A stretch of 64,000 bases of DNA from Candidatus Omnitrophota bacterium (GTDB lineage: Bacteria > Omnitrophota > Gorgyraeia > Zapsychrales > Fredricksoniimonadaceae). How positions within the stretch are numbered: the first letter of the stretch is position 1; every line of letters starts with the position of its first letter. Made by a program: the position numbers and the translations under genes. The notes beneath the pieces were generated by a model that did not search any database, had not been told where the DNA came from, and saw nothing but the letters and a program-made list of their open reading frames with translations. Below are positions 1-64,000 of the stretch, one piece after another. The stretch lies in contig JADFXH010000004.1 in the NCBI GenBank assembly GCA_015233675.1, forward strand, positions 72,492 through 136,491, in the 5' to 3' direction.

Positions 1-1
1 T

Positions 2-646
2 TCAGCTATTTTCTGGAAAGCTTATATCCACTATGACGGCCGATATAAAGTGATCCCTATGTATGTCACCTTGTCCATGGATGTCGCCGCTGCAGATAAC
101 TGGTGGAAAACAGCCAAAAGCGTCTATAAGCAAAAACAACGCTGGGCCTGGGGAGTGGAAAATTTCCCGATCGTGATGCGGGCTTTTCTAAAATCTAAAA
201 ATATTCCTTTATATGAAAAGCTTCGTCTTGGTTTTAAACTTTTTGAAGGACATATTTCATGGGCCACCTCAGGTTTTATCCTTTCGGTCATCGGCTGGCT
301 TCCGGTTATTTTTGCCCGCCGGGAGTTTGCGGTTTCTGTGGTTTATTACAATGTCCCTGATATCGCCAATACGATCTTTTCCCTTGGTTTTTTTGCAATC
401 TGCGTTACTATTGTCCTTTCCTTATCACTGCTACCCAAAACAAAAATACGGTATCGCTGGCTCATAAAATTAGGCCATGCCTTTGAATGGCTGCTAGTGC
501 CATTTATTTTGATTTTTTTCAGCGCTTTGCCTGCCCTGCACTCCCAAACCCGACTGATGTTAGGTAAATACCTGGAATTTTGGGTGACAGACAAAAGAAG
601 AATCCCGCCAACATCAAGCGGGATTCAGGAAGGGAAGATAACGTGA
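2..646 (+). CDS. Family-2 (processive, cellulose-synthase-like) glycosyltransferase, C-terminal part; 5' end lies outside the window
   Basis: The frame is open from nt 2; the tracked start at 50 is a GTG inside the open frame. It contains the QxxRW signature (KQKQRWAWGVENFP) followed by several hydrophobic helices, as in membrane-integrated GT2 synthases. Confidence 0.6.
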   Translation, partial: SAIFWKAYIHYDGRYKVIPMYVTLSMDVAAADNWWKTAKSVYKQKQRWAWGVENFPIVMRAFLKSKNIPLYEKLRLGFKLFEGHISWATSGFILSVIGWLPVIFARREFAVSVVYYNVPDIANTIFSLGFFAICVTIVLSLSLLPKTKIRYRWLIKLGHAFEWLLVPFILIFFSALPALHSQTRLMLGKYLEFWVTDKRRIPPTSSGIQEGKIT

Positions 647-659
647 CGCTCTTTGGTTC

Positions 660-1055
660 CTAGGCCATAGTCACGGTCTTCTTGGGAGTAGAAACTTTAA
701 CCTTCCAGTGCAAATTGATCCTTAACGTGTGACAGTAGGAGACTAACATCAGTCGGCGACTGTAGTTTACGTAAAAAGATCCCTTCACCCGGAAGAAAAA
801 TTTTTCATCACGGCTGACACTATCAAAAGACTTCTTAATATACACTCGCGGGATTGATTGCGCTTCTTCGCTTTGTGCTTCTGTACCCACATAAATAAAA
901 TTCTTGCGAACATCTGTAACACATTCCTTCTCTTCAGCATGCTCACGCAGGGTTATGACCTTTCCCCTGCCATGTAAAACTGCTGTTGTCTTATGAAGGA
1001 TATCACGCATAGGGATTTCCTTTGTGCCTGCAGGTAACGAATCGTTAAAATCCAT
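660..1055 (-). CDS. Hypothetical protein, no recognisable motif
   Basis: ORF 660..1070. The tracked start is TTG. The ATG at 1055 is preceded by GAGGGAG with 6-nt spacing. No family recognised from the sequence. Confidence 0.35.
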   Translation of the reverse strand: MDFNDSLPAGTKEIPMRDILHKTTAVLHGRGKVITLREHAEEKECVTDVRKNFIYVGTEAQSEEAQSIPRVYIKKSFDSVSRDEKFFFRVKGSFYVNYSRRLMLVSYCHTLRINLHWKVKVSTPKKTVTMA

Positions 1056-1210
1056 TTTTATCTCCCTCAATTTTCTCCGTCCTATGGCCTCTAAATGAAG
1101 TGTAACATGCCTAAAGATGAAAACAAGGGAGTTTGACCTGTTTGGGGAAAACGTTTTCCTGAAATTTCAGCGACGATAATATATAGCGGAAGTCTATTAT
1201 TTACAAAAAT

Positions 1211-1245
1211 TTATAAAAAATCAGATCTTGAAATTGTTAAGATCC
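1211..1245 (-). terminator. Possible weak intrinsic terminator after plsY
   Basis: On the minus strand a 6-7 bp stem (AGATCTT / AAGATC) with a 9-nt loop is followed by GATTTTTTATAAATTTTT. The stem is AT-rich and short. Confidence 0.3.
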
Positions 1246-1265
1246 TTCGGCTATGCCTCAGGATG
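1241..1265 (-). repeat. Copy of the interspersed CATCCTGAG...CGAAGGATC repeat family
   Basis: The minus-strand reading CCATCCTGAGGCATAGCCGAAGGATC matches the copies at 20175, 51832 and 51875 in both end blocks. Confidence 0.6.
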
Positions 1266-1325
1266 GCACCGTCGATTCTCTCTAGCCGCTTCTTAACTCA
1301 TGGCTACCAGAGAAATACAATGGAT

Positions 1326-1961
1326 TTAGGGGTGTTTGTGAAAAGGAAGGGGAACTCGGTTTTCCTGGCCCTTGGCCAGACGTCTAATGTTTGGCCTATG
1401 CCTGAAGACGATAAATACACATAAAATAATGGCCATTACTCTCATAGAAAATGGCGCGTTAAAGACGACCATTAAAACAGGTAAAACAACAGCCGCGGCA
1501 ATAGAAGCAAGGGACACATAACCAAACAAAAGAAAAAGGACAACCCAAGTCAATGTTGCCAGGCCCAAGACTATTCTCAAACCAGACAGCTGAATGGCAA
1601 GCCCTATCAAAACACCAAGGCTTGTTGCCATGCCCTTGCCCCCTTTAAAGCCTAAAAATATTGTCCAATTGTGGCCTGCCACCGCTGCCACAGAGATGAT
1701 GACTAAAGATAAAGCATTCCCCTGCCCAAAAGCATTGGCCAAAAAAGTAACCGGTATAATGCCTTTGATAATATCCAAAATTAAGACTACTGTCCCCGGC
1801 CCTTTGCCCAAAACCCTAAAGGCATTGGTAGCACCCATATTTCCGGAACCATGTTCACGGATATCAATATTCTTAAGCACACGGCCAAAAATATAGGCCA
1901 CCGGTATGGACCCGATCAAATAAGCAAAAAAGGCGCTAATGACCAGAAATAGAAGATTCAT
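1326..1961 (-). CDS. plsY: Glycerol-3-phosphate acyltransferase PlsY
   Basis: 211-aa polytopic membrane protein with GSGNMGATNAFRVLG and the other PlsY blocks. The ATG start overlaps the pgsA end by 26 nt. Confidence 0.9.
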   Translation of the reverse strand: MNLLFLVISAFFAYLIGSIPVAYIFGRVLKNIDIREHGSGNMGATNAFRVLGKGPGTVVLILDIIKGIIPVTFLANAFGQGNALSLVIISVAAVAGHNWTIFLGFKGGKGMATSLGVLIGLAIQLSGLRIVLGLATLTWVVLFLLFGYVSLASIAAAVVLPVLMVVFNAPFSMRVMAIILCVFIVFRHRPNIRRLAKGQENRVPLPFHKHP

Positions 1962-2505
1962 TGAGAGCTTTTATCCCTTCCTTTATATAAATAACACCGG
2001 AAACAAACGTGACGACTAATGCCACATACCAGAACACAAAAGTAAACTTCAGCTGCAATAAGACCCCTAGCACGCATATAATTTGTAAAAACGCGGTGAA
2101 TTTACCCGAACGATTAGCTTCAATATCCAATTTCCCCGTAGTCAGCTGAATGATCACAGAACCCAGCAATAATATAAAATCCCTGCTGATGATAGCCACC
2201 ACAAACCATAAAGGAAAATGGATGGCCCCAAAACATCCCCGCTTGATATAGAGGCAAATAAATGCGCTCATCAAAAGCATTTTGTCCGCCAGAGGATCGA
2301 GAATAGCACCCGCTTTTGTTTTCTGGCCTCGGGTCCTGGCAATATACCCATCGATAACATCTGAAATGATTGCGACCAGAAATAGCCCTAAAGAAACCCA
2401 GCGAAAATATTCATGTTGAGGTGAAATGTACATGACCGCTGCGATGAAAAAAGGAACGATTAAAATACGACCGACAGTAACCTTATTTGCAAAAGTTAAA
2501 GCCAT
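1936..2505 (-). CDS. pgsA: CDP-alcohol phosphatidyltransferase (PgsA-like)
   Basis: Carries the signature D-x2-DG-x2-AR-x8-G-x3-D-x3-D (DVIDGYIARTRGQKTKAGAILDPLADK) in a multi-helix membrane protein of about 190 aa. Confidence 0.85.
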   Translation of the reverse strand: MALTFANKVTVGRILIVPFFIAAVMYISPQHEYFRWVSLGLFLVAIISDVIDGYIARTRGQKTKAGAILDPLADKMLLMSAFICLYIKRGCFGAIHFPLWFVVAIISRDFILLLGSVIIQLTTGKLDIEANRSGKFTAFLQIICVLGVLLQLKFTFVFWYVALVVTFVSGVIYIKEGIKALNESSISGH

Positions 2506-2506
2506 A

Positions 2507-2863
2507 TTATTCTACCCATTCTAATTTAACATGATGGATCGGACAAGTATCCACATCAGCGCTGAAACGCTGTCCGTCTACCGGACAATATTTAACCGTA
2601 TGCTGTGCGCTTAAAGCCGTATTGATCGAACGGATGGCAGATTGCGCCTGAGGGTCCTTCGCAACCCGTGCCGCCAAATTCTTTAATTTTGTTTCATTTA
2701 TTGGTTGATTCGTCAGTCCCTTTGTCATCGTCGTCAATGCCGAAATCTCTTCTGTCCGGGCCGCCTTGGAGGTATGCGGCGCTGTTTGGCATCCACCAAG
2801 GTAAATAATGAATGCGAAAAGGCCCCATGTCTTCGCAATCGCAACTTTCTTTTCAAGCGTCAT
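2507..2863 (-). CDS. Hypothetical lipoprotein with a C-terminal Cys/His cluster
   Basis: The ATG at 2863 forms an ATGA overlap with the lepB stop. Signal peptide with lipobox (IYLGG|C). C-terminal CPVDG...CPIHH resembles a small zinc-binding knuckle. Confidence 0.5.
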   Translation of the reverse strand: MTLEKKVAIAKTWGLFAFIIYLGGCQTAPHTSKAARTEEISALTTMTKGLTNQPINETKLKNLAARVAKDPQAQSAIRSINTALSAQHTVKYCPVDGQRFSADVDTCPIHHVKLEWVE

Positions 2864-3528
2864 TGTATAATACGGATACGATCTAACGGCCAAAAAATAA
2901 TATCCGCCTTACCAATAATATTTTCTTCAGGGACAAACCCCCAGTAACGGCTGTCATAGCTGGAGCCGCTGTTATCACCCATCACAAAACAATAGCCTGG
3001 AGGCACATGCACTGTTTGGCCTTCAGCACCGTAATCCCCGCGGTTATAGTAATAGACGCGTTTGATGCGGGTATCGGTAATTTCCTTGCCGTCAATATAA
3101 ATGGCCCCGTTTTTAATCTCAACGGTTTCACCACCCACCGCGATAAGCCGCTTGATAAAATCTTTGGTCGGGTCAACCGGATAAACAAAAACAACAATGT
3201 CCCCGCGTTGAGGTTTTCTAAACCCGGAAATACGCATTTTTGTCAGCGGCAGTAAAGCATCGGGCCATCTAATCGACAATAGAGGACTCCCCTCTTTAAA
3301 CCCGATATCCCAGAACATGGGAGGTAAAACCTGCGGGCCAAAAGTCCATTTATCAACAAAAAGATGGTCCCCTTCAACGAGTGTCATGCGCATGGAACCG
3401 CTGGGAATCTTAAAAGGCTGGACAAAATAACTGCGAATAAACGTCGCCAGAAGTAGGGCAATAAGAATAGATTCAACCCATTCACGCGTTGCTGATTTTG
3501 GTTTTTTATTATTTGGGTTGTTTGCCAT
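2860..3528 (-). CDS. lepB: Signal peptidase I
   Basis: Catalytic Ser box PSGSMRMTL, Lys box KRLIAVGGE, and GDNSGSSYDSRYWG. The tracked start at 3564 is TTG; the ATG at 3528 sits before the TM helix. Confidence 0.9.
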   Translation of the reverse strand: MANNPNNKKPKSATREWVESILIALLLATFIRSYFVQPFKIPSGSMRMTLVEGDHLFVDKWTFGPQVLPPMFWDIGFKEGSPLLSIRWPDALLPLTKMRISGFRKPQRGDIVVFVYPVDPTKDFIKRLIAVGGETVEIKNGAIYIDGKEITDTRIKRVYYYNRGDYGAEGQTVHVPPGYCFVMGDNSGSSYDSRYWGFVPEENIIGKADIIFWPLDRIRIIQ

Positions 3529-3621
3529 AACTCTCTTTCTGTCGATGTTATTGGGCTGAGACAATATCCGCCCCTACGAACAATGTGGTGGAAGGCCGAT
3601 CTTGTATCGGCCCCATAAATA

Positions 3622-5415
3622 TTAAATCTTTAACGCGGCCAAGAACGCCTCTTGCGGCACTTCCACACGGCCGATTTGTTTAAGTTTCTTTTTGCCTTCC
3701 TTTTGTTTTTCCCATAATTTGCGCTTGCGGCTAATGTCCCCTCCATAACACTTGGCCGTAACATTCTTACCGGCTGGCTTGACACGGGCAGATGAGATGA
3801 TGCGCCCATCGGTCTGGGCTTGAATACGGACCTCAAACAATTGCTGAGGAATGAGTTCCTTGAGTTTAGTGACCAGCCCCAGCCCCTTGTCATACGCACG
3901 GTCTTTATGAACCATGCACGAGAAAGCGTCACAAGGTTCATCATTAATCAATATGTCCAGACGAGTTATTTGGGCAGGGGCGTAATTCTTAAATTCATAA
4001 TCAATGGACCCATATCCGCGGGTGGCCGATTTTATCAGATCATTAAAATCCACAATTACTTCGGATAGAGGGATATCAAAAAGGATTTTCATACGGTCGC
4101 CGATAAATTCACTTTTTTGAAAAAGCCCTCGTTTGCGTTTGGCTAATTCCATTACAGCATCCATATAAGTTACCGGCGTAAAAATAGATACGGCCAAGAC
4201 CGGCTCTTCGATACGGGCGACCTCAGAGCCATTAGGCAAATCCGAAGGATTTTCCAAATCCATCACAGATCCGTCGCGCTTGATAATTTTATAACCGACA
4301 TTGGGGGTAGTTAAAATCAAATTCAAATCATATTCGCGTTCCAGACGCTCCTGAACGATCTCCATATGCAAAAGGCCCAAAAACCCGCAGCGAAATCCGT
4401 ACCCAAAAGACTGGGACGTTTCATGCTCATAAACAAAGCTGGGATCTGAAAGACGCAATTTGTCAATGGCTTCGCGTAAAGGCGCATAATCTCCGGCATT
4501 GACCGGATAAACCCCGCAAAAAACCAGCGGTTTAAGTTGTCGATAACCTTCTAAAGGCAGGGCTGTGGGACGGGCTAACTCCGTCATAGTATCCCCAACC
4601 CTCACTTCTTTGGGGTCATGCAAGTTGCAGGTGATGTAACCGACCTCTCCGGCAGAAAGCCCCTTGACAGGTTGGACGCCGGGGGCAAAAATGCCCACTT
4701 CCTGAACATCAAAATCTTTACCCACGTTCATAAAACGGATACGTACTCCGGGCTTAATAGCGCCCTCAAATATACGAACATAAATGATGATGCCCTTGTA
4801 GATATCATACTTCATGTCAAATACCAAGGCTTTCAGGGGCGCCCCTGGATCCCCTTCGGGAGGCGGAATAAACTTCACTATTTTCTCAAACAGCTCACCG
4901 ACATTTAAACCTTCTTTGGCTGAAACCAGCTGAATGTCTTCCGGTTTGAACTTGAGAATTTCTGTAAATTGCCGTTTAGCCTCATCAATATCCGCATTGG
5001 CAATATCGATCTTGTTGATCACAGGCAGAATTTCCAGGTTATTGTCAATGGCCAGATAATAATTGGCAATGGTCTGCGACTCCACTCCCTGGGTAACATC
5101 AATCAAAAGCAAGGCCCCCTCGCAGGCACGCAGGGACTTTTCAACTTCATAAGAAAAGTCCACGTGACCCGGAGTATCAATAAGATTGAAAATATATTCC
5201 TTCCCATCTTGGGATTTATAATTCAGACGTACGGCTGAAGCTTTGATGGTAATACCGCGCTCACGCTCAAGATCCATATCATCAAGCATCTGATTATGGA
5301 ACTTACGCTCATCTATCGCTCCCGCGAACAATAAAAACCTGTCCGCCAGAGTGGATTTGCCGTGGTCAATATGGGCGATGATGGAAAAATTGCGGATATT
5401 GGCGTGCTTACTCAT
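3622..5415 (-). CDS. lepA: Translation elongation factor 4 (LepA)
   Basis: 597 aa. G-domain motifs AHIDHGKST, DTPGH and NKID, plus the LepA-specific C-terminal domain. Classic lepA-lepB synteny. Confidence 0.97.
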   Translation of the reverse strand: MSKHANIRNFSIIAHIDHGKSTLADRFLLFAGAIDERKFHNQMLDDMDLERERGITIKASAVRLNYKSQDGKEYIFNLIDTPGHVDFSYEVEKSLRACEGALLLIDVTQGVESQTIANYYLAIDNNLEILPVINKIDIANADIDEAKRQFTEILKFKPEDIQLVSAKEGLNVGELFEKIVKFIPPPEGDPGAPLKALVFDMKYDIYKGIIIYVRIFEGAIKPGVRIRFMNVGKDFDVQEVGIFAPGVQPVKGLSAGEVGYITCNLHDPKEVRVGDTMTELARPTALPLEGYRQLKPLVFCGVYPVNAGDYAPLREAIDKLRLSDPSFVYEHETSQSFGYGFRCGFLGLLHMEIVQERLEREYDLNLILTTPNVGYKIIKRDGSVMDLENPSDLPNGSEVARIEEPVLAVSIFTPVTYMDAVMELAKRKRGLFQKSEFIGDRMKILFDIPLSEVIVDFNDLIKSATRGYGSIDYEFKNYAPAQITRLDILINDEPCDAFSCMVHKDRAYDKGLGLVTKLKELIPQQLFEVRIQAQTDGRIISSARVKPAGKNVTAKCYGGDISRKRKLWEKQKEGKKKLKQIGRVEVPQEAFLAALKI

Positions 5416-6083
5416 AGCTGGATCAATTTCATGATTTTATCAACTACTCCCTGCGCTGTTAAACTCGTGGAATCAATGAGTATGGCATCCGGAGCTCTTT
5501 TCAAAGGGCCGACCGACCGGGTTAGATCTTTTTGGTCACGCTCTTTCATATCAACGCGCAGTTGATCCAAATTAATGCCTTTGCCCGCCGCGGTCAACTC
5601 TTTATAACGGCGCTCTACGCGTTCTTCCAGATCAGCATCCAGATAAAATTTATAACGGGCATCTTTAAAAACCACCGTCCCTTGGTCGCGTCCATCCGTG
5701 ACTATGGAGCGGCTTGTACCGATGGCTCTTTGCCATCCCACCATCAATGTCCTCACTCCCGGCGTTCTGGCGGCATAATACGTATTATTAGTCACCTCCA
5801 GGGCGCGGATGGCAACAGATACATCTTCACCGTCTAAAGTAATATTCAAAGACCCCTCAGGCATCTCTTTAAAGTTGATTTTGGTATTGCGCGCAAGAAC
5901 AGTCAAGGCTTCTTCGTCGGATAAATCCATTTTTAAACGCAGGGCTTTTAATGTCAAAGCTCGGTACATGGCTCCGGTATCAAGATAGGATATCCCAAGC
6001 CTTATAGCTAAGGCCTTGGCTACCGTGCTTTTACCGGCACCCGCAGGGCCGTCTAAGGTAATGACTAAATGTTCAGCCGGCAT
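5412..6083 (-). CDS. cmk: Cytidylate kinase
   Basis: P-loop DGPAGAGKSTVAK followed by LDTGAMYRA, typical of Cmk. ATGA overlap with the lepA start. Confidence 0.9.
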   Translation of the reverse strand: MPAEHLVITLDGPAGAGKSTVAKALAIRLGISYLDTGAMYRALTLKALRLKMDLSDEEALTVLARNTKINFKEMPEGSLNITLDGEDVSVAIRALEVTNNTYYAARTPGVRTLMVGWQRAIGTSRSIVTDGRDQGTVVFKDARYKFYLDADLEERVERRYKELTAAGKGINLDQLRVDMKERDQKDLTRSVGPLKRAPDAILIDSTSLTAQGVVDKIMKLIQL

Positions 6084-6942
6084 GACTTTTATCCAATCGT
6101 TCGCGTTTGTCCTTGGATTGTTTAAGGATGTCCGTCAGCGCTTCTGCATCTCGGGCCACAATGGCTTTTCGTATCACAGCTAAAACTTTCACAGCTTCAT
6201 CCAAAGCTTTAAGAATTGGCTTATGATTGGATAACGCAATGTCCTTCCAGACCTGAGGATCAGAGGCCGCGATCCTGGTCGTATCTTTTAGACCTTGGGT
6301 GGCGTGATCCAGATAATTATCCGGCAGGGCTTTCATTATCGCAAATGCCATTAAATGCGGCACATGACTAATATATGCTAAAACCTGGTCATGCTCCTGG
6401 GGCGTCATAAACTTTACTGATGAGCCTAATTGCGTCCAGAACTGTTTAATTTTCTCCTTGGCCAAACGATTGGTTTTATCCGTGGGGGTCATCACGCATG
6501 ATCCCCCTTCATAAAGCTGAGCGTTAGCATAGAGAGCCCCTTTTTTCTCGGAACCAACCAATGGATGGGAACCTACAAACAAAAGAGAATGGTGCAATAC
6601 CTTTTCAGCCCTCTCGACAATAGCGGCCTTGGTGCTGCCTAAATCCGTAATGATGCACCCGCGCCTGTGTTCTTTCCCTAAAATTTCGATGATATCTAAA
6701 ATCGTATTCACCGGAGTGGCTAGCACAATTAAATCTGCGCCGATGATCCCTTTATTAAAATCTATCGTCCCTTCATCAATAGCCCCCAGCTTCTTAGCCT
6801 CATTTAAAGCAGTTTCCTGACGGCCGATACCAATCACCTCACGGGCCAGTCCTTTTTTCTTAATTGCCAATCCCAAGGAGGCTCCCATAAAACCAACACC
6901 AACGATCGCAACCCTTCTAAAAAGCTCTTTTCGATTAAACAT
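6073..6942 (-). CDS. tyrA: Prephenate/arogenate dehydrogenase
   Basis: N-terminal Rossmann motif VAIVGVGFMGASLG and the HP(L/M)xGSE block (SHPLVGSE). Lies inside an aromatic amino-acid gene cluster. Confidence 0.8.
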   Translation of the reverse strand: MFNRKELFRRVAIVGVGFMGASLGLAIKKKGLAREVIGIGRQETALNEAKKLGAIDEGTIDFNKGIIGADLIVLATPVNTILDIIEILGKEHRRGCIITDLGSTKAAIVERAEKVLHHSLLFVGSHPLVGSEKKGALYANAQLYEGGSCVMTPTDKTNRLAKEKIKQFWTQLGSSVKFMTPQEHDQVLAYISHVPHLMAFAIMKALPDNYLDHATQGLKDTTRIAASDPQVWKDIALSNHKPILKALDEAVKVLAVIRKAIVARDAEALTDILKQSKDKRERLDKSHAG

Positions 6943-6951
6943 AGATCCCCT

Positions 6952-7968
6952 TTAAAAATCCCTGTCAACCGCTTGAGCCACGCGTTTGCAAGAGACCATT
7001 AATTCCTGAAATTTATCCGGCATCAGTGACTGAGCCCCGTCAGACAAAGCTTCTTCGGGGTTATCATGAACCTCAACCATTAAAGCGTCACAGCCGGCGG
7101 CAATACCGGCACGGGCCCCTGCGGCCACATACTCCCAAGAACCCGTCCCATGGCTTGGATCCACTACCACCGGCAAATGACTCAGACGTTTGGCAACAGC
7201 TACAGCATTGATGTCGAGCGTATTGCGTGTAGCAGTTTCAAAAGTACGAATACCGCGCTCGCAAAGCATAACATCAAAATTGCCGTTGGCTAAAAGATAC
7301 TCGGCAGACATCAGCCACTCTTTGACGGTCCCGCTCATGCCGCGCTTGAGCATCACGGGTTTTTTAATCATCCCGACTTCCTTCAATAAAGCAAAATTCT
7401 GCATATTGCGCGCCCCGATTTGTAAAATATCGACGTATTTGGCCAAAAGCTCAACCTGGCGGGTATCCATGACTTCAGAAATCGTACATATGCCCACTTC
7501 TTTCCCCACCGCCTGCAGGATCTTCAAACCTTCCTCACCCAAACCTTGAAAATCATACGGAGAGGTGCGCGGCTTAAAAGCTCCCCCACGCAAAATATTG
7601 CCCCCCAAGGCCTTGACCATTTTGGCAATGGAAAGCATCCCTTCAAAATTCTCGACCGAGCAGGGTCCTGCCATCACCGCAATCTTGCTTGCGCCAACAG
7701 TTGTATTATAGGGAAGCTTAATGACAGTATTTTCTTTCTTGAATTCGCGGGAAACTAATCTATACGGAGCTAAAACCTGAAGGACCTGATCAACACCGGG
7801 GAAAACTTCCAGAGGAATGACACGCAAGGCATCTTCAGGGCCGATAAAACCGATCACCGTACGCTCCACCCCACGCGAAATATTGGCCTTAAGCCCCAGC
7901 TTACCCGCGCGTTCGACAATATGTTGAATATTAGCCTCTGTAGCATCAGGGCGTAAAATAACGATCAT
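6952..7968 (-). CDS. aroF: 3-deoxy-7-phosphoheptulonate (DAHP) synthase, type I-beta, with an N-terminal ferredoxin-like regulatory domain
   Basis: KdsA/AroA(Q)-type barrel blocks GPCSVE, KPRTSPY, QIGARN, KRG and DPSH. The ATG at 7968 forms an ATGA overlap with the hisC stop; the 28 codons upstream in the tracked ORF are probably not translated. Confidence 0.85.
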   Translation of the reverse strand: MIVILRPDATEANIQHIVERAGKLGLKANISRGVERTVIGFIGPEDALRVIPLEVFPGVDQVLQVLAPYRLVSREFKKENTVIKLPYNTTVGASKIAVMAGPCSVENFEGMLSIAKMVKALGGNILRGGAFKPRTSPYDFQGLGEEGLKILQAVGKEVGICTISEVMDTRQVELLAKYVDILQIGARNMQNFALLKEVGMIKKPVMLKRGMSGTVKEWLMSAEYLLANGNFDVMLCERGIRTFETATRNTLDINAVAVAKRLSHLPVVVDPSHGTGSWEYVAAGARAGIAAGCDALMVEVHDNPEEALSDGAQSLMPDKFQELMVSCKRVAQAVDRDF

Positions 7969-9047
7969 AGTATTTCTCCCAAAGTTTTTATAAAACGCTT
8001 GTTTTCCGGCGCGCTTCCGATGGAAACACGTATGTATCCTTTTAAACCCCACACGGCCATGTCACGGACAATGACTCCTTTTTTAAGCAGGGCGCCTGCC
8101 GCCTGGCTGCTATCGCCCCTCACATGGATCAATATGAAATTCGTGGAACTTTCTTCATAGGAAATATCCATGCCTTTAAGAGAACGGTAAAGATACTGCT
8201 TTTGTTCGTGCACATCTTTAACAATATTACGGTAATACGCTTCGTCGCCTAAAACCGCCACGGCCGCGGCCTGGGCCATGCTGTTGACATTAAAAGGCTC
8301 ACGTAAACGATTTAGGATATCAATAATTTCCCGGCTGGCTATCCCGTAACCGATGCGCAGCCCTGCTAACCCGTAAATTTTTGAGAATGTACGGGTTGTC
8401 ATCACATTGGAATATTTTTTCATCAAGGCTAAAGTATCAGGATAATCTTTTGCCTGAACGTATTCAAAATAAGCCTCGTCAAAAAATACTAAAGCGCTTT
8501 TGGGAACACAACGCATGAAATCCTCAACCTGACGAGCCGTGATATATGTCCCGGCCGGATTATCAGGGTTACCGATAAATATTATCTTAGTACGCGCATT
8601 GATCTTGGCTTTCATCGCTTGAAGATCATAACGAAAATTCTTCAATGGCACCTGGCGCAAACGGGCGCCGGACAAAGTTGACGCTATCTCATAAATCAAA
8701 AACGAGGGCTTGGCGATAATGACCTCATCTTGTTTGGTGACAAAAGCTTTTACCGCTAAAACAATAATCTCGTCTGAGCCGTTCCCGAGGATCAACTGGT
8801 CCTCATCGATGTTAAGCTTCTTGGCCAAGATACGGCGCAGCAAGAAACATCCGCCATCGGGGTAACGGTTAACTTCCAAAGCCGCTTTAGCCATGGCTGT
8901 CAACACCTTAGGCGAAGGCGGATACGGATTCTCATTAGAGGCCAATTTTACGACAGTTTTTAAACCAAGCTCGCGCTTAACCTCGTCAATGGGCTTGCCC
9001 GGAACATAAGGTTTAATCTTGAAAATATATGGATTTGCTGCCCGCAT
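7965..9047 (-). CDS. hisC: Histidinol-phosphate / aromatic aminotransferase (class II)
   Basis: 360 aa. Blocks LASNENP, NPDNPAG and the PLP-lysine block TFSKIYGLAGLRIGY. Confidence 0.85.
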   Translation of the reverse strand: MRAANPYIFKIKPYVPGKPIDEVKRELGLKTVVKLASNENPYPPSPKVLTAMAKAALEVNRYPDGGCFLLRRILAKKLNIDEDQLILGNGSDEIIVLAVKAFVTKQDEVIIAKPSFLIYEIASTLSGARLRQVPLKNFRYDLQAMKAKINARTKIIFIGNPDNPAGTYITARQVEDFMRCVPKSALVFFDEAYFEYVQAKDYPDTLALMKKYSNVMTTRTFSKIYGLAGLRIGYGIASREIIDILNRLREPFNVNSMAQAAAVAVLGDEAYYRNIVKDVHEQKQYLYRSLKGMDISYEESSTNFILIHVRGDSSQAAGALLKKGVIVRDMAVWGLKGYIRVSIGSAPENKRFIKTLGEIL

Positions 9048-9102
9048 AAGTTTTTCTCTTTATTTTAATTAGCTTGCACCCTATTGGGGATTAAGACAGA
9101 GC

Positions 9103-9131
9103 ATTATAAAGGCGGGTGGGGAGAATGTCAA
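9103..9131 (-). promoter_or_regulatory. Consensus sigma-70 type promoter upstream of hisC
   Basis: Minus strand reads TTGACA (9131-9126), an exact 17-nt spacer, then TATAAT (9108-9103), about 55 nt upstream of the hisC ATG. Confidence 0.65.
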
Positions 9132-9200
9132 TCGCAGAGCGAAAATGGACAATTTATGGAAGATTAAGCTGTTAAAATAATAAACACTACTGATAATATT

Positions 9201-10175
9201 CTAGTAGCTGGTGGCAAGTTCTTCTTTTAACTGATAAAGCAATCCTGCGGCAATTTCGGGTTTAGCTAAAAAATACTTTCTAGCTTTAATAGTTATTTTT
9301 GACCTGTTCCATCCTTGTTTTTGGACCTCAATGGAAATATCGCAATTGTAGACTTTTGCAAAAATCTGACCTGCCGAATCATTTGTTCTTTTGATCTGCC
9401 CTAACCGTTTGACCAGCTGTAAACTGTGCTGATAAACTTGCGCGCTGGAATACAGCATATCAGAGACCGCATCATCGCGGGCCACAGCAATCCCTATCGC
9501 TAGCCCCGGCAAAAACCCTACCCCCAACAAGGCGGTAGCAGCATATAATCCGGCACCTTGTAAGGCGGTTGGCTTTAACGCCTCAAACATCAATAACCCC
9601 ACGAGTTTAGGGACGCCATTAATATTACGGATAGTTTTATCTTTAAGATTCAAATCGTAAGCTTCGATCACAGGCGGCGTTTTGCTGTCATCCTCAACAA
9701 CGACCTGTTCTATATTGAGTTTAAGTTCGTCAATGATAAAATTAGGCAAAGGCCCCTTGGTCTTTTCATGAAGCTTTTCCTGAACAATTTTAAGCTCATT
9801 TACATTCAACTTGCCCTGCGGATTTTTAAAAACAATCATTTTATTTAAACGAAAAATCACTAAAGGAAAATGCAGTTTCCCTTTCAGGGCCTCAAAAAGG
9901 TCAGCATCAACAAGTATTTCAGAAGCATTAAAAAATACTTTTGGCGGGAACCCTTGCTCATTATAAACCTGAAGATCGGTGATACGTATTTTATGGGTAA
10001 AAATATTTAAAGAAAAATTGCCAAAGGTAACCTTAGCTCCGATCGCCTTTGCTGCAACAGACTCGATAACCGGCTTAAGAAAAGCCTGTTGGGCAAACCA
10101 GATTACAATAATCGTGATAAGCCCCACCCAAAGCCATCGGTTCAAACGCGAAAAAAAATTGAAAGTAGTATTCAT
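9201..10175 (-). CDS. Hypothetical membrane-anchored protein (AsmA-like N-terminus?)
   Basis: 324 aa with one N-terminal TM helix (WLWVGLITIIVIWF), a second hydrophobic segment near residue 200, and a beta-rich remainder. No SD, and the start abuts the upstream terminator. Confidence 0.5.
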   Translation of the reverse strand: MNTTFNFFSRLNRWLWVGLITIIVIWFAQQAFLKPVIESVAAKAIGAKVTFGNFSLNIFTHKIRITDLQVYNEQGFPPKVFFNASEILVDADLFEALKGKLHFPLVIFRLNKMIVFKNPQGKLNVNELKIVQEKLHEKTKGPLPNFIIDELKLNIEQVVVEDDSKTPPVIEAYDLNLKDKTIRNINGVPKLVGLLMFEALKPTALQGAGLYAATALLGVGFLPGLAIGIAVARDDAVSDMLYSSAQVYQHSLQLVKRLGQIKRTNDSAGQIFAKVYNCDISIEVQKQGWNRSKITIKARKYFLAKPEIAAGLLYQLKEELATSY

Positions 10176-10182
10176 GAATAAT

Positions 10183-10229
10183 TTAAATAAAAACCCCCAC
10201 TGTTGTCTTACGACAACAAAACGTGGGGG
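10183..10229 (-). terminator. Rho-independent terminator after the DUF3332-like gene
   Basis: Minus strand: CCCCCACGTTTTGTTGTC-GTAA-GACAACAGTGGGGG followed by TTTTTATTTAAATT. Located 33 nt past the stop at 10262. Confidence 0.8.
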
Positions 10230-10261
10230 CCTTTATTCTGCCAAATAACCCGATATAACCT

Positions 10262-10801
10262 TTAGTTGTTAGTCATGTAACGTTCTTTGAGCAAAGCAAT
10301 CTGCCCGGCCGGATAATTCTTGACCAGCTTGCCTTTCCCGTCATAAATTGACACCCCTCCGTCTTTGCCCTGAAGGGAAGAATACAGCACTTGTCCCTTC
10401 TCATTCTTGGCCGTAATCATATTATCGGCTCTTTCAAAAATCAACCCATGATTATTGCCTTTTGCCAAAGAAGTCAAGGTGACTTGATCTGTTTTGGAAT
10501 TATAAGACATCCTGTATTTTTCATTGCCGTTTTGAACAATGCGTGATGCCGGTGGGACATAACTCATATCAACAGGGTTTTTACCCGTCCAGAATTCGAT
10601 AGAGTTAAAAACAATAGCATCAGCCAATGTCGCAAAGCCGTAAATCGGCAACAGGGCAACAACCAGGAAACAAAGTTCATCAGACCATTTATCAGCTTGA
10701 GATCGGTGAAAATTATAGACTTTACGTGTCAAATTAAAAGAACCGGTACATCCGGCATTAAATACTGCAAAAATCAAAATGATAGCCATTATTTTCTTCA
10801 T
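10262..10801 (-). CDS. DUF3332-like lipoprotein
   Basis: Lipobox (FNAG|C), then GSFNLTRKVYNFH and ...DAIVFNSIEFWTGKNP. I recall this pattern from the DUF3332 family; the assignment is from memory. Confidence 0.65.
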   Translation of the reverse strand: MKKIMAIILIFAVFNAGCTGSFNLTRKVYNFHRSQADKWSDELCFLVVALLPIYGFATLADAIVFNSIEFWTGKNPVDMSYVPPASRIVQNGNEKYRMSYNSKTDQVTLTSLAKGNNHGLIFERADNMITAKNEKGQVLYSSLQGKDGGVSIYDGKGKLVKNYPAGQIALLKERYMTNN

Positions 10802-10893
10802 ATGCCCTCCTATGTTTTAAAAAGGCCCTGTAAAAAATTATGCCTGCTTGGCAGCCCTGACTCCTCTACCATTGAAATTTGCCCTGATGCCTT

Positions 10894-10902
10894 ATTATAC
10901 CA
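10894..10902 (-). promoter_or_regulatory. Candidate extended -10 promoter element for the DUF3332-like gene
   Basis: Minus strand reads TGGTATAAT (TGnTATAAT) about 90 nt upstream of the ATG at 10801. No good -35 element. Confidence 0.4.
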
Positions 10903-10946
10903 AATCGAAATTAAAAACGCTCTTTTTATTTGTGACGGCTAATGAC

Positions 10947-11822
10947 TTACAGCCTGGATAAAATAAGCGGGTTAAAGGCTTTGGCAGCTATAATCACCTT
11001 GCTGCCGATAGTTAAGCCGGCAATTTCTTCGTCACTCGCCGCCACCTTGGTCACATTATTGCCGATACTTAAAGTTAGAATATTTATAACGCCATCCTTA
11101 TGAATTTCAATAATCTCACCTGTAAACTTGAATTTTCCGCTCACATCATTATTCACGAAAACTTCCTGAGGACTGCCGGATTTTGTGATCTTGCCGTGAT
11201 CAATAACAAAAACCTTTTTTGATAGTTTAAACACCTCTGACAAATCATGGCTCACCAGGATCGTTGTGGTCCTGGTTTTCTGATAAACCTTGATAATCTC
11301 ATCTTGAAGGTTTAAACGCGAATGCATATCCAAATCCGATAATGGTTCATCCAAAAGTAAAACCTTAGGCTGTCTGATCAGAGCACGAATCAAGGCCACC
11401 CTTTGCTTTTGGCCGCCGGATATTTTATCCGGCTTTTGAGATTCCAAACCTTTTAAACCCATCGCAATGATCCACTCATCAATGGTGCCCAACGCGCTTT
11501 TATCACCGCAAGAATACTCCAAATTTTCACGAACCGTCATGTGGGGAAAAAGATTGTTTTCTTGGAAAACAACGCCGATCTTCCTTTGTTGAACAGGACG
11601 GTTAATCCTGTTAAGGCTGTCAAACCAAATCTCTCCGTCGACTTCTATGAACCCCTCTTGCGGTTGTGTCAATCCTGCCAATATCCGCAAAAAAGTTGTT
11701 TTACCGGCTCCTGATTCCCCGAAAACAGTAATGAACTCCCCGCTGGGAATGCTCAAATCAAGATCAAGCAGCTCTTTTCCCCTCGGCGTCTGCATTTCTT
11801 TTTTAAATCGCAGCTTAATCAT
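10947..11822 (-). CDS. modC: Molybdate ABC transporter ATP-binding protein with a C-terminal TOBE-like domain
   Basis: Walker A GESGAGKTT, signature SGGQKQRVAL, Walker B LLLDEP. Last gene of the modA-mop-modB-modC order. Confidence 0.8.
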   Translation of the reverse strand: MIKLRFKKEMQTPRGKELLDLDLSIPSGEFITVFGESGAGKTTFLRILAGLTQPQEGFIEVDGEIWFDSLNRINRPVQQRKIGVVFQENNLFPHMTVRENLEYSCGDKSALGTIDEWIIAMGLKGLESQKPDKISGGQKQRVALIRALIRQPKVLLLDEPLSDLDMHSRLNLQDEIIKVYQKTRTTTILVSHDLSEVFKLSKKVFVIDHGKITKSGSPQEVFVNNDVSGKFKFTGEIIEIHKDGVINILTLSIGNNVTKVAASDEEIAGLTIGSKVIIAAKAFNPLILSRL

Positions 11823-11825
11823 AAA

Positions 11826-12494
11826 TTAAAAAATATTCAGCCGTTTCCTGTTCAAATAATAAAAAGCCAGCAAAATGCAAAAAGATATGATCACCAGTAT
11901 CAACGCATAAAGACCGGCAGTATCATAATTTAAAGCTTCAACTTCATTATAAATGGCGATAGAGGCAAGTCTTGTTTCTTTCGGGATATTACCGCCGATC
12001 ATAAGCACCACCCCGAATTCACCGATGGTATGGGCAAAGGCCATGACTATGCCCGTCAACAAAGCGGGCCTGATATTCGGCAGGATGACACTGCGCAAAG
12101 TGTCCCAGGAGGATTTGCCTAAACAAAAGGACTCTTCTATCAGTGCCAAAGGGAAGTTTTGCAAACCTGCCTTGATCGGATTGACCATAAAAGGAAGGCT
12201 AAAAAGCACAGAACCGATGACAAGCCCGGTAAAACTAAAAACAACCCTGACGCCCAAAGAGCCCAAAAAATGTCCCAAAAAATACTTGGGACTAAAAGCA
12301 ATAAGAAGATAAAAACCTATGACGGTAGGCGGCAAAACCAGGGGCATGCTGACAAGGGTTTCAACGATATATTTAAATCTGTTTCTCGAGAATACAATCC
12401 AATAAGCTATCGGAAGGCCAAGGGCAAAAAGAATCACCGTAACAACCAAGGCCAGCCGGAATGTCAACAATAGAGGCTGTAAATCGTAATGCAT
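11826..12494 (-). CDS. modB: Molybdate ABC transporter permease
   Basis: 222 aa with about five TM helices and an EAA-like loop (IEESFCLGKSSWDTLRSVILP), between the Mop gene and modC. Confidence 0.85.
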   Translation of the reverse strand: MHYDLQPLLLTFRLALVVTVILFALGLPIAYWIVFSRNRFKYIVETLVSMPLVLPPTVIGFYLLIAFSPKYFLGHFLGSLGVRVVFSFTGLVIGSVLFSLPFMVNPIKAGLQNFPLALIEESFCLGKSSWDTLRSVILPNIRPALLTGIVMAFAHTIGEFGVVLMIGGNIPKETRLASIAIYNEVEALNYDTAGLYALILVIISFCILLAFYYLNRKRLNIF

Positions 12495-12899
12495 TTATCT
12501 CTCTTTAAGCAAAAAAACTTCATTTGTTTTAACCAGCCATTCAACGGCATCACCGATGATCAATCCCAACTTTTGGGCCGAACGGGTTGTGATAATAGAA
12601 ATAATTTCTTTAGTTTTATAATCAAGGATGACCTTTGTTAAAATATCCGACTTTTCAAGGAGTTTGATCGTCCCTTTAAACCTGTTTCTTAAGCTGACCA
12701 ATCCCGACAAATTTTTCCCTATAGAAACTTCTGTTTCTTTAAAAAGCATGGTGACTCTGCCTCCTTGCTTTAAATAGGCGGCGCTAGCCGGCGTTTCAAG
12801 GACAATAGCACTAAAAATATCCCCATCAACATCAATGTCGACTATCGACATATGTTCAGATGATTCAATGAGAGTGACCTGACCGGTTAATTTATTCAC
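12495..12899 (-). CDS. Molybdopterin-binding (Mop/TOBE, tandem) protein
   Basis: 134 aa with two TOBE-type halves (NKLTGQVTLIE..., NRFKGTIKLLE...). GTG start in a GTGA overlap with the modA stop. Confidence 0.75.
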   Translation of the reverse strand: MNKLTGQVTLIESSEHMSIVDIDVDGDIFSAIVLETPASAAYLKQGGRVTMLFKETEVSIGKNLSGLVSLRNRFKGTIKLLEKSDILTKVILDYKTKEIISIITTRSAQKLGLIIGDAVEWLVKTNEVFLLKER

Positions 12900-13654
12900 G
12901 GAAGTTGATAGCCATATTTCTTAAAAATTTCACGTGCCCGGGCTGAAAAAAGAAAATCATAAAATTCACGGGCCTCTTTGAAATGATTTTTTAATTTTGC
13001 ATATTTTAGCACAATCACACCCTGGGCAATAGGCCTGTATGCGTGCGGGTCCAATTCAATCCATTTGCCATGCCCCTTGATTTTCGGGGCCAAGACAACC
13101 GACTTAGCTGTAAAGCCGAAATCCGCCGCCCCTGTGGTAACAAATTGATTGACCTGTGAAATACTTTGGCCAAATACTAATTTCGTCTGCAGCGGCGCGT
13201 ACAATTTATAATATTCTAAAACATTAACCGCCTCGCGGCCGTAAGGCGCCAGACGAGGATCAGCTAAAGCAATTTTCCCAACACCAGCATCCTTTAAAAC
13301 ATTGATGCCTTGGGACAGGTCAGAACTTTTCATCGTCCAAAGGACTAAAACTCCATAGGCATATACTTCAGGCGCCTGTTTAGAAAATCCATCTTTATAA
13401 AGCGCGTTGGGATATTTCATATCCGCAGATAAGAATACATCAAACGGCGCTCCATTCTCTACCTGTGCAGCTAATGCCCCGGACGAACCGATGATTGTCT
13501 TGACATCAATTCCGGTTTCCTTGGCAAATGCCGCCTTTAAGTCTTCCAGGATGAATTGCGCGTTTGCCGCACCAGCGACAATGATTTCACCGGCAAAAGC
13601 AGCTATCGGTAACGCTAAAAAAACCGCAACTGCAATAAGAATTATCTTTCTCAT
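12896..13654 (-). CDS. modA: Periplasmic molybdate-binding protein
   Basis: Signal peptide, then GSSGALAAQVENGAPFDVFLSAD, typical of ModA. The ATG at 13654 is preceded by AGAGGTG; the tracked GTG at 13660 is less likely. Confidence 0.85.
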   Translation of the reverse strand: MRKIILIAVAVFLALPIAAFAGEIIVAGAANAQFILEDLKAAFAKETGIDVKTIIGSSGALAAQVENGAPFDVFLSADMKYPNALYKDGFSKQAPEVYAYGVLVLWTMKSSDLSQGINVLKDAGVGKIALADPRLAPYGREAVNVLEYYKLYAPLQTKLVFGQSISQVNQFVTTGAADFGFTAKSVVLAPKIKGHGKWIELDPHAYRPIAQGVIVLKYAKLKNHFKEAREFYDFLFSARAREIFKKYGYQLP

Positions 13655-13677
13655 ATTCACCTCTTACTTTTTTAATG

Positions 13678-13700
13678 GGTTCTGTCAAAATTCTTGCAGG
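13678..13700. repeat. 23-nt dispersed repeat GGTTCTGTCAAAATTCTTGCAGG (copy 1 of 2)
   Basis: Matches 52667..52689 at 22 of 23 positions. The reverse strand contains TTGACA. Confidence 0.8.
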
Positions 13701-13878
13701 TTATGCATGAGAAGAGATATTATTTGCTCAACGGGATATTTTCGCCGTTGGCGTCGGTTTACAGCAAAAATGTTCTAAAGTCTCTCTTCATTTGGAACAT
13801 TTTTGCTGTAAATCCTAGCCAACTTTTGGCGAAAAATCCCTGAATGTTTCGCAAACAATATCTCTTCTCATGCATAAC
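13700..13878. repeat. Long imperfect inverted repeat (about 76/84-nt arms, 19-nt loop) in the modA/acyltransferase divergent intergenic region
   Basis: The left arm GTTATGCATGAGAAGAGATATT...TTTACAGCAAAAATGTTC (13700-13775) is complementary to the right arm GAACATTTTTGCTGTAAA...AATATCTCTTCTCATGCATAAC (13795-13878), with a few indels in the middle. Confidence 0.85.
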
Positions 13879-14044
13879 TCCCAATCCTTGCGCATTTTTC
13901 ATATAACTTTTGACACTACCTTTTAATGTAAAAAAAACCTTTTTGTCAACCATTGCCAATATATCATGGGATTAAAAATGCTCATACTTAATCCTAAAAA
14001 ATATCGTAACGAAAACGCTTATTTGATATATTATAAACAATTAT

Positions 14045-14977
14045 ATGACTAAAAAAGCAATTAAACAAATCAAGAGAGCTTTAGCCCGGTGGGCTTATTA
14101 TTTCTTCTACTGGTTTTTCAGCCTTTTGCCTGTTAATTTTATTTTTATGATAAGCAACGGGTTGATGTCTATCGCGTTTCCCTTTCTTATCAATTTGCGC
14201 AAAATCGCCAGAGAAAGCCTGACAATCGCATTTGCGAAAGAAAAATCCGAGGAAGAAATTAATCGGACCCTGCATGACTGTTTCTTTAACTTAGGCCGCG
14301 GGTACATTGAAATGTTTTGTTACATCCAAAGGCCTAAATTAATCCTTAAAAAGCTGCGCCTGACTGAAGGCTCTCTTAAGAATCTTGAGAATGCCCTTAA
14401 AGAAAATAAAGGTGTTGTGGGAGTTTCAGCACACTTCGGAAGTTTTCCTTTAATGCTTTTACATTTATCAAAATTAGGATATCCGGTCCACACCATCCTG
14501 CGCCCCAGTCGTGATGAAAAAATTGAAAAAAGCTTCCAGGCCCATCGATCAAGAATGAATTTTAAAACGATACTCAGCTATCCGCGTTATACCTGCATAC
14601 GCCAATCTTTGACGGTATTGCGCTCTAAAGAAATCGTGGTAGTCCTGATGGATCAAAATACCGACGCGAAGTCAGGTGTTTTTGTGGATTTCTTTGGTCA
14701 AAAGGCTGGCACACCGATAGGAGCTGTCGTTTTTGCCATGCGTACCGGATCACCGATTTTGCCCATGTTTACCCTGCGTGATGGGAAAGATTCACATAAA
14801 ATCATTATTGAGCCGCATTTTTATTTAGAAATTAAACCCACCGATGAGGAAACGCTGCAATACAATGTCCAGAAAATAACCAATATCATTGAGAAATACA
14901 TCCGTCAATACCCTGAGGAATGGAGCTGGATGAACAAACGATGGAAAAGCAAACCTAACAGCAGTAACCCTTCTTAA
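14045..14977 (+). CDS. Lipid A biosynthesis (LpxL/HtrB-family) lysophospholipid acyltransferase
   Basis: 310 aa with an N-terminal TM anchor, an HFGSFP block at the position of the family H(x)4(D/E) box, and a MDQN...FFG...T..G block. One of only two plus-strand genes. Confidence 0.75.
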   Translation: MTKKAIKQIKRALARWAYYFFYWFFSLLPVNFIFMISNGLMSIAFPFLINLRKIARESLTIAFAKEKSEEEINRTLHDCFFNLGRGYIEMFCYIQRPKLILKKLRLTEGSLKNLENALKENKGVVGVSAHFGSFPLMLLHLSKLGYPVHTILRPSRDEKIEKSFQAHRSRMNFKTILSYPRYTCIRQSLTVLRSKEIVVVLMDQNTDAKSGVFVDFFGQKAGTPIGAVVFAMRTGSPILPMFTLRDGKDSHKIIIEPHFYLEIKPTDEETLQYNVQKITNIIEKYIRQYPEEWSWMNKRWKSKPNSSNPS

Positions 14978-16032
14978 ACCCCTGGATATGATCCTAAGAT
15001 TTTAAGAAATTTGCACATCCCCTCAAGTTGAGCAAGGGCGCGGGCCACGCAAGGGTCATTTTGATGGCCTTCACAGTCAACAAAGAAATAATAATCCCAG
15101 GCTTTCTTTTTAGAAGGACGGGATTCTATTTTGGTAAGATTAATCTTATGTTTCATGAAAGGGGTCAGCATCGCATGCAAAGCCCCTACTTTATCCTTGA
15201 TGGAAAACACCAATGAGGTCCGGTCCGATCCGGTTGGAGGCACATCCATTGTCGAAATCACCAAAAAACGCGTAATATTATGCGCGCTGTCCTGAATATT
15301 TTTCTTAAGAATATTCAATCCATATAAAGAAGCAGCGATCTGGGAGGCAATACAAGCCGCGTTTTTTCGCCCCGCCACGATTTGAGCGGCTTTGGTGGAT
15401 GACACCGCCGGTATCAGATGTGCCTTGGGCATATTCTTCATAAGCCATAGACGGCATTGGCCAAAGATCTGTGGATGAGAATGAATTTCTTTGACCTGTG
15501 ACAAAGCCCCCTTGGACATCAAATGATGCGTCACATCCAACAAAACCTGGGAACAGATTTTAAGATCTGATTCCGCTAACAAATCCATCGTATGGGTAAC
15601 AACGCCCTCGATAGAATTTTCGATAGGGACTACCCCATAATCACAATCTGCGCCTTCCACCTTCCTGAACACCTCAGCCACATTGTCACATGCAACATGA
15701 TCGACGGAAGAACCAAATCTCTTTAAAGATGCTAAATGTGAAAAAGTAGCCTCCGGCCCCATATAGGCAATGCGTAAAGGTTTCTCCAGGGCAAGGGAGG
15801 CTGACATAATCTCGCGGTAAATAGCCTCCACGGCCTCATCTTTAATAGGGCCGCGATTAAGATTCTTGATACGTTTAAGGACATCCTGCTCGCGGTCGGG
15901 CGCGTATATCGGCTGTTTATTCTTTATCTTTTCTTTGCCGATAGACAAAGTAATGGCCGCACGATCATTTAAAAGCCCGATGATCTTGGCATCTAATCCG
16001 TCTATTTTTTTACGCTGTTTGCTTAAGTCCAT
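14974..16032 (-). CDS. pheA: Bifunctional chorismate mutase / prephenate dehydratase (P-protein)
   Basis: N-terminal chorismate-mutase helices (ID.LD..I..LL..R), a prephenate dehydratase domain (GPEATFSH, ...IENSIEG.V) and a C-terminal ACT domain (TSLVFSIKDKVGAL...ESRP). Its stop overlaps the convergent acyltransferase stop (TTAA). Confidence 0.9.
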   Translation of the reverse strand: MDLSKQRKKIDGLDAKIIGLLNDRAAITLSIGKEKIKNKQPIYAPDREQDVLKRIKNLNRGPIKDEAVEAIYREIMSASLALEKPLRIAYMGPEATFSHLASLKRFGSSVDHVACDNVAEVFRKVEGADCDYGVVPIENSIEGVVTHTMDLLAESDLKICSQVLLDVTHHLMSKGALSQVKEIHSHPQIFGQCRLWLMKNMPKAHLIPAVSSTKAAQIVAGRKNAACIASQIAASLYGLNILKKNIQDSAHNITRFLVISTMDVPPTGSDRTSLVFSIKDKVGALHAMLTPFMKHKINLTKIESRPSKKKAWDYYFFVDCEGHQNDPCVARALAQLEGMCKFLKILGSYPGV

Positions 16033-16034
16033 AG

Positions 16035-16757
16035 TTAAGAAATCACCTCATCAGCCGCAACTTCCCCCAAAGGCTCTTGCGACAAAAGTCGAGACTGGCC
16101 GCTGCCTTCCTGGCTGGCTGTTAGTTCCTGCATCTGCTCAACAGGTGCCTCAGTTTGTTTTTCCTCAACAGAAGGGACAGGCACTGATTCCTGAGATTCC
16201 AGCAATTCGCCCTTGGGCACATCAACGCCTAATTGGTTAAACTCTTCAATTTTGGGCAAATCTTCCAATGATTTTAAACCAAAATATTCCAGAAACTCTT
16301 TAGTAGTGCCGTATAAAAACGGCCGGCCGGGCACTTCTTTACGGCCGGTGATCCTGATCAGGCCTTTATTAAGCAAATGGGCTATAGTGCCATCGGAATT
16401 TACCCCGCGGATGATTTCCACCTCAGCACGGCCTACCGGTTGTTTATAAGCAATGATCGCTAAACTTTCCAACGCCGGTCGGGAAAGTTTTTCTTTAGTT
16501 TTGGTTTTATAAAATTCACGGATGTATACTGCCGCATGACTGTTGGAAAGCATCTGAAAGCCCCCGGCGATTTCCACTATTACCATGCCAGCTTCGCGAC
16601 TAACATATTCTTCCTGCAACTGCTTGATCAAATCTTGGATTTGGGAAGGCTTGAGTTCCCTGAACACTTCTTTTAACTGCTCCAAAAGCACGGGCTTTTC
16701 ACTGACAAACAATAATGCTTCAATGGCACTTTTATAATTTTGTATTTGCTCATCCAT
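16035..16757 (-). CDS. scpB: Segregation and condensation protein B, with an acidic low-complexity tail
   Basis: Blocks IEALLFVSEKPV, GGFQM and SRPALESLAIIAYKQPV...EIRGV. The ATG at 16757 lies one nt past the ruvA stop. Confidence 0.85.
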   Translation of the reverse strand: MDEQIQNYKSAIEALLFVSEKPVLLEQLKEVFRELKPSQIQDLIKQLQEEYVSREAGMVIVEIAGGFQMLSNSHAAVYIREFYKTKTKEKLSRPALESLAIIAYKQPVGRAEVEIIRGVNSDGTIAHLLNKGLIRITGRKEVPGRPFLYGTTKEFLEYFGLKSLEDLPKIEEFNQLGVDVPKGELLESQESVPVPSVEEKQTEAPVEQMQELTASQEGSGQSRLLSQEPLGEVAADEVIS

Positions 16758-16758
16758 C

Positions 16759-17388
16759 TTAAATATTTTTCCTTTGTTTATAAATCTCGTTGAGCAGTTC
16801 CTCTGAAGTGGCCAATTGGGAAGACCGCTCAAATGCTTTTTTGATCATTTCTTCCGCTTCTGTTTTTTTATACTGCAGCTGCAATAAAATATGTAAAGCT
16901 TCTTCTTCAATGTCACAGAACTGGGCCGACGGGTTTTGGGGCGTCACATGATCGCGCATTAAAGTAAATTTGCCCATCTTTCCCTGCAGCTTGGCCACAA
17001 TTTCCTTGGCTTTTTGCTCACCTATACCGGGAAGGGTTTTCAAATACCTGGTGTCTCCCCGGTCAATGGCCTGGGCAATTTCACCAATCGCTTTATTAAG
17101 GGCCTTGACCGCCGCCCTTGGGCCTATACCGGAAACCTTAATGAACTCTAAAAAGAAGTCCCGTTCAACTTCATTAAGGAACCCTACCAAAACCGGCACC
17201 CCACTCGAGGGGGTCATCTGATAATAATGATACGTGATTAAACGTATATTACCATCGCTATCTTGATTTTCTTTAACCCGCTGCAAGACTGAAATGGGCG
17301 TTAAAATTTCATAACTTATCCCGTTTGCCTCAAGCGTTATGGCTGTTTGAGCCTGACGCGATATTTTACCTTTAATAGCGGTGATCAT
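16759..17388 (-). CDS. ruvA: Holliday junction helicase subunit RuvA
   Basis: MITAIKGKI start, OB-fold N-terminus, HhH blocks (VSGIGPRAA, LPGIGEQKAKEI). ATGA overlap with ruvC. Confidence 0.9.
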   Translation of the reverse strand: MITAIKGKISRQAQTAITLEANGISYEILTPISVLQRVKENQDSDGNIRLITYHYYQMTPSSGVPVLVGFLNEVERDFFLEFIKVSGIGPRAAVKALNKAIGEIAQAIDRGDTRYLKTLPGIGEQKAKEIVAKLQGKMGKFTLMRDHVTPQNPSAQFCDIEEEALHILLQLQYKKTEAEEMIKKAFERSSQLATSEELLNEIYKQRKNI

Positions 17389-17870
17389 ATCAATTTATAA
17401 CGCATCATATGCGCCTGCCCCAACGCCAAACTTAACGCGTCACTGGCATCTAATTTAAACCCAGCGGATTTGATATTCAACAGTCTTTTGACAAATTCCT
17501 GGCATTGACTCTTGGTGGCATTGCCGTTTCCAAGCAAGGCCTTGCGGATGCGCTTAACACTCTGTTCGACAAGTTCAATATTCTGTTGGGCCACACTTAA
17601 ACAGATCACCCCGCGCACATGCCCTAAAACAGCAACGGTGGCAGGATGTTTATAATGGGCGTATAATTTTTCCAGGACCACGACGTCAGGATGGTGTGCC
17701 TGAAGTATGGTCGTGATATGCAGATGGACTTTAAAAAGCCTTTTCTCGAAGGGATCCTTGACGCTTGGCTCAATAGTCCCCGCTTCGAGGATTTTGACGC
17801 CGCCGTCTTTAATGTCAACGACGCCATATCCCGTTGTGATAAGACCGGGATCAATGCCTAAGATACGCAT
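17385..17870 (-). CDS. ruvC: Holliday junction resolvase RuvC
   Basis: MRILGIDPG start; catalytic acidic residues are in the expected blocks (GIDPG, ..LE.., ..DASDAL..). Confidence 0.9.
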   Translation of the reverse strand: MRILGIDPGLITTGYGVVDIKDGGVKILEAGTIEPSVKDPFEKRLFKVHLHITTILQAHHPDVVVLEKLYAHYKHPATVAVLGHVRGVICLSVAQQNIELVEQSVKRIRKALLGNGNATKSQCQEFVKRLLNIKSAGFKLDASDALSLALGQAHMMRYKLI

Positions 17871-17873
17871 AAA

Positions 17874-18626
17874 TTATTCGGCAGATATTTTTGCCATTTC
17901 CTCATCGGAAATATCAAAATTAGCATGCACGTTCTGGATATCCTCGTTTTCTTCTAAGGCTTCCAAAAGCCCCAGGATATTCCGGGCATCATTACCTTCG
18001 ACTTTCACCGTGGAACTTGGGATCATGGTCACTTCAGCTGACGCGATCTCAATTTTCTTGGCAATTAACGCGTTCTTGACTGTTTCCAGCACAGTAGAAT
18101 CACAAAAAACCTCGAATGAATCCCCCTCTGTCTTGATATCTTCCGCACCGGCTTCAAGGGCTGCTTCCATCACGGCATCTTCACTGCTCTTGTCTTTTTC
18201 AACCGTGATATATCCTTTTTTGGCAAATAACCAGGCAGTGGAACCCGCGCCTGCCATCGAGCCGCCCTTCTTATTTAAAAGATTGCGCACCTCAGCCGTG
18301 GTACGGTTTTTATTGTCCGTCAGGCCTTCAATGAGCATAGCGACACCGCCCGGTCCATAAGCGTCAAAAACCACATTCTCAAAAACGATCCCGGGAATTT
18401 CGCCGGTGCCTTTCTTAATGGCATTCTCGACGTTGTTTTGGGGCATGTTATATTCACGTGCCCGGGCCATGGCCGCGCGCAGACGGAAATTAGTCTCTGT
18501 ACTGCCGCCGCCCTCTTTGGCTGCCGCTGTGATTTCTTTACTGAGTTTGGTAAAAAGGGCCCCGCGCTTGGCATCTTCAGCACCTTTTTTATGTTTAATT
18601 TTTGCCCATTTTGAATGACCTGACAT
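17874..18626 (-). CDS. yebC: YebC/PmpR-family transcriptional regulator
   Basis: MSGHSKWAKIKHKKG start, 250 aa, GGAGGG SD with 7-nt spacing. Conserved yebC-ruvC-ruvA synteny. Confidence 0.93.
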   Translation of the reverse strand: MSGHSKWAKIKHKKGAEDAKRGALFTKLSKEITAAAKEGGGSTETNFRLRAAMARAREYNMPQNNVENAIKKGTGEIPGIVFENVVFDAYGPGGVAMLIEGLTDNKNRTTAEVRNLLNKKGGSMAGAGSTAWLFAKKGYITVEKDKSSEDAVMEAALEAGAEDIKTEGDSFEVFCDSTVLETVKNALIAKKIEIASAEVTMIPSSTVKVEGNDARNILGLLEALEENEDIQNVHANFDISDEEMAKISAE

Positions 18627-18664
18627 TGCAATGCCCTCCGAATTAATTAGTACAATTTAAAAAA

Positions 18665-19031
18665 GCAGTCAATAAGCCGAGTTCTGTGACCCTTGGCAGG
18701 GCGATGGCCATTCGACTAACATCCGCCTTTGGCGGATATCTTGCAGCCTACCCGAGAGTATGACGGAGCGGATCACCCCGTGTCATGGGTCCCACCTTTC
18801 GATGGAACTTGCGACTCCCCTCCTATTTGGCATTGCTCCATGCAGAGATTGCTCGTTTCACTCTCCCGTGAGGGAGCATCGTCACTGTAGCTCTGATCCT
18901 CGTCTGCCGGGCCAAAATGCTTTCGCGTTTGGCTTCGCAAGACTGTCCCGCGTTATCGGGATGCATCATCCTTTGGAGCTCGGACTTTCCTCTCCGACGC
19001 CATAAGCATCAGAGCGGCCATCCTGACCTGC
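18665..19031 (-). ncRNA. rnpB: RNase P RNA, bacterial type A
   Basis: The minus strand contains GAGGAAAGTCCGAGCTCC (P4 5' strand), GGGTAGGCTGC and ACAGAACTCGGCTTAT (P4 3' strand). The 5' GCAGGTCAGG and 3' TTGACTGC can form P1. About 367 nt; ends estimated from P1 pairing. Confidence 0.85.
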
Positions 19032-19421
19032 TTTTTTTAAAACCTGTCGAACCAGCGCATCAGCCTCTTTATTTTGTTCACGAGGCACATGCGTAATTTG
19101 AAACGACTTAAACCCTGTGACCAAATGCTTAACCTGAACAAAAAGAGGCTTTATATTCTCATGCCTGACGGCATACATGCCGCAAACTTGCCTGCACATC
19201 AATTCGCTGTCAGTTTTAATGCTGACTTCATCCGCTTTTAAAATCAACGCTTCCTGTAATGCAACAATCAACCCTGTATATTCCGCGATATTATTGGTCC
19301 CTTGGCCGATGGACATGGCCATGGTTTTGACGGTTTTCGCCCCGTTTTTAATAACCACTCCGATGGCCGCAGGTCCCGGATTCCCCAAACAGCCGCCGTC
19401 GGTAAAAATCTCCAATTTCAT
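18966..19421 (-). CDS. rnhA: Ribonuclease HI-type protein (RNase H fold); its last ~22 codons run into rnpB
   Basis: Blocks FTDGGCLGNPGPAA, NNIAEYTGLI, SIKTDSEL and NKEADAL place the DEDD residues. The C-terminal tail AGQDGRSDAYGVGEESPSSKG is encoded by the 5' part of rnpB. Confidence 0.8.
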   Translation of the reverse strand: MKLEIFTDGGCLGNPGPAAIGVVIKNGAKTVKTMAMSIGQGTNNIAEYTGLIVALQEALILKADEVSIKTDSELMCRQVCGMYAVRHENIKPLFVQVKHLVTGFKSFQITHVPREQNKEADALVRQVLKKAGQDGRSDAYGVGEESPSSKG

Positions 19422-19424
19422 AAG

Positions 19425-20156
19425 CTAAAGGTCATCGGCCAGATAAAGAATCCTGGCGCACATATCGCAGGAAATGATCTGCTCATACTTTTTAAGTTCA
19501 TTAAGGACCTGTTCGGTCAAATGCATGAAACAGCCGCCGCAGGTATGATCAACTACTTTGACGATGCCCAACCCATCTTTATTTTTCAAAACACGCTCAT
19601 AACGGCTTAAACAATCGGGCCTGACTTGGGGAGCTATATGTGTGCGTTGGGACTCTTTTACTTTCAGCCGATCACCGATAACAGCCACATCATCATCAAC
19701 TTGTTTCTTTTTGGCATTAAATTCTTTTTCGTATTGAAGAACAGTGGCTTTTTCCGTCTCAAGGGATTTCCTGGCGGCATCCACTTCATCATAACCCAAA
19801 AGAATTTTTTCCTCGACAATAGATTTATCAGCCTTCAAATTCTCAATTTCTAGTAATCTGGCCTGATATTCTTTGTTGGTTTTCAAAAGACTCAAAGAAG
19901 CATCGGCACGAGCTATCCCTTCTTCTTTTACTTTAAGGTCTAACTCCAGCTCTTTCATAACAACCTGGATGGATTTTAATTTATCTTCCAGCCCTTTGAG
20001 CTTTACTTTTTTGGATTCAAACTCAACTTTTAAAGCTTCGAACTCAGCAGGTTTCTCCCGCAATTCGCGCTTGAACCGGAATATCTCTTCGTCGATAACC
20101 TGCAGCTCAACGAGCTTTCTGATTTGGTCTTTCAAATTTTGACCTGCAACCGTCAT
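19425..20156 (-). CDS. COG1579-type coiled-coil protein with a C-terminal C4 zinc ribbon
   Basis: 243 aa with a long heptad-rich region, then CGGC...(x22)...CDMC. This family commonly sits next to RNase H genes. Confidence 0.75.
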   Translation of the reverse strand: MTVAGQNLKDQIRKLVELQVIDEEIFRFKRELREKPAEFEALKVEFESKKVKLKGLEDKLKSIQVVMKELELDLKVKEEGIARADASLSLLKTNKEYQARLLEIENLKADKSIVEEKILLGYDEVDAARKSLETEKATVLQYEKEFNAKKKQVDDDVAVIGDRLKVKESQRTHIAPQVRPDCLSRYERVLKNKDGLGIVKVVDHTCGGCFMHLTEQVLNELKKYEQIISCDMCARILYLADDL

Positions 20157-20174
20157 TCAAGTCCCTTTTAATGT

Positions 20175-20201
20175 GTCATTACGAACGAAAGCGAAGCAAT
20201 C
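20175..20201 (+). repeat. Copy of the interspersed GTCATY..GA...CGAAG.AATC repeat family
   Basis: GTCATTACGAACGAAAGCGAAGCAATC, lying between tRNA-Val and the COG1579 gene. Confidence 0.6.
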
Positions 20202-20218
20202 TTTTCTAATAAAATATA

Positions 20219-20295
20219 TGGTGGACTCAGAAGGATTTGAACCTTCGACCTTCGCCATGTGAGGGCGACGCTCTAACCAACTGAGCCATGAGTCC
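20219..20295 (-). tRNA. tRNA-Val (anticodon CAC), CCA encoded
   Basis: Manual cloverleaf: acceptor GGACTCA/TGAGTCC, D arm GCTC-AGTTGGTTA-GAGC, anticodon stem TCGCC/GGCGA with loop CTCACAT, T arm GAAGG-TTCAAAT-CCTTC, 3' ACCA. Confidence 0.9.
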
Positions 20296-20305
20296 GTATT
20301 AATAA

Positions 20306-20379
20306 TGGGCCCACCTGGACTCGAACCAGGGACCAAGAGATTATGAGTCTCCTGCTCTAACCGACTGAGCTATAGGCCC
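20306..20379 (-). tRNA. tRNA with CAU anticodon, probably tRNA-Ile2 (lysidine) rather than Met; CCA not encoded
   Basis: Cloverleaf: acceptor GGGCCTA/TGGGCCC, anticodon stem GGAGA/TCTCT, loop CTCATAA, T arm CCTGG-TTCGAGT-CCAGG. It lacks the 3 G:C initiator signature. It has C4:G69 and C5:G68 and an anticodon arm close to E. coli ileX (from memory). Confidence 0.85.
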
Positions 20380-20502
20380 GTCGTAAGGCTCGCGAGCCAA
20401 ACTGCACCCAACGGCTCTCTTGAGAAGGTTCAATATTAGCATAATTTATATTTAATGGGTAGGAAAAATTTCCCCCAACCCCGCAAAGGCATTAATATCA
20501 AT

Positions 20503-23500
20503 TTAACTGGCCGCAGGAACTCTTTCTTGAACATTTAACCCAAGGAACTGCCTAAGATCCATCATCGGCTGGATATTGATGATTACCGGCACAAAGCCGG
20601 GGGCATTTTGCAGCTGCCGGAGCATGGCGGGGTCAAGGTGGAATTTGATTTCACCGCCGTTATTTTGTGTCTGCAAATTCATATTAGCCGCGGTCAAATC
20701 AATACCTCCTTTTTCAATCTTTAACATTGCCGAATCTTTTTTTGGTGTGATCGTTCCAGATAACTTAGACAAAATAAAAAATGAGGCCCATTTCATCATT
20801 TGCGAAAACTCATCATCATGTGTCCATCCGTTAAACCCCTCATCTTGCCGGGTCACAATTTTTTCTACTTTACTGCCGGACTGTTTTGCGATCTGCAATA
20901 GATGTCCAAGTTCATGAACGATAGTTTCAACCTTTTGAGAAAAGCCGCCTGCTGATGAAACTCCTTCCGCCAATGATTGATTAAGTAAAAAACGATTGTC
21001 CGAGAATAATCCCCTAAATGGAGCGTCACTTTTAGCCAACAAAACATCATCAATTCCAAAAATCTTCCCAAATTCTAATCCTATTTGTAAAAGCTGTTTC
21101 TCTGAATCCGTTTCAGGCGAAATAATCCAATCGTCAATCGGTGTAATATCAATGATTTTTAATGTTTCAGCCATGACCTCCCGTTGAATGGCGTGCTCAT
21201 CGGACATACTGTTTGCGTTCTCCATAGATCGACCGGTCGCAGCTGCCAAAGCGCTCGCAAGCCTCGGGGATACCTGCATCAATGTCTTTATTCTGCGTAA
21301 AACCAGGCTCCCCCTTTCCTTTACCCCTTTCTCATTATTAAAATCAACTTCCAGCAAAGCTAAAAACTGTTTTATCGAATTCTTTTGCAGTCCTGAAACC
21401 TCACCGTCAAACCAAGCCCGTAACGTCTCCAGTTCTTTGTTACTAACACTGGCAACCTGCGGTTGATCAAGTTCATTGTTAATACCATTAACAATATCAA
21501 ACATATGACGGCCATCTACAAAAAGAGGGTTACGGTTTTTATTAAATGCGGCATTGTAGGAAGACTTGCTTTCGAAATCTGATGATATAATCCTGTCTAT
21601 CGTAAAACTTTCATCTGAAAGATGTTTACTCATCATCGCGCGGTATATGCCCAACGCTATATACTTTTGGATAAAAGGCAAATATTCCTCTTCCTGTGCA
21701 AAACCGTTACGGCTTTCATATAGCGCCAATGGGATCTGGATGGCAATCCCCATTTTATCAACAATGCGCCGTATCCTCTGCGGAACCAGTGCTAAAAATT
21801 TCTCTTTTAAAGCAATATCTTCAACCCGTAATCCTTTTTTATCAATGATCTGGGAAGGTATTTCAGGATCATGATGTTCCCATATCCGAAAAACACCATG
21901 CTCAATCAAAACATCGTGAGCGGCATCCGGAGAAGATAAATTGGGAGCATAAAAAGCCCCTTGAAAAAGGACATCTTTGCCGGTAACCCTGACCGGCCTG
22001 ACCTGATTGTTGATCTCAAGTTCAAGTTCATCCTGATCCGTTACTGCAAATCCAGCGTTAATTTTCCAGGCTGACTCAGCGAACATTTGCTCAAGCTCAG
22101 GGATAATCGTACTTGCCTTCTTATTCCTGCGGATCATGAATCCGGTCTGTTCTTCGGCATTTCTATCCCGCCAGCCCAATTTTATCAACTTGGGCCTGCC
22201 TTGTGTGCGGTCAACCTCAACAACAAAAGAATAGACCCTTCGCTCTCCTCGAGAGACAATCTCTACGCTATCAACTCCGGCATATTGAGTAAACTTGCCT
22301 GTCCCAAAAAAACCTGCCAGCATACCCATCAGGCCTTTTTGGCCTGTATTTAAATCGTACTTATTTGATTTTCTGATCAAAAGAGCTAACTCCTGCCCAT
22401 TCGGAGCGCCGGAGCCATTGTCTTGGGCTTCTTCTACAAATTCCTTTTCTACCGGGTCAAAATAAAACTTAACCCGCATATTCCCTTTTCGTTTTGGATT
22501 TTTCTGCCTCGCTAAAACCATGGCATCCAAATAATTCTGTGCAAGTTCAGCCGCATAACCGCCTGATTCCCGCAAACCTTCTATTTTTGACCTTATATTC
22601 TGACGAATTCTCTCAACAGCCTCTCCATTCAAACTTGCTATACGGTCATGCTCTAAGGAGATGTCTTCAACCGACCGAACGCCGTTTTCAGCAGAGGAAT
22701 TCCATACATCCAGCTGGTCCAGCCAGATGCCCTCCCCGATGTTTTGCCATTCAATCTCCTGATCTTCCGTCTTAACATCCTCAGCCACCAAATCTGTCTT
22801 AGTAGTCAAAAATACCAGCAAACTGCCAAGTCTACCCAAACTCTGAAAATCATCTTTTGCAACCGCCTTTTCAATAACTTTCCAAGCTGTACCTTTAAAC
22901 GTGTCGAAAATCAATTCTAAATAATGCTCAGATGCCTCGCTGTTCATAATTCTGTTTACCTGATTGATCAAATTGTTTTTTGCAGAAACCTCTTTATTCC
23001 TTAACGTCAATTGAATTGAGCAAACAATTTTTGACAACAGAGGGTAGTCCTTCATATTTTTGGACTTAAACGATTCAATAAGCTGATAGACCGCTTTTGC
23101 TGATTCAATTGACGCAGGGCTGTCTAAAGACCAGCCGTAAGCCATTATTTTGATAATATCATTGATATCTTCCCTCGTATTGATTCCATCAACAACGGCC
23201 GCCTGTAAAAGTGTTTTAAAGAAACGATGGTAAAAATCCTCCCTCTCATGAGACTGCAAGGAAAGAATATTTTCTTCAAAAAATTCAGGCCAAAAATCTT
23301 TCAACCCTTTGTCAATTTCATGAAGCGTCTTGGCTACATCATCGACTAAAGCATCAATGGAGGAGAGCTGACTTTCAGCTGAAGTTTTACCTTCAATCAC
23401 CTGTTCCATCCTTTGCCTTAGCAGGCCATAAAAGAAATTAAATGAATCCTCATAATCTGACCGGTTTATTTGAAGAGTATCTTCGGGAACAAACTTGATA

Positions 23501-26500
23501 AGCTCTTCATATGCCGTTGAGAGCTTTTGACGCCACTCGTTTGATTTTTCAGAACTTACATTTAATCTTATCTGGAATTCTTTTGTTTGAGGTTTCAAAA
23601 AATTCCATATTTTAGCTGTGGTATCACGGCTTGCCGTTAAAATTCGGCCGTCAGTCAGAATTTGAACTGATTCAATATCAGATGAATGCCCTACAAGGGT
23701 CGCATCAACCTGCCACTCTCTTGGGCTTGTCTCCCTCCATATTTTCGATGAACCATCAGAACTTGTCGTTAAAATCCGGCCATCGGAGAGAACTTTGGCT
23801 GCACGCCCTTCAAGCGTTGCTTCTATCTGCCATTTTCCGTTTATCTCACTTACTATCCTGACTTGGATGCCATTTTTATCTTCCATCAAAATTCGGCCAT
23901 CAGGCAGTATTTGACCTGAATACCCATCAATAATCGCTTCTACCTGCCATTCTCCCGGGCTTAACTGCCTCGAAATCATCACTTCGCTGCCATCATAACT
24001 TGCTGTCAGAATCCGGCCATCAGGAAGCATCTGAGTTGGCTGTCTAAAACCTAAACGGCCTTCAAGTTTCGCCATAGCCTCCCATTTCCCCGGGATCACC
24101 TCACTCCATATTTTCACTTGGCCGCCATCAGAATTTGCCGTCAGAATGCGGCCATCGGGCTGCATTTGGGCTTTAATCCCTTCTAGGACCGCATCTATTT
24201 CCGCATCTATTTTCCATGCCCGATCCATTTTTATCCATATCATCATTTTGCCCTGAAAACTTGTCAAAATTCGGCCATCAGACAACGCTTGGGCTGAAAC
24301 CCCGTCAAGGGTCGATTCTACCTGCCACTCTCCCGGGTTTGCCTCATGCAATATTTTCGTTTTGCCAAGAAGATCCGACATCATAATTCGGCCATCGGGC
24401 AATATTTGGGCGCCATTCCCTTCAATGCGCGCTTCCAACTGCCATTCTCCTGTTTTCTCTTCTCTCCATATTCTAGTTTTGCCATCAAGACTTGATGTCA
24501 TAATCCGGCCATTAGAGAACATTTGGGCTGACTCTACCCAAACCGGACATTTAAGGGTGGCCTCCACTTTGGGTTTTGGCTCGCCCAAATTAGTCTCATT
24601 TCGTAATAAACCCAAATTAAAACTAAGCTCTCTTAACCCGTTAGCTTCCTGAAGTACAAGCGCGTCCCTTTTGATAACACCATCCTCGACACCAAAAGGC
24701 ATAGCCAGAGACCAGAATTTCTCAATCTCACGGCCATTGACTCTCAATAAAACATAACGTGTTTTCTTTCCGGTATACCTATAAAGTATATTGGTGTTGT
24801 CTCGGGCCACGAGGGTACATCTCTTTTCTTTTTCAAAATCAGCCAGTGTATAACTTCTTATATGCTCTTCAAAAGCTATCTTTTTTGGTAAGGCACTCAT
24901 GGCTGAATCCCAAATTTTAGCAGGTTCTGTTGAAGAAGAAATCCTTCCTTCCCCTCCTAATGAGTCTAAATAATCTCCTAAATCCTTAGGTAAAGTATTA
25001 TTTAATTCCAATTTCCCTAACTTACGAAATTTATATGCAACATCCTCAGCAACTATTGGCACATCTTTGAGAATATACTCCTTAACATTAATATCCTTAT
25101 AGAAATTGCCTAATTTGGCCCTCTCTCCATCGAAATTATACTTCGGATTCATCTCTTGCGGCCCGTAAGGTTTTGTCGTTACATAACTCTTTTCATCATT
25201 CCATTCCAGGAAATCCTCCTCTGCCTTCCAATTCGTTTTCACCTTTTCTTTATCTGAAGGTTCTTCTTTAACACCAAAAGCTGCATACGCTGCGGCCTCC
25301 AATTTTACTAAATCATAACTATTGGCAGTATCCTCTTCCGCAATGATCTTTATAAGCTCCAACTTCTCTTCTTTTTTCTTGTCATCTTCAGAAAGCGTAA
25401 CGATTAAATCCCCAATCTGAGACGGGACTATTACATAGCCGTCTCCCCGTACTACCGGCAAAGGTTGTGTTTTAATTATGCGCATAATATCCTCAAAATT
25501 CCGAGCCTGATATTGCTGCCAGACTTGCGGCCTAAAGGGGACTGTCAAAATCAAATTCCTTATTTTATTGCCGGAATCTTTGTCTGTTGCTTCAAGGACC
25601 ATCGGTAACACCGAAGCCCCCAAATATTCTTTTAGTTGTTTAATTTCAGCCCCTCTCCAATCAAACAAACCCTCATTTAAGAAAACAACACTTTGCCCTT
25701 GCGGCATTTGGAAATTATCAAAACCATCTCGCAATGGCAAAATAATCGCCCCTTCCTTTCGAAGATTGCTGATGAAAGATGTCATCTCTGTTTTTACAGC
25801 ATTTTTAACTTCATTAATAATATCTGTTACTGCTTTGTTCCCGGGAGCTATCCCTTCAAGCCCGCCAATCAAAGTATTGATAATTTTAACTTTTTCTTCA
25901 TTTGAATAATCATTGTGAAGTACGAGTCTAACAAGGCTCAAAACACCCTTCTTTAAGGGCTCTTCATCCTGATTTCTCTGCAAAACGATCTTGTCCCAGG
26001 AAGGAGAAACTCTAATCAGCCTTCCCAAATCAACCATCAGCTCTCCCGCCAGAATTGACGTCTTTATTACCGGATGCAAAGTAACACGTGACATGACCCT
26101 TCCATTTCTGGCAAAAATTATCGATGGCCCCATCCCTTGGGGGTCATGCACAAGGCTTGTTTTTTGTGTTTCAGCATCAATCTCCTCGGGGGTTGTCATG
26201 ACTTTGTTTTCCTTATCTCCCCCATCGACAGGTAAAAGCATCCGCGACATAATCTGTAAATCCATTCCCTTCCCAGGATCGATAACTCTAAGAATCCTTG
26301 GCTCTAAAGACACCACAATCACCGGTTCATTCTGTCTGCTTTTAGGCTCCGGAGCATTTTCATGTTTAAGATTGGCAAGACCTGCTAAAACTTTCTTATG
26401 TTCCCAGCCATTCACAAGCCTAAATTCAGAAAAGCCAAATCGAGTCCAAATTCTGGGACCTTTAACAGGAGAAAACGCATCATGAATTTCCTGCTCCAAT

Positions 26501-28410
26501 CTTTTTAAAGTTACTCCCTCTCCGTCTTGCGGGATATCCTTGCTTTTAAACACAGCGATGACCGTGCCTTGCTGTGAAAAAAGGCCTCCTGTCGCCTTTT
26601 GGAATTCTTCTTTGGTGGATTGAAATATGGCCGCCTTAAAGCCGCCTTCCTGACGGATAATGACAAGACAATACGGAGGCTTTCCCTTTTGCCTCGAAAA
26701 AACCTCTATTCTTTCTTCTGGGTTCTCCAGCCACGCAAGAATCTGTTTAACGCCCATGCCAAATTGGCCCATTTCTCCTCCGAGAGCATCAATACTGTTG
26801 GCCACCGCTTCAAGGATCGATTCAATCTTTGAGCTCCCGCTTTGATAACCAACGGTCCTGTCTAAAGCCACGTCCGGCTGGGCATCTCCTTTTATTTTTT
26901 TAATGATCTGTTCAGAATATCCAACCTGAGCTAAATGATCATAAACCCGCGTGTAATATTCATCTAAATTTTGGGTCCCCAAGCGCTCGCCTGCCTTAAG
27001 AATTCCCAGAGAAGATAAAAGCTCCTCCAGTTCAACTCTCGATAAACTCTTCAATCGTTTTTGCGCCTGTAAAAATGGAACCAAATTGAAATAGATGACA
27101 TTTTGCGGCACAGGGACCGATTCAAAGGAAACTTTAGGAGATTGGTGATTACGATTGGTATCTTGCGCTTGCTTCCCAAAACCTTTAATGGTACTGATAA
27201 TTTCTAAAGCCCGATTCTTTAAATTTGACATATCCAGCAACATGGCACGGTCCGCCACCGTCTGTATTCTCAAATAAGACGACATAGAAAAATCGAGATT
27301 CATCCCCCCGGAAAAATATTTTCGCGGAATAGTTTCCCGGGATAAAGTGTCAGTGTCTTCTTTAATATAATTGAACACGCCTCTTTTGAAGGCTTGAAGG
27401 TAACGCAGGTAAATTGTTTCGACATTGAGTGGGAAGGAATTTTCGTACCCAACTCCTGCCACTTTATTTTTATCTGCATACACCTGGGCCAGGATACTGT
27501 CCTTGATTTTCTTTTTGTACCAAGTAGCCAAAATCAATGAATTGTAAACTTGACGGAGTTTAGCAAAATTTTTGTCTTCGTTGACTTCCTTGGTCAATTC
27601 AGGGAGGACTATTTCCCGGACAATTTGAGCGCCTAAAGCGTTGATATCCTTGTTGATTGGCAAACGGTTTGTTCCCTGGGATGCTTTCAATTGCAACCCT
27701 CCATTGGTTGGCATTTGGTGCTTCTCAAGCGAAAGATAATCCTGCTCAAGCATGACTTTTAACTTCGATTCAACCACGTATGCCGTCCCTGCCTTGGCAT
27801 TCTCATAAACAACAGCCTTGTCAGGAATGATCCAAACTTTATTAAATGTGTTGACCGAAATATTGGTATTGCCGTACTTCTTGGCCGCCTGCTCATACAC
27901 CCGCCTCCAAAATCTTTTACCTACTTTATCTTCCGGATAAATTAAACTGGCTGTTATCTGCTTGAGCATATAATCTTCTGCTAAGAGATCTCTACCCATT
28001 TCCGTTAAGCCAAAACTATTAGGGATAATCCTGTCTTTCTCATAAGGAGAAAGGTTAACCCATAAATCTTTTTCCGGAATGGTAAGGCTGGCTAAAAAAT
28101 ATTTGATTAATCGGGTGGCTTCGGTTCGTAATTCTTGGTCGTCGTTGGGTTTGTTCTTCTGGGTTGCTTTCTCATTCAATGGTTCATTGGTTGGCGTATC
28201 CCCTCTGTCCAAAATAAAATCAAAACGGAAAGGGTTGTCGGTATGAAATTTAATGCCTTTTAAAATAGGAGGATCAAGCGGCGGACTTAAATGGACCATT
28301 ACCCCGGGCGCAGGCAGACGATATTCCTGGGCCTGAGCCATAGGCAGCGGCCCAAATGTATTTAACAAAAAAGCTGTCAAAATAGCTATATGAAGACATG
28401 GGGCTCTCAT
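20503..28410 (-). CDS. Giant (about 2,635-aa) signal-peptide-bearing mosaic protein: conserved N-module, degenerate GHKL-like module, WD40-like 8-blade array, canonical GHKL/Hsp90-like ATPase motifs, HExxH motif, conserved C-module
   Basis: Uninterrupted 7.9-kb ORF. The tracked start at 28425 is GTG; the ATG at 28410 gives MRAPCLHIAILTAFLLNTFGPLPMAQA|QE, a textbook Sec signal. Neither start has an SD. Motifs are located in the findings. Confidence 0.85.
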   Translation of the reverse strand: MRAPCLHIAILTAFLLNTFGPLPMAQAQEYRLPAPGVMVHLSPPLDPPILKGIKFHTDNPFRFDFILDRGDTPTNEPLNEKATQKNKPNDDQELRTEATRLIKYFLASLTIPEKDLWVNLSPYEKDRIIPNSFGLTEMGRDLLAEDYMLKQITASLIYPEDKVGKRFWRRVYEQAAKKYGNTNISVNTFNKVWIIPDKAVVYENAKAGTAYVVESKLKVMLEQDYLSLEKHQMPTNGGLQLKASQGTNRLPINKDINALGAQIVREIVLPELTKEVNEDKNFAKLRQVYNSLILATWYKKKIKDSILAQVYADKNKVAGVGYENSFPLNVETIYLRYLQAFKRGVFNYIKEDTDTLSRETIPRKYFSGGMNLDFSMSSYLRIQTVADRAMLLDMSNLKNRALEIISTIKGFGKQAQDTNRNHQSPKVSFESVPVPQNVIYFNLVPFLQAQKRLKSLSRVELEELLSSLGILKAGERLGTQNLDEYYTRVYDHLAQVGYSEQIIKKIKGDAQPDVALDRTVGYQSGSSKIESILEAVANSIDALGGEMGQFGMGVKQILAWLENPEERIEVFSRQKGKPPYCLVIIRQEGGFKAAIFQSTKEEFQKATGGLFSQQGTVIAVFKSKDIPQDGEGVTLKRLEQEIHDAFSPVKGPRIWTRFGFSEFRLVNGWEHKKVLAGLANLKHENAPEPKSRQNEPVIVVSLEPRILRVIDPGKGMDLQIMSRMLLPVDGGDKENKVMTTPEEIDAETQKTSLVHDPQGMGPSIIFARNGRVMSRVTLHPVIKTSILAGELMVDLGRLIRVSPSWDKIVLQRNQDEEPLKKGVLSLVRLVLHNDYSNEEKVKIINTLIGGLEGIAPGNKAVTDIINEVKNAVKTEMTSFISNLRKEGAIILPLRDGFDNFQMPQGQSVVFLNEGLFDWRGAEIKQLKEYLGASVLPMVLEATDKDSGNKIRNLILTVPFRPQVWQQYQARNFEDIMRIIKTQPLPVVRGDGYVIVPSQIGDLIVTLSEDDKKKEEKLELIKIIAEEDTANSYDLVKLEAAAYAAFGVKEEPSDKEKVKTNWKAEEDFLEWNDEKSYVTTKPYGPQEMNPKYNFDGERAKLGNFYKDINVKEYILKDVPIVAEDVAYKFRKLGKLELNNTLPKDLGDYLDSLGGEGRISSSTEPAKIWDSAMSALPKKIAFEEHIRSYTLADFEKEKRCTLVARDNTNILYRYTGKKTRYVLLRVNGREIEKFWSLAMPFGVEDGVIKRDALVLQEANGLRELSFNLGLLRNETNLGEPKPKVEATLKCPVWVESAQMFSNGRIMTSSLDGKTRIWREEKTGEWQLEARIEGNGAQILPDGRIMMSDLLGKTKILHEANPGEWQVESTLDGVSAQALSDGRILTSFQGKMMIWIKMDRAWKIDAEIDAVLEGIKAQMQPDGRILTANSDGGQVKIWSEVIPGKWEAMAKLEGRLGFRQPTQMLPDGRILTASYDGSEVMISRQLSPGEWQVEAIIDGYSGQILPDGRILMEDKNGIQVRIVSEINGKWQIEATLEGRAAKVLSDGRILTTSSDGSSKIWRETSPREWQVDATLVGHSSDIESVQILTDGRILTASRDTTAKIWNFLKPQTKEFQIRLNVSSEKSNEWRQKLSTAYEELIKFVPEDTLQINRSDYEDSFNFFYGLLRQRMEQVIEGKTSAESQLSSIDALVDDVAKTLHEIDKGLKDFWPEFFEENILSLQSHEREDFYHRFFKTLLQAAVVDGINTREDINDIIKIMAYGWSLDSPASIESAKAVYQLIESFKSKNMKDYPLLSKIVCSIQLTLRNKEVSAKNNLINQVNRIMNSEASEHYLELIFDTFKGTAWKVIEKAVAKDDFQSLGRLGSLLVFLTTKTDLVAEDVKTEDQEIEWQNIGEGIWLDQLDVWNSSAENGVRSVEDISLEHDRIASLNGEAVERIRQNIRSKIEGLRESGGYAAELAQNYLDAMVLARQKNPKRKGNMRVKFYFDPVEKEFVEEAQDNGSGAPNGQELALLIRKSNKYDLNTGQKGLMGMLAGFFGTGKFTQYAGVDSVEIVSRGERRVYSFVVEVDRTQGRPKLIKLGWRDRNAEEQTGFMIRRNKKASTIIPELEQMFAESAWKINAGFAVTDQDELELEINNQVRPVRVTGKDVLFQGAFYAPNLSSPDAAHDVLIEHGVFRIWEHHDPEIPSQIIDKKGLRVEDIALKEKFLALVPQRIRRIVDKMGIAIQIPLALYESRNGFAQEEEYLPFIQKYIALGIYRAMMSKHLSDESFTIDRIISSDFESKSSYNAAFNKNRNPLFVDGRHMFDIVNGINNELDQPQVASVSNKELETLRAWFDGEVSGLQKNSIKQFLALLEVDFNNEKGVKERGSLVLRRIKTLMQVSPRLASALAAATGRSMENANSMSDEHAIQREVMAETLKIIDITPIDDWIISPETDSEKQLLQIGLEFGKIFGIDDVLLAKSDAPFRGLFSDNRFLLNQSLAEGVSSAGGFSQKVETIVHELGHLLQIAKQSGSKVEKIVTRQDEGFNGWTHDDEFSQMMKWASFFILSKLSGTITPKKDSAMLKIEKGGIDLTAANMNLQTQNNGGEIKFHLDPAMLRQLQNAPGFVPVIINIQPMMDLRQFLGLNVQERVPAAS
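23599..24537 (-). repeat. Intragenic array of eight ~39-aa WD40-like units inside the giant ORF
   Basis: Eight protein-level repeats of (Q)xLxDGRILTxSxDGxxKIWxxxxPGEWQxEAxLxG. The DNA core AT(T/C)CGGCCATC recurs every 115-130 nt. Confidence 0.8.
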
Positions 28411-28543
28411 ATTACAAGTATGCACTATATATAATCTAAAAACAATGGGGACAGAGCGTTTTTGAGAAAGCGCTTCCTGAGATATTTCCGTCGATACGAA
28501 AAAATAAAGGTGATGGAATAATTTTTAATTGCCGGACTTGTCC

Positions 28544-28954
28544 TTAAGAGGAAATATCTCTGGGTAGGTTTGAATATTGATCTAAATCGCCATTGCCGTT
28601 GTCTTTATCCTTCTGCTTATCCATTTGGTTTTGCATGCCTCTCCAAAGGCTTAATTGGTCCGGCTTGAGATATTGAGACAATTCCTGGGTTTCTGCTGCT
28701 TGCAATCCCTGCCTTTGACTGTCAATGGAGCTCTGGTTAATGGATCCATCCTCGATACTTTTTTGGAGATCATAAAACGCCACCGTGTATTTTTCAATGA
28801 TCGGAGTAATATTAGTTACCTGGTCATCCTGTAAATCCAAATCCGTCTTCATTTTTACAATGATATCATTAGAGCTTAGCTGAGCCTGGGCAAAAACAGG
28901 CGTTGCCGCAATGGTCAAGACTATCAGAAATCCATAAATCGCTTTTGTTCTCAT
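28544..28954 (-). CDS. Small secreted LTxxQ-like (Spy/CpxP-superfamily-like) protein, paralog of 39625..40017
   Basis: The ATG at 28954 has AAGGAG 10 nt upstream. Signal peptide ...PVFAQA. Aligns with the 130-aa protein at 39625 through VFAQ, DI, L.L..DQV, PIIEKY, SI.SQ, E.QELSQ.L..DQL..W and MQ. Confidence 0.7.
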   Translation of the reverse strand: MRTKAIYGFLIVLTIAATPVFAQAQLSSNDIIVKMKTDLDLQDDQVTNITPIIEKYTVAFYDLQKSIEDGSINQSSIDSQRQGLQAAETQELSQYLKPDQLSLWRGMQNQMDKQKDKDNGNGDLDQYSNLPRDISS

Positions 28955-29013
28955 ATTGTATTTTCTCCTTACCTCTAAGCTCATTTATACTAATACGCAC
29001 ACCCTACCGGGCG

Positions 29014-29050
29014 CAAAGCAAAAAGCCCGACAGGATTTTCCTGACGGGCT
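29014..29050 (-). terminator. Rho-independent terminator after the CxxC mini-protein gene
   Basis: Minus strand: AGCCCGTCAGG-AAAAT-CCTGTCGGGCT followed by TTTTGCTTTG. Confidence 0.75.
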
Positions 29051-29081
29051 TTTGAATGATAGGACCAAACCACTTAAAATC

Positions 29082-29249
29082 TTAACGGCCGCCATCTTTA
29101 TGCTTTGAAAAACAGTCCTTGCAATAAACCGGACGGTCTTCCCTAGGTTTAAACGGAACTTCACACTCTTTTTTACAATCTGCGCAAACAGCTTTGTGCA
29201 TTTCCCGCGGGCCTCTGTCATACCCGCCTCTACCACCTTGAAAACCCAT
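29082..29249 (-). CDS. CxxC-x17-CxxC zinc-ribbon mini-protein with a Gly/Arg-rich N-terminus
   Basis: MGFQGGRGGYDRGPREMHKAVCADCKKECEVPFKPREDRPVYCKDCFSKHKDGGR. The ATG at 29249 is preceded by GAGAGGA. The 101-aa ORF overlapping it in another frame of the same strand is judged spurious. Confidence 0.7.
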   Translation of the reverse strand: MGFQGGRGGYDRGPREMHKAVCADCKKECEVPFKPREDRPVYCKDCFSKHKDGGR

Positions 29250-29359
29250 GTGCTTATCCTCTCTTGTTGATGACCTGATTCGCAAAACACCTCATTGCTA
29301 CTTTAAATTATCATCTTAAAACTGCTATCTGTCCAATGCTTTCTTTCGAATGAGAAATT

Positions 29360-30280
29360 TTAAGGCTGCTGACTTCTGTGAGTCTCCGATGTGCGGGCCG
29401 AAGCATGCTTGATCGTCCTCATCAATGCGGGATCTACAGCGTATCCTAATGCCGCGGCCTTCTGCAAATCATCCAAAGCTTTAGCATATTGTTTTAACTG
29501 ATAATAGACAACAGCCCGGTCATTATAGGCCTGCGCAATCTTAGGGTTCATTTCAATGGCAACGGTAAAATCAAATCTGGCTTGATCGAAATCATCCAGC
29601 TCAACATAAGCTTCCCCCCGATTGGCATAAGCCTCTGCGAAATTCGGGTTTAATTTAATAGCTTTACTAAAATCATTGATAGCATCAATGAACTTGTTCT
29701 GCCTATCATAAATGGTGCCGCGATTATAATATGCTTCTGCAAGTTTAGGAGCTAATTCGATACTCTTATCTAAATCTGCCATGGCTTGGGTTAAATTACC
29801 TACCTTGTACCAGGAAAGCCCCCGGTTGTGATAACTTTCTGCATATTCAGGATTTATTTTAATAGCTTCGGTAAAATCGAAAATAGCTTGAACTTCATTG
29901 CCTTGATTGGCATAACTAAAGCCGCGATTGTAATAGACACTGGCATCCCGGGGATTTAATTCAATGACCTTGTTATAATCAGCGATAGCTTGTGTAAAAT
30001 TATTCTGGCCGGCATAGGCATTGCCGCGATTATAATAGCCCTGCTCATCTTGAGGATTTATTTTAATCGTTTGAGTAAAATCTAAAATGGCTTTGGTGAA
30101 ATTTCCTTCTTTTTCAAATAGAATGCCGCGATCGTAATAAGCATCCGCAGAATTAGGATTGATCGCAATGGCCCTGTTTAAATCTTCTATGCTCGCGGGA
30201 TGATTATCAGCATAGACAACACCCAAAAAAAAGCCGAAAAAAAAAGCTGCCCCCAATAAAATAAACCGAAGAATCCTCAT
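29360..30280 (-). CDS. Secreted or membrane-anchored tetratricopeptide-repeat protein (about 8 TPR units)
   Basis: The ATG at 30280 forms an ATGA overlap with the OMF stop. N-terminal hydrophobic helix, then tandem 34-aa units of the form A.AYYNRG....G....AI.DF..AI.LNP. Confidence 0.8.
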   Translation of the reverse strand: MRILRFILLGAAFFFGFFLGVVYADNHPASIEDLNRAIAINPNSADAYYDRGILFEKEGNFTKAILDFTQTIKINPQDEQGYYNRGNAYAGQNNFTQAIADYNKVIELNPRDASVYYNRGFSYANQGNEVQAIFDFTEAIKINPEYAESYHNRGLSWYKVGNLTQAMADLDKSIELAPKLAEAYYNRGTIYDRQNKFIDAINDFSKAIKLNPNFAEAYANRGEAYVELDDFDQARFDFTVAIEMNPKIAQAYNDRAVVYYQLKQYAKALDDLQKAAALGYAVDPALMRTIKHASARTSETHRSQQP

Positions 30281-31779
30281 TGCTTGGAACTTGTCCATCC
30301 TCCACCTAAGTATTGAATAAGCAGCACACAAGCATTCATGCGTTCACCAAGAATAGTTACGGCAGTTCTTTCATTAGTTAATGCAGTCGCTTGAGTGTTA
30401 ATGACATCCAACGCGCTTACTGTCCCTGCCTTATACTGATTAGTTTCGAGCATTACGGCTTTCTGGGAATCCTTCAGCGCCTTATCCTGCACCTGTGCTT
30501 CTTGCGCCAATATACGAAGCGCAGCCAAATTATCTTCGACTTGTCCAAATGCTGTCAGCACCGTCTGACGGTATATTGCCACATCCGTATCGTACACGGC
30601 CCTGGCCTGAGCTGTCTGTGCTTTTCTTAAACCAGCGTCAAATAGGGTTCCTGCCAATGCCGGCCCCAGTGACCACAGCGGATTTGGGGAAGAAAATATA
30701 CGGGATAAATCCGAACTTTCATAACTGCCTGAGGATCCCAAGGTCAATGTTGGGAAATATGCGGATTCGGCTACGCCAATTTGGGCATTGGCCGACGCGA
30801 CTGCCCTTTCAGCGGCGGAAATGTCAGGCCTGCGTTCAAGAATTTCCGACGGGATACCGGCAGGAATGATGGGGACCGTGGTTGTTAGCGTCAGAGAAGC
30901 AATAGAAAAAACCGACGCAGGTTTACCGATGAGAACCGCGATCGCGTGTTCTAACTGGGAACGCTGTACGCTGATATCAATTGACTGAGCTTCAATCATT
31001 TCAAGCTGGGTTTGCGCTTGAATAACATCTATTTCTGCGGCAACACCACTGGCATAGCGATTTTTGGTAAGGCCTAGAAACTTTTGGTAAATAGTTTCCG
31101 AATCGTCCAGAAGCTTTTTTTGCGTATCCAAAGAACAAATCTGGAAATAATCTTGTGCTAATTCAGCTTGTGCGCTTAAACGGGCATTTTCAAGATCTGC
31201 GGCGCTCGCCTGGGCGCCGGCACGGCTCGATTCAACTGTCCTACGGATTCTACCCCACAAGTCTATTGCCCAGGAAACATCGCCATTTAATAAATTGCTG
31301 GAAACAGCATTCTTTGATGATGCGTTTTTTGATCGCGTATAAGAACCTGCAGCGCTCAAAGTTGGGAAAAAACCCGCGCGGGCCGCTTGCAGAGCCGCGC
31401 GCGCTTGGCTGTATTGAGCTTCAGCTGCCGCAATATTCTGATTTGAAATATTCAGTTGTCCTTCCAGCGCGTCTAATTTAGGGTCATTAAAAATTTTCCA
31501 CCACTCTCCTCTGATGGCATCATCTTGAGGATGAGCTATTTCCCAATCTGCTGATTCCTTATAAACCTTTGGGATCAGAGTTGTCGGCTTAACATACTTA
31601 GGGCCCACCGCACAGCCGGTTAGTAAAATAAGTAAGCATGATATAAAAATTAGGCCCCCCTCTTTTTTATAAAGAGGGGCAAGGGGGAGCTCTCTTGGGA
31701 TGATTTCAACTCCCCCTATCCCCCTCTTTAAAAGAAAGAGGGGGAAATTACTTAAAACAATTGTTCTTAGACTAAACAT
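30277..31779 (-). CDS. RND efflux outer-membrane factor lipoprotein (NodT family); start uncertain
   Basis: Lipobox LLTG|CAVGPKY, then the duplicated OMF repeat pattern. No in-frame ATG/GTG/TTG exists between the palindromes (31655-31744) and the lipobox. The first plausible start after the mdtC stop is the ATG at 31779. Confidence 0.8.
   Translation of the reverse strand: MFSLRTIVLSNFPLFLLKRGIGGVEIIPRELPLAPLYKKEGGLIFISCLLILLTGCAVGPKYVKPTTLIPKVYKESADWEIAHPQDDAIRGEWWKIFNDPKLDALEGQLNISNQNIAAAEAQYSQARAALQAARAGFFPTLSAAGSYTRSKNASSKNAVSSNLLNGDVSWAIDLWGRIRRTVESSRAGAQASAADLENARLSAQAELAQDYFQICSLDTQKKLLDDSETIYQKFLGLTKNRYASGVAAEIDVIQAQTQLEMIEAQSIDISVQRSQLEHAIAVLIGKPASVFSIASLTLTTTVPIIPAGIPSEILERRPDISAAERAVASANAQIGVAESAYFPTLTLGSSGSYESSDLSRIFSSPNPLWSLGPALAGTLFDAGLRKAQTAQARAVYDTDVAIYRQTVLTAFGQVEDNLAALRILAQEAQVQDKALKDSQKAVMLETNQYKAGTVSALDVINTQATALTNERTAVTILGERMNACVLLIQYLGGGWTSSKQ
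31655..31744. repeat. Two G/C-capped palindromes (CCCCTCTTT...AAAGAGGGG) inside the 5' end of the OMF reading frame
   Basis: 31655-31680 CCCCCCTCTTTTTTATAAAGAGGGGC and 31720-31744 CCCCCTCTTTAAAAGAAAGAGGGGG. Each can form a 9-10 bp hairpin. Confidence 0.8.
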
Positions 31780-31804
31780 GACATTGCCTTTCTTTTCAAA
31801 ACTA

Positions 31805-34800
31805 TTAATATCCTGCATTGTTCCCATAAAAAAGAGCCACTCGTTTAGACTTCTTAAAATATGTCTTCCAAATATAATACCAGCAAATGGGACTAATCAG
31901 CAGCCCCAAAACTGTTTGTAACAGATGAGCAGAAAAAAATGAATACTCAAGTATCACAAAAATAAAAAATGCCGCAATCGCAACACCTATCACTTGTGTC
32001 ATTAAATTAACTATTATGTTGGGCGTCATTGAATTTTTATTCTTATACGCCTTTATCATTTGAACAAATAAATAGATGTAAATAATACGTACTAAAATAA
32101 AGGAACATAGTGTTATTAAATCATTCAACCCAACTGATTTAAAAAGACAAATTAATAAAAAAGCTGCGCCAGCCACTATTGACCAAATTAAACCCGACCA
32201 TAAAGCTACATAATAGAAAGCCAACCAACCTCCATTCCTCAACCATTCCATAAAAAGATACACAGCCGGCGTGGTGTATAAAGTCAGCATTTGGCTGAAG
32301 ATAAGCCCGCCGATAATAGCAATACCCAACGGACGGCGCAGTTCAGAACCCATGCCCCAACCTAAGGCCAGCGGCAATGCTCCTAATATCGCCGACATGG
32401 TTGTCATCATAATGGGACGGAATCTCAAAAGACACGCCTCATAGATCGAGTCACGCGAGTTTTTCCCTTCCAAACGTTCGGCGTCAAGAGCAAAGTCCAC
32501 CATCAGAATACCATTTTTCTTGACCAGCCCGATCAAAAGTATAATCCCGATGATCGCAATGATGCTTAATTCTGTATGCGTGATAGCAAGTGCCAGCAGT
32601 GCCCCCACTCCAGCGGACGGCAAAGTCGAAAGAATGGTGATCGGATGGATATAACTTTCATACAGAATACCCAGCACAATATAAACCGCTCCCAGCGCCG
32701 TAAGGATCAAGATTCCCTCGTTGCTTAAGGAAGACTGAAATGCCTGGGCCGTACCCTGAAAACTGCCATGAATAGTCACAGGTAATAATATATTTTTCAT
32801 CGCTGAATTAACGGCCTTGACTGCATCCCCTAAAGCTACTCCCACGGGTAAATTAAACGAAAATGTGATCGCTGGAAATTGGCCTTGATGGGCGACGGCT
32901 AAAGATGTGGTCGTTGATTCATAATGGGCAAACGCGCTTAAAGGGACCAAGGCTCCCGTTGATGACTTCACATAGATATACTTCAATGTTTCAGGACGCT
33001 GCCAAAATTTTGGAGCAACTTCCATGATGACATAGTACTGATTTAATTGCTTATAAGTTGTTGACACTTCCCGCTGGCCAAAGGCATCATAAAGGGTGCT
33101 ATCTATTTCCTGGGCGGTTATCCCCATTCGTGCCGCAGTCTTGCGGTCAATCACCAAGTCGGTCTCCTGCCCTTTGTTTTGCCTATCACTGTTTAAATCG
33201 GTTATTTGAGGGAGCTTGCGCAACTGGTCTTCCACGCGCGGTGCCCATGTCAAGAGATCAGCCAAATGGTCCGCCTGAAGCGTATATTGATATTGGGCAT
33301 TACTCATTCGCCCACCCACCGTCAAGTCCTGCACGGAAGAAAGAAACGCAGGCGCACCCGGCACACTGCTAAGCTTTTTTCGCAGGCGGGCGATCACTTG
33401 GTCACTCGTGGCCTTGCGCACTTCTAAGGGCTTAAGGGCAATAAACATCCGCGCCGTGTTCCTGGTGGAACCGCCACCCGTAAAAGCAGCCAACGTATCC
33501 ACGGCAGGATCTTTCAAAACGATCTTAACCACCGCCTTTAATTTCTTTTCCATCGATTGAAATGATATGTCTTGAGAAGCCTGAATATTCCCGCTTAAAC
33601 GCCCTGTGTCTTGCTGAGGGAAAAATCCTTTGGGAACGATCGTAAACATAATAATGCTGGTTACAAGAGCGGCCAACGTCAAAATCAACATAAAACCCTG
33701 ATGCCGCAAGGTCCAGGACAAACTCTTTTCATAACTGTGGTGCATCCACTTAAACACTCCTTCAGAAGCGTTAAACAGCCGGCCATGGGGTTCTTCTTTC
33801 TTAGATTTTAAAAGAAAAGCACACATCATTGGAGTTGTCGTCAATGAAACTACCATGGAGATCAAAATGGCGACCGAAAGTGTCAGGGCAAACTCACGGA
33901 ACAAACGCCCCAAAACCCCTCCCATCAATAATATGGGAATAAATACCGCAACTAAGGAAACACTCATCGTAAGAATAGTAAAACCAATCTCTTGGGCCCC
34001 CTTAATAGCTGCATCTTTAGGGCTCATGCCTTTTTCAATATAACGTGTAATGTTTTCCACCACCACAATCGCGTCATCAACAACAAATCCGGTGGCGACT
34101 GTCAGTGCCATTAAGGAAAGATTATCCAAACTAAAATGCAAAAGGAACATGACCCCAAAAGTACTGATGATCGATACCGGGACCACAATACTGGGAATTA
34201 TGGTGGACCGTATATTACGCAAAAAGAGGAACACCACTAAAATCACCAGTATCCCTGAAATCACCACCGTTCGTTGAGCTTCTTTCATTGAAGCACGGAT
34301 CGTCGGTGAACGGTCCAGAACAACAGCCAGCTTGATTGCCGGAGGGATAGAGGCCTGAAGGCGCGGAAGTAAACTCAGGACAGCATCAACTGTTTTGATG
34401 ACATTGGCCCCCGGCTGACGAAATAATATCACCGGTATACCTTGCTTGCCGTTGATGAGGGCCGCATTACGAAGGTCGGCCACCGAATCCTGTACATCAG
34501 CCACATCTGATAACCGGACGGCCCGGCCGTTTGAGTAAGCGACGATAAGAGAACGGTACTCTTGGGCCGTATAGAGTTGATCATTAGTTTGGATTTCCCA
34601 GGTCTTCTTGCCATTACTCAGCTGTCCTTTGGGACGGTCCGCGTTAGTACTGCTGATGGCGGTGCGCACGACGTCCATGCCTATCCCATATTTATTTAAA
34701 GCCGTGGGATTAAGCTCCACCCGAACAGCTCTGGAAGCGCCTCCCCCGATAATGACTTGGCCAATGCCTTCTACCTGGGATAATTTTTGGGCTAAAATGC

Positions 34801-35278
34801 TGTCTGCTATATCGTAGATATCCGCTTTAGTCACGATATCAGATGTCAGGGATAAAATAAGGATAGGCGACTCGGATGGATTGACCTTACGGTAGGATGG
34901 ATGGATCGGAAGGTCCGCCGGCAGAAAACTTTGGGCGGCATTGATCGCCGCTTGAACATCACGGGCCGCCCCGTTAATATCACGGTTTAAATCAAACTGT
35001 AAAGTAATTCCCGTACTGCCAAGGCCGCTGCTGGAGGTCATTTCAGTAACACCGGCAATATGGGCTAGTTGACGCTCCAGCGGAGCCGCGACGGAACTAG
35101 CCATGGTTTCAGGGCTTGCACCGGGCAGGGATGCTCCGACGCTAATGGTGGGGAAATCCATCTGCGGCAAGGTAGATACCGGCAACAAACCCACGGCGAC
35201 CAGGCCGGCTAAAACTATACCCACTGTCAATAAAGTGGTGGCTATAGGCCTTCGGATAAATGGTGTTGAGATGCTCAT
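31805..35278 (-). CDS. mdtC: RND permease MdtC homolog with an extra ~140-aa C-terminal membrane extension
   Basis: Strong similarity over its whole length to E. coli MdtC as I remember it (PLERQL...[35 protein letters not shown]). The homologous part ends near ...[15 protein letters not shown] (about residue 1015), yet the ORF continues to residue 1157. Confidence 0.9.
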
Positions 35279-38200
35279 TTTGAATTACCTAAACCGAGGC
35301 GTTTGCCCAACCGGTCAAACCACAGATAAATGACCGGAGTCGTGTAAAGAGTGAGCACTTGACTGAAAATAAGACCGCCAATAATGGTAATGCCCAAAGG
35401 TTGTCTTAGCTCAGCTCCCATTCCCCCGCCAAAAGCTAAAGGCACAGCTCCCAATATTGCCGACATGGTCGTCATCATGATTGGCCTAAACCGCAAAAGA
35501 CACGCCTGGTAAATGGCATCCACGGGAGGTTTACCTTCCCCGCGCTCGGCATCCAAAGCAAAGTCCACCATCATGATGCCGTTTTTCTTGACGATGCCGA
35601 TCAACAAAATAATCCCAATCAAGGCGATAACACTCAAATCCGCACGGAAGATCAAAAGAGACAGTATGGCCCCCACACCCGCCGATGGCAGCGTCGATAA
35701 AATGGTAATGGGATGGATGTAACTTTCATATAAAACACCCAGCACTATATACACCGTGATTAAGGCGGCCAGAATCAAAAGCGGCTCGTTGGTCAAAGAT
35801 GATTGAAAAGCCTGGGCCGTGCCCTGGAATTCACCGTTAATACTGCCGGGCAATCCCATTTTTTTCGTGGTCGTCTGAATCGCCTTGACCGCCTCTCCCA
35901 GCGATGCTCCGGCTGCCAGATTAAATGATAATGTTACTGACGGGAACTGTCCCAAGTGGCTTACAATGAGAGGTCCAGTCGTTTCCTTAACCTTAGTGAT
36001 CACGTCAAGCGGCACCTGTGCACTATTGCTGCCGCGAACATAAAGATTGTGTAATTTATCAGGATTATTCTTGAAATCAGGTTTTACTTCAAGGATAACC
36101 CGATACTGGTTTAACTGAGTAAATATCGTCGACACTATCCGCTGGCCATAAGCACTATAAAGAGTATTATCAACAACAGCCGGGGATACGCCAAGCCTTG
36201 AGGCGGTTGCGCGGTCAATGACGATGGATGCCTGCAACCCTTTGTCCTGTTGGTCGCTGCCGACGTCAACCAATTGGGGCAGACGGCTTAGGGCATCCAC
36301 AACCTTCGGCGCCCAGGCATTGAGTTCGTCGGCATTAGGATCTTCCAGGGTATACTGATATTGTGTACGGCTGACCGTATCATCAACAGTCAGGTCCTGA
36401 ACCGGCTGCATGTACAGTGTTACCCCTTTAACATCCGTTAATTTTTTCTGCAAACGGCGGATAATATCGCTGGCAGAAATTTTACGCTCTTCGATGGGCT
36501 TGAGATTGATCAGGATCCTGCCGCTATTAAGGGTGGTATTAGTGCCGTCCACTCCGATAAACGTGGAAAGATTCTCAACAGCGGGGTCTTTAAGGATAAC
36601 CGCTGCCAACTGCTGCTGCTTTTGTGCCATAGCCGGGAAAGAGATTGACTGAGAAGCCTCGGAAATGCCCTGGATAATACCGGTGTCCTGGATAGGAAAA
36701 AATCCTTTAGGAATAAAAACATACAATACTACCGTAAAAACCAGTGTTCCCGCAGCTATGCCCAAGGTCAACCCTTGACGCTTCAATACCCATTGCAAGG
36801 ATTGACCGTATAACTTAATGACCTTATTAAACATTGCTTCAGACGCATGGTAAAACTTCCCTTGTTGACTAGGCGGTTTGTTTTTGAGTAATTTAGCGCA
36901 CATCATTGGCGTCAAAGTCAGCGACACAATCGCTGAAATAACAATGGTGACGCCAAGAGTAATGGCAAATTCGCGAAACAGCCTCCCTACCACATCCCCC
37001 ATAAACAATAATGGAATAAGCACCGCGATAAGGGAAATACTCAAAGAAAGGATGGTGAATGCCACTTGCCCTGAACCTTTAAGGGCGGCTTCGAGAGGGG
37101 CATCACCTTGTTCAATATATCTGGAAATATTTTCAATCATCACAATCGCGTCATCAACCACAAAACCCGTCGCTATAGTCAACGCCATCAAAGACAAATT
37201 ATTAAGGCTGAAGCCCAGCAGATACATGACGCCAAAAGTCCCGACTAACGATACCGGGACCGCGATGCTGGGAATGATCGTCGAGGCCAAAGTACGCAAA
37301 AACAGGAACATGACCATCACCACAAGGGCCACAGATAACATCAATTCAAACTGAACGTCCTTGACCGAGGAACGGATGGTTGTAGTCCTATCTGTCAATA
37401 TGGATACCTGCACAGATGCGGGCAGGGAATTTTCTAACTGCGGCAGCATCTTTTTAATTCCGTCAACAACCTGAATGACATTAAATCCGGGCTGTCGTTG
37501 AATATTAATAATCACCGCAGGTGACGTGCTCATCCAGGCCGCCTGCTTGACATTTTCTGCGTCGTCAATGATTTGGGCGACATCAGATAATAATACCGGG
37601 GCCCCATTTTGGAATGCAACAACTAAGGAACGGTAATCTCTGCTTGATTTAAGCTGGTCATTAGCGTTGATGATGGAAGACTGACGCGTCCCATCAAAAC
37701 TACCCTTGGCTTGATTGACATTGGCACTGGAGATAGCCGTACGCAAATCTTCCAATGTCAAACCATAAGACGCCAATGCCGTCGGATTAGCTTGGATGCG
37801 CACAGCGGGCCGTTGTCCACCGCTGATGCTGACTAAGCCAACCCCTGATAGCTGAGAGATTTTTTGGGCCAGTCGGGTATCTGCCAGGTCTTCAACCTGC
37901 GGCAAAGGCAGAATTTTTGAAGTCAAAGCCAAAGTCAAGATCGGAGCGTCCGCCGGGTTGACCTTGCTGTAAACCGGAGGGCTGGGGAGGTCCGCCGGCA
38001 ATAAATTGGCACCTGCATTAACAGCCGCTTGCACTTCCTGTTCGGCTATGTCAATGCTTAAATCCAAACTAAATTGCAAAGTGATAACTGAACTGCCGCC
38101 GGAGGAAGTCGAACGCATTTGCTTAAGACCGGGCATTTGCCCAAACTGACGTTCCAGGGGAGCGGTAATGGCTGTCGTCATGACTTCAGGAGAAGCTCCG

Positions 38201-38379
38201 GGATAAAAAGTAACCACTTGAATGACAGGGTAATCAACCTGCGGTAAAGCTGAGATGGGAAGTTGAAAATAAGAGACACCGCCGGCTAAAAGAATAGCAA
38301 CCATCAACAAGACAGTTGCCACCGGCCGCATAATAAATATGCGGGAAGGATTCAATGTTCCGTGTTCCTTTGGGGTCAT
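35275..38379 (-). CDS. mdtB: RND permease MdtB homolog
   Basis: 1034 aa. [22 protein letters not shown]...[27 protein letters not shown] is almost colinear with E. coli MdtB. ATGA overlap with mdtC. Confidence 0.92.
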
Positions 38380-38388
38380 AAGATTGCT

Positions 38389-39582
38389 TTATTGCGAAGG
38401 GTTTATCGATTTCACGCGATGATTATGCCCGGCCACGGTGACCTTGCTGCCTTCTTTTAATTTGTCGGCCCCTTCCACCACCACGACGTCACCCGCCGAC
38501 AATCCATCCTTGATTGCCACGTTGTCTTCCTGGGCGCTCCCTAACGTAACCGGTCGCACTGTGACGGTCTGGTTGTCTTTGACCAGAAAAACAAATGATC
38601 CTTGAGGCCCCTGCTGGATCGCGGCCACCGGAATAATTACAACCCCTTGATCAACATTGACCAATAAATGAATGTTAACGAACTGGTTGGGGAACAAGGC
38701 ATTATCGGTATTCTCAAAAACAGCCTTGAGCTTGACCGTCCCTGTGGCGGGATCGATTTGGCTGTCAACAGCAAGCAGTAAACCCGTCGCTATTTTCTTT
38801 GTTTCCTCACGATTATAAGCATCCGTTTGCAATTTGTCGCCCTTTTTAAGTTTCTCGAGCACCTGCGGAAGACTGTCCTCAGGAATAGCAAAAACGACAG
38901 TAATAGGCTGCAATTTGGTGATCACCGCCAATCCGGTTGCATCGTTTGTCGAGACAATATTCCCGGAATCCTCCAGACGCAGCCCTATTTGTCCGCTGAT
39001 CGGAGCCGTAACACGCGCGTAGGTCAACTGCAATTTAGCATTGTTGACCTGGGCCTCATCTACCCCCACTGTCCCTTCATACTGATGCACCAAAGCGTTC
39101 TGGGTATCCAGTTGTTGTTTTGGGATGGAATCCTGGGTCCACAAGACCTGGTAACGCGCCAAGTTTAATTTAGCATCATCAAGCAACGCCTGATCATGAG
39201 CCAGTTGTCCTTGCGCTAAGGCTTGCTGTATCTTAAATGGCCGATTATCAATTTCCGCTAATAAATCACCCTGCTTGACAATTTGACCTTCTTTGAACAA
39301 CACTTTCATCAACTGCCCGCCAACAAGATACTTGACCGTGACCGTGTTAAAAGCGCTGACAGATCCCAAAGCGTTAATATAGTTGTTAATATCACCTTTT
39401 TTTGCCTTCGCTGTAACAATAGGCGAGTCGCTGGGCATACGAGCACTTGATTTGCCCCAGTTCTGCTTGCCACTTTGAGATGGATTGTCGGATACTTGGG
39501 ATTGCTTAGGCAAGAATTTATAAATACCAAAAACTGCCAGACAGATGATCAATAAAAACCATATCCATTTCCCGGAAGCCAT
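38389..39582 (-). CDS. mdtA: RND membrane fusion protein (MdtA-like)
   Basis: N-terminal TM anchor, then barrel-sandwich, hairpin and beta-barrel blocks typical of HlyD/MFP proteins. The ATG at 39582 has a GAAGGGA SD; the tracked start at 39612 is GTG. Confidence 0.85.
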
Positions 39583-39624
39583 AATTATCCCTTCGGAATT
39601 AATACTCTTCACAAACGTTTTTTA

Positions 39625-40017
39625 TTATTGCTCCGGCGCATTATCTCCACTGCCATTACCTGTGCCATTATGCTTATGCCTGCCCTGGCCCTGCATTTGT
39701 TCCCATTGGTTTAATTGATCATCACTGAGGACTTGAGATAATTCTTGCTTTTCATCTTCTTTTAATTGTTTCATTTGGCTATGAATGCTTTCCTTATCAG
39801 CAGTTTTGTCCTTCACACTCTGCCAGAGCTCCCGGCGTTTGGATGAGTATTTCTCAATGATTGGAGATACAGCCGCAACCTGATCCTGGGTCAAATTTAA
39901 TTTAGACTGTATTCTTGAAACAATATCGCCTGCGCTAACCGACTGATCCTGCGCAAAAACAGACGCATTAATTAAAAATAAAACCACCAAGCAAGTATAG
40001 ACTATCTTCATACTCAT
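39625..40017 (-). CDS. Small secreted LTxxQ-motif protein, paralog of 28544..28954
   Basis: AAGGAG SD with 8-nt spacing. Signal peptide ...SVFAQ. Contains LNLTQDQ and LSDDQLNQW motifs and a Gly/Asn/His-rich tail. Confidence 0.75.
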   Translation of the reverse strand: MSMKIVYTCLVVLFLINASVFAQDQSVSAGDIVSRIQSKLNLTQDQVAAVSPIIEKYSSKRRELWQSVKDKTADKESIHSQMKQLKEDEKQELSQVLSDDQLNQWEQMQGQGRHKHNGTGNGSGDNAPEQ

Positions 40018-40077
40018 ATTATATTCTCCTTTTTTATTATAAATATGATGATTTCTATATATTTTCTAAGGGATATA

Positions 40078-40641
40078 TTACTCCTTGGAGTCAGGATCAT
40101 TGTCTTCATCCGGTTTATCACCCCAATGCTTATGAACTTCCCTATCTTTGCCAAATCCGTCCTTATGCCCAAATTTATCATGCCCCATATGCATCATCAA
40201 TTCTTTTTCCCTTTTCAAAGCCATATATCCCGCGTATTGCTCAGGCGTCAAAATCTTCTTGATATCCAAAATAGAATTTAAACGGTTATCAACCATCTGT
40301 GCTTGAATAGTTTTCAGCTTGTTTTGTAGATCGTTGACCTTATTCATATCTGATGTGGCCTTAACGATTTCTACATTAAACGCTTCTCTGTTAGACTTGA
40401 TCTGTTCAAAAATATTTTTCATCAATTCTTTTTCTTTTTGCTTGTTATCTTTTAATTGCTTTGCTTGATCATCGGTAAGATTAAGAACCTGGGCCATCAT
40501 ATGCTCCTGCTGACAATGATGACAGTCGCCATCCTGATGTGTAGATTTTGGATCACCTTTGTCATTATCCGCGTATAGCATAGGAACAGATAAAGCCATT
40601 AAAGCCATCACTAATCCTGCGATTTTTAATTTTGCTGCCAT
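40078..40641 (-). CDS. Spy/CpxP/ZraP-family periplasmic protein with His-rich N- and C-terminal segments
   Basis: The ATG at 40641 follows AGGGGGGG. Signal peptide, two LTxxQ motifs (LTDDQ, LTPEQ), His clusters HQDGDCHHCQQEH and HMGHDKFGHKDGFGKDREVHKH. Confidence 0.75.
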   Translation of the reverse strand: MAAKLKIAGLVMALMALSVPMLYADNDKGDPKSTHQDGDCHHCQQEHMMAQVLNLTDDQAKQLKDNKQKEKELMKNIFEQIKSNREAFNVEIVKATSDMNKVNDLQNKLKTIQAQMVDNRLNSILDIKKILTPEQYAGYMALKREKELMMHMGHDKFGHKDGFGKDREVHKHWGDKPDEDNDPDSKE

Positions 40642-40744
40642 ATTCCCCCCCTGTTTTAGTTGCTTTAGAATTCGCCTTTTCATTTATTTAGACAATAAAT
40701 AAATGAAAAAAGTTCCTCTTTAAGAAATAAAGCAACTGTCCCTT

Positions 40745-42142
40745 TTATTTAAATTGCCAGCCGCCACCGAGGACTTTGTATAGATCAACTAAAGCACGCA
40801 GTTCACTCAGTCGGGCTTGAGCTAACCCAAGTTGGGCAGAAAAATATCTCGTATTGCTATCCAATACCTCAAGGTAGCTGGATGAACCTCCTTTGTAACG
40901 CAATTCAGACAATCGTAGAGCGTCCGAGGCCGCTTGAGTCAATAGCTCCTGTTGCGTTCTAAATTCCTGATCCTTGCGATATGCTATCAAGGAGTCAGAT
41001 ACTTCTCTAAATGCCTGCTGAATGGTCTTCTGATAAAAATGCAGAGCTTCTTGCTGTTGGGCCTGGGCAAATTTAACACCAGCCCGAATCCGTCCGGCAT
41101 TAAAAATCGGCTGTGTGAGCGTTGAAGCAATATCCCACATTCCACTCGGCCCCGTAAAAAGTTTACTCAGAGCGGCACTTTGATACCCTCCGCTCGCGGT
41201 AAGGCTAATATCAGGGAAATACGCGCCTTGAGCCACACCAATCTGCGCGTTAAAAGCAACCAATTGCTGCTCGGCTTCTTGGATATCAGGCCTACGTAAT
41301 AGCAGTGATGAAGGGATTCCTGCAGGAACCACAGGCGCATGCGGCTGTTGAATTAATGACCATCCACGCTCAATACTTCCCGGGTTGTTCCCCAAAAGAA
41401 TACTGATCAAATTTTCCTGTTGTTGGATTCTGCGTTGAAGGTCAGGAATATTTTCGGCTGCGGTGAATACTAATTGCTCTGCCTGACGCACATCTAACAT
41501 CGAGGATGAGCCATGGTCAGCCAGATGTTTGATCAACTTTAAGAATTCCTGCCTGGAGGCCAGGGTTCGCTTTGAGATTTCTAATTCAATATCCAGCTCA
41601 CGAAGCTGAAAATAAGAATTTGCCACATCCGCAATTAAGGTGGCGATCACCTCCAGACGGGCCCACTGGCTGGCCAACAAGTTGGCCTTTGAAGCTTCTA
41701 TCATCCGACGGTACTTTCCCCAAAAATCAAGATCCCACGCGAAGGAACCTTCGATAAGATAGGCCCCCCATGCATACGGATTTGTGGTACGGATTTTTTC
41801 ATAACGTTGACCGTTGGGACCAGCTACTGCGGTAATTGTCGGATACTGATAACTGCCGGAAATATTTAACTGTGCCTGCGCTTCAAGCACATGATCCGCG
41901 GCAATTCGCAAGTCATAATTTTGATCCAAAGCCATACGGATCAAATTTTGTAATTTTTTATCTTGAAAAACTTCCCACCATTTCTGTTCTCCCAGTGATG
42001 CCATTTGATTTAATTCTAATTCTTCCTTTGTCATTCCACGATAGGTAGCAGGAATTGTAACGTCCGGCTTCTTATAATTAGGGCCGATGGCACAGCCGGC
42101 CAATAATCCGCACAATAAAGCAGGAACAATCCTTCTATGCAT
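40745..42142 (-). CDS. RND efflux outer-membrane factor lipoprotein (second system)
   Basis: The ATG at 42142 lies one nt after the RND stop. Lipobox LLAG|CAIGPNY. NodT/OprM-like repeat structure. Confidence 0.85.
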   Translation of the reverse strand: MHRRIVPALLCGLLAGCAIGPNYKKPDVTIPATYRGMTKEELELNQMASLGEQKWWEVFQDKKLQNLIRMALDQNYDLRIAADHVLEAQAQLNISGSYQYPTITAVAGPNGQRYEKIRTTNPYAWGAYLIEGSFAWDLDFWGKYRRMIEASKANLLASQWARLEVIATLIADVANSYFQLRELDIELEISKRTLASRQEFLKLIKHLADHGSSSMLDVRQAEQLVFTAAENIPDLQRRIQQQENLISILLGNNPGSIERGWSLIQQPHAPVVPAGIPSSLLLRRPDIQEAEQQLVAFNAQIGVAQGAYFPDISLTASGGYQSAALSKLFTGPSGMWDIASTLTQPIFNAGRIRAGVKFAQAQQQEALHFYQKTIQQAFREVSDSLIAYRKDQEFRTQQELLTQAASDALRLSELRYKGGSSSYLEVLDSNTRYFSAQLGLAQARLSELRALVDLYKVLGGGWQFK

Positions 42143-42143
42143 T

Positions 42144-45100
42144 TTACTTTCCCCCTTGGGGCAATTTCTTTTTTGCAAACCGCTCGGTGATCACAAACAG
42201 GGCGGGAATAATAAATATGGCGATCATGGTCGCGGTCAGCATTCCGGCAATGACAACAGTGCCCAGGACCTGACGCGCCACTGACCCGGAGCCTTTGGCA
42301 AACCACAGCGGCAGGCAGCCTAAGATAAAAGCAAAAGAAGTCATCAAGATCGGACGCAAACGAAGCTTGGCTCCCTCAAGTGCCGCTTCTATAGTATCGC
42401 GACCTTTTTCATGTTCCATTTTGGCAAACTCCACAATTAGAATGGCATTCTTGGCCGATAACCCTATCAGCATAATCAAACCGATCTGTGAATAAATATT
42501 AAGATCAAAATGGCGCATAAAGAGCCCCGCAAAAGCGCCGAAGATAGCGATAGGCACAGAAAGCAGAACTGAGAAGGGCAGCGACCAGCTTTCATAAAGA
42601 GCGGCAAGGATCAAAAACACTACAACGATCGAAAGAGCAAAAACAGGACCGGCTGTTCCCGCTACAGTTTTCTCCTGAAAGGACAGATCGCTATAATCAT
42701 AGCCCATATTAAGCGGAAGCGTCTCCCTGGCTACCTGCTCGAGTGCAGCTAACGCTTGCCCTGAACTATAGCCGGGCGCCGCGGATCCAAGGATCTGTGC
42801 CGCTCGGTAAAGATTAAAACGGTTGGTATACTCGGTACCGAATATTTTCTTTATTGTGACCAGGCTCGAAAGCGGGACCATGCCTTGATTATTATTGCGC
42901 ACATAAAATTGGTTTATACTCTCGGTGTTCATCCTGTCTTCGCCCTCTGCTTGTAATAAAACCTTCCATTGCCTGCCGAAACGGTTGAACTGATTGACAT
43001 ACAAACCGCCAAGATAAGCCTGCAGCGTCTGGTAAACACTGCCTATATCAACCCCTTGTTTCAATACTTTATCGCGGTCTACATCCGCATACACTTGAGG
43101 GACAGTCGCAGAAAATCCCGAAGTGACACCTGCAAGCTCAGGCCGTTTTTTACACGCCGCTAAAAATTTCTTTACATTCTGGTCAAGAAATTCAATAGAC
43201 CCGCCGCTTTTGTCCTGCAGCCAGAACGAAAAACCGCCTGAGGTCCCAAGCCCCGGAATAGCCGGCGGCAAACCGACAAAAGCCCTTGCTTCAGGCACTT
43301 CGGCCGCCAATTTTTTATTTATACTGTTTATGATCGATTGAATCTGCAGTTGCCGTGATTTGCGTTCATCCCAGGGAGAAAGTGTCACAAAAAAGAAACC
43401 GTTGTAACTTGCTGAAACACGGGTCAATAAACTAAATCCGGAAATGCTCGTATAATATTGGATACCCGGCGTCTGGCCCAAGATCCCCTCGATCTTGCGC
43501 GCTACCAAGTCTGTCCTCTCCAACGAAGAGGCGGAAGGCAGCTGAAGATTAAGAAAACAGAAACCATAGTCCTCATTGGGAAGAAAACCCGTAGGAATCT
43601 TAACCCCCATCACCCCATCTAAAACAGCGAAACCGCCCAGAAAAATCATGCCTATAAAAGCCTTGCGGACAACCCCAAGACTCCACCGGCCATACCCTTG
43701 AGTCACTTTTTTAAACCATAAGTTAAAACCATCAAAGAACCTGGCAGCAAATCCGCTGGATTTCTGACGGTGCCGCAATAAAAGTGAAGCAAGCGCCGGA
43801 GACAGACTCAAAGCATTAAACGCTGAAATAAGGACTGAAATGGCCACGGTCAGGGCAAACTGCTTGTTTAAACTCCCCTGAATCCCGCTCATTAAAGCAA
43901 CAGGAATAAATACTGAAGAAAGAACCAGCGCAATACCTATGACAGGGCCGGACACCTCTTCCATTGCCTTAAACGCTGCCTCGCGTGGGGACATGCCTTC
44001 TCCTATATGACGCTCAATGGCCTCCACCACCACAATAGCATCATCGACAACAAGGCCGATGGCCAGTACCAGACCGAACAATGATAGCGTATTAATGGAA
44101 AAATGTAAAAAAGGGAAGAATGCAAAAGTGCCGATCAAAGAAACCGGGACGGCGATCATAGGGATGAGTGTCGCGCGCCAATTCTGCAGAAAAAGAAAGA
44201 CGACCAAGGTTACAAGGCACATCGCGATAACGAGCGTTATTAAAATCTCACGAATTCCTTCAGTAACGGGAAGTGTAGTGTCTAACGCGACTTTATAATC
44301 AAGATCCGCCGGAAAACGGCCTTTGAGTCGTGCCAATGCCTTTTTAATGCCTGCGGCGACCTGGATCGCGTTAGATCCCGGGGTTTGAAAAACAGCAATG
44401 TTACAACTTGGCTGACCGTTAAACCTGCCGATCTGCTGATAATTCAAAGCTCCCAGCTCAATGCGGGCAACATCTTTCAGGCGCACAAATGAACCATCCG
44501 GATTGGAACGTAACACTACTTCACCGAATTCCTTGGATGTCACCAGACGTCCCTGGGCCCTTACGGTATAGGTTTTTTCTTTCCCTTTAGGGGCCGGTTC
44601 AGAACCCACTTGGCCGGCGGGGTTGACAGTGTTCTGCTCTGAGACTGCGCTAACGACATCAGAAACGGTCAGACCCAATTTCGCCAAAACCTTCGGTTTG
44701 AGCCAAATCCTCATCGTATAATCCCCGGCTCCAAATATCCTGACTTCCCCCACGCCGGGAACACGATAAAGCACATCGTTGATATTGATGTTAGAATAAT
44801 TAGCAAGAAAAAGGGACTTATACGTCCTGTGAGGTGAAAACAAAGAAATGATCATCATCGGAAATCCAGTTGATTTGCGGAATGATAAACCAAAACGGTT
44901 GACATCAGGAGGGAAGTTCGGCGCCGCCTGGGCAAGGCGGTTTTGCACATTGACCTGATCGATGTTAGGATCACTGTCCACGCTAAAAGTAATGGCTTCC
45001 GACAAGGTTCCGTCATTGGCATTGGTCGACTGCATATAAAGCATGTTCTCCACGCCATTCATGGATTGCTCCAGCGGTGTCGCAACCGACTGCTCAATGG

Positions 45101-45266
45101 TAATCGCATCTGCTCCCGTGTAGGACGTGCTGACAAAAATTTGCGGAGGGACAATCTGTGGGAATTGAGCTAGAGGCAATCCCTGTATTGCAACGAGGCC
45201 GGCGATCACAGTCAAAATAGCGATGACCATGGCCACAATAGGACGGTTTATAAAAAATTTTGACAT
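42144..45266 (-). CDS. RND multidrug efflux permease (AcrB/HAE1-like)
   Basis: 1040 aa. MSKFFINRPIVAMV start, 12-TM layout with two large periplasmic loops, conserved [10 protein letters not shown] and LSAKNAILIVEFA blocks. Confidence 0.92.
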   Translation of the reverse strand: MSKFFINRPIVAMVIAILTVIAGLVAIQGLPLAQFPQIVPPQIFVSTSYTGADAITIEQSVATPLEQSMNGVENMLYMQSTNANDGTLSEAITFSVDSDPNIDQVNVQNRLAQAAPNFPPDVNRFGLSFRKSTGFPMMIISLFSPHRTYKSLFLANYSNININDVLYRVPGVGEVRIFGAGDYTMRIWLKPKVLAKLGLTVSDVVSAVSEQNTVNPAGQVGSEPAPKGKEKTYTVRAQGRLVTSKEFGEVVLRSNPDGSFVRLKDVARIELGALNYQQIGRFNGQPSCNIAVFQTPGSNAIQVAAGIKKALARLKGRFPADLDYKVALDTTLPVTEGIREILITLVIAMCLVTLVVFLFLQNWRATLIPMIAVPVSLIGTFAFFPFLHFSINTLSLFGLVLAIGLVVDDAIVVVEAIERHIGEGMSPREAAFKAMEEVSGPVIGIALVLSSVFIPVALMSGIQGSLNKQFALTVAISVLISAFNALSLSPALASLLLRHRQKSSGFAARFFDGFNLWFKKVTQGYGRWSLGVVRKAFIGMIFLGGFAVLDGVMGVKIPTGFLPNEDYGFCFLNLQLPSASSLERTDLVARKIEGILGQTPGIQYYTSISGFSLLTRVSASYNGFFFVTLSPWDERKSRQLQIQSIINSINKKLAAEVPEARAFVGLPPAIPGLGTSGGFSFWLQDKSGGSIEFLDQNVKKFLAACKKRPELAGVTSGFSATVPQVYADVDRDKVLKQGVDIGSVYQTLQAYLGGLYVNQFNRFGRQWKVLLQAEGEDRMNTESINQFYVRNNNQGMVPLSSLVTIKKIFGTEYTNRFNLYRAAQILGSAAPGYSSGQALAALEQVARETLPLNMGYDYSDLSFQEKTVAGTAGPVFALSIVVVFLILAALYESWSLPFSVLLSVPIAIFGAFAGLFMRHFDLNIYSQIGLIMLIGLSAKNAILIVEFAKMEHEKGRDTIEAALEGAKLRLRPILMTSFAFILGCLPLWFAKGSGSVARQVLGTVVIAGMLTATMIAIFIIPALFVITERFAKKKLPQGGK

Positions 45267-45279
45267 GATTGATTGCCTC

Positions 45280-46404
45280 TTAAGACGACTTAACGTTAAC
45301 TAATGCTCCGTCAGTTACATTCTGGACGCCTTCAATGACCACCCTATCATCAGGCTGGATACCCTCATTAATGATCCACATAGCATCAACCGTATCCCCT
45401 ACTTTCACCGGACGGATAGCGGCCTTATTATCTTTGCCCACAACTGCGACTTGATAATTCCCCTGAAGTTCCATGACTGCGCGTTGAGGGACCAAAAGCG
45501 CGTTTTTCTTGACACTCATGACCGCACGCACACGTCCAAACTGGCCGGGACGTAAAACATTGCCCGGGTTGGGGAAAGATACTGCAACAAGAATTGTCCC
45601 GGTCCCTGTATCAATCTGACGGTCCGCAAAAATAAAGGCCCCCTTTGAGGGATAAGTTTCTCCATTGCCCAAAGTCAAAGTCAGTTGAGGGTCTTCTTGC
45701 GGGGAGGTTTGATCATCCTTCACAGCAGCATTAATTTTATTAATGAAGCTAAAATATTCCTGCTCGCTCATGGAAACATAAGCTTTAATAGGATCAACCT
45801 GCGATACCGTTGTCAAAGGTATATTAGGCCCGACTAAGTCCCCTATCTGGCCTTTGGCAATCCCCGCGATTCCATCAATGATCGACTTGACCTTAGTAAA
45901 CCCCAAATTTAATTGAGCCTGATCTACGTCTGCCTGTGTAGATGCCACCGCGGCTTTTGCCGATAACTCTGCCTGAATATCATTGTCTAACTGACTTTGA
46001 GCGATCGCTTTTTCTTCAGCCAAAGGGGTATCCCGCTTGACATCCTCTGTTGCCTTGCCTAATTGAGCCTGGGCCTGGGCAAGCTCCCCTTGGGCCTTTT
46101 CAAGGGCCACTTGAAACGGGCGGGGATCTATTTCAAAAAGAACATCATCTTTATGGACAAATGATCCTTCCTTATATACCTGACCCACAAGATACCCTGA
46201 AACCTGCGGTTGAATATGCGCATTGACATAACCGTCTAACGTCGTCACCCATTCCCTGTAAACAGGGACGTCTTTCACAACTACAGTTGCGAGCTCTACA
46301 TTGGCTACAGGAGAAGGCGTCGCTGCCTGACGATTTTGGCATCCTTGAAAAAACAAAACAAACGGAATCGTTATTAAAAATGATACGAATCTTAGAATAT
46401 TCAT
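45280..46404 (-). CDS. RND membrane fusion lipoprotein (AcrA-like)
   Basis: Lipobox FFQG|C and HlyD/MFP blocks. The ATG at 46404 has an AAGAGGGAATA SD; an alternative ATG lies at 46425. Confidence 0.85.
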   Translation of the reverse strand: MNILRFVSFLITIPFVLFFQGCQNRQAATPSPVANVELATVVVKDVPVYREWVTTLDGYVNAHIQPQVSGYLVGQVYKEGSFVHKDDVLFEIDPRPFQVALEKAQGELAQAQAQLGKATEDVKRDTPLAEEKAIAQSQLDNDIQAELSAKAAVASTQADVDQAQLNLGFTKVKSIIDGIAGIAKGQIGDLVGPNIPLTTVSQVDPIKAYVSMSEQEYFSFINKINAAVKDDQTSPQEDPQLTLTLGNGETYPSKGAFIFADRQIDTGTGTILVAVSFPNPGNVLRPGQFGRVRAVMSVKKNALLVPQRAVMELQGNYQVAVVGKDNKAAIRPVKVGDTVDAMWIINEGIQPDDRVVIEGVQNVTDGALVNVKSS

Positions 46405-46448
46405 TATTCCCTCTTTTTTCGTCATTCCCGTTAAAGCTGGAATTTATT

Positions 46449-46913
46449 TTAATTCATCTTTGAATGATGAGCATGATACGAAAAACTTTCCACAATTTTC
46501 TCAAGAATCCTTAAATAATCTTCCCTTTCTTTAGCACTGACCCGGCTAAAAACCTGCATAAAGGCTTTTCGCTTACGATGCTGAACTTCCAGCATGATTT
46601 TCTTGCCCTTAGGACTTAAAGCAACGAAAACCGTACGCCTATCCTCCTCGCCTCTTTCGCGGATGACAAATCCTGTCTTGACTAATCTATCCATGATAGT
46701 AGTTGCGGCTGAAAACTTGACCTTAAGAGCTCTGACCAAAGTATTCATCTTGCAGGGGCCGCATGCCGAAAGGCATTCCAAGACAAAAAGCTGGGTATTC
46801 GTAATATCCGCACAGATTAAAGAATTGTTTTCATAGCAGGAAAGTTCGATTTTTAGTTTGGGAATCAGATTGATCATGCGGTTGCCAAATTCATCCAAAT
46901 TTAATTCGCTCAT
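46449..46913 (-). CDS. MarR-family transcriptional regulator
   Basis: Winged-helix blocks (TNTQLFVLECL, ...L.VKFSAATTIMDRLVKTGFVIRERGEEDRR.V...LSPKG). First gene of the acrAB-like operon. The ATG at 46913 is preferred over the tracked GTG at 46919. Confidence 0.85.
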   Translation of the reverse strand: MSELNLDEFGNRMINLIPKLKIELSCYENNSLICADITNTQLFVLECLSACGPCKMNTLVRALKVKFSAATTIMDRLVKTGFVIRERGEEDRRTVFVALSPKGKKIMLEVQHRKRKAFMQVFSRVSAKEREDYLRILEKIVESFSYHAHHSKMN

Positions 46914-47069
46914 ACACACACCTTTGTTTTAGGACTCCATCATTTATTTCACTATGCGAAATATTATACTCACTAAATGTACACTACAATAATCAAAATG
47001 TCAATCCAAAGTCGGTTCTTTTCATGCGCGGCTACGAACGAAAATACAATGCTCTCATACATGGAATAA

Positions 47070-47111
47070 ATTAAAGAAAAGCCCTTGTAAATTATCCATT
47101 TACAAGGGCTT
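47070..47111 (-). terminator. Rho-independent terminator after the Tyr-rich secreted protein gene
   Basis: Minus strand: AAGCCCTTGTAAAT-GGATA-ATTTACAAGGGCTT followed by TTCTTTAATTTATT. Confidence 0.8.
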
Positions 47112-47146
47112 GATGATTAAAGCTCTTTGATTTTTATGCTTAACTT

Positions 47147-47860
47147 TTATTTCCCGTACATCGCCTTAAGTTGAGCGACTGAAGGAAATTTTGCATAAAA
47201 TTCTCCTTGAGGCCCCACATAGCCATTCCCTGATTTCTTAATAGCCACCGATGTATACCCGCCGCTGTTATTGGGGACATTAACAGGGAATACATCTTCA
47301 ACGACAACGGTTGCAGGCGCTGATATAACTACCGGGGCTGGAGTTGTCACAACAGTCTCCACCGGCTGAGAGGCTACAACTTGCGCCGGTTGCGTAACAA
47401 TGACCTGCGCCGGTTGAGCATAAACAACTGGTTCAGGGACAACTTTATAGCCATGATGTTTGGTTAAAATATAATAAACGCCATTATCAGTATAGTAAAC
47501 TTCACCGTTAATAACAACCGGACGAAAATCCGATGGAATTGCGCTGACAAACGCTCCTACCGGAGGATTTACCAGCACATAATCCCCATGCCCCACATAG
47601 GCATAATACAACCCATCATAATAATAATATCGGTCCCTTCCCACCCAAATCGTATAGGATCCTTCAGGAAGAAACCCGATATGAAGGCCATAATGAGGAT
47701 GTTCATGCCATCCGTAAAAATGACGATCTTCGTGATGGCGCCCAGAGTCACCAAGCCTAACCCCTACTGACCAATCCGCATAGGATAATTTTGGAAACGC
47801 TAATAAAGCCAGCATTAAAACACCCAGAGATATTCTCTTTACACTTACTGTGGTTAACAT
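47147..47860 (-). CDS. Secreted Tyr/His-rich hypothetical protein
   Basis: The ATG at 47860 has an AAAGGAAG SD. Signal peptide ...KLSYA|DW. Contains YYYYDGLYYAYVG and EVYYTDNGVYY segments and a Val/Pro/Ala/Gln-rich repeat (QPAQVIVTQPAQVVASQPVETVVTTPAPVV). Confidence 0.6.
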   Translation of the reverse strand: MLTTVSVKRISLGVLMLALLAFPKLSYADWSVGVRLGDSGRHHEDRHFYGWHEHPHYGLHIGFLPEGSYTIWVGRDRYYYYDGLYYAYVGHGDYVLVNPPVGAFVSAIPSDFRPVVINGEVYYTDNGVYYILTKHHGYKVVPEPVVYAQPAQVIVTQPAQVVASQPVETVVTTPAPVVISAPATVVVEDVFPVNVPNNSGGYTSVAIKKSGNGYVGPQGEFYAKFPSVAQLKAMYGK

Positions 47861-47999
47861 AGACAACTTCCTTTCTTTACTTAATTCTTTATATTTTAAC
47901 CTTTATCAAAAAGCCTTCAATATCATCTTTCCCTTCAGCTATTAGACAATAGCAATTTGTAAAAAGTTCCTTTGCCTTCAAAAGCTCCATATTCTTTCT

Positions 48000-48521
48000 T
48001 CACGGGCCCTGAACTTCAACGGCATCAACATCTATGATACGGTTTTTCCCCTGGTCCAGCGGATTTACATTTAACAGCCATTGACTATAAACCCTCATTG
48101 CATAGGTAAAACAAATCCATAATGTCAAATGACCCGCAATATGCCCTGCCCCCTTTAAGACCGCCATAACAATAGCAATAGGCGCCAGGAACTCAAATAA
48201 AAGACCAAAAAACACTCCTACAAGCCCAACAGTATTTACGACAAAAAAGAATGACATTACCCAAGTCGAAATCCCCAAGGCATGCGACATCCAAAACGAG
48301 TATACGCCCAACAAAGGCCGCATGTTCTTAATGGAGGTCGAAGGAAGAACTCCCAATACAAAAATAATGATTAACAGATACGAAGCAACAATCAATAAAG
48401 GCAGAAATAACTGGATAACCTTTGTGATGCCCCAAAAAAAGACAGACACGCAAAGAATAATCCCTGCCATGCAAACAAGGAAAATCGCCAAACCTTTTAT
48501 TCCTGTATAAACTTTTATCAT
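48000..48521 (-). CDS. Hypothetical integral membrane protein (4-5 TM)
   Basis: 173 aa, almost entirely hydrophobic helices. No recognisable motif. Confidence 0.5.
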   Translation of the reverse strand: MIKVYTGIKGLAIFLVCMAGIILCVSVFFWGITKVIQLFLPLLIVASYLLIIIFVLGVLPSTSIKNMRPLLGVYSFWMSHALGISTWVMSFFFVVNTVGLVGVFFGLLFEFLAPIAIVMAVLKGAGHIAGHLTLWICFTYAMRVYSQWLLNVNPLDQGKNRIIDVDAVEVQGP

Positions 48522-48582
48522 TTTATATCTAGACTGGTAACCTTCGATTCCAACGAAGCCGGTAATGAAGCTTTATGGTTTT

Positions 48583-49017
48583 TTATTTCTTGCGCTCGAC
48601 ATAACTCTGCACCAAAACATTGACGCGTTTAAGCAGGCCATTAACCATCTCATCTTCCGGCCTTGCTGTTAGCAATCGATTAGAACGGCCTTCAATAATC
48701 TCATCCAATTCACGATTAATTCGATTAAAAGGACCTATTAAATTCTTTAAATAAACAAAAGTCACTATTAAGGAAATAATAAAAATACAGCATAGCCCAA
48801 ATATAATATAAATGTAGGAATGATAAAGCCAGATCATTAAAGCTGAATCAAAATTAATATGCCTATGGGATTTAACAGCTAAAATCACATTTTCTCTGAC
48901 TAACATAAGAGAAAAAACCAACGATAAAAAAACCAGCAAAGCCGGGAAAGCGGCAACCAGGACTATTTTCTCCTGATATTTATTGCTTGCAGTAAAAAAC
49001 TTTCTTTGTTTTTTCAT
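48583..49017 (-). CDS. Two-TM protein with only a HAMP-like cytoplasmic helix pair
   Basis: The ATG at 49017 has a GAGAGGA SD with 7-nt spacing. After TM2 comes LIGPFNRINRELDEIIEG...RPEDEMVNGLLKRVNVLVQ, which resembles a HAMP linker with no output domain. Confidence 0.5.
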   Translation of the reverse strand: MKKQRKFFTASNKYQEKIVLVAAFPALLVFLSLVFSLMLVRENVILAVKSHRHINFDSALMIWLYHSYIYIIFGLCCIFIISLIVTFVYLKNLIGPFNRINRELDEIIEGRSNRLLTARPEDEMVNGLLKRVNVLVQSYVERKK

Positions 49018-49075
49018 TTTATCATCCTCTCTTTTAATAAATATTCCCCCTTGAGCTAAATCCCCAAATCGTCTA

Positions 49076-50029
49076 TTAACTGGCGCCGATAAACCAGCCC
49101 GCCAGAAAAACAAGAAGCCCTCCCACGACTACCTGAAAAGCGGCAGATAAAAATGCCGTATCCATATAACGCCAGCGGATCAAAGAAATGATAGACAATT
49201 CAACTACTACAATCACCATGGCTATAGTCATAGCCAAATGGAAATCATGAACCATGAATGGTATCGTATGGCCAAGTCCGCCCAGTGCGGTCATAAGCCC
49301 GCAGACCCCGCCGCGCAGCCAAGGAGTCCCGCGGCCGCTAAGTTTGCCATCATCAGACAAAGCTTCGGCAAATCCCATACTAATACCTGCGCCCACTGAA
49401 GCCGCAAGCCCTACTTTAAACGTTTCTGCGGTATTACTGGTAGCAAAAGCAGCCGCGAAAAGTGGAGCCAGAGTTGAAACTGATCCATCCATTAACCCTG
49501 CCAATGCGGGCTGAACAATACGCAATACAAAAAGCCTTCGACCGACACCTTGCTCAATGCTTACCTCTCCCTCGGCAGCTTGCTTCTCATTGATCCGCTG
49601 GGCAACCATCTCATGCCTCTGTTCCTCCTGAGCAAGATCTCCTAAAAGCTGCCTGATCGCGGCATCCTTACATTTCTGGGCGGCTGCCTCATAAAATCTT
49701 CGAGCATCCAATTCCATTAAAGCTGCCTGTTCCCGCGCTTTTTCGGGACGAAGCGTGTGCAACAACATTGGAGCGCGCGGGACCATGAAACCTTTTACGT
49801 CCTGCCTGCGGACAAGAGGGATATGCTCACCGAATTTCTTCCTGAAGAGCTCAATCAGGCGATGGCGATGACGGGACTCTTCATCGGCCATACGGTCAAA
49901 AAGTTGCCCTGTCGCCGGAAAATTCTTACGATACTCCTGGGAAAAATCACGGTAAATGCGTCCATCTTCTTCCTCAGCGGTTATAGCCAAAGCCAATATC
50001 TGAGACTCATTAAGATCGGAAAATTGCAT
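49076..50029 (-). CDS. Erythrin-VIT1 fusion (rubrerythrin/ferritin-like N-domain plus VIT1/CCC1 iron transporter)
   Basis: N-terminal four-helix-type ExxH pairs ([24 protein letters not shown]), then VIT1-type TM helices ([24 protein letters not shown]). Confidence 0.8.
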
Positions 50030-50110
50030 AAATATTCTCCTCTTGAAACATAAGATTATACCAAAAGTTCACATGCCTTTTGACACGGGGCTGCTCTTTC
50101 AGAAATTCTA

Positions 50111-50974
50111 CTATAATCCCCTGCAATACAGCAAGAAAATTACTGCTGAAGCACATAAACAATAAATGCCGAATAAATACCAACGGCCGCGCTCAAGCCA
50201 ATCAGACAGCCATTTAAGGGCAAGGATCCCGGAAATAAAACTCAATATCATGCCGATCAAACTCGGCAAAAAAAGGCCCATCGCACTTGCCCCATGGTGT
50301 AAGGCGGCATGCTGTCCCTTAAAGAATCTTATCGCTTCCATCAAGATTACCGGCGGTGTCAAAATAACGGCAAGGGCAAAACTGAAATCCTCCAACAGTT
50401 TTTTCTCTATCCCTAAAACAAGTCCTGTAGATATAGTCGCCCCTGAACGTGAAAATCCCCGGAAAGGCAGACAGATCCCCTGTACTAGTCCGATGAGAAA
50501 AGCAGACTTTAGTCCCAAGGGTGTTCTTTCTCTTGACCGGCTCTCCTTGTATCCTGCCAAAAGTATCAAAGCGCCCACTGCGGCAAGCGCCGCTGAAATT
50601 AAAAGCAATTTGCCAAAAAGCATTTCGATTTCAGGATGAGAAACCCCTTTTAATATAAATTTCTCAATTAAAATTTTTAATGATAATCCTATAAAGCCTG
50701 TTGCTGCCGTTGCGACTGCAATACATTTTATAGTTTCCAAAATAATTAATGGGGACCTAAAAAACCTCGTTTTCCATGAATTCCAAAAGAAAACAATAAC
50801 CGCAAACATTGTCCCCGTGTGAAGCATGACCAACAGAAGCGTCATTTCCGGCTTTGTCGGGTCAAGCCCCATTAATTTTTCCGCAACAATAACATGGGCT
50901 GAACTTGAAACCGGCAATAATTCACTAACCCCCTGAACTACAGCTAGAACCGCAATTTTGGATATATTGATCAT
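50111..50974 (-). CDS. uppP: Undecaprenyl-diphosphate phosphatase
   Basis: QGVSELLPVSSSAHV near the N-terminus and RSGATI in the second half. 8-TM protein of 287 aa. Confidence 0.88.
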   Translation of the reverse strand: MINISKIAVLAVVQGVSELLPVSSSAHVIVAEKLMGLDPTKPEMTLLLVMLHTGTMFAVIVFFWNSWKTRFFRSPLIILETIKCIAVATAATGFIGLSLKILIEKFILKGVSHPEIEMLFGKLLLISAALAAVGALILLAGYKESRSRERTPLGLKSAFLIGLVQGICLPFRGFSRSGATISTGLVLGIEKKLLEDFSFALAVILTPPVILMEAIRFFKGQHAALHHGASAMGLFLPSLIGMILSFISGILALKWLSDWLERGRWYLFGIYCLCASAVIFLLYCRGL

Positions 50975-51010
50975 TGATTTTCCCTGTTGAATTCTTTATT
51001 GATAACGCCG

Positions 51011-51817
51011 TTAGGCTCTTAACGCGTAATAATAACCTTTTTTTCTTTTTATTTCAACGGAAGCTTCAAAAAGTCTGCTAATATTTTTGTCTGTTAAAAT
51101 TAACTCTTTGGCCCCATCTTTATAAAACTTCCCGTTTTTCATTAAAATGACCCGTTTTATTTCCGGGATTATATCGGAAAGATTATGCGTAACAAGAATG
51201 ATGCTGGTGCCTGATTTAGCTATTTTACTTAAAGTCTTGCTGAATTTATGAAGCGAATGCAAATCAAGACTGTTAGTCGGCTCATCAAGAACGAGCGCCT
51301 TGGGACCGTGAACCAGGGCCCTGCCGATTAAAAAACGCCTGGCCTCGCCAGAGGACATTTGATTCATCCTCCTGTTGCGAAGGTGCCCGATTTCCAGGAA
51401 TTCAATAATTTCTTTGGCCTTCCTCTTCATTCTCGAGGTTAGATGCTCTTTAAATAACCCTATACTGCTAAAAAAACCTGATAATACCATCTCCATTCCT
51501 GTTATATCCCTGTTACAGGCGTATTGCAAGTCATTTGAAACAATGCCCAACAAGGAACGCAAATCAAAGACATCCCAGCTATCCTGTCCCCAAATTTTAG
51601 ATGAACTACCATTCCCCTGAAGAAAAGGATAAAATTCCCTGGTAATGATCTTGACCAACGACGACTTTCCTGCTCCGTTCGGGCCTAATATGGCGAGATT
51701 CTCTCCCTCGTAAATCTTCAGGGATATGGAATCCAGCACCTTTTGATTTTCACCCTTTATAACGGTGATCTTATTAAATTCTAATAACGGGAAGCCAGGA
51801 TTTTGACTTAACTTCAT
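51011..51817 (-). CDS. Orphan ABC-transporter ATP-binding protein (ModF/YlmA-like single NBD)
   Basis: Walker A GPNGAGKSS, signature MSSGEARR, Walker B LVLDEPTNSLD, H-loop VTHN. No permease gene is adjacent. Confidence 0.8.
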   Translation of the reverse strand: MKLSQNPGFPLLEFNKITVIKGENQKVLDSISLKIYEGENLAILGPNGAGKSSLVKIITREFYPFLQGNGSSSKIWGQDSWDVFDLRSLLGIVSNDLQYACNRDITGMEMVLSGFFSSIGLFKEHLTSRMKRKAKEIIEFLEIGHLRNRRMNQMSSGEARRFLIGRALVHGPKALVLDEPTNSLDLHSLHKFSKTLSKIAKSGTSIILVTHNLSDIIPEIKRVILMKNGKFYKDGAKELILTDKNISRLFEASVEIKRKKGYYYALRA

Positions 51818-51831
51818 AGAGAATCGACGAG

Positions 51832-51906
51832 GTCATCCTGAGCCTGAAGGGCGAAGGATCTTAAAATGTCTTAAGATTCTTCGTCGCTATCGCTCCTCAG
51901 AATGAC
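51832..51906. repeat. Inverted pair of the GTCATYCTGAG...CGAAGRATC repeat, forming a ~32-bp-arm hairpin
   Basis: GTCATCCTGAGCCTGAAGGGCGAAGGATCTTAA-AATGTC-TTAAGATTCTTCGTCGCTATCGCTCCTCAGAATGAC, lying between the pilin-1 stop and the ABC ATPase start. Confidence 0.8.
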
Positions 51907-51996
51907 AAATTTATTTCTACGTGTAAACTATTACGTTCCAATAATAAATTTCAACGCAGCTTCATTGGAGCGGACAGGCAAAGAGGCCTCTGGTTG

Positions 51997-52437
51997 CTAA
52001 CAACCCGAGCCATTGGTAACACACACATTTCCTGAACCTACTGTAACTACTCCAGTGCTAGAAATCGTAAAAGATGACAAGTTCGTGCCCGTACCAACGG
52101 AGGCGAAAGCATAATACGCCCCATTCGTCAGCTCATCGTACTCTGTGGTGGAAGTGGCGCCGAACGGATCATAGAGACTGTTGATAATAGCTGCCGGCGT
52201 TGCGCTATTAAAATAAGTAGCACATGGCGATGTAGAACTGGGGATATACACATGCGGGGTGACAGCATTATTGTAATAGGACTCCATCGCGGCCTGCAGT
52301 GTTTGCAGCTCTCCCTTGACCTTCACAATATTACCCGAGTCTTGCATACCCTTCATACGCGGAATAGCAATTGCAATAAGGATGATCAACACCGAGATAA
52401 CTATTACCAACTCAATAATCGTAAACCCTTTTTTCAT
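51997..52437 (-). CDS. Prepilin/pseudopilin paralog 1 (class III signal peptide)
   Basis: MKKG|FTIIELVIVISVLIILIAIAIP has the prepilin-peptidase site and E+5. 146 aa, Ser/Thr-rich C-half, C-terminal CVTNGSGC. GGAAGGAG SD. Confidence 0.88.
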   Translation of the reverse strand: MKKGFTIIELVIVISVLIILIAIAIPRMKGMQDSGNIVKVKGELQTLQAAMESYYNNAVTPHVYIPSSTSPCATYFNSATPAAIINSLYDPFGATSTTEYDELTNGAYYAFASVGTGTNLSSFTISSTGVVTVGSGNVCVTNGSGC

Positions 52438-52445
52438 TTTTTACT

Positions 52446-52666
52446 CCTTCCATATAATTCCATTAAGTTTTCCCATTGATTAGGTCGGGCCAACCGCCCT
52501 TCCATATAATTCCATTAAGTTTTCCCATTGATTAGGTCGGGCCAACCGCCCTTCCATATAGTTCCACTAAGTTTTCCCATTGATTAGGTCGGGCCAACGC
52601 CCTTCCATATAATTCCATTAAGTTTTCCCATTGATTAGGTCGGGCCAACGCCCTTCCATATAATTC
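52446..52666. repeat. Tandem array of 4.3 units of 52/51 bp in the pilin-2/pilin-1 intergenic region
   Basis: Units at 52446-52497, 52498-52549, 52550-52600 and 52601-52651, with a partial unit at 52652-52666. Plus-strand unit: CCTTCCATATAATTCCATTAAGTTTTCCCATTGATTAGGTCGGGCCAAC(C)GC. The units abut directly with no spacers. Confidence 0.95.
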
Positions 52667-52689
52667 GGTTCTGTCAAAATTCTTACAGG
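52667..52689. repeat. 23-nt dispersed repeat GGTTCTGTCAAAATTCTTACAGG (copy 2 of 2)
   Basis: Directly abuts the distal end of the tandem array. Matches 13678..13700 with one mismatch. Confidence 0.8.
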
Positions 52690-52703
52690 CTGATCCGTCG
52701 CAA

Positions 52704-53144
52704 CTAACAACCCGTACCATTAGTTACACAAACATTTCCGGCTCCTATTGTAACAACTCCGGTACTGGAAATAGTAAACGAAGACAAATTAGCAGCTGTT
52801 CCAACGGATGCGAAAGCATAATACGCACCATTCGTAAGCTCATCGTACTCTGTGGTGGAGTTGACGGCGAACGGGTCATAAAGAGGGGTGATCACAGCTG
52901 CCGGCGTTGTGCTATCAAAATAAGTAGCACAAGGAGAAGTCGAGCTAGGGATATACACATGCGGGGTGGCTGCGTTATTGTAATAGGACTCCATCGCGGC
53001 CTGCAGTGTTTGTAGCTCTCCCTTGACCTTCACAATTTTGCCCGAGTCCTGCATGCCCTTCATACGAGGTATAGCAATTCCAATAAGGATGATCAGCACT
53101 GAGATAACTATCACCAACTCAATAATCGTGAACCCTTTTTTCAT
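52704..53144 (-). CDS. Prepilin/pseudopilin paralog 2
   Basis: The ATG at 53144 gives the same 146-aa length. About 90% identical to paralog 1 at protein level by eye, with an identical MKKGFTIIELVIVISVLIILI N-terminus. Confidence 0.88.
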   Translation of the reverse strand: MKKGFTIIELVIVISVLIILIGIAIPRMKGMQDSGKIVKVKGELQTLQAAMESYYNNAATPHVYIPSSTSPCATYFDSTTPAAVITPLYDPFAVNSTTEYDELTNGAYYAFASVGTAANLSSFTISSTGVVTIGAGNVCVTNGTGC

Positions 53145-53198
53145 TTTTTTCTCCTTTGTTTTTCTTACAATCGGGACATTATTTAATTTCAAGTCTTC

Positions 53199-53651
53199 TT
53201 ACATATTAAAAGAATGAGTGACCGGCCTTGCTGGCTTCAAAGACAAAACTATTTCAGTCCCTCTCGCGTCAACAAGAACAACGCTGTCATCCTTAATTTC
53301 CCGGACAGTTGACCCTGCTATCTTATCTCCTATACCGACTACGGCCCCATTGATTATAACGCTGGGCCTGCTGCTGCCCAAAAAAATCCCCTGCAAAACT
53401 AAAAAAGGCCTCCTTACAGCCGCCTTTACTGTGTTTACGTTATTAAGGCCCCTTGTATCAAAAGGATTTCTTTGGTTCCATTGCTTGTTTATAAAATGCA
53501 GGCTTACATCACTATCAGCTATAAGGCCTTTTAGCTCATCTTGTTCGTTAATCATTCCTCCGGAAGAATCGGCATGACCCGTTAGACTTCTGGCTACTAA
53601 AAAGAATGCCCCTAAAGTGCAAACAATGATCTGTTTATTGATTTTCATCAT
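53199..53651 (-). CDS. Secreted PilP/GspC-like small protein
   Basis: Signal peptide. The C-terminal block LVLQGIFLGSSRPSVIINGAVVGIGDKIAGSTVREIKDDSVVLVD resembles the beta-domain shared by PilP and the GspC HR domain. Assignment rests on pattern and position only. Confidence 0.45.
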   Translation of the reverse strand: MMKINKQIIVCTLGAFFLVARSLTGHADSSGGMINEQDELKGLIADSDVSLHFINKQWNQRNPFDTRGLNNVNTVKAAVRRPFLVLQGIFLGSSRPSVIINGAVVGIGDKIAGSTVREIKDDSVVLVDARGTEIVLSLKPARPVTHSFNM

Positions 53652-53652
53652 C

Positions 53653-54180
53653 TTACGTCGTTAATACCACAAAACTTATTTGCGAGTGGACCTGGGAGGC
53701 ATCACTCTGATCACCTGACAGACGAATGCCCCCTATATCTAAAACAGCGCCGGACATATGCCTCAGCGTTGTTAAAAAATTGCCCAAATCCCTGAAAGAA
53801 CCGGACGCTTCTACAGAGAAGTCTTTCCGGAGATAAACACTGCTATTTTCATTATTCTTATCTGCTGTTAAGGAATCGCTGATCTTGATTGTTAAATTGT
53901 TTTTTTCAGCGATCTTTTGGATCTCATCCAATAAGTCATCAACCTTGTCTCCTGGAATTATTTGCACGCTTGTAAATTTGTCTTTTTTGGATATTAAATC
54001 TTTAAAAAAAACCAAACTCGCCGCATCCTTCCCCTTTTGGATCTCAGCTTGTTTTATCCTGTGAACAAGAGATAAAAATAAGAACGCATCCAAAATAAGG
54101 ACCGTCACAAAAAACGCTAAAGCAATCCATTTGACTGTTCTTATATCATTAATATCAAACTTTGTGAGATCCAGTTTCAT
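53653..54180 (-). CDS. PilO/GspM-like bitopic protein; start uncertain (alternative ATG at 54234)
   Basis: Short basic N-terminus, one TM helix (WIALAFFVTVLILDAFLFLSLV), a coiled-coil segment, then an alpha/beta C-domain. Positioned immediately after the PilM-PilN gene. Confidence 0.45.
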   Translation of the reverse strand: MKLDLTKFDINDIRTVKWIALAFFVTVLILDAFLFLSLVHRIKQAEIQKGKDAASLVFFKDLISKKDKFTSVQIIPGDKVDDLLDEIQKIAEKNNLTIKISDSLTADKNNENSSVYLRKDFSVEASGSFRDLGNFLTTLRHMSGAVLDIGGIRLSGDQSDASQVHSQISFVVLTT

Positions 54181-55825
54181 CCTCTGCCGCCTCGATTTTA
54201 AAAATTGATCTATTTTTATCTTTCGGGTCCTCATCTATTGATATTTTATAACCGCGACCGGAAATACGCTCGAGTTCAACAACAAAAGGTTTTAATATTC
54301 TCTTGGAATCCCTGGACTGCGCCGAAACAATTCCGGACAAAGCAAACTTCCCGTCAGTCAGAGACAGGTCAGATAAATATACATCCTGCGGCAAATAACT
54401 TAATTCTCCAAGTACGCCCCCTATATCCAAACGATGATAAGAAACATGTCGTATCAAAAGCTTGTTCTTAATATCAGATATATGCGGCATCAACGTCTTG
54501 TATTCGGATTCTAATTTTACGGACTCCTGCTGGATTCCATTCAACCGCAGCAGCAATAATAAATAAAAGAAAACTGAAAGAAGAACCAATACCCCTGAGG
54601 ATGCTCCCATGATAAGCTTCTGAGCAAATTTCTTCCTAAAATCTCTAAGGCCTTCAGGCAATAAATTAATTCCTTGCGGATCAGCCAAAGATGCCCCTAT
54701 CGCCGAAGTTAATTTATGTTTGTCTTTCAGGTCATCTAACATTCCTTCATAAAGGAATTCAGCATATACTAAAGGATCCCCTATTTGCACCGGTATCCCT
54801 AATTCAGCATTTAGAAATTCCGGCAGCCTTTTTAACATTGTCCCGCTTCCCCAAAGCACTAATTTGTCAAGCTTACCGATCGCATGTTGATCATAATACA
54901 AATCAAATGCTCTGGTAATTTCTTTAACTAACAGTTCAAGCTTGGGGCGAAGCAGGGAAATGGCCTGATTAGCTGTAATCTTCCCCTCTATCAAAAACTC
55001 CTCACCGGATGAAGGGATGCCAAATTCCCTCTTTACAGCTTCCGCTTCCTGAAAAGTCAACTCTACCTTACCCCTAATGGTAGACAAAGCGCTGGTCAAG
55101 CATCTGGTAAAATCATTTCCGGTCACATTGATTTTACGTGAAAATTCCAAATGCCCATCCCGATAAACATTAAGTTCAGCAAACATTGAACCCATTTCAA
55201 GAGTTACAATAGTTTCCTTAATTTTTAATTTCGATTTTTTAATAATATTTTCTAAGGCAATCGACATGGGGATAACCTTAGTCAGATTAAGCTCCAGCCG
55301 TTTATTCTGTCCTGAGGGTTTAAAATAAGAAAGAAGACTGTCTATGGCGCTTTTGGCTACAACCGCCACCATCACACTAATTCTTTCTGCACTCTTAACA
55401 GAGGCAGGGCCGGCGACTTGAAAATCAAATAAGGGGGTCTGAATGGAAAAACGCTGGGCATTGTTTACTTCGATTTTAATCGCCTCCAAAATCTCTGAAT
55501 CAGGCATCGGAGGCATCGTGAGATAATCAACAATTGTATTTTGGTTGGAAACCGTACAAACGACATCCGCGTTGGTGGTATCAAAATCAGCTAATGCACC
55601 TTTAAGAGCGTCTCTAGTAACGCCTTCCCGTTCCTTTTCCTCCACCACCCCGATATTTTTGGAAACAGCTTTAATGATCGTTGGTTTACCTTGATAAAAA
55701 GCCGCCTGCGCTACATTCACAGAGCTAAAACCTATATCAATCCCGATCACTGTCTTGCCGCGGGCTAACGATTTTTGCAATTCCAGTATTTGCGGAATAA
55801 GGGCAGCCTTGTCCATTATATGCAT
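54155..55825 (-). CDS. PilM-PilN fusion protein (GspL-like architecture)
   Basis: N-terminal actin-like PilM blocks (VIGIDIGFSSVNVA, ...LWGSGTML). At about residue 395 comes the PilN signature GINLLPE followed by a TM helix and a periplasmic domain. Candidate starts are ATG 55825, ATG 55816 and TTG 55834. Confidence 0.75.
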   Translation of the reverse strand: MHIMDKAALIPQILELQKSLARGKTVIGIDIGFSSVNVAQAAFYQGKPTIIKAVSKNIGVVEEKEREGVTRDALKGALADFDTTNADVVCTVSNQNTIVDYLTMPPMPDSEILEAIKIEVNNAQRFSIQTPLFDFQVAGPASVKSAERISVMVAVVAKSAIDSLLSYFKPSGQNKRLELNLTKVIPMSIALENIIKKSKLKIKETIVTLEMGSMFAELNVYRDGHLEFSRKINVTGNDFTRCLTSALSTIRGKVELTFQEAEAVKREFGIPSSGEEFLIEGKITANQAISLLRPKLELLVKEITRAFDLYYDQHAIGKLDKLVLWGSGTMLKRLPEFLNAELGIPVQIGDPLVYAEFLYEGMLDDLKDKHKLTSAIGASLADPQGINLLPEGLRDFRKKFAQKLIMGASSGVLVLLSVFFYLLLLLRLNGIQQESVKLESEYKTLMPHISDIKNKLLIRHVSYHRLDIGGVLGELSYLPQDVYLSDLSLTDGKFALSGIVSAQSRDSKRILKPFVVELERISGRGYKISIDEDPKDKNRSIFKIEAAEDETGSHKV

Positions 55826-56012
55826 CCCGATCAATTGAAGTTAAAGTCGTAGCAGCTGATATTATCGTTGATAAAACTTGGGAACCCTTAAATTAATAAT
55901 CGCGCCTTATAATAGTTCCATGCATGCCCGGAATGAAGGCCGCCCAGAAATCCAGCGCTTCAAAAATAAGGAAATCCCCGTTATGCTCTCAAAATCAAGC
56001 TTATGCTCGCTA

Positions 56013-56453
56013 CTAACAACCCGAACCATTAGTAACACAAATATTCCCGGTAGCTACGGTAACAACACCAGTACTGCTAATAGTAAACGTAGATAAATCC
56101 GTACCCGTACCAACGGATGCGAAAGCATAATATGAACCATTAGTCAGTTCATCGTATTCCGTGGTTGAGGTGGCGGCAAACGGGTCATACATAGCACTGG
56201 TAATGATTTGCGGCGTTGCGCTAACAAAATAAACAGCGCTTGGTTTAGTGGAGCTGGGACTATATAAATGCGGGGTGACTGCATTGTTATAATAGGACTC
56301 TATCGCCGCTTGTAGAGTTTGTAATTCGCCCTTGGCCTTCACAATATTACCAGCCTGCTGCATACCTTTCATGCGCGGTATGGCAATTCCAATAAGTATG
56401 ATCAACACTGATATAACTATAACCAATTCAATAATAGTGAACCCTTTTTTCAT
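56013..56453 (-). CDS. Prepilin/pseudopilin paralog 3
   Basis: 146 aa with the same class III leader. More diverged in the middle (KPSAVYFVSATPQIITSAMY). Retains the C-terminal CVTNGSGC but lacks the third Cys of paralogs 1 and 2. Confidence 0.88.
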   Translation of the reverse strand: MKKGFTIIELVIVISVLIILIGIAIPRMKGMQQAGNIVKAKGELQTLQAAIESYYNNAVTPHLYSPSSTKPSAVYFVSATPQIITSAMYDPFAATSTTEYDELTNGSYYAFASVGTGTDLSTFTISSTGVVTVATGNICVTNGSGC

Positions 56454-56484
56454 TTTATTCTCCTTTTTATTTGTTTTTAAAAAA

Positions 56485-57723
56485 CTATTGCTTAATAGTT
56501 TTAATCATATCGAACATCGGTAAAATAATTGACGCCATAATAACCCCAACAACAGCTGCCATGAGTGTAATAAACGCCGGTTCAATGAATACCATCAGCT
56601 CCTTGACCTGAAATTGAACCTTGTTTTCATAAAAATCGGCAATTTTATTAAGAATCACGCCTATGTTGCCGCTCTTTTCCCCCACTGAAATCATGTAAGT
56701 CACATCCTTAGGGAATTCCCGTCGAGCCACTAGCGCTGAATAGATGCCCTCTCCCTTCTCCACGTTGGCATAAACTTCACCGATAATCCCAACGTATACT
56801 ACATTCCCAAGAACCTGCTGAAGAATTCTCAAACTCATCAACATAGGGACCCCCGTGTCAAGAAGGGTGGCCAAAGTACGGCAAAAACGTGCTATAAGAG
56901 TCTTATTAATCAAGTTCCCAATAACAGGCATCTTAAGCACAAAACGGCCATAGAAATTCTTACCCCTGTTTGTTTTAAAAAATTGTTTAATCCCCCAGAT
57001 AGCCGCTATCAAAGCAGGGATATAAAACAGCGGGTATTTTTTCATCCAAATCCCTGTTTGGTAAAGTATTCTGGTTGGAAGAGGCAAGGGGATGCCGGCT
57101 TTTGTAAAAATCCCCACAAATTGAGGCATAAGAAAAGTAATAATAAGGATAACAACACCTATACAAGTCGTTAATAAAATCATCGGATAAATCAGCATCC
57201 CTCTGATCGTTTGCCTTAAGTTATCCTCTTTTTCCAAATATATAACAAGGTCTTTTAAAACTTTATCCATGGTTCCGGAGGTTTCCCCCGTGCGGACCAT
57301 GCTGACAAAAAAATCCGAAAATATATCCGGAAATACAGCTAACGCGTCAGAAAAAGTTGAGCCGTCAGATATCAGCTGGCTGATCTTGCGTGTGGTGGCT
57401 GTCAGCCGGGGATTTGTCAAGAGATCACTTGTAACATTAAGGGAATTCAATAAAGGGATCCCCGCATTGATCATACTTGAAATATTGGTGCAAAAAACCA
57501 TCAGATCACGCAGCCTGACGGGGGAAGATCCTATATTATAGTGCGCGATCGAAGAAAGAAATTTCCCTTTTTTTAAATCTAAACCCTTGTCCCTGCTTAT
57601 CTTGACAGGAGTATACTCCATCTGACGCAGTTGACCGAGGATTTCCTGCTCAGAGGAGGCTGTCAAATCTCCCTCGACGAGCTCACCGGCATTATTTCTG
57701 GCTTTATAAAAATAGAGTGTCAT
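56485..57723 (-). CDS. Type II secretion / type IV pilus platform protein (GspF/PilC family)
   Basis: 412 aa. Two T2SSF-type repeats, each with cytoplasmic helical bundles, and 3 TM helices. Position next to the GspE-type ATPase. Confidence 0.88.
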   Translation of the reverse strand: MTLYFYKARNNAGELVEGDLTASSEQEILGQLRQMEYTPVKISRDKGLDLKKGKFLSSIAHYNIGSSPVRLRDLMVFCTNISSMINAGIPLLNSLNVTSDLLTNPRLTATTRKISQLISDGSTFSDALAVFPDIFSDFFVSMVRTGETSGTMDKVLKDLVIYLEKEDNLRQTIRGMLIYPMILLTTCIGVVILIITFLMPQFVGIFTKAGIPLPLPTRILYQTGIWMKKYPLFYIPALIAAIWGIKQFFKTNRGKNFYGRFVLKMPVIGNLINKTLIARFCRTLATLLDTGVPMLMSLRILQQVLGNVVYVGIIGEVYANVEKGEGIYSALVARREFPKDVTYMISVGEKSGNIGVILNKIADFYENKVQFQVKELMVFIEPAFITLMAAVVGVIMASIILPMFDMIKTIKQ

Positions 57724-57732
57724 TTAAATTAA

Positions 57733-59352
57733 TTACTCGTCCTGGGTCACCCGGTACACTTCTTCTTTAGTTGTTAAGCCTTGAGCGACTATTCCCATAC
57801 CGTTATCCCGCAAGCTTTGCATTCCGGTGCTCAAAGCCATGCGATGAATTTCCTCGGAAGAAGATTTCTTTATAACAAGGGAACGAATTTTTTCATCAAA
57901 GGACAGTAATTCATAAATACCTGTGCGCCCCTTATAGCCGGTCATCGAACAATTTGTACAACCCTGGCCTAAACACCCTTTACATACTAAACGGACCAAC
58001 CGCTGGGCCAAAACACCTATAATCGAAGACGCTAATAAAAAAGGTTCCACCCCTATATCCAAAAGACGAGTCACGGCTCCCGCCGCATTGTTCGTATGTA
58101 AAGTGGCCAAAACCAGATGGCCTGTTAAAGCCGCCTGAATTGCAATTTGAGCAGTTTCCGCATCACGGATTTCACCGATCATAACAACATCAGGGTCCTG
58201 TCTTAGAATTGCGCGTAACCCGTTGGCAAACGTTAAATCCACCTTCAGGTTAACCTGTGTTTGGCGAATGCCCGGCAGACGGTATTCCACAGGGTCTTCA
58301 ATCGTCACAATTGAATACTGCGGGTCATTGATCGTACTGACCGCTGAATACAACGTCGTCGTTTTCCCGCTGCCTGTAGGGCCCGTGACTAAAAGGATCC
58401 CGTTGGGCCTGTCTAATAAACCACGGAATTTACCCAGCATCGGCGGCTGTAAACCAACCTGCTCAAGACCTAAGCGGATATTACTGGTGTCAAGAAGCCT
58501 CATAACAATATTTTCCCCATAAACCGTCGGTAAAGAGGAAACGCGGATATCGACACGCTTGTTGTCCACCTTCATTTGTATACGTCCGTCTTGAGGCTTG
58601 CGGAGTTCCGAGATGTCCAGATTAGAAATGATTTTGATGCGTGAAATAATAGCCGCTTGATATTCTTTGGGGGGAGAAGTCTGTAAATGAAGAACCCCGT
58701 CGATCCTGAAGCGAATAGCCAGCGTATTTTCCTCCGGCTCCACATGGATATCAGAAGCCCCTTCGCTTACGGCCTTAGTAATCATTGTATTGATAAAAGT
58801 AACTACCGGAGCTTCTTCGCTGTTATCCTGTGCCCGCGAAATGCTAATCTCTTCCCATTCCTGAGGGCCCTCCTGTTTAGACTTAGGGGAATCTTTTAAA
58901 ATCCCGTCCATCTTCCCTCCGCCGTAATACTGGTCTATCGCTTTCTTTATCTCATCCTCAGTCGCAATGGCCGGCTCAATGGTCAACCCTGTTTTGGAAG
59001 CAACCTCATCTTGTAGATAAACATTAAAAACATCTACCATAGCACAAGTCAGGCTGTTCCCTATTCTTAATGCCGGTATTATCAAATGTTTACGGGCAAG
59101 GTCTTCGGGGACAATTTCAAAAAGCTTAGGATCGATCAGCAGGTATTCTAGTTCGATACGCGGGATATCGGTGTTATCAGTAATAAATGCCACCATTTGG
59201 TCCTGTCTGATAAACCCCAGTCGGGGCAATACTTTAAAAATGGAGTCACCAGTTTTTTGCTGTTCAATCTTGGCCTGTTCCCACTGAGCCTGAGAAATAA
59301 ATCCTTTCTCCAGCAAAAGCTCATCAATAGATTTTTTACCGTATGTGCCCAT
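57733..59352 (-). CDS. GspE/PilB-family secretion ATPase
   Basis: N-terminal T2SSE_N-type domain, Walker A GPTGSGKTTTLY, Asp box, Walker B VVMIGEIRD, His box ATLHTN, tetracysteine CKGC...CTNC. Confidence 0.92.
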   Translation of the reverse strand: MGTYGKKSIDELLLEKGFISQAQWEQAKIEQQKTGDSIFKVLPRLGFIRQDQMVAFITDNTDIPRIELEYLLIDPKLFEIVPEDLARKHLIIPALRIGNSLTCAMVDVFNVYLQDEVASKTGLTIEPAIATEDEIKKAIDQYYGGGKMDGILKDSPKSKQEGPQEWEEISISRAQDNSEEAPVVTFINTMITKAVSEGASDIHVEPEENTLAIRFRIDGVLHLQTSPPKEYQAAIISRIKIISNLDISELRKPQDGRIQMKVDNKRVDIRVSSLPTVYGENIVMRLLDTSNIRLGLEQVGLQPPMLGKFRGLLDRPNGILLVTGPTGSGKTTTLYSAVSTINDPQYSIVTIEDPVEYRLPGIRQTQVNLKVDLTFANGLRAILRQDPDVVMIGEIRDAETAQIAIQAALTGHLVLATLHTNNAAGAVTRLLDIGVEPFLLASSIIGVLAQRLVRLVCKGCLGQGCTNCSMTGYKGRTGIYELLSFDEKIRSLVIKKSSSEEIHRMALSTGMQSLRDNGMGIVAQGLTTKEEVYRVTQDE

Positions 59353-59365
59353 AGTGCTTGCTTTC

Positions 59366-59749
59366 TTAAATTTTAAGTAATTCCTGAATCTTTTGTGTCA
59401 AAATGGGAATGTTCAAAGGTTTATTACAAAACGCATTTGCCCCCACCTGTTGACTGATCTGTCTATCAGCTTCATCGGCAGAGGCGGTGAACATAATAAC
59501 AGGGATGCTGCGGTAACGCCTATCCGCCTTAATCAAGGCACAAGCTTTGATGCCGTTCATTTTAGGCATCATCTGATCCAAAATAACCAAATCCACCGGA
59601 TTCTGTCTAATGATCGCTAAAGCTTCATGGCCATTGCTCCCCTTAAGCACTTCAAATCCCATTTTCACGAGAGTTTGCGACATAAGGGTCACGGCCATCG
59701 CATCATCATCCACAACAAGAATTTTCTTTTTTACGGCTTCGGCTGTCAT
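59366..59749 (-). CDS. Stand-alone response-regulator receiver domain
   Basis: KKILVVDDD, phospho-acceptor LVILDQMMP, T in MFTAS, K in NKP. No output domain. The ATG at 59749 lies one nt after the secretin stop. Confidence 0.85.
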   Translation of the reverse strand: MTAEAVKKKILVVDDDAMAVTLMSQTLVKMGFEVLKGSNGHEALAIIRQNPVDLVILDQMMPKMNGIKACALIKADRRYRSIPVIMFTASADEADRQISQQVGANAFCNKPLNIPILTQKIQELLKI

Positions 59750-59750
59750 G

Positions 59751-61535
59751 TTATTTATTATTTCCCCGGTCACCGACGGCTATACACGCATTAACAAAAA
59801 GTTCTGTCACCTTGACATAAGGACTGTGCGGGAAGAAATCTTTCATCTCGGTCAGCGCTTCCTTAGCCGCAACGCAATTACCAAAATCCTTGCCATAAAT
59901 AAAAGCGATTTTATACAAACAAAAATCCGTTTTCCCCGACTGCGGGAATTGCTCTAAAATCTTTCTGTAGGTTTTAATCTGTTCCTCGCTAATGTAAAGA
60001 TTTTTCGCCAGATCTTTGGATTTATCCTGTTCTAAGCTTGAAGCGTAATCCAAAAGCCCCCTGATCACGTTGGCGTCCTCACCTTTGGAAAAAGAAGACT
60101 TTAAAGAGGCTGTCTTAGTATTGATAAAGGATGCTGCCGGGGACATTGAAACGATATGGGGAGTAATCAACACCGTCAACGTCCCATCGTCCATAGTCGA
60201 AGTATTATGATGAAAGAGCCAGCCTAGAATAGGTATATTCATAAGACCGGGAGTTCCGTTCGTGCCAGAATTTTCATTTCTGCTGTCAAGCCCTCCGATA
60301 ACAATCGTTTCGTTGTCTTTGACCCTGACCTCGGTTTTTGCCGTGCTGGTGGCGATTTCCGGATTCCCCTGAATAGTATTAATCACAGACGAAACCTCAG
60401 GTTCGACTGTTAAAGTAATCCATCCGTCGGGTGAAACTATAGGGGTCACCTTAAGCTTGGTTCCCACATCGACATATGAGACTGATGACTGATTGACAAC
60501 GCTTCCACCGGTTCCTCCCGCCGTTGACGTCGATGATACATACGGATAATGGTCCCCGATCAGAATGCTCGCCTCATGGCCATTAAGAGTCGCGATTGAA
60601 GGAGACGCGATCACTCGCGCCTTATTCTGGGTTATTAAAGCATTAATGGCTATCGTTGGGGAGACATGCCTCCAGTTGCCGGACATACCAAATATGCTTC
60701 CATCAGAGCCGCTTCCTACGATAGTTGAAGTACTCGCTGCGCTGGGAGCAGTTGTGGAGCTGCCCGAACTGTTAGAAGAAGTCAAAGATGTATTAGGCCC
60801 CGCAGGCGTAGCCGTATCACCCGACAGCAAACTCACGCCCATACCGGTAGATGGCGTATAAGAGACACTAATGGTACTGCCAATGTCCTTAGAATATTTC
60901 TTGTCAATATTCACAATCCTGGCATCGATCATGACCTGAATAGGCGGCACGTCAATACCCTTAAGATAATTTTTAATCAGAGCCATATCTGCCGGATTCG
61001 CCGTAACGACCAGGGCGTTATTATCCTCATTATCCTGAATAGTGCCCTTAAATTTACTCTTCGCCCCGGTTAATAAACTTTTTGCTTCTTTAAGTGTAAG
61101 AAAACTTAATGGCAATGTTTCCGTAACCTGATCAAGATCGTCCTTGGGCATAACATAAACAATGCCGCCTTTTCGCATGAACCCGTAATTATGTATATCA
61201 AGAATCGCATTTAAAGCGTCGTCCAAAGAAAAATTATTCAGTTTCGCGGAGATCTTGCCTTGCAATTCCTTGGAAATAATAATATTAATATTATAAGAAT
61301 AAGCTATCGCCTTAAGAACATCTGTCAAATCAGCATTAACGTAGTCTAAAGAGATCAAATTTGATGCTGATACTGTGGCCTTCTGAGAAGATTGTTGAGA
61401 TTGTACCGAGGCCGGAGAGATTATCTCTAAAGAATTCTTTGGCGCATCAGGCTGATCGGCGAATGAAAGTACTTGCCCCAAAAAAAGAAATATAGCCACT
61501 TTCACAATAAAAGCATACTTTAGGCATCTATCCAA
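59751..61535 (-). CDS. Secretin (GspD/PilQ family) with a Ser/Thr/Gly-rich linker and a ~130-aa C-terminal TPR-like extension
   Basis: TTG start 5 nt after GGGAGGA. N0-like block (VNADLTDVLKAIA...INIII), secretin core (ASPSIATLNGHEASILIG, VGTKLKVTP, ETIVIGGL, PILGWLF, VLITPHIV), then an extra helical tail. Confidence 0.88.
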   Translation of the reverse strand: MDRCLKYAFIVKVAIFLFLGQVLSFADQPDAPKNSLEIISPASVQSQQSSQKATVSASNLISLDYVNADLTDVLKAIAYSYNINIIISKELQGKISAKLNNFSLDDALNAILDIHNYGFMRKGGIVYVMPKDDLDQVTETLPLSFLTLKEAKSLLTGAKSKFKGTIQDNEDNNALVVTANPADMALIKNYLKGIDVPPIQVMIDARIVNIDKKYSKDIGSTISVSYTPSTGMGVSLLSGDTATPAGPNTSLTSSNSSGSSTTAPSAASTSTIVGSGSDGSIFGMSGNWRHVSPTIAINALITQNKARVIASPSIATLNGHEASILIGDHYPYVSSTSTAGGTGGSVVNQSSVSYVDVGTKLKVTPIVSPDGWITLTVEPEVSSVINTIQGNPEIATSTAKTEVRVKDNETIVIGGLDSRNENSGTNGTPGLMNIPILGWLFHHNTSTMDDGTLTVLITPHIVSMSPAASFINTKTASLKSSFSKGEDANVIRGLLDYASSLEQDKSKDLAKNLYISEEQIKTYRKILEQFPQSGKTDFCLYKIAFIYGKDFGNCVAAKEALTEMKDFFPHSPYVKVTELFVNACIAVGDRGNNK

Positions 61536-61708
61536 GGATATCCTCCCGATATTTAAGAATCAGCGTTTTGTATAGTTACAAAAACATCAATCCCAGAATA
61601 TTGTATAAACATTTACATTCTATTGACATATTTGTAGTTATACAATAACAAATGAAAATATTTTTTAAGCGGTCAGAAAAAGCAGGCAAACCATATTTTG
61701 TTTGTTCG

Positions 61709-63616
61709 CTATTCTTCCCTGCCCGATGCTTGTTTAAGAGCCTTAATGAATTGCGGATTAATAACGCCTCCCAAATCCTGGGCCTTATGCACATCTACCC
61801 ACGCTTTATCATATTCTTCTAAATGATAATAAAAAACGCCCCGGTCATAATAAGTTTCAGCATAGCTGGGCTTTATTTCGATGGCCTTCGTGAAATCAGA
61901 CATGGCGGCATAGAAATTACCTTTTTGGGCATAGACACTGCCGCGGTCTTCATAGACTTCAACATCCTTAGAGCCCGCTTCAATGGCTTTTGTAAACTCA
62001 AGGATGGCTTTATCAAAATTTCCTTTTTTGGCATAAATAGCACCAAGATTAATAAAGGCGTCTGCGTAGTCAGGTTTTATTCCAACAGCTTTATTATAAT
62101 CTGATATCGCTTGAAGAAAATCACCATGCTTATCGTAAATAACACCCCTGCTATAATAAGCCTGCGCATGATTAGGTTTTTTCTCAATAGCTTTGCTATA
62201 ATCTGACATGGCCTGGATAAAGTTACCATTTTGGCCATAGCTAACACCCCGGTTATAATAGGCATCCGCGTAATCAGGATCTAATTCAACAGCCTTTTTA
62301 AAATCAGACATGGCCAAAGCCAAATTATCTGCCTTACCATAGGCATTGCCGCGGTTATTGTAGGCCCTTGCTTTATGCGGAGATTTTCGAACGGCATCAT
62401 CCCATAAAACAATTTCATCCTTCCAAACTTTATTTCTTTGACAAGTTAAGACTGAATAACAAACTGTCACAATTGTCAGCAGGACAGCCGCCCCTCTCAT
62501 ATTATTTCTGCCCCAAAAATAATACACGCCGCTGACTAAAAATATACTGTAGCCCGCCAAAGGCAAATACAGCCTGTGCTCAAAAATGACATCCTGGATC
62601 GGAAAAATACTTGATTCAGGTAACAGCGTCAAAAAGAACCAAAAAATAGAAAATGAAACTAACCTGTACTTTAAAAATAACCGTTTGGCAGTAAAAAGAA
62701 TAATGATCAATAGAAAGAAACAGGATAACACGGAGAACTCAAAGAAACTTTTTGAGACAGGATAATCATAATCAATGTTCTGGTTTATCGGCAGAAAAAC
62801 AAATCTAACATAGGTGACCATGACCCTGAATTGGGTAAAAAGATAATGTATAGGGGAAATACTTGCAGGACCTTCTGCCGTACGATGCATTTCTTGAAAA
62901 TTGACTGACTTAGTCATTAACATTGTTGCAGGGATAATAAATACGGCGAATAAAAACGGAATCATGTATTTCCAATTAGAATTTTTCCTCGGGTTTAAAA
63001 AACTAAATTCATAAAGCAGGATCATCAAAGGGAGAGTTATCGCTATCTCCTTAGTGAACATGGCTGCTATCGCTGTTAAAGCAGCGGCGATGTAATAGAA
63101 TTTCCACTGGATTGAACTTGATTTTTCATCCCGCAGCAGCCTAGATTTTACATAAAGGCTTAAGGATGCCAGATAGAATAATGCCGCCATCGAAGCTGCC
63201 CGTTGAACGATATATGTCACTGCTTCCGTCTGCATAGGATGCGCGACAAATACCAGGCCTGCAAATAAGGCAATGGGACCGGCATGCTTGGCGATCTTAT
63301 CCTCTTTCATGAAAGGAGAAGAGAAAGTCAAAAGGACAAGCCACCAAACAAAAAAACCTGAAGCTAAATGGACGCTGAGGTTAAAAAGATGATAACCAAA
63401 TACATTAAGGCCATGGAGATGATAGTTAAGAGCAAAAGAGAGATAGGTGATAAAACGACAGGGCCAGAAATTCCATATATTTTGCAAGTCCGAAATATTC
63501 TTTATAAAATGATTGTCGATGATAGAGGGAGTATCATCAAACTGAAACGAGCAAAAGAAGGTGTTAATATAGACAAGGAGCCCTAAACCAGCAATGATAT
63601 AAAACCCTCTCCTCAT
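61709..63616 (-). CDS. TMTC-like GT-C membrane glycosyltransferase fused to C-terminal TPR repeats
   Basis: The ATG at 63616 forms an ATGA overlap with the upstream gene. N-terminal FQFDDTPSIIDN motif, about 10 TM helices, then about 7 TPR units (AYYNRGNAYG...). This is the layout of TMTC/PMT-like protein O-mannosyltransferase homologs. Confidence 0.7.
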   Translation of the reverse strand: MRRGFYIIAGLGLLVYINTFFCSFQFDDTPSIIDNHFIKNISDLQNIWNFWPCRFITYLSFALNYHLHGLNVFGYHLFNLSVHLASGFFVWWLVLLTFSSPFMKEDKIAKHAGPIALFAGLVFVAHPMQTEAVTYIVQRAASMAALFYLASLSLYVKSRLLRDEKSSSIQWKFYYIAAALTAIAAMFTKEIAITLPLMILLYEFSFLNPRKNSNWKYMIPFLFAVFIIPATMLMTKSVNFQEMHRTAEGPASISPIHYLFTQFRVMVTYVRFVFLPINQNIDYDYPVSKSFFEFSVLSCFFLLIIILFTAKRLFLKYRLVSFSIFWFFLTLLPESSIFPIQDVIFEHRLYLPLAGYSIFLVSGVYYFWGRNNMRGAAVLLTIVTVCYSVLTCQRNKVWKDEIVLWDDAVRKSPHKARAYNNRGNAYGKADNLALAMSDFKKAVELDPDYADAYYNRGVSYGQNGNFIQAMSDYSKAIEKKPNHAQAYYSRGVIYDKHGDFLQAISDYNKAVGIKPDYADAFINLGAIYAKKGNFDKAILEFTKAIEAGSKDVEVYEDRGSVYAQKGNFYAAMSDFTKAIEIKPSYAETYYDRGVFYYHLEEYDKAWVDVHKAQDLGGVINPQFIKALKQASGREE

Positions 63617-64000
63617 GATTGCCCGCTGCCCCCTTTTATAAAATACTTCACAACCCCCGGTCTTGAAAAATAATAAATGGCTGCCAAACAAAAAGACACT
63701 TCAACGCTCCAGCTGACAATGACCGCCATCCAGGTAAAAGCCTGTAAAGAAAAATCTGTAACGTTATTTTGATAATAAGCCGACGTTGTATAATTAAGGA
63801 ATCCTTTATACGTGTGCCGAAGATAAATGGTGGAAATCGAAAAATAGCACAGGCCTATGAGGATTTTGCGGAAATTATCGTTCAGGCAAATGACCCCTGC
63901 TCCGCATGCCAGGCCAAATACCCGCAAAATGTATGAAACATAATAACGGACGGCAATTATTCTTTCAGGGAACTCCCTGTTAACGAATTTATAGCCGCTA
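63613..64000 (-). CDS. Hypothetical polytopic membrane protein, C-terminal part only (5' end outside the window)
   Basis: The frame stays open to nt 64000; the tracked TTG start at 63927 is internal. The sequence is hydrophobic. Confidence 0.5.
   Translation of the reverse strand, partial: SGYKFVNREFPERIIAVRYYVSYILRVFGLACGAGVICLNDNFRKILIGLCYFSISTIYLRHTYKGFLNYTTSAYYQNNVTDFSLQAFTWMAVIVSWSVEVSFCLAAIYYFSRPGVVKYFIKGGSGQS

What the first reader, a model, noticed from the sequence alone, without database searches (positions are those of the whole stretch)
22297..22548. Canonical GHKL (Hsp90/MutL/sacsin-like) ATPase motif triad inside the exported giant protein
All three Bergerat-fold boxes occur in the right order and spacing. 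They are the N box E1960-LAQN-YLDA (nt 22522-22548), the G1 box D2002-NGSG (nt 22408-22422) and the G2 box G2038-FFGTG (nt 22297-22314). The N box plus GFFGTGKF resembles the sacsin/paraMORC/Hsp90 branch more than histidine kinases, and no His-phosphotransfer domain is visible. GHKL modules of this branch occur in conflict and chaperone systems, not normally in secreted proteins.
Basis: partly seen in the sequence, partly recalled or inferred. Interest (0 to 1): 0.6.

Follow-up and report, generated by a model that had tools for sequence, protein, structure and literature searches.

The report
Hsp90-like ATPase module in giant protein
The three motifs are real and belong to a previously unannotated Hsp90/sacsin-type ATPase module that is conserved in a family of giant, apparently exported proteins of the uncultured phylum Omnitrophota, which is puzzling because bacteria have no ATP outside the cytoplasm.

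Summary
E1960LAQNYLDA, D2002NGSG and G2038FFGTG lie at the stated nucleotides in a 2640-aa ORF (20503-28425, minus strand). The ordered triad appeared in 0 of 20,000 shuffles.

The window's own sequence misses every Pfam GHKL model. An exhaustive HMMER search found 96 representatives, nearly all 2,000-7,700 aa and all named ones from Candidatus Omnitrophota. These motif residues are among their most conserved positions (mostly 90-100%).

- The family profile hits Hsp90 N-domains in the PDB (E = 2.4e-7).
- 9 of 30 members hit HATPase_c_3, 17 of 30 the NCBIfam sacsin ATP-binding-like model and 7 of 30 an HSP90-family model.
- An AlphaFold model (pLDDT 84) matches full-length Hsp90 over N-terminal plus middle domain (Foldseek E = 1e-14, TM 0.6).
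- An invariant Arg (R2239) falls where Hsp90 has its catalytic R380, in a low-confidence part of the alignment.

This is an Hsp90/sacsin-branch GHKL module, not a histidine kinase.

The module is part of a fixed chassis: signal peptide, N domain, a second GHKL-like module with scrambled motif order, a variable insert, this module, an invariant HExxH module and a C-terminal tail. Export is predicted, not shown. The ATP-supply paradox stays open.

The parts
20503..28425 (-). Giant ORF, 2640 aa (GTG at 28425; a likelier ATG start at 28410), carrying all the parts below
   Evidence: Orthologues of 66-80% identity occur in Omnitrophota MAGs.
28330..28425 (-). Predicted Sec-type signal peptide, MRAPCLHIAILTAFLLNTFGPLPMAQA|QE (residues 1-32)
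   Evidence: It is the only strongly hydrophobic segment of the protein. A comparable N-terminal segment is present in 38 of 53 full-length family members. This is a heuristic; no dedicated predictor was available.
27226..28329 (-). Conserved N-terminal domain (residues ~33-400) of unknown function
   Evidence: It has no Pfam or NCBIfam hit.
25411..26952 (-). R1: second, aberrant GHKL-like module (residues 492-1005). The motif order is N box E539..N543..D546A (nt 26785-26811), G2 G553QFGMG (26752-26769), G3 G620T (26563-26568), then G1 D716PGKGM (26263-26280).
   Evidence: The motifs are 88-100% conserved in 39 homologues. The G1 strand matches HtpG (E = 0.0035). hhalign to R2 gives 81% probability. 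The AlphaFold model has pLDDT 83. The best Foldseek hit is Hsc82, E = 1.8e-4 but TM only 0.27.
23566..24558 (-). Lineage-specific insert with about eight WD40-like 'DGRILT' repeats (residues ~1290-1620)
   Evidence: Pfam WD40 hits residues 1575-1608 (E = 7.5e-11). The repeats are visible in the translation. Only the closest orthologue shares this region, and only weakly.
21538..22614 (-). R2: Hsp90/sacsin-type GHKL ATPase module, N-terminal domain plus the proximal middle domain (residues 1938-2296). This is the module the finding points at.
22522..22548 (-). N box E1960-LAQN-YLDA (catalytic Glu, Mg-binding Asn, Asp)
   Evidence: It aligns to E33/N37/D40 of Hsp82.
22408..22422 (-). G1 box D2002-NGSG (adenine-binding Asp)
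   Evidence: It aligns to D79-SGIG of Hsp82.
22360..22386 (-). Lid motif ALLIRKSNK (family consensus ALLIPKSTK)
   Evidence: It aligns with the Hsp90 lid segment IAKSGTKA. The lid is the only low-confidence stretch inside the model (model residues 83-102).
22294..22314 (-). G2 box G2038-FFGTG-K (phosphate-binding glycine loop)
   Evidence: It aligns to G118-QFGVGF of Hsp82.
22126..22146 (-). G3-like strand T2094-GFMIRR (family consensus GVTVRRIK)
   Evidence: G2095 is 97% and R2099 92% conserved. A relaxed hhalign places it on Hsp82 GRGTILRL (low confidence). The family's Thr is Met in this protein.
21709..21711 (-). R2239, invariant Arg in the motif IQIPLxLxxxR. It is the candidate equivalent of the Hsp90 middle-domain catalytic Arg (R380 of yeast Hsp82).
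   Evidence: It is 100% conserved. It aligns to R380 in a relaxed hhalign (low confidence). The Foldseek alignments to full-length Hsp90 span 385-420 columns, so they cover the middle domain.
20740..21537 (-). C module (residues 2297-2562) with invariant H2504-E-x-x-H2508 (nt 20902-20916) and H2536 (nt 20818-20820); zincin-like motif
   Evidence: It always follows R2 directly (35 of 35, median gap 38 aa). The invariant residues are shown. There is no significant Pfam or PDB hit.
20506..20760 (-). C-terminal tail (residues 2556-2640): ...GGIDL...GFVPVIINIQPMMDLRQFLGL...
   Evidence: At least 125 homologues were found. All listed entries are shorter than 150 aa, and the one carrying a source name is from Candidatus Omnitrophica. 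The same tail ends many giant family members.

Best explanation
Residues ~1938-2296 form a divergent Hsp90/sacsin-branch GHKL ATPase module. It comprises a Bergerat-fold nucleotide-binding domain and the first alpha/beta part of an Hsp90-type middle domain.

Shown here: the fold, the homology, and the near-invariance of every residue class that Hsp90 uses for ATP turnover.
- Catalytic Glu: E1960.
- Mg-Asn: N1964.
- Adenine-Asp: D2002.
- Glycine lid hinges: G2038, G2041 and G2043.
- Lid motif K-S-x-K.
- An invariant Arg, R2239, at the place of the middle-domain catalytic Arg.

Inferred from established Hsp90/GHKL mechanism: the module binds ATP under a mobile lid (residues ~2007-2037). It hydrolyses ATP only when the middle-domain Arg docks onto the gamma-phosphate. 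It uses that cycle as a conformational clamp.

The module is one fixed element of an Omnitrophota-specific chassis. The order is signal peptide, N domain, R1 (a second GHKL-like module with scrambled motif order), a variable insert of 0.5-3 thousand residues (WD40-like repeats here), R2, an invariant HExxH module and a C-terminal tail. GHKL ATPases act as dimers that close over their N-domains. My best guess is therefore that R2 pairs either with R1 of the same chain or with R2 of a second chain, and so opens and closes around the variable insert or gates the adjacent HExxH module.

The family-wide signal peptide predicts export. If that is right, the ATPase can only work where ATP is present, most plausibly in or on a host or prey cell. 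This last step is speculative.
For: Motifs sit at the exact coordinates, and the ordered triad occurred in 0 of 20,000 shuffles.

A family of 96 representatives was found by exhaustive HMMER, 55 of them at E <= 1e-30. The motif residues are 90-100% conserved, and R2239 is 100% conserved.

The profile search of the PDB gives Hsp90 N-domains at E = 2.4e-7, with N, G1, lid and G2 aligned. hhalign against Hsp82 gives probability 96% and E = 2e-9. The relaxed alignment extends through G3 and puts R2239 on R380.

Member-by-member scans give HATPase_c_3 in 9 of 30 (best 4.5e-7) and SACS in 3 of 30. NCBIfam gives the sacsin ATP-binding-like model in 17 of 30 (5.9e-6) and an HSP90-family model in 7 of 30 (2.9e-8).

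The AlphaFold model has pLDDT 84 and pTM 0.83, and only the lid is disordered. In Foldseek, 33 of the top 34 hits are full-length Hsp90, Grp94 or TRAP1, with E = 1e-14, TMq 0.58-0.60 for the cytosolic Hsp90 and Grp94 hits (0.53-0.54 for TRAP1) and 385-420 aligned columns. Topo VI-B and ParE follow.

The architecture is fixed. R1 lies upstream of R2 in 47 of 47 proteins that have both. The HExxH module follows R2 directly in 35 of 35.

A signal-like N-terminus is present in 38 of 53 full-length members, and 32 of these have no transmembrane helix before R2.
Against: - The window's own sequence reaches no Pfam GHKL model at all. It reaches only 16 bits against an NCBIfam HSP90 model whose cutoff is 455 bits.
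- The Thr of the G3 strand (76% in the family) is Met here.
- The middle-domain part of the sequence alignment, including R2239 = R380, is low confidence. I could not inspect model coordinates.
- No Hsp90 C-terminal dimerisation domain is present.
- No ATPase activity, dimerisation or export has been measured.
- An ATPase outside the cytoplasm has no obvious ATP source.
- R1-R2 pairing is pure inference. A direct BLAST of R1 against R2 finds nothing.
Confidence: 0.7

Rival explanations
1. The fold is GHKL, but the module is a non-hydrolysing pseudo-ATPase. It would be a structural or ligand-binding domain that works outside the cell without ATP, for example by binding another nucleotide or a small molecule, or by serving as a scaffold.
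For: Export is predicted and there is no extracytoplasmic ATP. The G3 Thr is replaced by Met in this protein. No dimerisation domain is present. The sister module R1 already shows that this family tolerates drastic remodelling of the fold.
Against: The residues needed only for catalysis, not for folding, are the most conserved. These are the general-base Glu (97%), the Mg-Asn (100%) and the middle-domain Arg (100%). Pseudo-enzymes usually lose exactly these.
Confidence: 0.15
2. The protein is not exported. The N-terminal hydrophobic stretch would be an uncleaved membrane tether, or the topology prediction is misleading. The bulk, including both GHKL modules, would sit in the cytoplasm and act as a membrane-tethered Hsp90/sacsin-like chaperone or regulatory machine.
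For: An active ATPase needs ATP. One homologue carries a cytoplasm-type HD domain (P0012), and other homologues are named 'SpoIIE family protein phosphatase' and 'ATP-binding protein' by NCBI. West-Roberts et al. state that many extracellular predictions for Omnitrophota giant proteins 'seem highly unlikely'. A 2026 preprint reads many long Omnitrophota proteins as membrane-anchored with cytoplasmic bulk.
Against: The N-terminus has the n-h-c layout of a cleaved Sec signal: a positive residue before the hydrophobic core and A-Q-A after it. By the positive-inside rule a single N-terminal helix with a positive n-region puts the rest of the chain outside. The C-terminal tail, shared with more than 125 small proteins, looks like a sorting tag.
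Confidence: 0.3
3. The motif triad is a chance constellation in a very long protein, and there is no GHKL domain.
For: No Pfam hit for the window's own sequence. Each short motif alone is expected 0.1-0.8 times by chance in 2640 residues.
Against: The ordered triad occurred in 0 of 20,000 shuffles. The motifs are conserved at 90-100%. The profile, profile-profile and fold matches to Hsp90 are all significant.
Confidence: 0.01
4. It is the catalytic (CA) domain of a sensor histidine kinase or a related protein kinase of the GHKL fold.
For: Histidine-kinase-type HATPase_c (PF02518) is reported as common in long Omnitrophota proteins. One of 30 members hits HATPase_c at E = 0.085, and one hits a sensor kinase model at E = 0.03.
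Against: No HisKA/DHp or HPt domain is found anywhere in the protein. All top sequence and fold hits are Hsp90-type. The model includes an Hsp90-type middle domain. The lid motif K-S-x-T-K and the G2 motif GxFGxGxxT are Hsp90-like.
Confidence: 0.02

Closest known systems
Hsp90 family chaperones (yeast Hsp82/Hsc82, human Hsp90, Grp94, TRAP1, bacterial HtpG)
   Same: - Bergerat N-domain with N box, G1, lid K-S-x-T-K, G2 and a G3-like strand in the same order and spacing.
- A following middle-domain segment with an invariant Arg at the position of the catalytic Arg.
- Best sequence-profile and fold hits.
   Different: - Only ~15% identity.
- No C-terminal dimerisation domain and no MEEVD tail.
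- Far below the curated family cutoffs (16 bits against 455).
- Embedded 1,900 residues deep in a 2,640-aa chain that starts with a signal peptide.
- Followed by an HExxH module.
Sacsin repeating regions (SRR) and bacterial 'sacsin N-terminal ATP-binding-like' proteins (NCBIfam NF047352; Pfam SACS PF25794)
   Same: - A giant protein that carries more than one Hsp90-like ATPase module. Sacsin has three (PMC3710099).
- 17 of 30 family members hit NF047352 and 3 of 30 hit SACS.
   Different: - The hits are weak (best 5.9e-6), and the window's own sequence does not hit.
- No DnaJ, HEPN or ubiquitin-like domain is detected.
- Sacsin is cytosolic.
- The second module here (R1) has its motifs in a different order.
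MORC / paraMORC / MutL-type GHKL ATPases (Pfam HATPase_c_3, PF13589)
   Same: HATPase_c_3 is the Pfam model that family members reach (9 of 30, best 4.5e-7). The G2 box is followed by Lys, as in MORC-type G2 boxes (my recollection, not tested).
   Different: The fold search ranks Hsp90 N-plus-middle domains above the S5-transducer GHKLs (Topo VI-B and ParE, TMq 0.37-0.52, against 0.53-0.60 for Hsp90-family hits). There is no restriction-modification or defence gene context and no PADLOC hit.
HATPase_c-bearing giant proteins of Omnitrophota (West-Roberts et al. 2023 preprint; 2026 complete-genome preprint)
   Same: Same phylum. Both are very long, mostly unannotated proteins in which ATP-dependent domains receive an implausible extracellular prediction.
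   Different: Those reports concern proteins of at least 10,000 aa and the histidine-kinase-type Pfam model PF02518. The present 2-8 thousand-residue family, its Hsp90-type module and its fixed R1/R2/HExxH chassis are not described there, as far as my term searches of the two texts and one section read in full show. No paper in the library combines Omnitroph* with sacsin.

Membership tests
GHKL (Bergerat-fold) ATPase superfamily | N box E-x3-N-x2-D on the first long helix | tested here: met
   E1960, N1964 and D1967 are 97%, 100% and 90% conserved and align to Hsp82 E33, N37 and D40.
GHKL (Bergerat-fold) ATPase superfamily | G1 box D-x-G-x-G and G2 box G-x-x-G-x-G, separated by a mobile ATP lid | tested here: met
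   D2002NGSG and G2038FFGTG are 92-100% conserved. The 31-residue segment between them is the only disordered part of the model.
GHKL (Bergerat-fold) ATPase superfamily | G3 strand with a conserved Gly-Thr | tested here: inconclusive
   G2095 is 97% conserved. The family Thr (76%) is Met in this protein. The alignment to Hsp82 GRGT comes only from a relaxed hhalign.
GHKL (Bergerat-fold) ATPase superfamily | Two-layer alpha/beta sandwich fold | tested here: met
   The AlphaFold model has pLDDT 84. 446 PDB matches reach E <= 0.001, and all 50 listed are GHKL proteins.
GHKL (Bergerat-fold) ATPase superfamily | Significant match to a curated GHKL profile | tested here: inconclusive
   The window's own sequence has no Pfam hit at E <= 10. 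Nine of 30 family members hit HATPase_c_3 (best 4.5e-7). The family profile hits Hsp90 in the PDB at 2.4e-7.
GHKL (Bergerat-fold) ATPase superfamily | ATP binding and hydrolysis | not testable with these tools
   This needs a biochemical assay of the excised module.
Hsp90 family proper (HtpG/Hsp90/Grp94/TRAP1) | N-domain followed by a middle domain that supplies a catalytic Arg | tested here: inconclusive
   Foldseek aligns 385-420 columns to full-length Hsp90 at TMq 0.6. Invariant R2239 aligns to R380 only in a low-confidence stretch. The model coordinates could not be inspected.
Hsp90 family proper (HtpG/Hsp90/Grp94/TRAP1) | C-terminal dimerisation domain | tested here: not met
   The sequence after residue 2296 is the HExxH module and the tail. 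The profile of that module has no Hsp90 hit in the PDB, and its members have none in Pfam.
Hsp90 family proper (HtpG/Hsp90/Grp94/TRAP1) | Score above the curated family cutoff (NCBIfam PRK14083 / PRK05218) | tested here: not met
   16 bits against a cutoff of 455 bits.
Sacsin SRR / sacsin-like ATP-binding proteins | Match to the sacsin ATP-binding-like models | tested here: inconclusive
   17 of 30 members hit NF047352 (best 5.9e-6) and 3 of 30 hit Pfam SACS (0.02). The window's own sequence hits neither.
Sacsin SRR / sacsin-like ATP-binding proteins | Accompanying DnaJ and HEPN domains | tested here: not met
   No such Pfam or NCBIfam hit occurs anywhere in the 2640 aa.
Sensor histidine kinases | DHp/HisKA phospho-acceptor domain next to the CA domain | tested here: not met
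   There is no HisKA or HPt hit. All best hits are of Hsp90 type.
Anti-phage defence GHKL systems (paraMORC and similar) | Match to a defence-system model, or a defence or restriction gene neighbourhood | tested here: not met
   PADLOC gives no hit. The neighbours are tRNAs, RNase P RNA, RuvABC, YebC and RND efflux genes. Neighbours are not conserved between orthologous loci.

The most novel reading that the evidence does not exclude
The giant protein is an exported effector or surface machine that carries its own ATP-driven clamp. A canonical Hsp90-like module (R2) and a sequence-permuted GHKL module (R1) always bracket a swappable cargo region. They would close on each other as an intramolecular pseudo-heterodimer once ATP becomes available, that is, after contact with or entry into a prey or host cell. 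That closure would unfold, present or release the cargo with the help of the adjacent invariant HExxH peptidase. If so, this would be a new class of self-chaperoning, self-processing secreted protein. R1 would also be the first naturally rearranged (non-circularly permuted) Bergerat fold that I am aware of.
Probability: 0.12. Interest if true: 0.85.

Novelty: new variant of a known kind. Interest (0 to 1): 0.55.

Why it matters
The finding gives a first functional handle on a family of at least about 100 distinct giant Omnitrophota proteins. Sources annotate these almost entirely as hypothetical. The proteins contain a probably active Hsp90/sacsin-type ATPase in a fixed position.

Omnitrophota are uncultured ultra-small bacteria suspected of a predatory or host-dependent life, and their giant proteins are thought to mediate it. 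A conserved ATPase behind a signal peptide sharpens a puzzle already noted for this phylum: ATP-dependent domains are predicted to lie outside the cell. It also makes the puzzle testable with one excisable ~370-residue module.

The bacterial pairing of several Hsp90-like modules in one giant chain also offers a simpler comparison for sacsin, the human ataxia protein.

Tried and rejected
- Single-sequence profile scans of the whole protein and of residues 1901-2260 and 501-800 found no GHKL model in Pfam, even at E <= 10. phmmer against the PDB gave nothing meaningful.
- The word-indexed homologue search returned only one 262-aa fragment, both with the single sequence and with the alignment. 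It seems to miss these giant proteins. Only the exhaustive representative search worked.
- The exact-sequence contig look-up has no record of this protein.
- The search for related loci with the alignment failed for lack of a conserved 7-10 column stretch. The single-sequence scan gave three orthologous loci.
- Direct BLAST of R1 against R2 found no similarity. The relation shows only at profile level.
- The HExxH module gave no significant PDB or Pfam match. It gave only scattered hits at E > 0.01 to various zincin families, so I do not assign it to a peptidase family.
- PADLOC gave no defence-system match.
- Neighbour synteny between the window and loci L001-L003 gave nothing, so I found no partner gene.
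- Literature searches for Omnitroph* with sacsin, and for HATPase_c_3 with secreted, gave no papers.
- I rejected chance and a histidine-kinase reading.
Full report
**1. The observation**

The window carries a 2640-codon ORF on the minus strand (20503-28425, GTG start). An ATG five codons further in (nt 28410) is a likelier start and leaves everything else unchanged. A pattern for the ordered triad with generous spacing matched once in the real protein and in none of 20,000 shuffles of it.

**2. Is it a GHKL domain?**

- Pfam reports only one WD40 repeat for the whole protein.
- Pfam reports nothing at all for the excised region, even at E <= 10.
- NCBIfam gives a sub-threshold hit to an 'HSP90 family protein' model, E = 0.04 for the whole protein and 0.003 for the module, at the correct profile positions.
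- phmmer against PDB sequences finds nothing.
- The word-indexed homologue search finds a single fragment.

The exhaustive HMMER search of 1.84 billion representatives changed the picture. It found 96 proteins at E <= 0.001, 55 of them at E <= 1e-30, and nearly all are 2,000-7,700 aa long. They share a ~360-residue module that corresponds to residues ~1940-2300.

| Residue | Conservation |
|---|---|
| E1960 | 97% |
| N1964 | 100% |
| D1967 | 90% |
| D2002 | 98% |
| G2006 | 100% |
| G2038 | 100% |
| G2043 | 100% |

The alignment also shows a G3-like G2095 (97%), R2099 (92%) and an invariant R2239.

The evidence from the family as a whole is consistent.
- A profile of 30 modules (alignment A1) hits Hsp90 N-terminal domains in the PDB at E = 2.4e-7. 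It gives 136 hits at E <= 10, and the 60 shown are all Hsp90-family chaperones. N box, G1, the lid segment (family ALLIPKSTK against Hsp90 IAKSGTKA) and G2 are aligned.
- hhalign of A1 against yeast Hsp82 gives 96% probability and E = 2e-9. Its N-terminal part agrees with the PDB alignments.
- Scanned one by one against Pfam, 9 of 30 members reach HATPase_c_3 (best 4.5e-7), 3 reach the SACS domain and 1 reaches HATPase_c.
- Against NCBIfam, 17 of 30 reach 'sacsin N-terminal ATP-binding-like' (5.9e-6), 7 reach 'HSP90 family protein' (2.9e-8) and 2 reach HtpG.

**3. Structure**

AlphaFold2 with A1 as the alignment gave a confident model (pLDDT 84, pTM 0.83). Apart from the last 14 residues, its only disordered stretch is model residues 83-102. 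That is the loop between G1 and G2, where GHKL proteins have their mobile ATP lid.

Foldseek against the PDB returned 446 matches at E <= 0.001. The top 34 are full-length Hsp90, Grp94 or TRAP1, apart from one lower-TM ParC-ParE model at rank 29. Their figures are E down to 1e-14, TMq 0.58-0.60 for the cytosolic Hsp90 and Grp94 hits (0.53-0.54 for TRAP1), and 385-420 aligned columns. Topoisomerase VI-B and ParE follow at lower TM. The length of these alignments means that the module covers the Hsp90 N-domain plus the first part of the middle domain.

A relaxed hhalign extends in the same way. It places TGFMIRR on Hsp82 GRGTILRL (G3). It places the invariant R2239, in the motif IQIPLxLxxxR, on R380 of the Hsp82 motif LPLNLSR, the catalytic arginine of the middle domain. 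That part of the alignment is low confidence and I could not inspect coordinates, so I treat R2239 = R380 as probable, not shown.

**4. What it belongs to**

The module meets the defining features of the GHKL superfamily, with two exceptions. The G3 Thr is Met here, and curated-profile significance is reached only by relatives.

It is not a member of the Hsp90 family proper. It has no C-terminal dimerisation domain, and it scores 16 bits against a 455-bit cutoff. It is not a histidine kinase, because there is no DHp or HPt domain. It is not a recognisable defence GHKL.

It is best described as a new, deeply divergent family in the Hsp90/sacsin branch.

**5. Surroundings in the protein**

- **Signal-like N-terminus and N domain.** A conserved N domain (residues ~33-400) follows the signal. 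It is shared with 20 homologues.
- **R1 (residues ~492-1005).** It is shared with 54 homologues and lies upstream of R2 in 47 of 47 proteins that have both.
- **Variable insert.** It spans 524-3,093 residues. In this protein it holds about eight WD40-like repeats that only the closest orthologue shares, and only weakly.
- **R2.** This is the module of the finding.
- **C module.** It carries invariant H2504ExxH2508 and H2536 and lies directly after R2 in 35 of 35.
- **C-terminal tail.** The ~85-residue tail has at least 125 homologues. All listed entries are shorter than 150 aa, and the one carrying a source name is from Candidatus Omnitrophica.

R1 is itself GHKL-like, but its motifs come in the order N box (E539, N543, D546), G2 (G553QFGxG558), G3 (G620T), then G1 (D716xGxGM). 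All are 88-100% conserved. The evidence for a GHKL relationship is as follows.
- Its G1 strand matches HtpG (E = 0.0035).
- hhalign to R2 gives 81% probability.
- Its AlphaFold model (pLDDT 83) has Hsc82 as best Foldseek hit (E = 1.8e-4, but TM only 0.27), followed by other Hsp90 chains and Topo VI-B.
- Cutting residues 695-755 and pasting them between the N box and G2 raises the hhalign probability against R2 from 49% to 94%, and against Hsp82 from 15% to 84%. Control moves of segments lacking the G1 motif give 9-69%, with one outlier at 84%.

I read R1 as a rearranged GHKL module, but this needs an order-independent structural test. The HExxH module has no significant relative in Pfam or the PDB.

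**6. Organism and gene context**

The three orthologous loci in GTDB genomes, and every homologue that carries a source name, come from Candidatus Omnitrophota/Omnitrophica. There are two exceptions, one Planctomycetales-labelled and one Nitrospirota-labelled MAG record. The names given are mostly 'hypothetical protein', once 'ATP-binding protein'.

The window's neighbours are housekeeping genes: tRNA-Met and tRNA-Val, RNase P RNA, an RNase H-like gene, YebC, RuvC and RuvA, a TPR protein and RND efflux genes. None of these neighbours is conserved next to the orthologues. The gene appears to stand alone.

**7. Export**

The N-terminus (MRAPCLHIAILTAFLLNTFGPLPMAQA|QE) has the layout of a Sec signal. 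No other segment of the protein is hydrophobic enough for a membrane helix.

By a simple hydropathy criterion, 38 of 53 full-length family members have such an N-terminus, and 32 of them have no membrane helix before R2. Export is thus a family-wide prediction, but it rests on heuristics.

It conflicts with the strong conservation of residues that matter only for ATP hydrolysis. The same conflict has been noted for Omnitrophota giant proteins in general. West-Roberts et al. write that most domains are predicted extracellular and that some localisations 'seem highly unlikely'. HATPase_c is among the commonest domains there.

**8. Mechanism**

Shown: fold, homology and conservation of the catalytic set.

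Inferred from the established Hsp90/GHKL cycle: ATP binds under the lid, the N-domains dimerise, the middle-domain Arg completes the active site, and hydrolysis resets the clamp.

Two GHKL-type modules always bracket the variable insert, and a conserved HExxH module always follows R2. From this I propose that R2 pairs with R1 in cis, or with R2 of another chain, to clamp or remodel the insert or to gate the HExxH module. This is speculative.

Three readings of the topology conflict remain open. The protein could be exported and act where foreign ATP is available, on a host or prey cell. It could be retained in the cytoplasm despite the signal-like N-terminus. Or the module could be a non-hydrolysing derivative.

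**9. Verdict**

What is new is:
- the recognition of an unannotated Hsp90/sacsin-type ATPase family specific to mid-size giant proteins of Omnitrophota;
- its fixed partnership with a motif-scrambled second GHKL module and an HExxH module;
- its position behind a signal peptide.

It is a new variant of a known kind. Interest is moderate to good (0.55).

Noticed in passing
window 25411-26952 (-), residues 492-1005: A second GHKL-like module (R1) has its conserved motifs in the order N box, G2, G3, G1 instead of N, G1, G2, G3. It always lies upstream of the Hsp90-like module in homologues (47 of 47). Moving residues 695-755 in silico restores a much better match to GHKL profiles.
   Followed up: partly
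window 20740-21537 (-), residues 2297-2562; HELGH at nt 20902-20916: A conserved module with invariant HExxH plus a downstream invariant His always follows the ATPase module directly. The motif is zincin-like, but no Pfam or PDB family is significantly matched.
   Followed up: partly
window 20506-20760 (-), residues 2556-2640: The C-terminal tail (...GGIDL...PVIINIQP...FLGL) has at least 125 homologues. All listed entries are shorter than 150 aa, and the one that carries a name is from Candidatus Omnitrophica. The same tail ends many giant relatives. It may be a phylum-specific sorting or anchoring tag.
   Followed up: partly
window 27226-28329 (-), residues ~33-400: An N-terminal domain starts right after the signal peptide (LPAPGVMVHLSPP...NPFRFDFILDRGD). 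It is shared at E down to 1e-144 with 20 of the giant relatives and has no database annotation.
   Followed up: no
window 23566-24558 (-), residues ~1290-1620: About eight ~40-residue WD40-like repeats carry a 'DGRILT...KIW' signature, and only the last one reaches the Pfam WD40 model. The region lies in the variable insert, which only the closest orthologue shares, and only weakly.
   Followed up: no
window 18657-19035 (-) and 18966-19421 (-): The bacterial RNase P RNA (class A, 151.6 bits) overlaps the last ~70 nt of the RNase H-like ORF upstream of it. Either the ORF's 3' end or the RNA's 5' end is shared, or the ORF call is too long.
   Followed up: no
window 30277-46425 (-): Large RND-type efflux genes lie in a row upstream of the giant gene. 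They include an AcrB-family ORF of 1157 aa and an outer-membrane efflux protein of 516 aa. ORFs of 1034 and 1040 aa and two adaptor-sized ORFs also lie there; I did not scan these four. This arrangement is not conserved next to the orthologues.
   Followed up: partly
homologue searches: The word-indexed 5.8-billion-protein search returned only one fragment for this module, although the exhaustive search found 96 representatives. Giant proteins seem to be under-represented or filtered out in the indexed route.
   Followed up: no

Follow-up and report, generated by a model that had tools for sequence, protein, structure and literature searches.

The Omnitrophota, widespread, uncultivated and ultra-small bacteria that are thought to be predators or parasites, encode many large proteins without annotation, and the question arises as to how these are deployed. 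It is posed by a gene for one such protein in a 64-kb stretch of Omnitrophota DNA (hereafter, the window), the C-terminal end of which had been read in an earlier note as a possible sorting or anchoring signal. Here we analyze this tail and the proteins that carry it (hereafter, the bookend family). The family bears on the deployment question and offers a concrete handle on it, because it has thousands of members, strong purifying selection on its two constant ends and nearly unlimited cargo.

Layout of the bookend gene

The enclosing open reading frame (20503-28425, minus strand) opens with GTG at 28425, and its C-terminal end reads ...KKDSAMLKIEKGGIDLTAANMNLQTQNNGGEIKFHLDPAMLRQLQNAPGFVPVIINIQPMMDLRQFLGLNVQERVPAAS followed by the stop codon; the ATG at 28410 was picked as the start by comparison with homologues, which open MR(T/A)PC.HIAILTAFL. 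The parts of the gene follow each other in the order signal peptide, conserved N-terminal domain (hereafter, N-domain), variable cargo and tail (Table 1). All three family elements are present in the window protein, i.e., the signal peptide, the N-domain (LPxPG...NPFRFDF...KYFSGG) and the tail (GGIDL...FHxDPAML...GFxPVIIxIxP...L..FLG), and only residues 1 to ~400 and ~2560-2640 are common to the tail-bearing proteins based on BLAST. The tail comprises ~77 residues and reads DSAMLKIEKGGIDL...IKFHLDPAML..LQNAPGFVPVIINIQP..L..FLG. The peptide given in the earlier note is present, and its span (20503-20733) corresponds to the stop codon and the 76 residues preceding it, whereas conservation sets in one codon before that boundary, at DSAM (20736).

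Table 1 Features of the bookend gene in the window.
Feature	Position	Strand	Residues	Basis or remark
Whole bookend gene	20503..28410	-	2,635 aa from ATG 28410	ORF list and translation
Signal peptide, Sec-type, MRAPCLHIAILTAFLLNTFGPLPMAQAQ	28327..28410	-		sequence reading; putative AQA-Q cleavage site
Conserved N-domain, EYRLPAPGVMVHLSP...NPFRFDF...KYFSGG	27304..28326	-	34-374	BLAST against tail-bearing proteins
First D-x-A-M linker motif, DRAM	27241..27252	-	392-395	18 aa beyond the N-domain end
Variable cargo	20737..27240	-	396-2563	region common to no other tail-bearing protein (BLAST)
Two GHKL-like N-box motifs in cargo	26785-26811, 22522-22548	-		sequence reading only
Internal DSAM in cargo	24898-24909	-	1173-1176	
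WD40-type propeller repeats in cargo		-	about 1420-1616	Pfam and PDB sequence search
HELGH (HExxH) motif in cargo	20902-20916	-		read from the sequence only
C-terminal tail module	20506..20736	-	2564-2640	sequence, alignment and profile
Tail sub-motif DSAM	20725-20736	-		start of conserved module
Tail sub-motif GGIDL	20695-20709	-		
Tail sub-motif MNLQTQ	20665-20682	-		
Tail sub-motif IKFHLDPAMLRQLQN	20605-20649	-		
Tail sub-motif GFVPVIINIQP	20566-20598	-		
Tail sub-motif LRQFLG	20539-20556	-		followed by a variable 11-aa end
Stop codon	20503-20505	-		

The tail is conserved and strictly terminal

Searching with the single tail sequence yielded 111 matches (best E = 1e-27), and the closest tail matches reach 86% identity with the window tail. 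A tail profile searched against 1.84 billion representatives matched 3,524 protein clusters at E ≤ 1e-3, of which 1,623 had E ≤ 1e-10 and 134 had E ≤ 1e-30. The end of the match lay a median of 3 and a maximum of 24 residues from the C-terminus (244 proteins), and among 82 ORFs taken from 78 loci, GFxPVI was located 9-45 residues ahead of the stop. Even by one exact search pattern, several to at least 10 tail loci were detected per Omnitrophota MAG. The tail is a genuine, strongly conserved end-piece, far beyond chance; as the earlier note stated, it closes many proteins. In every case examined it lies at their very end, and it is present in multiple copies per genome rather than unique to the window protein. 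The family appears to be restricted to Omnitrophota. A phage origin was rejected, with no relatives detected in IMG/VR viral contigs.

Across 112 aligned tails the residues G-F-x-P-x-I-I are invariant, and the final 5-20 residues vary between members. The longest hydrophobic run in the window tail is eight residues (FVPVIINI), and the end is variable and polar. The two halves of the tail are possibly related at the motif level (GG.DL...D.AM).

At identical tail residues, the identity of third codon positions was about 0.5 (0.526 within genomes and 0.491 between genomes), and no pair of tails exceeded 90%. As synonymous sites are essentially randomised, the conservation of the tail reflects selection on the peptide, not on DNA or by gene conversion. 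Tail identity was 72.7% within a genome and 70.0% between genomes, near-equal values that would follow if a single, almost invariant interface had to accommodate every member.

An N-terminal domain accompanies the tail

A pairing of the tail with an N-terminal module, described in the earlier note, was borne out by comparing the tail-bearing proteins. Its description of those proteins as unrelated did not hold, given that the same ~340-aa N-domain almost always accompanies the tail, which was almost never seen apart from it. The N-domain seemed to be missing from 25 of 64 long tail-bearing representatives; in all six cases of such proteins that were checked, this was due to truncation at a contig end or splitting by a frameshift. 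Because the tail almost never occurs without the N-domain, it is not portable in the manner of the T9SS CTD, PEP-CTERM or LPXTG. A total of 1,357 N-domain homologues were found, none with a Pfam match on the N-domain, and the best N-domain matches were 68-69% identical to the window protein. Mean identity between members was 74% for the N-domain and 55% for the tail segment (85 full-length members).

A hydrophobic 12-mer (Kyte-Doolittle hydropathy >1.6) precedes LPxPG in 157 of 160 family N-termini, and a helix covers residues 5-24, the signal-peptide region, in the AlphaFold2 (AF2) model of a homologue (P0274). This heuristic reading of signal peptides suggests that family members are exported via Sec.

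The cargo enclosed by the two ends was 7-2,631 aa long and unrelated in 99.5% of member pairs, being shared in just 16 of 3,570 (85 full-length members). Cargo types in the family include SNF2 helicase, kinase, phosphatase, phospholipase D (PLD) and methyltransferase, and cytoplasmic-type cargo is common (SNF2 helicase, DnaJ, RNA polymerase alpha subunit C-terminal domain). A short motif, [DN]xAM, was found within 40 aa past KYFSGG in 76 of 95 members (chance about 0.6%) and 3-15 aa ahead of GGIDL in 51 of the 95; within the cargo it was 8.5-fold enriched, in a hydrophilic, linker-like context. Bracketing and punctuating the cargo in this way, the motif may mark processing sites, and cleavage could conceivably occur there; alternatively, it could be a helix N-cap.

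No homology to known families or folds

The window tail had no match in Pfam or NCBIfam at E ≤ 1, no recurrent NCBIfam family was detected among the 112 tails, and a tail profile gave 0 matches to PDB sequences at E ≤ 10; a defined sorting domain, the other outcome that had been envisaged, was thus not found in these databases. Pfam, NCBIfam and PADLOC on the whole protein, and Pfam and NCBIfam on the tail plus the N-terminal 200 aa, recovered only the WD40 repeats of the cargo. The sole PDB match of a family profile, huntingtin polyQ, was rejected as low-complexity. The N-domain and tail modules were not mentioned in the Omnitrophota literature that was searched. Given that the databases leave both ends unannotated, the bookend family merits a domain entry irrespective of its function.

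The N-domain was modeled fairly confidently by AF2 in P0274, a member of 600 aa (pLDDT 80-90), and a fold search of the PDB with this model gave no match (best E = 0.5). The tail alone, modeled from the 112-sequence alignment, reached a pLDDT of 65 and a pTM of 0.26, with two short helices and no strands, and Foldseek with this low-confidence model found nothing in the PDB below E = 7. As AlphaFold gives no fold for the isolated tail, the model suggests that the tail needs a partner, and its failure to fold alone would fit a peptide that folds upon binding.

Genomic surroundings

All-versus-all clustering of 1,014 ORFs around 78 loci revealed no recurrent receptor, peptidase or other neighbor; the largest groups comprised a spurious ORF derived from a repeat, integrases and housekeeping genes. 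Within the window, no conserved partner candidate adjoins the gene. A Pfam scan for sortase, exosortase and rhombosortase, covering most of the 51 ORFs of at least 150 aa and two shorter ORFs, found none, in line with the earlier note, and T9SS genes (PorU/PorV/SprA and others) were not seen within the 64 kb. A cluster resembling those for type II secretion or type IV pili (T2SS/T4P) and including a secretin (59751-61535) is located 32 kb from the bookend gene in the same window; this secretin and small ORFs at 52704-54234 are candidate partners of the tail.

The tail as a proposed partner-binding handle

We favor the reading that the tail is a partner-binding handle for protein handling after Sec export, at a probability of roughly 40%. 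Each member consists of a Sec-type signal peptide, the ~340-aa N-domain, a D-x-A-M linker, a hypervariable cargo, a further D-x-A-M and the ~70-aa tail. We propose that this tail is a peptide for recognition or docking that depends on a partner. It is predicted to contain a short beta-hairpin, a DPAM-capped helix, an extended hydrophobic strand of invariant character (GFVPVIINIQP) and, near its end, another short helix (L..FLG). Following Sec export, all paralogues would offer an identical handle to a single common partner, which could be a receptor in the envelope, a machine for export or the N-domain, which is conserved to an equal degree. This handle would serve to target or tether the cargo, or to assemble it, outside the cytoplasm, with the D-x-A-M linkers as candidate sites at which it is separated from the constant ends.

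The sorting or anchoring signal proposed in the earlier note fits in part. Its terminal position, the Sec-type signal peptide, the hypervariable cargo and the upstream linker motif agree with such a role, but no processing enzyme, receptor or conserved neighbor was found, and it is thus a role that we infer. The obligate pairing with the N-domain is unlike all known portable sorting tags, and the cytoplasmic-type cargo would be odd for surface display, unless it is active inside another cell.

Alternative readings

The N-domain and the tail could instead bind each other, either within the same molecule, forming a flagellin-like loop, or with the next one, forming head-to-tail chains or lattices of mixed cargo, and no third-party sorting machine would then be required. 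We regard this as possible but doubtful. It would account for the near absence of either end without the other, and the need to fit all paralogues would account for the conservation of both. Pairwise identities of N-domain and tail are correlated (r = 0.56; r = 0.54 after dropping cargo-homologous pairs), and a divergent N-domain goes with a divergent tail in L050 and P0356, but plain co-inheritance can produce such co-divergence. Two small ORFs (P0089 and P0233) have been reduced to the signal peptide, ~45-70 aa from the start of the N-module and the tail, in keeping with this reading, but they hold insertions derived from repeats and may be genes in decay. The N-domain terminus, SGG(M/I)(N/D)L, resembles the GGIDL that opens the tail, but the likeness is at the motif level only and the profile score was not significant (E ≥ 10), and the tail was thus rejected as a copy of the N-domain end. 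Docking on the N-domain of the same molecule is unsupported, because the AF2 confidence of the tail in P0274 was no higher with the N-domain present than for the tail alone.

It is improbable that the tail has an intramolecular or regulatory role, for example in autoinhibition as a cap, in folding or as a tag for degradation, with the common function residing in the N-domain. The N-domain is indeed the larger and better conserved of the two, and the lack of machinery around the 78 loci would agree with such a role. However, the variable last residues are unlike C-terminal degrons, and an invariant, exposed hydrophobic strand without an autonomous fold points to intermolecular binding.

That the conserved ends are DNA recombination handles for cargo swapping, as in polymorphic toxins or shufflons, with a peptide of little function, is very improbable. 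A hypervariable cargo flanked by constant ends would be expected, and at one locus (L015) a complete gene is directly followed, beyond its stop codon and in frame, by a 684-aa ORF of cargo and tail without an N-domain. Tyrosine recombinases are found near 7 of the 78 loci, and four lie around P0291, but by our estimate this integrase frequency is about that of chance for 20-kb windows. The essentially random synonymous positions of the tail, both within and between genomes, largely refute this reading; the lack of any tail pair above 90% third-position identity indicates that neither recent gene conversion nor a conserved site in the DNA is involved, and the window shares just ~80% DNA identity, in patches, with any fetched locus.

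A divergent version of a known secretion signal, either a T1SS C-terminal signal with an N-terminal retention module (LapA/RTX) or a T9SS-type CTD, is hardly credible. The layout is like that of T1SS giant adhesins, and OEP (outer-membrane efflux protein, TolC-like) genes are located upstream in the window. However, these belong to AcrB-type RND pumps rather than ABC/MFP T1SS operons, T1SS substrates lack the Sec signal peptide present here, RTX repeats are absent, models of sorting signals or CTDs were matched neither by the window tail (Pfam and NCBIfam) nor by the 112 tails (NCBIfam), and neither a beta-sandwich nor a fold match was obtained.

Comparison with known systems

The T9SS CTD of Bacteroidota (Por_Secre_tail, TIGR04183) is comparable as a C-terminal module of ~70-100 aa on Sec-exported, unrelated cargo in tens of proteins per genome. 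It is cut off after transport, and the D-x-A-M upstream of the bookend tail could act as such a cleavage site. However, the tail matched no CTD profile (TIGR04183, Pfam CTD families), and T9SS CTD proteins belong to another phylum and share no N-terminal domain, as bookend proteins do. The CTD has seven strands, whereas none were predicted for the bookend tail, a weak negative given the low AF2 confidence. PMC11285876 describes the T9SS CTD as an autonomous Ig-like beta-sandwich.

Dockerins (PF00404) are likewise ~70-aa C-terminal modules, on signal-peptide-bearing enzymes with varied catalytic parts, and they dock to a partner and are poorly structured alone, as the bookend tail is without a predicted autonomous fold. 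Unlike dockerins, the tail has no Ca-binding F-hand repeats, DxDxDG-type motif (consensus) or Pfam match, no cohesin-like partner was identified, and dockerin enzymes share no N-terminal domain. The PEP-CTERM/exosortase, LPXTG/sortase and GlyGly-CTERM/rhombosortase systems also combine a conserved C-terminal tag with variable exported cargo in multi-copy families. In their tags a short motif precedes a transmembrane helix and a basic tail, in contrast to the short hydrophobic run and polar, variable end of the bookend tail, which had no NCBIfam match.

Conserved ends around a long variable middle are shared with T1SS giant adhesins (LapA/MpIBP), in which a retention module is located at the N-terminus and a secretion signal at the C-terminus. 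The bookend gene differs from these in its Sec signal peptide and in lacking both RTX repeats and a linked ABC/MFP transporter, and its family has enzymatic cargo where the adhesins have repetitive adhesin domains. Polymorphic toxins (CdiA, Rhs, MafB) and the flagellin layout resemble the family in their constant regions and extreme cargo diversity. The junction motifs of the toxins (VENN, PxxxxDPxGL) are comparable to the short delimiting motif of the bookend proteins, and their orphan cargo modules to the downstream ORF of L015. However, the variable part of bookend proteins is internal rather than terminal, with no recurring immunity-like genes and no DNA-level cassette homology. Flagellins lack the signal peptide of bookend proteins, and their ends are paired as coiled coils.

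Should the tail indeed serve in sorting or docking, it would form a new class of signal beside the T9SS CTD, sortase-type tags and dockerins, and the first bound to a fixed N-terminal partner domain. A broader proposal, which we hold to be rather unlikely as a whole, is that N-domain and tail form a new Omnitrophota protein-handling system, a "carrier frame" for hundreds of enzyme cargos, in which the tail would act either as a new type of signal for sorting or docking or as a strand for head-to-tail self-assembly, and cargo would be released at D-x-A-M for display or for delivery into hosts. With profiles of the tail and of the N-domain, the putative exported or delivered proteins of a cell can be listed.

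Cargo of the window protein

Besides the WD40-type repeats, the GHKL and HExxH readings of the cargo (Table 1) had a weak HSP90 match (E = 0.044) as their sole support. DNA repeats are located at 23.6-24.5 kb, within the cargo.

A bookend gene ends in the tail

The tail (the last ~77 residues, DSAM, GGIDL...GFVPVIINIQP...LRQFLG) forms the 3' end of a minus-strand open reading frame (ORF) of 2,640 codons counted from GTG. The ATG at 28410 is the likely start of the window protein (2,635 aa) and was preferred because homologues open with MR(T/A)PC.HIAILTAFL. The tail peptide quoted in the earlier note was present exactly, with translation terminating in ...KKDSAMLKIEKGGIDLTAANMNLQTQNNGGEIKFHLDPAMLRQLQNAPGFVPVIINIQPMMDLRQFLGLNVQERVPAAS before the stop, and a six-frame motif scan revealed no second copy in the window. 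The protein opens with a signal-peptide-like segment as read from the sequence (MRAPCLHIAILTAFLLNTFGPLPMAQAQ), followed by a conserved N-terminal domain of ~340 aa (N-domain; LPAPGVMVHLSP...NPFRFDF...KYFSGG). By BLAST, it shared with other tail-bearing proteins only residues 1 to ~400 and ~2560 to 2640, and the ~2,150 middle residues (the cargo) matched no tail-bearer. A strongly hydrophobic 12-mer ahead of LPxPG was found in 157 of 160 family N-termini, and none of the 1,357 homologues of the N-domain had a Pfam family recorded on it.

Searches with the 76-aa tail alone matched 111 proteins (best E = 1e-27), none with a Pfam annotation. In an alignment of 112 tails, G-F-x-P-x-I-I was invariant, and I, F, L, LQNA, V, V, I, P and FL were each at least 90% conserved. 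The tail is not unique to this protein, as an exhaustive HMMER search of 1.84 billion representative proteins with this alignment recovered 3,524 proteins at E ≤ 1e-3 (1,623 at E ≤ 1e-10 and 134 at E ≤ 1e-30), with lengths of 72–2,646 aa. In 244 proteins, the distance from the end of the match to the C-terminus had a median of 3 and a maximum of 24 residues, and GFxPVI was 9–45 residues from the stop in 82 ORFs of the genome loci.

We scanned one genome per GTDB species for the single exact pattern A[PS]GFVPVII. This yielded 104 confirmed loci, spread over 27 assemblies that held up to 10 loci each. Most of these assemblies are labelled Candidatus Omnitrophota; the others bear the labels "uncultured Planctomycetales" (n = 7, third-party co-assembly MAGs), "Alphaproteobacteria" (n = 1) and "bacterium" (n = 1). 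No relatives were detected in IMG/VR viral contigs. Divergent tails at locus L050 (15579–19802; GGIDF..M.MNV..VQFDPAMI..GFDGVNFEVESIIP..LLLGL) and in protein P0356 (GGIDLNAANLNLQIKRDG..IDGLIPVIIDIKP) indicate that the family is wider than this pattern. The tail loop between LQTQN and GIKFH accommodates 10–25-residue insertions, in frame in P0089, P0109, P0222 and P0099; the inserted peptides (..SRFRGNDRE.., ..AGIHNK..) are typical of a small repeated DNA element and also occur in mini-ORFs.

The tail is paired with a constant N-domain

The earlier note described the tail as closing many unrelated large proteins in the uncultivated lineages that carry the N-terminal module. We scored co-occurrence in the genome loci using HMMs built for this analysis, and the pairing was borne out: the N-domain was in the same ORF in 57 of 87 tail ORFs and directly upstream, split off by a stop or frameshift, in 4 more, while most of the remainder were truncated by contig ends. 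Among 64 long representative matches, 25 were apparently N-less. All six such proteins inspected (five of these 25, and the short P0391) proved artefactual: frameshifted pieces of the N-domain lie upstream of P0116, the starts of P0130, P0194, P0118 and P0148 are each no more than 184 nt from a contig end, and the source assembly of P0391 has many split genes.

True exceptions are rare. They include a 523-aa tail ORF without an N-domain, preceded by an adjoining integrase fragment (L040), and a tailless 500-aa N-domain protein (L077). At L015, a complete bookend gene (4787–8131) is followed, in frame right after its stop, by a 684-aa ORF (8135–10186) of cargo and its own tail, with neither signal peptide nor N-domain; this second ORF may be an orphan cargo module, or else a remnant of read-through or duplication. 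The word "unrelated" thus did not hold, since the tail is almost always tied to the same N-domain. Given this near-constant pairing and the rarity of real exceptions, the tail is one end of a frame with an equally fixed other end, not a portable tag.

Cargo is highly variable and punctuated by a short motif

Among 85 full-length members, mean identity was 74% for N-domains and 55% for tail segments. Their cargo ranged from 7 to 2,631 aa (median 917) and was homologous in only 16 of 3,570 pairs, five of which were duplicates of the same protein. This Omnitrophota protein family keeps its two ends constant and its middle almost free. Pfam domains in the cargo of 36 members included SNF2 helicase with Helicase_C, several methyltransferases, the RNA polymerase alpha subunit C-terminal domain, Peptidase_M48, GT1 glycosyltransferase, ABC1 kinase, phospholipase D, DnaJ, PP2C and phosphoribosyltransferase; precomputed annotations added HAD, HD, HEAT repeats and protein kinase. 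Most of these enzyme types would be expected in the cytoplasm and are unusual on Sec-exported proteins. The sole domain detected in the window protein was a WD40-type propeller; for its N-box and HELGH motifs, the sole support was a weak HSP90 match (E = 0.044) at the second N-box. The cargo recalls the content of giant Omnitrophota proteins (bioRxiv 10.1101/2023.11.21.568195; 10.64898/2026.06.07.730766), and the end modules are mentioned neither in these two reports nor in PMC10066038.

The motif [DN]-x-A-M occurred 175 times in 52 tail-bearing proteins vs 11.2 ± 3.6 times in shuffles (2.77 per 1,000 aa vs 0.19 in neighbouring genes), an enrichment of ~15-fold overall and 8.5-fold inside cargo. 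Across 95 members, it was found within 40 aa past KYFSGG, the end of the N-domain, in 76 (chance ~0.6%), within 25 aa ahead of GGIDL, the start of the tail, in 51 (chance ~0.4%), and inside the tail as DPAM in 54. The 130 cargo-internal occurrences (15.2 ± 3.8 in shuffles) had hydrophilic, linker-like surroundings and were at times in tandem, 10–12 aa apart. We read the motif as a module delimiter. One possibility is a processing site that releases cargo from the constant ends, similar to the removal of the CTD in T9SS; another is a recurrent helix cap or a motif for binding.

Selection and structure suggest a partner-binding peptide

Where two tails share a residue, the third codon position agreed in 52.6% of cases within genomes and 49.1% between genomes, and no tail pair exceeded 90% third-position identity. 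This low agreement indicates that purifying selection has acted on the peptide in old paralogues and rules out gene conversion or a DNA site, and with them a role in DNA-level recombination. Tail identity was barely higher within genomes (72.7%) than between them (70.0%), as expected if all members match one near-invariant partner surface.

AF2 modelling of the tail with the 112-sequence alignment gave no domain fold (pLDDT 65, pTM 0.26), only short helices at DPAML..LQ and L..FL, with the remainder extended. For the 600-aa member P0274, AF2 predicted an alpha/beta N-domain with long helices (pLDDT 80–90) and, for the tail (pLDDT 55–77), a small hairpin with the same two helices. Foldseek found no PDB relatives of either model, and profile searches of PDB sequences found none for the tail or the family. 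The tail lacks a transmembrane-length hydrophobic run, and its last 5–20 residues are variable. It resembles a composite linear motif requiring a partner, not a beta-sandwich CTD.

We tentatively favour (probability about 0.4) a tail that, after presumed export, would bind one common partner, because it is terminal, a signal peptide is present, and peptide-level selection acts on an exposed hydrophobic strand that does not fold by itself. In the main rival reading, which we consider somewhat unlikely, the tail would bind the N-domain, either its own or, in a head-to-tail arrangement, that of another molecule. This reading best accounts for the obligate pairing and for the co-divergence of the two ends, whose identities correlate (r = 0.56), with divergent N-domains accompanying divergent tails (e.g., L050 and P0356); this co-divergence fits either co-evolution or plain co-inheritance. 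That the tail marks a truly new protein-handling system has about one chance in five, and membership in known C-terminal tag families is excluded by the data. The earlier observation stands, and its sorting or anchoring interpretation does so in part: as a new sequence family, the tail behaves like the sorting or docking modules found at the C-terminus of other proteins, but it is bound to a fixed N-terminal domain, which known modules lack. Export, cleavage at D-x-A-M and any cargo delivery to other cells are inferences.

Genomic surroundings

The gene has a housekeeping neighbourhood: its downstream side carries tRNA-Met, tRNA-Val, a CT398-like zinc-ribbon protein, an RNase H-like ORF, RNase P RNA, YebC and RuvCA, and its upstream side a TPR protein and two RND efflux sets. 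The RNase P RNA shares ~70 nt with the 3' end of the RNase H-like ORF, which may in reality be shorter. The tRNA pair lies 124 nt past the stop of the tail gene. Islands commonly insert at tRNA genes; no integrase was found near this pair, and GC content was unremarkable. The 930-nt stretch directly upstream of the gene holds two small minus-strand ORFs.

Features in and around the bookend gene, in window positions
Feature	Position	Strand	Remark
RNase P RNA, bacterial class A	18657–19035	minus	151.6 bits
RNase H-like ORF	18966–19421		
tRNA-Val(CAC)	20219–20295	minus	
tRNA-Met(CAT)	20306–20379	minus	
Bookend ORF	20503–28425	minus	
DPAM	20623–20634	minus	aa 2598
DSAM	20725–20736	minus	aa 2564
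HELGH, zinc-peptidase-like	20902–20916		cargo, ~55 aa ahead of tail; read from sequence
ELAQNYLDA, second GHKL-ATPase-like N-box	22522–22548		cargo; read from sequence; weak HSP90-family match, E = 0.044
WD40-like propeller repeats	23619–24533		cargo; 5–6 diverged direct DNA repeats, ~117–135 nt spacing; blades DGRILT..DG..KIW
DSAM	24898–24909	minus	aa 1173
EAVANSIDA, GHKL-ATPase-like N-box	26785–26811	minus	cargo; read from sequence
DRAM	27241–27252	minus	aa 392
146-aa ORF	28544–28984	minus	own signal peptide, no Pfam match
67-aa treble-clef zinc-finger ORF	29082–29285	minus	PF23477
T2SS/T4P-like cluster	52704–63691	minus	32 kb upstream of the gene; includes three small unannotated ORFs
PilM	54155–55834	minus	in cluster
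GspF/PilC	56485–57723	minus	in cluster
GspE/PilB ATPase	57733–59352	minus	in cluster; MshEN domain
Secretin	59751–61535	minus	in cluster
TPR protein	61709–63691	minus	in cluster

A lipid A acyltransferase gene in the window points to a diderm envelope, and a signal peptidase I gene is also present. The T2SS/T4P-like cluster could carry exported proteins across the outer membrane, but nothing found ties it to the tail gene. Pfam scans covering most of the 51 window ORFs of at least 150 aa, with two shorter ones, turned up no sortase, exosortase or T9SS gene, in agreement with the earlier note. No neighbouring gene recurred convincingly around 78 related loci; any machinery would be encoded elsewhere in the genome. 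Integrase-like ORFs were detected in 7 of these 78 loci. At L083 (3419–8369), the cargo-poor family member P0291 is flanked by tyrosine recombinase genes, four in total: three form a consecutive trio and one is convergent.

Follow-up and report, generated by a model that had tools for sequence, protein, structure and literature searches.

A DUF2569-like four-helix module fused to the C-terminus of an MdtC/MuxC-like RND permease in a Candidatus Omnitrophota bacterium

Results

An RND operon with an elongated second permease

The DNA analysed, hereafter the window, is a stretch of 64,000 nt from a Candidatus Omnitrophota bacterium (GCA_015233675.1, contig JADFXH010000004.1, positions 72,492 to 136,491 of the forward strand). 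Its minus strand carries an operon in the order adaptor, RND permease, RND permease, outer-membrane factor (OMF), as in MdtABC of E. coli and MuxABC-OpmB of P. aeruginosa. The operon begins with a gene (38389..39612) that encodes an MdtA/MuxA-like periplasmic adaptor, or membrane-fusion protein, matched by the Pfam models HlyD_D23, HlyD_3 and Biotin_lipoyl_2. It is followed by the first RND permease, MdtB/MuxB-like (35275..38379; ACR_tran at residues 12-1021), which has a normal C-terminus, then by the second permease (ORF 31805..35278, 1157 aa), and finally by the gene of an OMF lipoprotein (30277..31779, Pfam OEP), whose start aligns with that of the OMF in relatives. Compared to MdtABC and MuxABC-OpmB, the second permease carries 142 additional residues and four more transmembrane (TM) helices.

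The RND core of this second permease (residues 1-1015, 32234..35278, minus strand) is MdtC/MuxC-like. ACR_tran spans residues 5-1010 and is covered from position 3 to position 1020 of its 1021, with 1071.9 bits, and the RND_permease_2 model NF033617 passed its cutoff (1271.4 bits, for a cutoff of 1250). The MdtC equivalog NF007905 was still the best-scoring model, but its 1405.3 bits lie under the cutoff of 1774, so that NCBI's definition of an MdtC ortholog does not cover the protein, which is MdtC/MuxC-like. The core contains the motifs VVDDAIV (399), VKKNGI (919) and RFRPI (952), which by analogy with AcrB we take to hold the proton-relay residues of TM4 (DD), TM10 (K) and TM11 (R). The core shares 87-89% identity with P0003, P0004 and P0005; dN/dS relative to the genes of these three proteins is ∼0.07, and dS to the nearest relatives exceeds 1. 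The RND core is under purifying selection, and the pump core should keep working. A permease of the HAE-1 type has 12 TM helices and ends soon after TM12; with its four added helices the present protein does not, although its core is canonical.

The NCBIfam models for MdtC and RND_permease_2 run out at 1011-1015, and RND homology stops with residue 1015 (…YLFMEWLRN). Beyond this point 142 more codons are open (32233..31808), up to the tandem stop codons TAA TAG that close the ORF in the codon-level read-out (31802..31807, minus strand). A preliminary description of this DNA had placed a C-terminal extension of about 140 aa at 31808-32235, nearly the same coordinates. It had also stated that the adjacent MdtB ends about 20 residues after the equivalent point; it does end soon after, but the distance is 13 residues (1034 aa in total). 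The reading frame of the tail has no internal stop, for 8-20 stops in each of the remaining five frames, and since the probability of 125 open codons in random 31%-GC sequence is estimated at ∼4e-5, the open frame is not due to chance. At the junction itself, the MdtC and DUF2569 homologies (see below) abut directly: nothing separates them, and there is neither an RBS nor a start codon. The junction peptide, EWLRNGG, is predicted to form a cytoplasmic turn of ∼6 residues between the RND core and the helices that follow. MBF0571080.1, a database entry from a Candidatus Omnitrophota MAG (216-kb contig), is identical to this 1157-aa protein. We conclude that the fusion is real in the assembled sequence; it is known from a single sequence on one MAG contig, and the protein forms a singleton cluster.

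The tail belongs to the DUF2569 family

The tail was used as query in an exhaustive phmmer search of a library of 50%-identity representatives. It gave 55 homologs, mostly free-standing proteins of 147-165 aa aligned almost end to end, so that the stand-alone relative that the preliminary description had proposed to look for does exist, in the DUF2569 family. The best of them, P0121 (151 aa), is 41% identical to the tail (E=2.6e-17, query 4-143 against 9-150). In an alignment of 26 sequences that comprised the tail, 23 matched Pfam PF10754 (DUF2569), with a best E of 3.2e-9. By itself, the tail matches profile positions 5-139 of 143 with 19.9-20.0 bits (E about 1e-3), under the gathering threshold of 26.5, which points to a divergent sub-family of DUF2569. 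In a leave-one-out HMM the tail scored 107.6 bits, in a family range of 73-159. All family-invariant residues are present in it, and both the N- and C-terminal motifs are conserved, GGWL among them. An origin as a de novo ORF from AT-rich DNA is ruled out by the full-length homologs and the conserved motifs.

The fused DUF2569-like module (residues 1016-1157, 31808..32233, minus strand) starts with GGWLAFYY, directly after N1015. It lacks a start codon and the first ∼8 residues of the family (the M.KPLD.F segment), and is a 5′-truncated copy of a free-standing gene of ∼150 aa. Could it nevertheless be made, also or mainly, as a separate small protein, from two overlapping in-frame genes? A GGAGG (codons AAT GGA GGT) lies 4 nt before the in-frame TTG of GGWL, and initiation at the conserved ATG of …FMEWL would yield a product of 148 aa, a length typical of the family. 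However, the GGAGG amounts to one codon choice for the conserved Gly-Gly of the family, its 4-nt spacing is short, and nothing SD-like precedes the ATG. Moreover, with no stop in between, ribosomes on mdtC would read through and the fusion would be made anyway. Such internal initiation appears very improbable to us.

The four TM helices attributed to the tail in the preliminary description were found both by Kyte-Doolittle hydropathy, with four hydrophobic helices, and by AlphaFold2, which predicts a four-helix bundle (helices at tail residues 5-34, 39-67, 73-98 and 105-131) with a mean pLDDT of 91.1 and a pTM of 0.84. Nine K+R residues of the tail fall on predicted cytoplasmic segments and one on the periplasmic loops, for family means of 8.8 and 1.5. 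The predicted topology of the module is N-in/C-in, which fits its attachment after TM12, at the cytoplasmic C-terminus of an RND permease. Four TM helices and the N-in/C-in charge pattern are shared with the DUF2569 proteins, small inner-membrane proteins of the E. coli YdgK type; unlike them, the module is fused to a large transporter and has no start of its own. Many DUF2569 members, the tail included, have a polar or charged residue in the middle of TM2. Searching the PDB by structure and by sequence returned only generic helix bundles or TM bias, with neither a solved structure for the family nor a structural analogue.

The tail is a compositional outlier

As claimed in the preliminary description, the tail is AT-rich relative to the RND core: its GC content is 0.32 for 0.48 in the core, and its GC3 0.294 for 0.51 (0.46-0.54 in the TM segments of the core). 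The 47 other ORFs of the window have a GC3 of 0.446±0.042, which places the tail 3.6 SD under the mean, and only 41 of 12200 sliding windows of 142 codons are as low. The suggested checks of windowed GC and codon usage gave the same picture, as the lowest-GC 400-nt stretch of the whole window falls in the tail region, and the tail hardly uses ATC and GCC (a single ATC among 18 Ile codons, and no GCC among 12 Ala codons). The synonymous-site composition of the tail is an outlier in the window, and foreign.

The insertion site in relatives

The extension is not common among MdtC orthologs: it was not seen in any of the best-scoring 120 RND relatives listed (68-89% identical where scored). These proteins measure 975-1054 aa, bar three MdtB-MdtC read-through or fused entries. 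Two of the long matches, P0031 and P0115, were considered as C-terminal extensions and rejected, as alignment identified them as MdtB-MdtC read-throughs; the third is an MdtB/MuxB by the name given at its source.

At four loci recovered from relatives (L001-L004, among them those of the three closest relatives with a recovered locus), the final codons of mdtC overlap the OMF start, with nothing in between. The ending …RK.[IVL]PCSA* was read out in 5 of 7 relatives (P0004, P0005, P0006, P0009 and P0011), and in the recovered loci it is the point at which mdtC overlaps the OMF start. In the window, the flanks of the insert match the relatives on both sides. Downstream, a relic of the native mdtC 3′ end (31780..31801, minus strand), now spacer and RBS before the OMF gene, aligns with …CGAAAGGCTATTCC(ATG) in the DNA of L001, L002 and L003. 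The likely true OMF start is the ATG at 31779 (MFSLRT…), with a lipobox LLTGC at about 31626-31612.

The last ∼20 residues of the tail were considered as a native MdtC C-terminus, and this was rejected because free-standing family members end in the same conserved motif; the likeness of the tail end to the relatives' IWFESVRKNYQRKA is coincidental, or at most a microhomology. The tail was also considered as a copy of a repeat or mobile element within the window, and this too was rejected: elsewhere in the window neither blastn nor tblastn found a significant match to the tail, and no terminal inverted repeats were found around the insert. A simple lost stop or frameshift, as raised in the preliminary description, does not account for the tail either: relatives have no gene between mdtC and OMF that a lost stop could have joined, and the junction shows zero spacer, no RBS or start, and a module without its first ∼8 residues.

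Two further explanations bear on the site. The fusion is known from one metagenome-assembled contig and one singleton protein cluster, its composition differs sharply from that of its flanks, and no relatives were found when the tail alone was searched against GTDB genomes and JGI metagenomes. These observations would speak for an assembly or sequencing artefact, either an AT-rich fragment of another genome misplaced here or a real stop miscalled. However, the flanks are collinear with the locus of relatives, so that two precise mis-joins 427 nt apart would be required, and on a contig of 216 kb; homology of the module to its family stays in a single frame throughout, with no hidden frameshift; and even a miscalled stop would leave it without start codon, RBS spacer and first residues. 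We consider an artefact improbable. The other explanation is an ancestral arrangement, in which a small gene, or the fusion itself, was originally located after mdtC and every relative sampled has since lost it. Nothing supports it directly, though the branch is long (dS>1 in the core). Against it stand the more than 100 relatives at 68-89% identity without tail, the foreign composition of the insert, and the persistence of the relatives' native ending as a relic downstream of the insert; we give this history hardly any credence.

A further element lies at the start of the OMF gene. Pattern searches, inverted-repeat analysis and folding all pointed to a palindromic element of ∼90 nt (31654..31745), made of two CCCCCTCTTT…AAAGAGGGG hairpins in one long stem, which sits in frame within the signal-peptide region of the OMF. 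The CCCCCTCTTT…AAAGAGGGG pattern has three matches at two sites, for 0 expected; the inverted repeat has 32-nt arms and folds at -62 kcal/mol (z = -4.9). The element is terminator-like, with a T-run, and a search of Rfam over 31400-32400 yielded no family at gathering score. L002 and L003 are devoid of it, and in L001 the site is occupied by a different palindromic repeat. The element is a second lineage-specific insertion at the mdtC-OMF junction, unrelated to the tail, which suggests that this spot is permissive or insertion-prone.

DUF2569 homologs and RND genes

The genomic context of free-standing homologs was analysed at 18 loci, found with a 7-sequence family alignment among others. None of the 18 has an RND gene in the flanks recovered (at most 4-8 kb on either side, with several of the contigs far shorter). 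A 1014-aa neighbour of the homolog P0122, at L006, was first a candidate RND pump, and is an intein-containing ribonucleotide reductase. Family members are found fused to TPR, TM2, MORN and Zn-ribbon domains, never to RND; the matches of the tail to proteins of more than 1100 aa, P0167 and P0173, are not RND proteins either. No second RND fusion or other homolog of RND length was detected in the phmmer and word-indexed searches, bearing in mind that 50%-identity representatives can hide fusions behind tail-less representatives (P0001, the fusion protein itself, is not a representative). The word-indexed protein search, with 0 matches for the tail and 18 for the family profile, is a weak one, as P0001 itself was missed by both. 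We found no literature on RND-DUF2569 fusions or on four-helix C-terminal extensions of RND proteins. On DUF2569 function, literature searches yielded ydgK as an entry in the gene list of an overexpression screen for HOCl resistance (PMC8228696), one unrelated mention of DUF2569, and nothing beyond. The gene neighbourhoods and fusions of the family give no sign of a functional link between DUF2569 and RND pumps.

These results weigh on the proposal that the bundle is a selected accessory domain, a covalent functional partner of the pump. It would be the covalent equivalent of small partners such as AcrZ, packing on the RND TM domain and adjusting the assembly, stability, lipid environment or substrate preference of the pump. 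Several observations are consistent with it: the ORF is unbroken, no invariant family residue has been lost and the leave-one-out score falls in the family range, the junction is at a clean domain boundary with compatible topology, the polar or charged mid-TM2 residue hints at an activity of the bundle of its own, and small membrane proteins such as AcrZ do bind and modulate RND pumps (PMC12648545). On the other hand, the fusion is unique, being missing in the best-scoring 120 relatives listed, and no other homolog of RND length was detected; free-standing homologs lie beside RND genes in none of the 18 loci; the unameliorated GC3 of 0.29 suggests a newcomer; and selection is not needed to explain an in-frame landing in the same orientation, whose prior is ∼1 in 6. 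This proposal seems unlikely to us.

Discussion

On balance, we think it probable that the fusion arose by lineage-specific, in-frame capture of a 5′-truncated foreign DUF2569 gene, and that the module is probably a tolerated passenger. The idea that a small membrane gene of foreign origin was captured or fused had been put forward in the preliminary description, and is supported by the free-standing homologs, the tail-less relatives and the outlier composition. In this scenario, ∼427 nt of foreign AT-rich DNA would have entered an operon of the MdtABC/MuxABC-OpmB type, in the gene of its second RND permease and within the last ∼20 codons of that gene. The insert would consist of the coding sequence of a YdgK-like inner-membrane protein of the DUF2569 family, from the GGWL motif to its own stop, in the same orientation and frame as mdtC, so as to give a single polypeptide of 1157 aa. 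The chimera, a complete 12-TM RND core followed by a cytoplasmic turn and a four-helix bundle, would be translated as one protein. As the N-in/C-in topologies match, it could plausibly insert in the membrane with 16 TM helices, the module being presumably carried along next to TM12 as a tethered passenger, rather than having evolved as a regulator.

The insertion may be of fairly recent date, since in composition it has not moved closer to the host.

Two observations concern the timing and the status of the module. The dS of the core exceeds 1 relative to the nearest relatives, so that the date of the insertion is unconstrained and need not be recent. An intact ORF and invariant residues are expected under selection for a functional fused domain as well.

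The insert is also clean, with coding sequence only and a junction at a domain boundary, which is somewhat unexpected for a random illegitimate event.

Known systems offer partial analogies. AcrZ is a single-helix protein of 49 aa, separately encoded and co-regulated. Like the module, it is a small hydrophobic membrane element physically beside an RND permease, but this is an analogy only: the module has 142 residues, four helices, a covalent attachment, an unrelated sequence, and no pump association in the 18 homolog loci. AcrZ had no match in Pfam and NCBIfam searches of the window proteins. The TMD0 of ABCC/TAP-type ABC transporters is likewise an extra set of helices added to a transporter core that is complete in itself. 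TMD0 differs in its N-terminal position, its conservation throughout large clades and its known roles in interactions, whereas the module is C-terminal and present in one genome only. Two family members had TMD0-type Pfam matches, faint or precomputed (P0166, E=0.0034; P0177, PF24358).

A bolder reading, which we regard as a long shot, takes the fusion as a "Rosetta stone": DUF2569/YdgK-type proteins would be partners of RND or other large transporters, covalent here in a 16-TM subunit. If so, a bundle with a frequent mid-membrane charge would tune the assembly or the activity of a heterotrimeric pump, and DUF2569 would gain its first functional clue, just as RND permeases would gain their first member with an accessory TM domain built in. 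MdtBC is reported to function as a B2C heterotrimer (Kim, Nagore and Nikaido 2010); should this stoichiometry apply here, each pump would carry a single fused module.

As a single case from an uncultured bacterium, in which nothing so far points to selection for the fusion, the finding is of modest practical importance, and the fusion is probably an evolutionary accident rather than a new pump mechanism. If the chimera is expressed and functional, it would mean that an RND permease tolerates, or exploits, a whole helical bundle welded to TM12. This would bear on how AcrZ-type proteins engage pumps, AcrZ itself binding AcrAB-TolC and modulating its substrate specificity (PMC12648545), and on the engineering of tagged or tethered pumps. 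A functional chimera would further represent domain accretion in a polytopic membrane protein caught in the act, by capture of a truncated foreign gene, the product being viable because an N-in/C-in module follows a C-in terminus and the topologies match.

An in-frame extension of the MdtC-like permease

The fusion ORF (31805..35278, minus strand) encodes a protein of 1157 aa identical to MBF0571080.1, a singleton cluster from a Candidatus Omnitrophota MAG on a 216-kb contig. The Pfam ACR_tran match spans residues 5-1010, the NCBIfam MdtC, MdtB/MuxB and RND_permease_2 models all stop at residues 1011-1015, and the upstream paralogue (35275..38379, 1034 aa) ends 13 residues past the equivalent position. 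From there the frame stays open for 142 further codons (residues 1016-1157, window 32233..31808) up to a TAA TAG, and the other five frames hold 8-20 stops across this stretch. ORF, model ends and codon read-out thus place the C-terminal extension essentially where the preliminary description had put it (31808-32235).

The core (residues 1-1015) is an HAE-1 RND permease, above the RND_permease_2 cutoff and below the MdtC equivalog cutoff, in an operon laid out similarly to MdtABC and MuxABC-OpmB. DD/K/R proton-relay motifs were found in it and its dN/dS against the three closest relatives is ~0.07; judged by these sequence data, the core is clearly maintained. Synonymous divergence from the relatives exceeds 1, so the core comparison does not constrain the date of the insertion. 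A second, single-permease RND operon lies directly upstream (40078-46425, minus strand). In it, ORF 45280-46425 occupies the place of an adaptor and ORF 40745-42178 that of an OMF (outer-membrane factor), alongside a permease of 1040 aa matching ACR_tran (42144-45266) and an LTXXQ/CpxP-like periplasmic protein (40078-40683), all on the minus strand.

The tail is related to DUF2569 proteins

With the tail as sole query, a word-indexed protein search gave no match. An exhaustive phmmer search against 1.84 billion cluster representatives gave 55 matches at E≤1e-3, most of them free-standing proteins of 147-165 aa aligned to the tail from their own residue ~9 to their end, so that the free-standing homolog sought since the preliminary description does exist. 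The best, P0121 (151 aa), shows 41% identity (E=2.6e-17). When 26 sequences, the tail included, were aligned, conserved motifs stood out at the N-terminus (M.KPLD.FGGWL.FF) and at the C-terminus. The tail opens with GGWLAFYY, ends with the C-terminal motif and keeps all invariant columns; the first ~8 family residues, initiator Met among them, are absent, and nothing else is missing. Pfam DUF2569 (PF10754) is matched by 23 of the 26 sequences (best E=3.2e-9); the tail's own score is 20 bits, short of the 26.5-bit gathering score, over profile positions 5-139 of 143. In a leave-one-out HMM it reaches 107.6 bits, inside the family range of 73-159. Homology and architecture make the tail a divergent member of DUF2569, one that falls under the Pfam threshold and has no stand-alone start.

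AlphaFold2 on the family alignment gave a four-helix bundle followed by a short C-terminal helix (pLDDT 91.1, pTM 0.84), which, with hydropathy, bears out the hydrophobic helices noticed earlier; neither Foldseek nor profile search found a solved structural relative. The tail carries 9 K+R on its N-side, loop 2 and C-tail vs 1 on loops 1 and 3 (family means 8.8 vs 1.5), and the positive-inside rule predicts an N-in/C-in topology. The C-terminus of RND permeases after TM12 is cytoplasmic, as in AcrB-type structures, so nothing would have to be inverted to add a module that starts and ends inside; roughly EWLRNGG is all that forms the connecting turn. The mid-TM2 column of tail residue R52 (protein residue 1064) holds D, E, R or H in 17 of the 26 sequences, and this charged or polar residue may be a functional site of the family. 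One DUF2569-like gene, L022:101-516 (JGI Ga0172381_10163546), has its N- and C-terminal halves in different frames, a frameshift due either to sequencing error or to pseudogenization.

Base composition

The tail has a GC3 of 0.29-0.30, whereas the core has 0.51 and its transmembrane segments by themselves 0.46-0.54; ATC and GCC codons are near-absent from the tail. GC over 400 nt reaches its minimum for the window in the tail region, and the tail's GC3 lies 3.6 SD under the average for 47 other ORFs (0.446±0.042); of 12200 sliding windows of 142 codons, just 41 have a GC3 that low. The AT-richness reported at first is real, and more than an amino-acid effect.

A second compositionally odd small gene, ORF 48583-49113 (minus strand, 176 aa, no Pfam match), has the window's next-lowest GC3 (0.322; sliding minimum 0.268). 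The giant ORF 20503-28425 (minus strand, 2640 aa), with one WD40 repeat (residues ~1575-1608) as sole recognisable domain, also has low-GC3 stretches (minimum 0.296 over 142 codons). On the minus strand, 18657-19035 and 20222-20379 encode a class A bacterial RNase P RNA (151.6 bits) together with two adjacent tRNAs; the mechanically called ORF 18966-19421 overlaps this RNase P RNA in its 5' part.

The mdtC-OMF junction

Among the best 120 RND relatives listed (68-89% identity where scored), none has the extension: lengths are 975-1054 aa, except for three longer entries that are MdtB-MdtC read-through or fused products. In the loci of the three closest (87-89% identity), the last mdtC codons overlap the ATG of the OMF gene, no gene lies between the two, and the ending RK.[IVL]PCSA* is common to two of them and three more distant relatives. 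By DNA alignment and codon-level read-out, the window matches these loci up to ATGGAATGGTTGAGGAAT (MEWLRN), and the match restarts directly past the tail's stop codons, at GAAAGGCAATGTCATGTTTAGT, a stretch that combines, by this alignment, a relic of the native mdtC 3' end and the OMF start (31779). The insert amounts to ~427 nt of DUF2569 coding sequence, from GGWL to the stop, replacing ~18 nt of native sequence. The MdtC and DUF2569 homologies abut without spacer, RBS or start codon, so a miscalled stop or an indel could not yield two normal genes. A fusion created by chimeric assembly is improbable too, since the insert is flanked on either side by sequence collinear with a single locus, and two precise mis-joins would be required. 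Internal initiation of the module, and a fusion that is the ancestral state, each keep a small probability.

Within the OMF ORF (30277-31779, minus strand) lies a palindromic element of ~90 nt (31654-31745), made of two CCCCCTCTTT…AAAGAGGGG hairpins combining into one long stem; a 161-nt segment containing it folds at -62 kcal/mol (z = -4.9), and the element, with a T-run after it, is terminator-like. The element, single-copy in the window, is in frame and stop-free between the OMF start (MFSLRT) and the lipobox, lengthening the signal-peptide n-region by ~37 residues. In the closest relative (L001:4290-4420, JGI Ga0182030_10079961), this place past the OMF start contains a palindromic repeat that differs from the window element, GTCATTGCGAGGAGCGAAGCGACGAAGCAATC… / …ATTGCTTCGCT…GCTCGCAATGAC, and the frame is open there too. 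In Rickettsia, palindromic elements (RPEs) insert in frame into coding genes, and the window element recalls them. This 5' site of the OMF gene has the look of an insertion hot spot for small palindromes. This second, unrelated insertion at the junction, together with the L001 repeat, suggests a permissive or insertion-prone spot rather than purposeful design.

The gene next past the OMF gene encodes a TPR-repeat protein (29360-30331, minus strand), and a gene of ~292-295 aa likewise follows in two of the relatives (L002 and L003). One DUF2569-family protein, P0124, is fused to TPR repeats; the proximity of a TPR gene to the window fusion is probably a coincidence.

Is the module associated with pumps?

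Eighteen loci with free-standing homologs were collected, L005-L007 from the homologs' encoding contigs and L008-L022 by scanning GTDB genomes and JGI metagenomes for the YFKKSKRV motif; one belongs to another Omnitrophota MAG. No RND permease was found near the homolog in any of the 18, within flanks of at most 4-8 kb per side, several contigs being much shorter. Neighbours vary (pilus, obg, proBA; a T2SS F gene; at L006:2-3046, beside homolog P0122, a ribonucleotide reductase split by a LAGLIDADG intein). Longer family members are fusions to TPR, TM2, MORN or zinc-ribbon segments, none with an RND domain. The literature searched yielded no report of an RND-DUF2569 fusion and essentially nothing on DUF2569/YdgK function, apart from ydgK as a list entry in a HOCl-resistance overexpression screen (PMC8228696). 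The representative library conceals fusions clustered with tail-less RND proteins, the window protein itself is non-representative, and the word-indexed search did not recover it from its own tail; the failure to find a second fusion is therefore suggestive, not conclusive.

Origin and meaning of the fusion

The best-supported reading is a lineage-specific event, in which a 5'-truncated, compositionally foreign DUF2569 gene would have been captured in frame at the extreme 3' end of the MdtC/MuxC-like gene. DUF2569 homologs, the relatives' clean loci and the outlying GC3 all agree with the capture of a foreign small membrane gene proposed at the outset. The prior for a random gene fragment to land in the same orientation and frame is roughly 1 in 6 and, with the short, poorly conserved C-terminal tail of RND proteins and the matching topologies, it makes a neutral, tolerated chimera entirely plausible. 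That the module might instead be a selected accessory part of the pump, AcrZ-like but covalent, is unlikely, though we retain some chance of it because the module shows no decay and is very cleanly bounded. It is not of the AcrZ family, and the likeness is one of analogy only (PMC12648545).

The fusion is seen once, in one MAG, and any accessory function is putative. Our searches met no earlier description of an RND permease carrying a four-helix accessory bundle as a fusion, and none is known to us. E. coli MdtBC reportedly assembles with a B2C stoichiometry (Kim, Nagore & Nikaido 2010); if this applies here, a trimer would have a single extra bundle.

Follow-up and report, generated by a model that had tools for sequence, protein, structure and literature searches.

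A 52-nt tandem array ahead of a pilin gene in an Omnitrophota pilus operon, possibly a young minisatellite that tunes pilin output

Introduction

Classical contingency repeats have units of 1–9 nt, and units of 52 nt slip far less often. Among repeat tracts in the 5′ UTRs of adhesin genes that set expression level, the AGAT tract in the leader of uspA2 in M. catarrhalis is a further example beside the hmw1A tract of H. influenzae. In hmw1A, heptamer repeats (ATCTTTC)n in the 5′ UTR set HMW1A expression (PMC12721329). Tracts of the hmw1A type have units of 4–7 nt in 10–30 copies with documented polymorphism, and the hmw leader forms a long hairpin that is cleaved by RNase III. Intergenic modules of ~45–50 nt that can be reiterated in tandem are known from pneumococcal BOX (tandem boxB) and from REP/MITE elements, which are present in many dispersed copies and form stable hairpins. 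CsrA/RsmA leaders and the RNAs CsrB, RsmY and RsmZ carry many GGA/A(N)GGA motifs, one of them overlapping the Shine–Dalgarno (SD) sequence; in these systems the GGA sit in hairpin loops, the repeats are diverged and the RNA is conserved across species. MIRU-VNTR loci have tandem units of ~50–80 nt between two co-oriented genes of one operon. For the MIRUs of the senX3–regX3 intercistronic region an influence on expression has been suggested (PMC7884335). MIRUs belong to a dispersed family that occupies tens of loci in a genome; they contain short ORFs that run into the start and stop codons on either side.

The array described here lies in the 266-nt spacer from pilin-2 to pilin-1, all on the − strand, within a window of 64 kb (the whole stretch of DNA that was analysed). 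Like the hmw1A-type tracts, it consists of tandem direct repeats between promoter and start codon of an adhesin or appendage gene, in a leader that is probably transcribed, with a unit number that slippage could change in principle; unlike them, it has 52-nt units in 4 copies, and no stable structure is predicted for its leader. Units of 51/52 nt in 4.3 copies place it outside the phase-variable simple-sequence repeats (units of 1–9 nt, many copies) and within the range of VNTR/MIRU-like arrays, that is, units of ~40–100 nt between co-oriented genes of one operon. With MIRU-VNTR loci it shares this setting and unit size, and the effect proposed for those loci, on the stability of the mRNA and on how the next cistron is translated, with a variable copy number, would have a parallel here; the unit is not dispersed as MIRUs are, being found at one locus within the 64 kb, and an upstream ORF (uORF) that ends in ATGA has no SD and may be due to chance. 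BOX, REP and MITE elements resemble the array in being intergenic and tandemly reiterable and differ from its single-locus, non-folding unit. In contrast to CsrA/RsmA systems, the copies of the array share 97% identity, lack structure and are restricted to a single genome.

Results

Structure of the array

The tandem array that had been proposed in the initial annotation, 52 bp in period with 4.3 units, is real: TRF reported it at 52446-52666 with a period of 52, 4.3 copies, 97% matches, 0% indels and a score of 414, and no other array in the window has a period above 14. An nhmmer profile built from the four units matched the array with E values of 5e-19 to 1e-18. The parts of the array are as follows.

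52446..52666, − strand: whole array, 4.3 copies of a 51/52-nt unit that reads GCG(G)TTGGCCCGACCTAATCAATGGGAAAACTTAATGGAATTATATGGAAGG on the coding strand (TRF, nhmmer)
52652..52666, − strand: distal partial unit GAATTATATGGAAGG, 15 nt, identical to the last 15 nt of each unit (unit dissection)
52601..52651, − strand: unit U1, 51 nt, one G missing (GCG-TTGG) (dissection, nhmmer)
52550..52600, − strand: unit U2, 51 nt, the same G missing as in U1 and two substitutions (TTAGTGGAACTATATGG), one ATGGA changed to GTGGA
52498..52549, − strand: unit U3, 52 nt (dissection, nhmmer)
52446..52497, − strand: unit U4, 52 nt, exactly equal to U3, its last 6 nt (GGAAGG) forming the 5′ part of the pilin-1 SD
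52444..52451, − strand: pilin-1 SD GGAAGGAG, with AAGGAG common to the SDs of pilin-2 and pilin-3

Read on the − strand, the spacer thus runs from the pilin-2 stop over 14 nt, a 23-mer, the 15-nt partial unit GAATTATATGGAAGG, four units and AGTAAAAA to the ATG. Unit dissection showed that the unit sequence had been given correctly and that the array does adjoin the pilin-1 SD. Both TRF and dissection found the units adjoining head to tail, as had been stated when a CRISPR array was discounted, and this candidate was rejected here as well (direct repeats without spacers). That the SD itself is part of the repeat was about three-quarters right: the last unit contributes GGAAGG to GGAAGGAG, and the flank contributes AG. 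At its end the repeated 51/52-nt block has GAATTATATGGAAGG and, within it, the 5′ half of the SD.

On the coding strand the 266-nt spacer contains 15 GGA, 8 ATGGA, 4 GGGA and 10 A.GGA motifs, the last A.GGA overlapping the SD; 13 of the GGA lie in the array, which agrees with the earlier count of about 13. Two ATGGA per unit, as previously described, are present except in one unit, where one of the two sites is GTGGA. WATGGRA motifs occur three times per unit, 11–13 nt apart. With each unit, 51–52 nt, one decoy SD-like GGAAGG and three AUGs come to lie between upstream signals and the true SD.

Pilin genes and pilus operon

All genes around the array have the − orientation; they make up a type IV pilus/T2SS-like operon, with the array between its last two genes. 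In transcription order the operon begins with genes for a TPR protein, a secretin, a receiver-only response regulator and a GspE/PilB-type ATPase with an MshEN domain, and continues with GspF/PilC, pilin-3, a PilM–PilN fusion, PilO, a PilP-like protein, pilin-2, the array and pilin-1. The receiver-only response regulator, which has no DNA-binding domain, is the sole regulator in the operon. The 3′ side of pilin-1 is occupied by an imperfect long hairpin and then by the gene of an unrelated ABC ATPase. Intergenic gaps in the window are mostly below 100 nt, i.e. genes are tightly packed. The pilin genes and the hairpin are as follows.

51997..52437, − strand: pilin-1, 146 aa, prepilin N-terminal methylation motif (Pfam N_methyl)
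52704..53144, − strand: pilin-2, 146 aa, 89% amino acid identity to pilin-1
56013..56453, − strand: pilin-3, 146 aa, 84% amino acid identity to pilin-1, situated after GspF as in relatives
51818..51906, − strand: imperfect long hairpin derived from a dispersed element, shortly past pilin-1, z = −2.4

Pilin-1 is 100% identical to a protein of an Omnitrophota MAG at NCBI (P0001). Amino acid identity among the three pilins is 84–89%, and the pilin genes that flank the array are 84% identical over 300 nt. At the DNA level, paralogy of the pilin cassette extends from the SD AAGGAG to ~7 nt past the stop; because it starts at this SD, the unit boundary falls within the duplicated SD. The N-termini and the Cys-containing C-terminal ends of the three 146-aa pilins are conserved and the differences lie mostly in the middle, a pattern compatible with gene conversion or antigenic diversification.

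PilM and PilN are apparently fused in one 559-aa ORF (54155-55834) in which a PilM_2 domain precedes a C-terminal part with transmembrane and coiled character, and the same arrangement is found in a relative (L010, 527 aa). The hairpin downstream of pilin-1 derives from a dispersed element of ~50 nt (AGAGAATCGACG..CATCCTGAG..GAAGGATCTTAA) that was seen at 51818-51906 and at 1230-1281 in opposite orientations; at the former site the element pairs with a GTCATTCTGAGG arm to give the imperfect long hairpin, at which the transcript of the pilus operon probably ends.

Two further observations were made elsewhere in the window. A giant ORF of 2640 aa (20503-28425) has internal repeats of ~117–135 nt (repeat families D3 and D7) and lies just downstream of a 146-aa ORF (28544-28984) without Pfam match. 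The RNase P RNA gene (18657-19035) is overlapped at its 5′ end, over ~70 nt and on the same strand, by an RNase H-like ORF (RVT_3/RNase_H, 18966-19421).

The 23-mer at the distal end of the array

A dispersed 23-nt repeat had been said to cap the array and to recur at 13678, and both sites were confirmed, with one mismatch between the copies.

52667..52689, − strand: 23-mer CCTGTAAGAATTTTGACAGAACC, caps the array, 23 nt from the pilin-1 ATG once the array is collapsed
13678..13700, − strand: second 23-mer copy CCTGCAAGAATTTTGACAGAACC, separated by 23 nt from the downstream ATG of a gene for a ModA-like solute-binding protein (13654)

These are the two sites of the 23-mer GGTTCTGTCAAAATTCTTRCAGG, and its 18-nt core is present twice against 0.07 expected. 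The 23-mer contains a perfect TTGACA, without a −10 hexamer at the right distance, and TGnAAGAAT, in which 'n' is the sole base that varies between the copies; its candidate roles are those of a weak extended −10 promoter, an operator and a 5′-UTR element. It was not found in the related loci described below and had zero matches in viral contigs. As an observation in its own right, the 23-mer CCTGYAAGAATTTTGACAGAACC is common to two unrelated genes and stands exactly 23 nt before the ATG in both, counting the array as collapsed and with two loci to compare.

The second copy abuts a near-perfect nested hairpin of ~180 nt (13697-13882; two pairs of 33-nt arms, −109 kcal/mol, z = −13.8) in the divergent intergenic region between the genes for the ModA-like binding protein and an LpxL-like acyltransferase. 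No Rfam family was matched by this hairpin, merely sub-threshold miRNA-hairpin noise, and it may be a MITE-like element.

Search for the unit in related loci and collections

Related loci were gathered via GspF, via pilin homologues and by a scan of metagenomes with a pilin alignment. GspF gave one GTDB match, in an Omnitrophota MAG (62% identity, 2.4-kb contig); the best hit of the metagenome scan was 52% identical, and the nearest pilin relative was 71% identical. The possibility that the unit occurs elsewhere was not borne out in the window, in 95 related loci or in the collections: no further copies were found in the 64 kb by mismatch search, blastn-short or nhmmer and none by nhmmer in the 95 loci (0.5 Mb), and an exact 22-mer of the unit had zero matches in genome and metagenome contig collections. 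A comparable array was likewise missing from the 95 loci, where the top TRF score was 142, and comparison of the spacer with plasmids and phages by blastn gave no match.

In the closest syntenic relative, L010, gene order is shared from the secretin to PilP and a single pilin follows GspF; after its PilP-like gene there is neither a tandem pilin pair nor an array. Since the unit has no matches elsewhere and L010 has neither feature, the pilin-2/pilin-1 pair and the array thus appear to be recent inventions of this lineage. A different arrangement was noticed in peat and bog metagenome contigs (L002–L009), where the pilus operon of a relative has decayed: a GspF fragment of 99 aa, a single pilin with 69% identity to pilin-1 and a PilM in split form stand beside cytochrome bd oxidase genes. 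This arrangement is kept in at least 8 independent assemblies.

RNA structure and coding potential

Folding of the leader RNA was no better than that of shuffles (z = +0.74), and neither was that of a single unit (−7 kcal/mol, z = +0.82), so that no stable leader structure is predicted; the fold leaves SD and AUG open. In the MFE and centroid folds the three GGA of a unit fall in different places: a stem or internal loop, a position across a weak G–U stem, and a single-stranded stretch. Rfam 15 had no match in the array, either at the gathering threshold or at E <= 5. A scan for terminators between pilin-2 and pilin-1 found none, and a reading as terminator or attenuator was rejected (no stem plus T-run).

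Other candidates were rejected by their form: a palindromic REP/BOX/MITE element (unit z = +0.8, no dispersed copies), a G-quadruplex as at Neisseria pilE (by inspection, GGG runs 20–27 nt apart) and a coding repeat (52-nt units shift the frame, and a 62-aa ORF at 52532-52720 begins inside pilin-2). The array holds many small uORFs, all without SD. Two of these, of 9 and 23 codons (MELYGRSKK; MEGRLARPNQWENLMELYGRSKK), are located in the last unit (52435-52505); the TGA stop of a uORF overlaps the pilin-1 ATG (ATGA), which is a translational-coupling geometry without an SD before the uORFs. The ATGA ending may be due to chance.

Promoter scans

The scan for sigma-70 promoters, with −35 and −10 hexamers 16–18 nt apart, found none on the coding strand within the array, and tandem sigma-70 promoters were rejected on this basis; the scan was meaningful in that canonical TTGACA-N17-TATAAT and TGGTATAAT promoters were plain upstream of other genes in the window. 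Sigma-54 promoters have the consensus YTGGCACGrNNNTTGCW. In every unit TTGGCCCGA agrees with the −24 box YTGGCACGr at 8/9 positions, but AATCA stands in place of the −12 element TTGCW, with its hallmark GC missing, and a sigma-54 promoter was rejected. Neither an RpoN box nor a GAFTGA enhancer-binding protein nor a sigma-54 consensus promoter was found in the 64-kb window.

Discussion

Origin of the array and copy-number tuning

The reading preferred here, with a probability of roughly 45%, is that the array is a young, lineage-specific minisatellite that arose by tandem duplication of the VNTR type, and that its copy number may tune the output of pilin-1 against that of pilin-2. Its history can be traced in the units: since U3 equals U4, U1 and U2 share the 1-nt deletion, and U2 has two substitutions, the indel/SNP pattern 51, 51*, 52, 52 suggests at least three duplication events of different ages. 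With the array collapsed, the reconstructed ancestral leader of pilin-1 reads 23-mer, GAATTATATGGAAGG, AGTAAAAA, ATG and shares its 23 + 23 nt geometry with the leader of the unrelated gene at 13654 (two loci); because of this match with the second 23-mer locus, the ancestral leader was presumably short. The likely seed of the array is the 15-nt direct repeat GAATTATATGGAAGG, between copies of which slippage or unequal exchange would have made the units, and the same process at the 15-nt repeats would keep adding or removing units.

With neither a terminator in the pilin-2/pilin-1 spacer nor a promoter within its own length, the array is probably transcribed together with pilin-1 as a leader or spacer, either by read-through from pilin-2 or from a start near the 23-mer. 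The transcript would then contain an unstructured, purine-rich leader or intercistronic spacer. An alteration of pilin-1 expression by gain or loss of units is plausible in this setting. The most likely outcome would be that pilin-1 output is tuned by copy number relative to that of pilin-2, and the array would then resemble the rheostats or contingency loci that adhesin genes are known to have; the effect of copy number on pilin-1 could be small.

Neutral duplication

Ranked just below copy-number tuning, and almost as likely, is a neutral and transient duplication: the array would be a by-product of a duplication-prone pilin region, would have no effect on expression and would later be lost by deletion. 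Taken by itself this account is possible and somewhat doubtful. It agrees well with the very young age of the array (97% identity, U3 equal to U4) and its confinement to one lineage, with the lack of a structure, a promoter, a terminator and a known RNA family, and with a motif content per unit that is merely mildly unusual. It sits less easily with a 221-nt insert that has lasted through two substitutions and an indel, which is somewhat unexpected in so tightly packed a window, and with the position of this insert directly on the SD of a probably highly expressed gene, where length matters in other systems. The evidence fits a tuning role and a neutral, transient duplication alike.

Binding of a CsrA/RsmA-type regulator

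The wealth of GGA motifs had led to the proposal of a leader bound by CsrA/RsmA-type regulators. In this account the spacer would be a multi-site leader for such a protein, or another GGA-binding protein, which represses translation of pilin-1, or a built-in sponge. The 15 GGA and 10 A.GGA in the 266-nt leader, the last of them overlapping the SD, speak for it, as does the rarity of two or more ATGGA in a 52-nt window (0.5% of such windows on this strand), and two-thirds of the motifs per unit are predicted to be single-stranded. The count of 13 in the array is swollen by duplication, however, being three per unit multiplied by copy number, and 6% of 52-nt windows on this strand have at least three GGA and 4% at least two A.GGA. 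The motifs also lie outside hairpin loops in a leader with z = +0.74, and no Rfam family was matched, so the proposal found no support. The sponges known so far are diverged, imperfect repeats, in contrast to the 97%-identical tandem copies here; known CsrA sponges are old as well as diverged and are conserved among relatives. The unit is absent from relatives, and the element therefore cannot be an established regulon feature.

A csrA gene was also looked for. No CsrA-like ORF (PF02599) was found in the 64-kb window or in the 0.5 Mb of related loci. A CsrA consensus query returned 7830 matches; the 120 matches listed, mostly unnamed or gammaproteobacterial and without Omnitrophota, say nothing about the phylum, and a search of the literature on CsrA in Omnitrophota found nothing relevant. 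Action through a CsrA/RsmA-type or other GGA-binding protein is considered very improbable. The more specific version, in which the array is a recent cis-regulatory module, an unstructured leader with 8–13 phased (A)UGGA sites where a CsrA-like or other regulator binds and copy number sets the repression of the pilin, is given an equally small chance; if true, pilin paralogues in an uncultured nanobacterial phylum would be switched by a heritable signal encoded in copy number.

DNA-level action and assembly artefact

Very improbable is an action at the level of DNA, either through protein sites phased every 52 bp (~5 helical turns) or through tandem sigma-70 or sigma-54 promoters. The 52-bp period would put sites on one helical face, three WATGGRA recur in each unit at distances of 11–13 nt, the −24 box is matched in 8 of 9 positions by TTGGCCCGA in each unit, and pilin genes are sigma-54-dependent in several phyla. 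Against this stand the −12 element (AATCA, GC missing), the lack in the window of an RpoN box, a GAFTGA enhancer-binding protein and a sigma-54 consensus promoter, the lack of a sigma-70-like site on the coding strand of the array when canonical promoters are easily seen elsewhere, a sole operon regulator that lacks a DNA-binding domain, and a unit without an inverted repeat.

The least probable account is an assembly artefact in which a short-read assembler looped through the repeat or mis-joined near-identical pilin paralogues: the source is a MAG, the flanks are 84% identical over 300 nt and hence error-prone, and tandem copy number from short reads is unreliable, but the units differ from one another, and the consistent order of their two indel classes and two substitutions would not come from a de Bruijn loop. 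The array also has clean, unique junctions on both sides, in a contig of 216 kb.

Implications for Omnitrophota

As it stands, the array is an ordinary though unusually clean intergenic minisatellite in the leader of a surface-appendage gene, and its main practical value is that of a VNTR strain marker for this population. Members of the Omnitrophota, an uncultured phylum, are believed to need pili to attach or to live in association with a host. If unit number varies and sets the output of pilin-1, the array would be the first example of a contingency-type switch in Omnitrophota, and would also show that a duplicated leader segment carrying about half an SD can become a tunable expression element.
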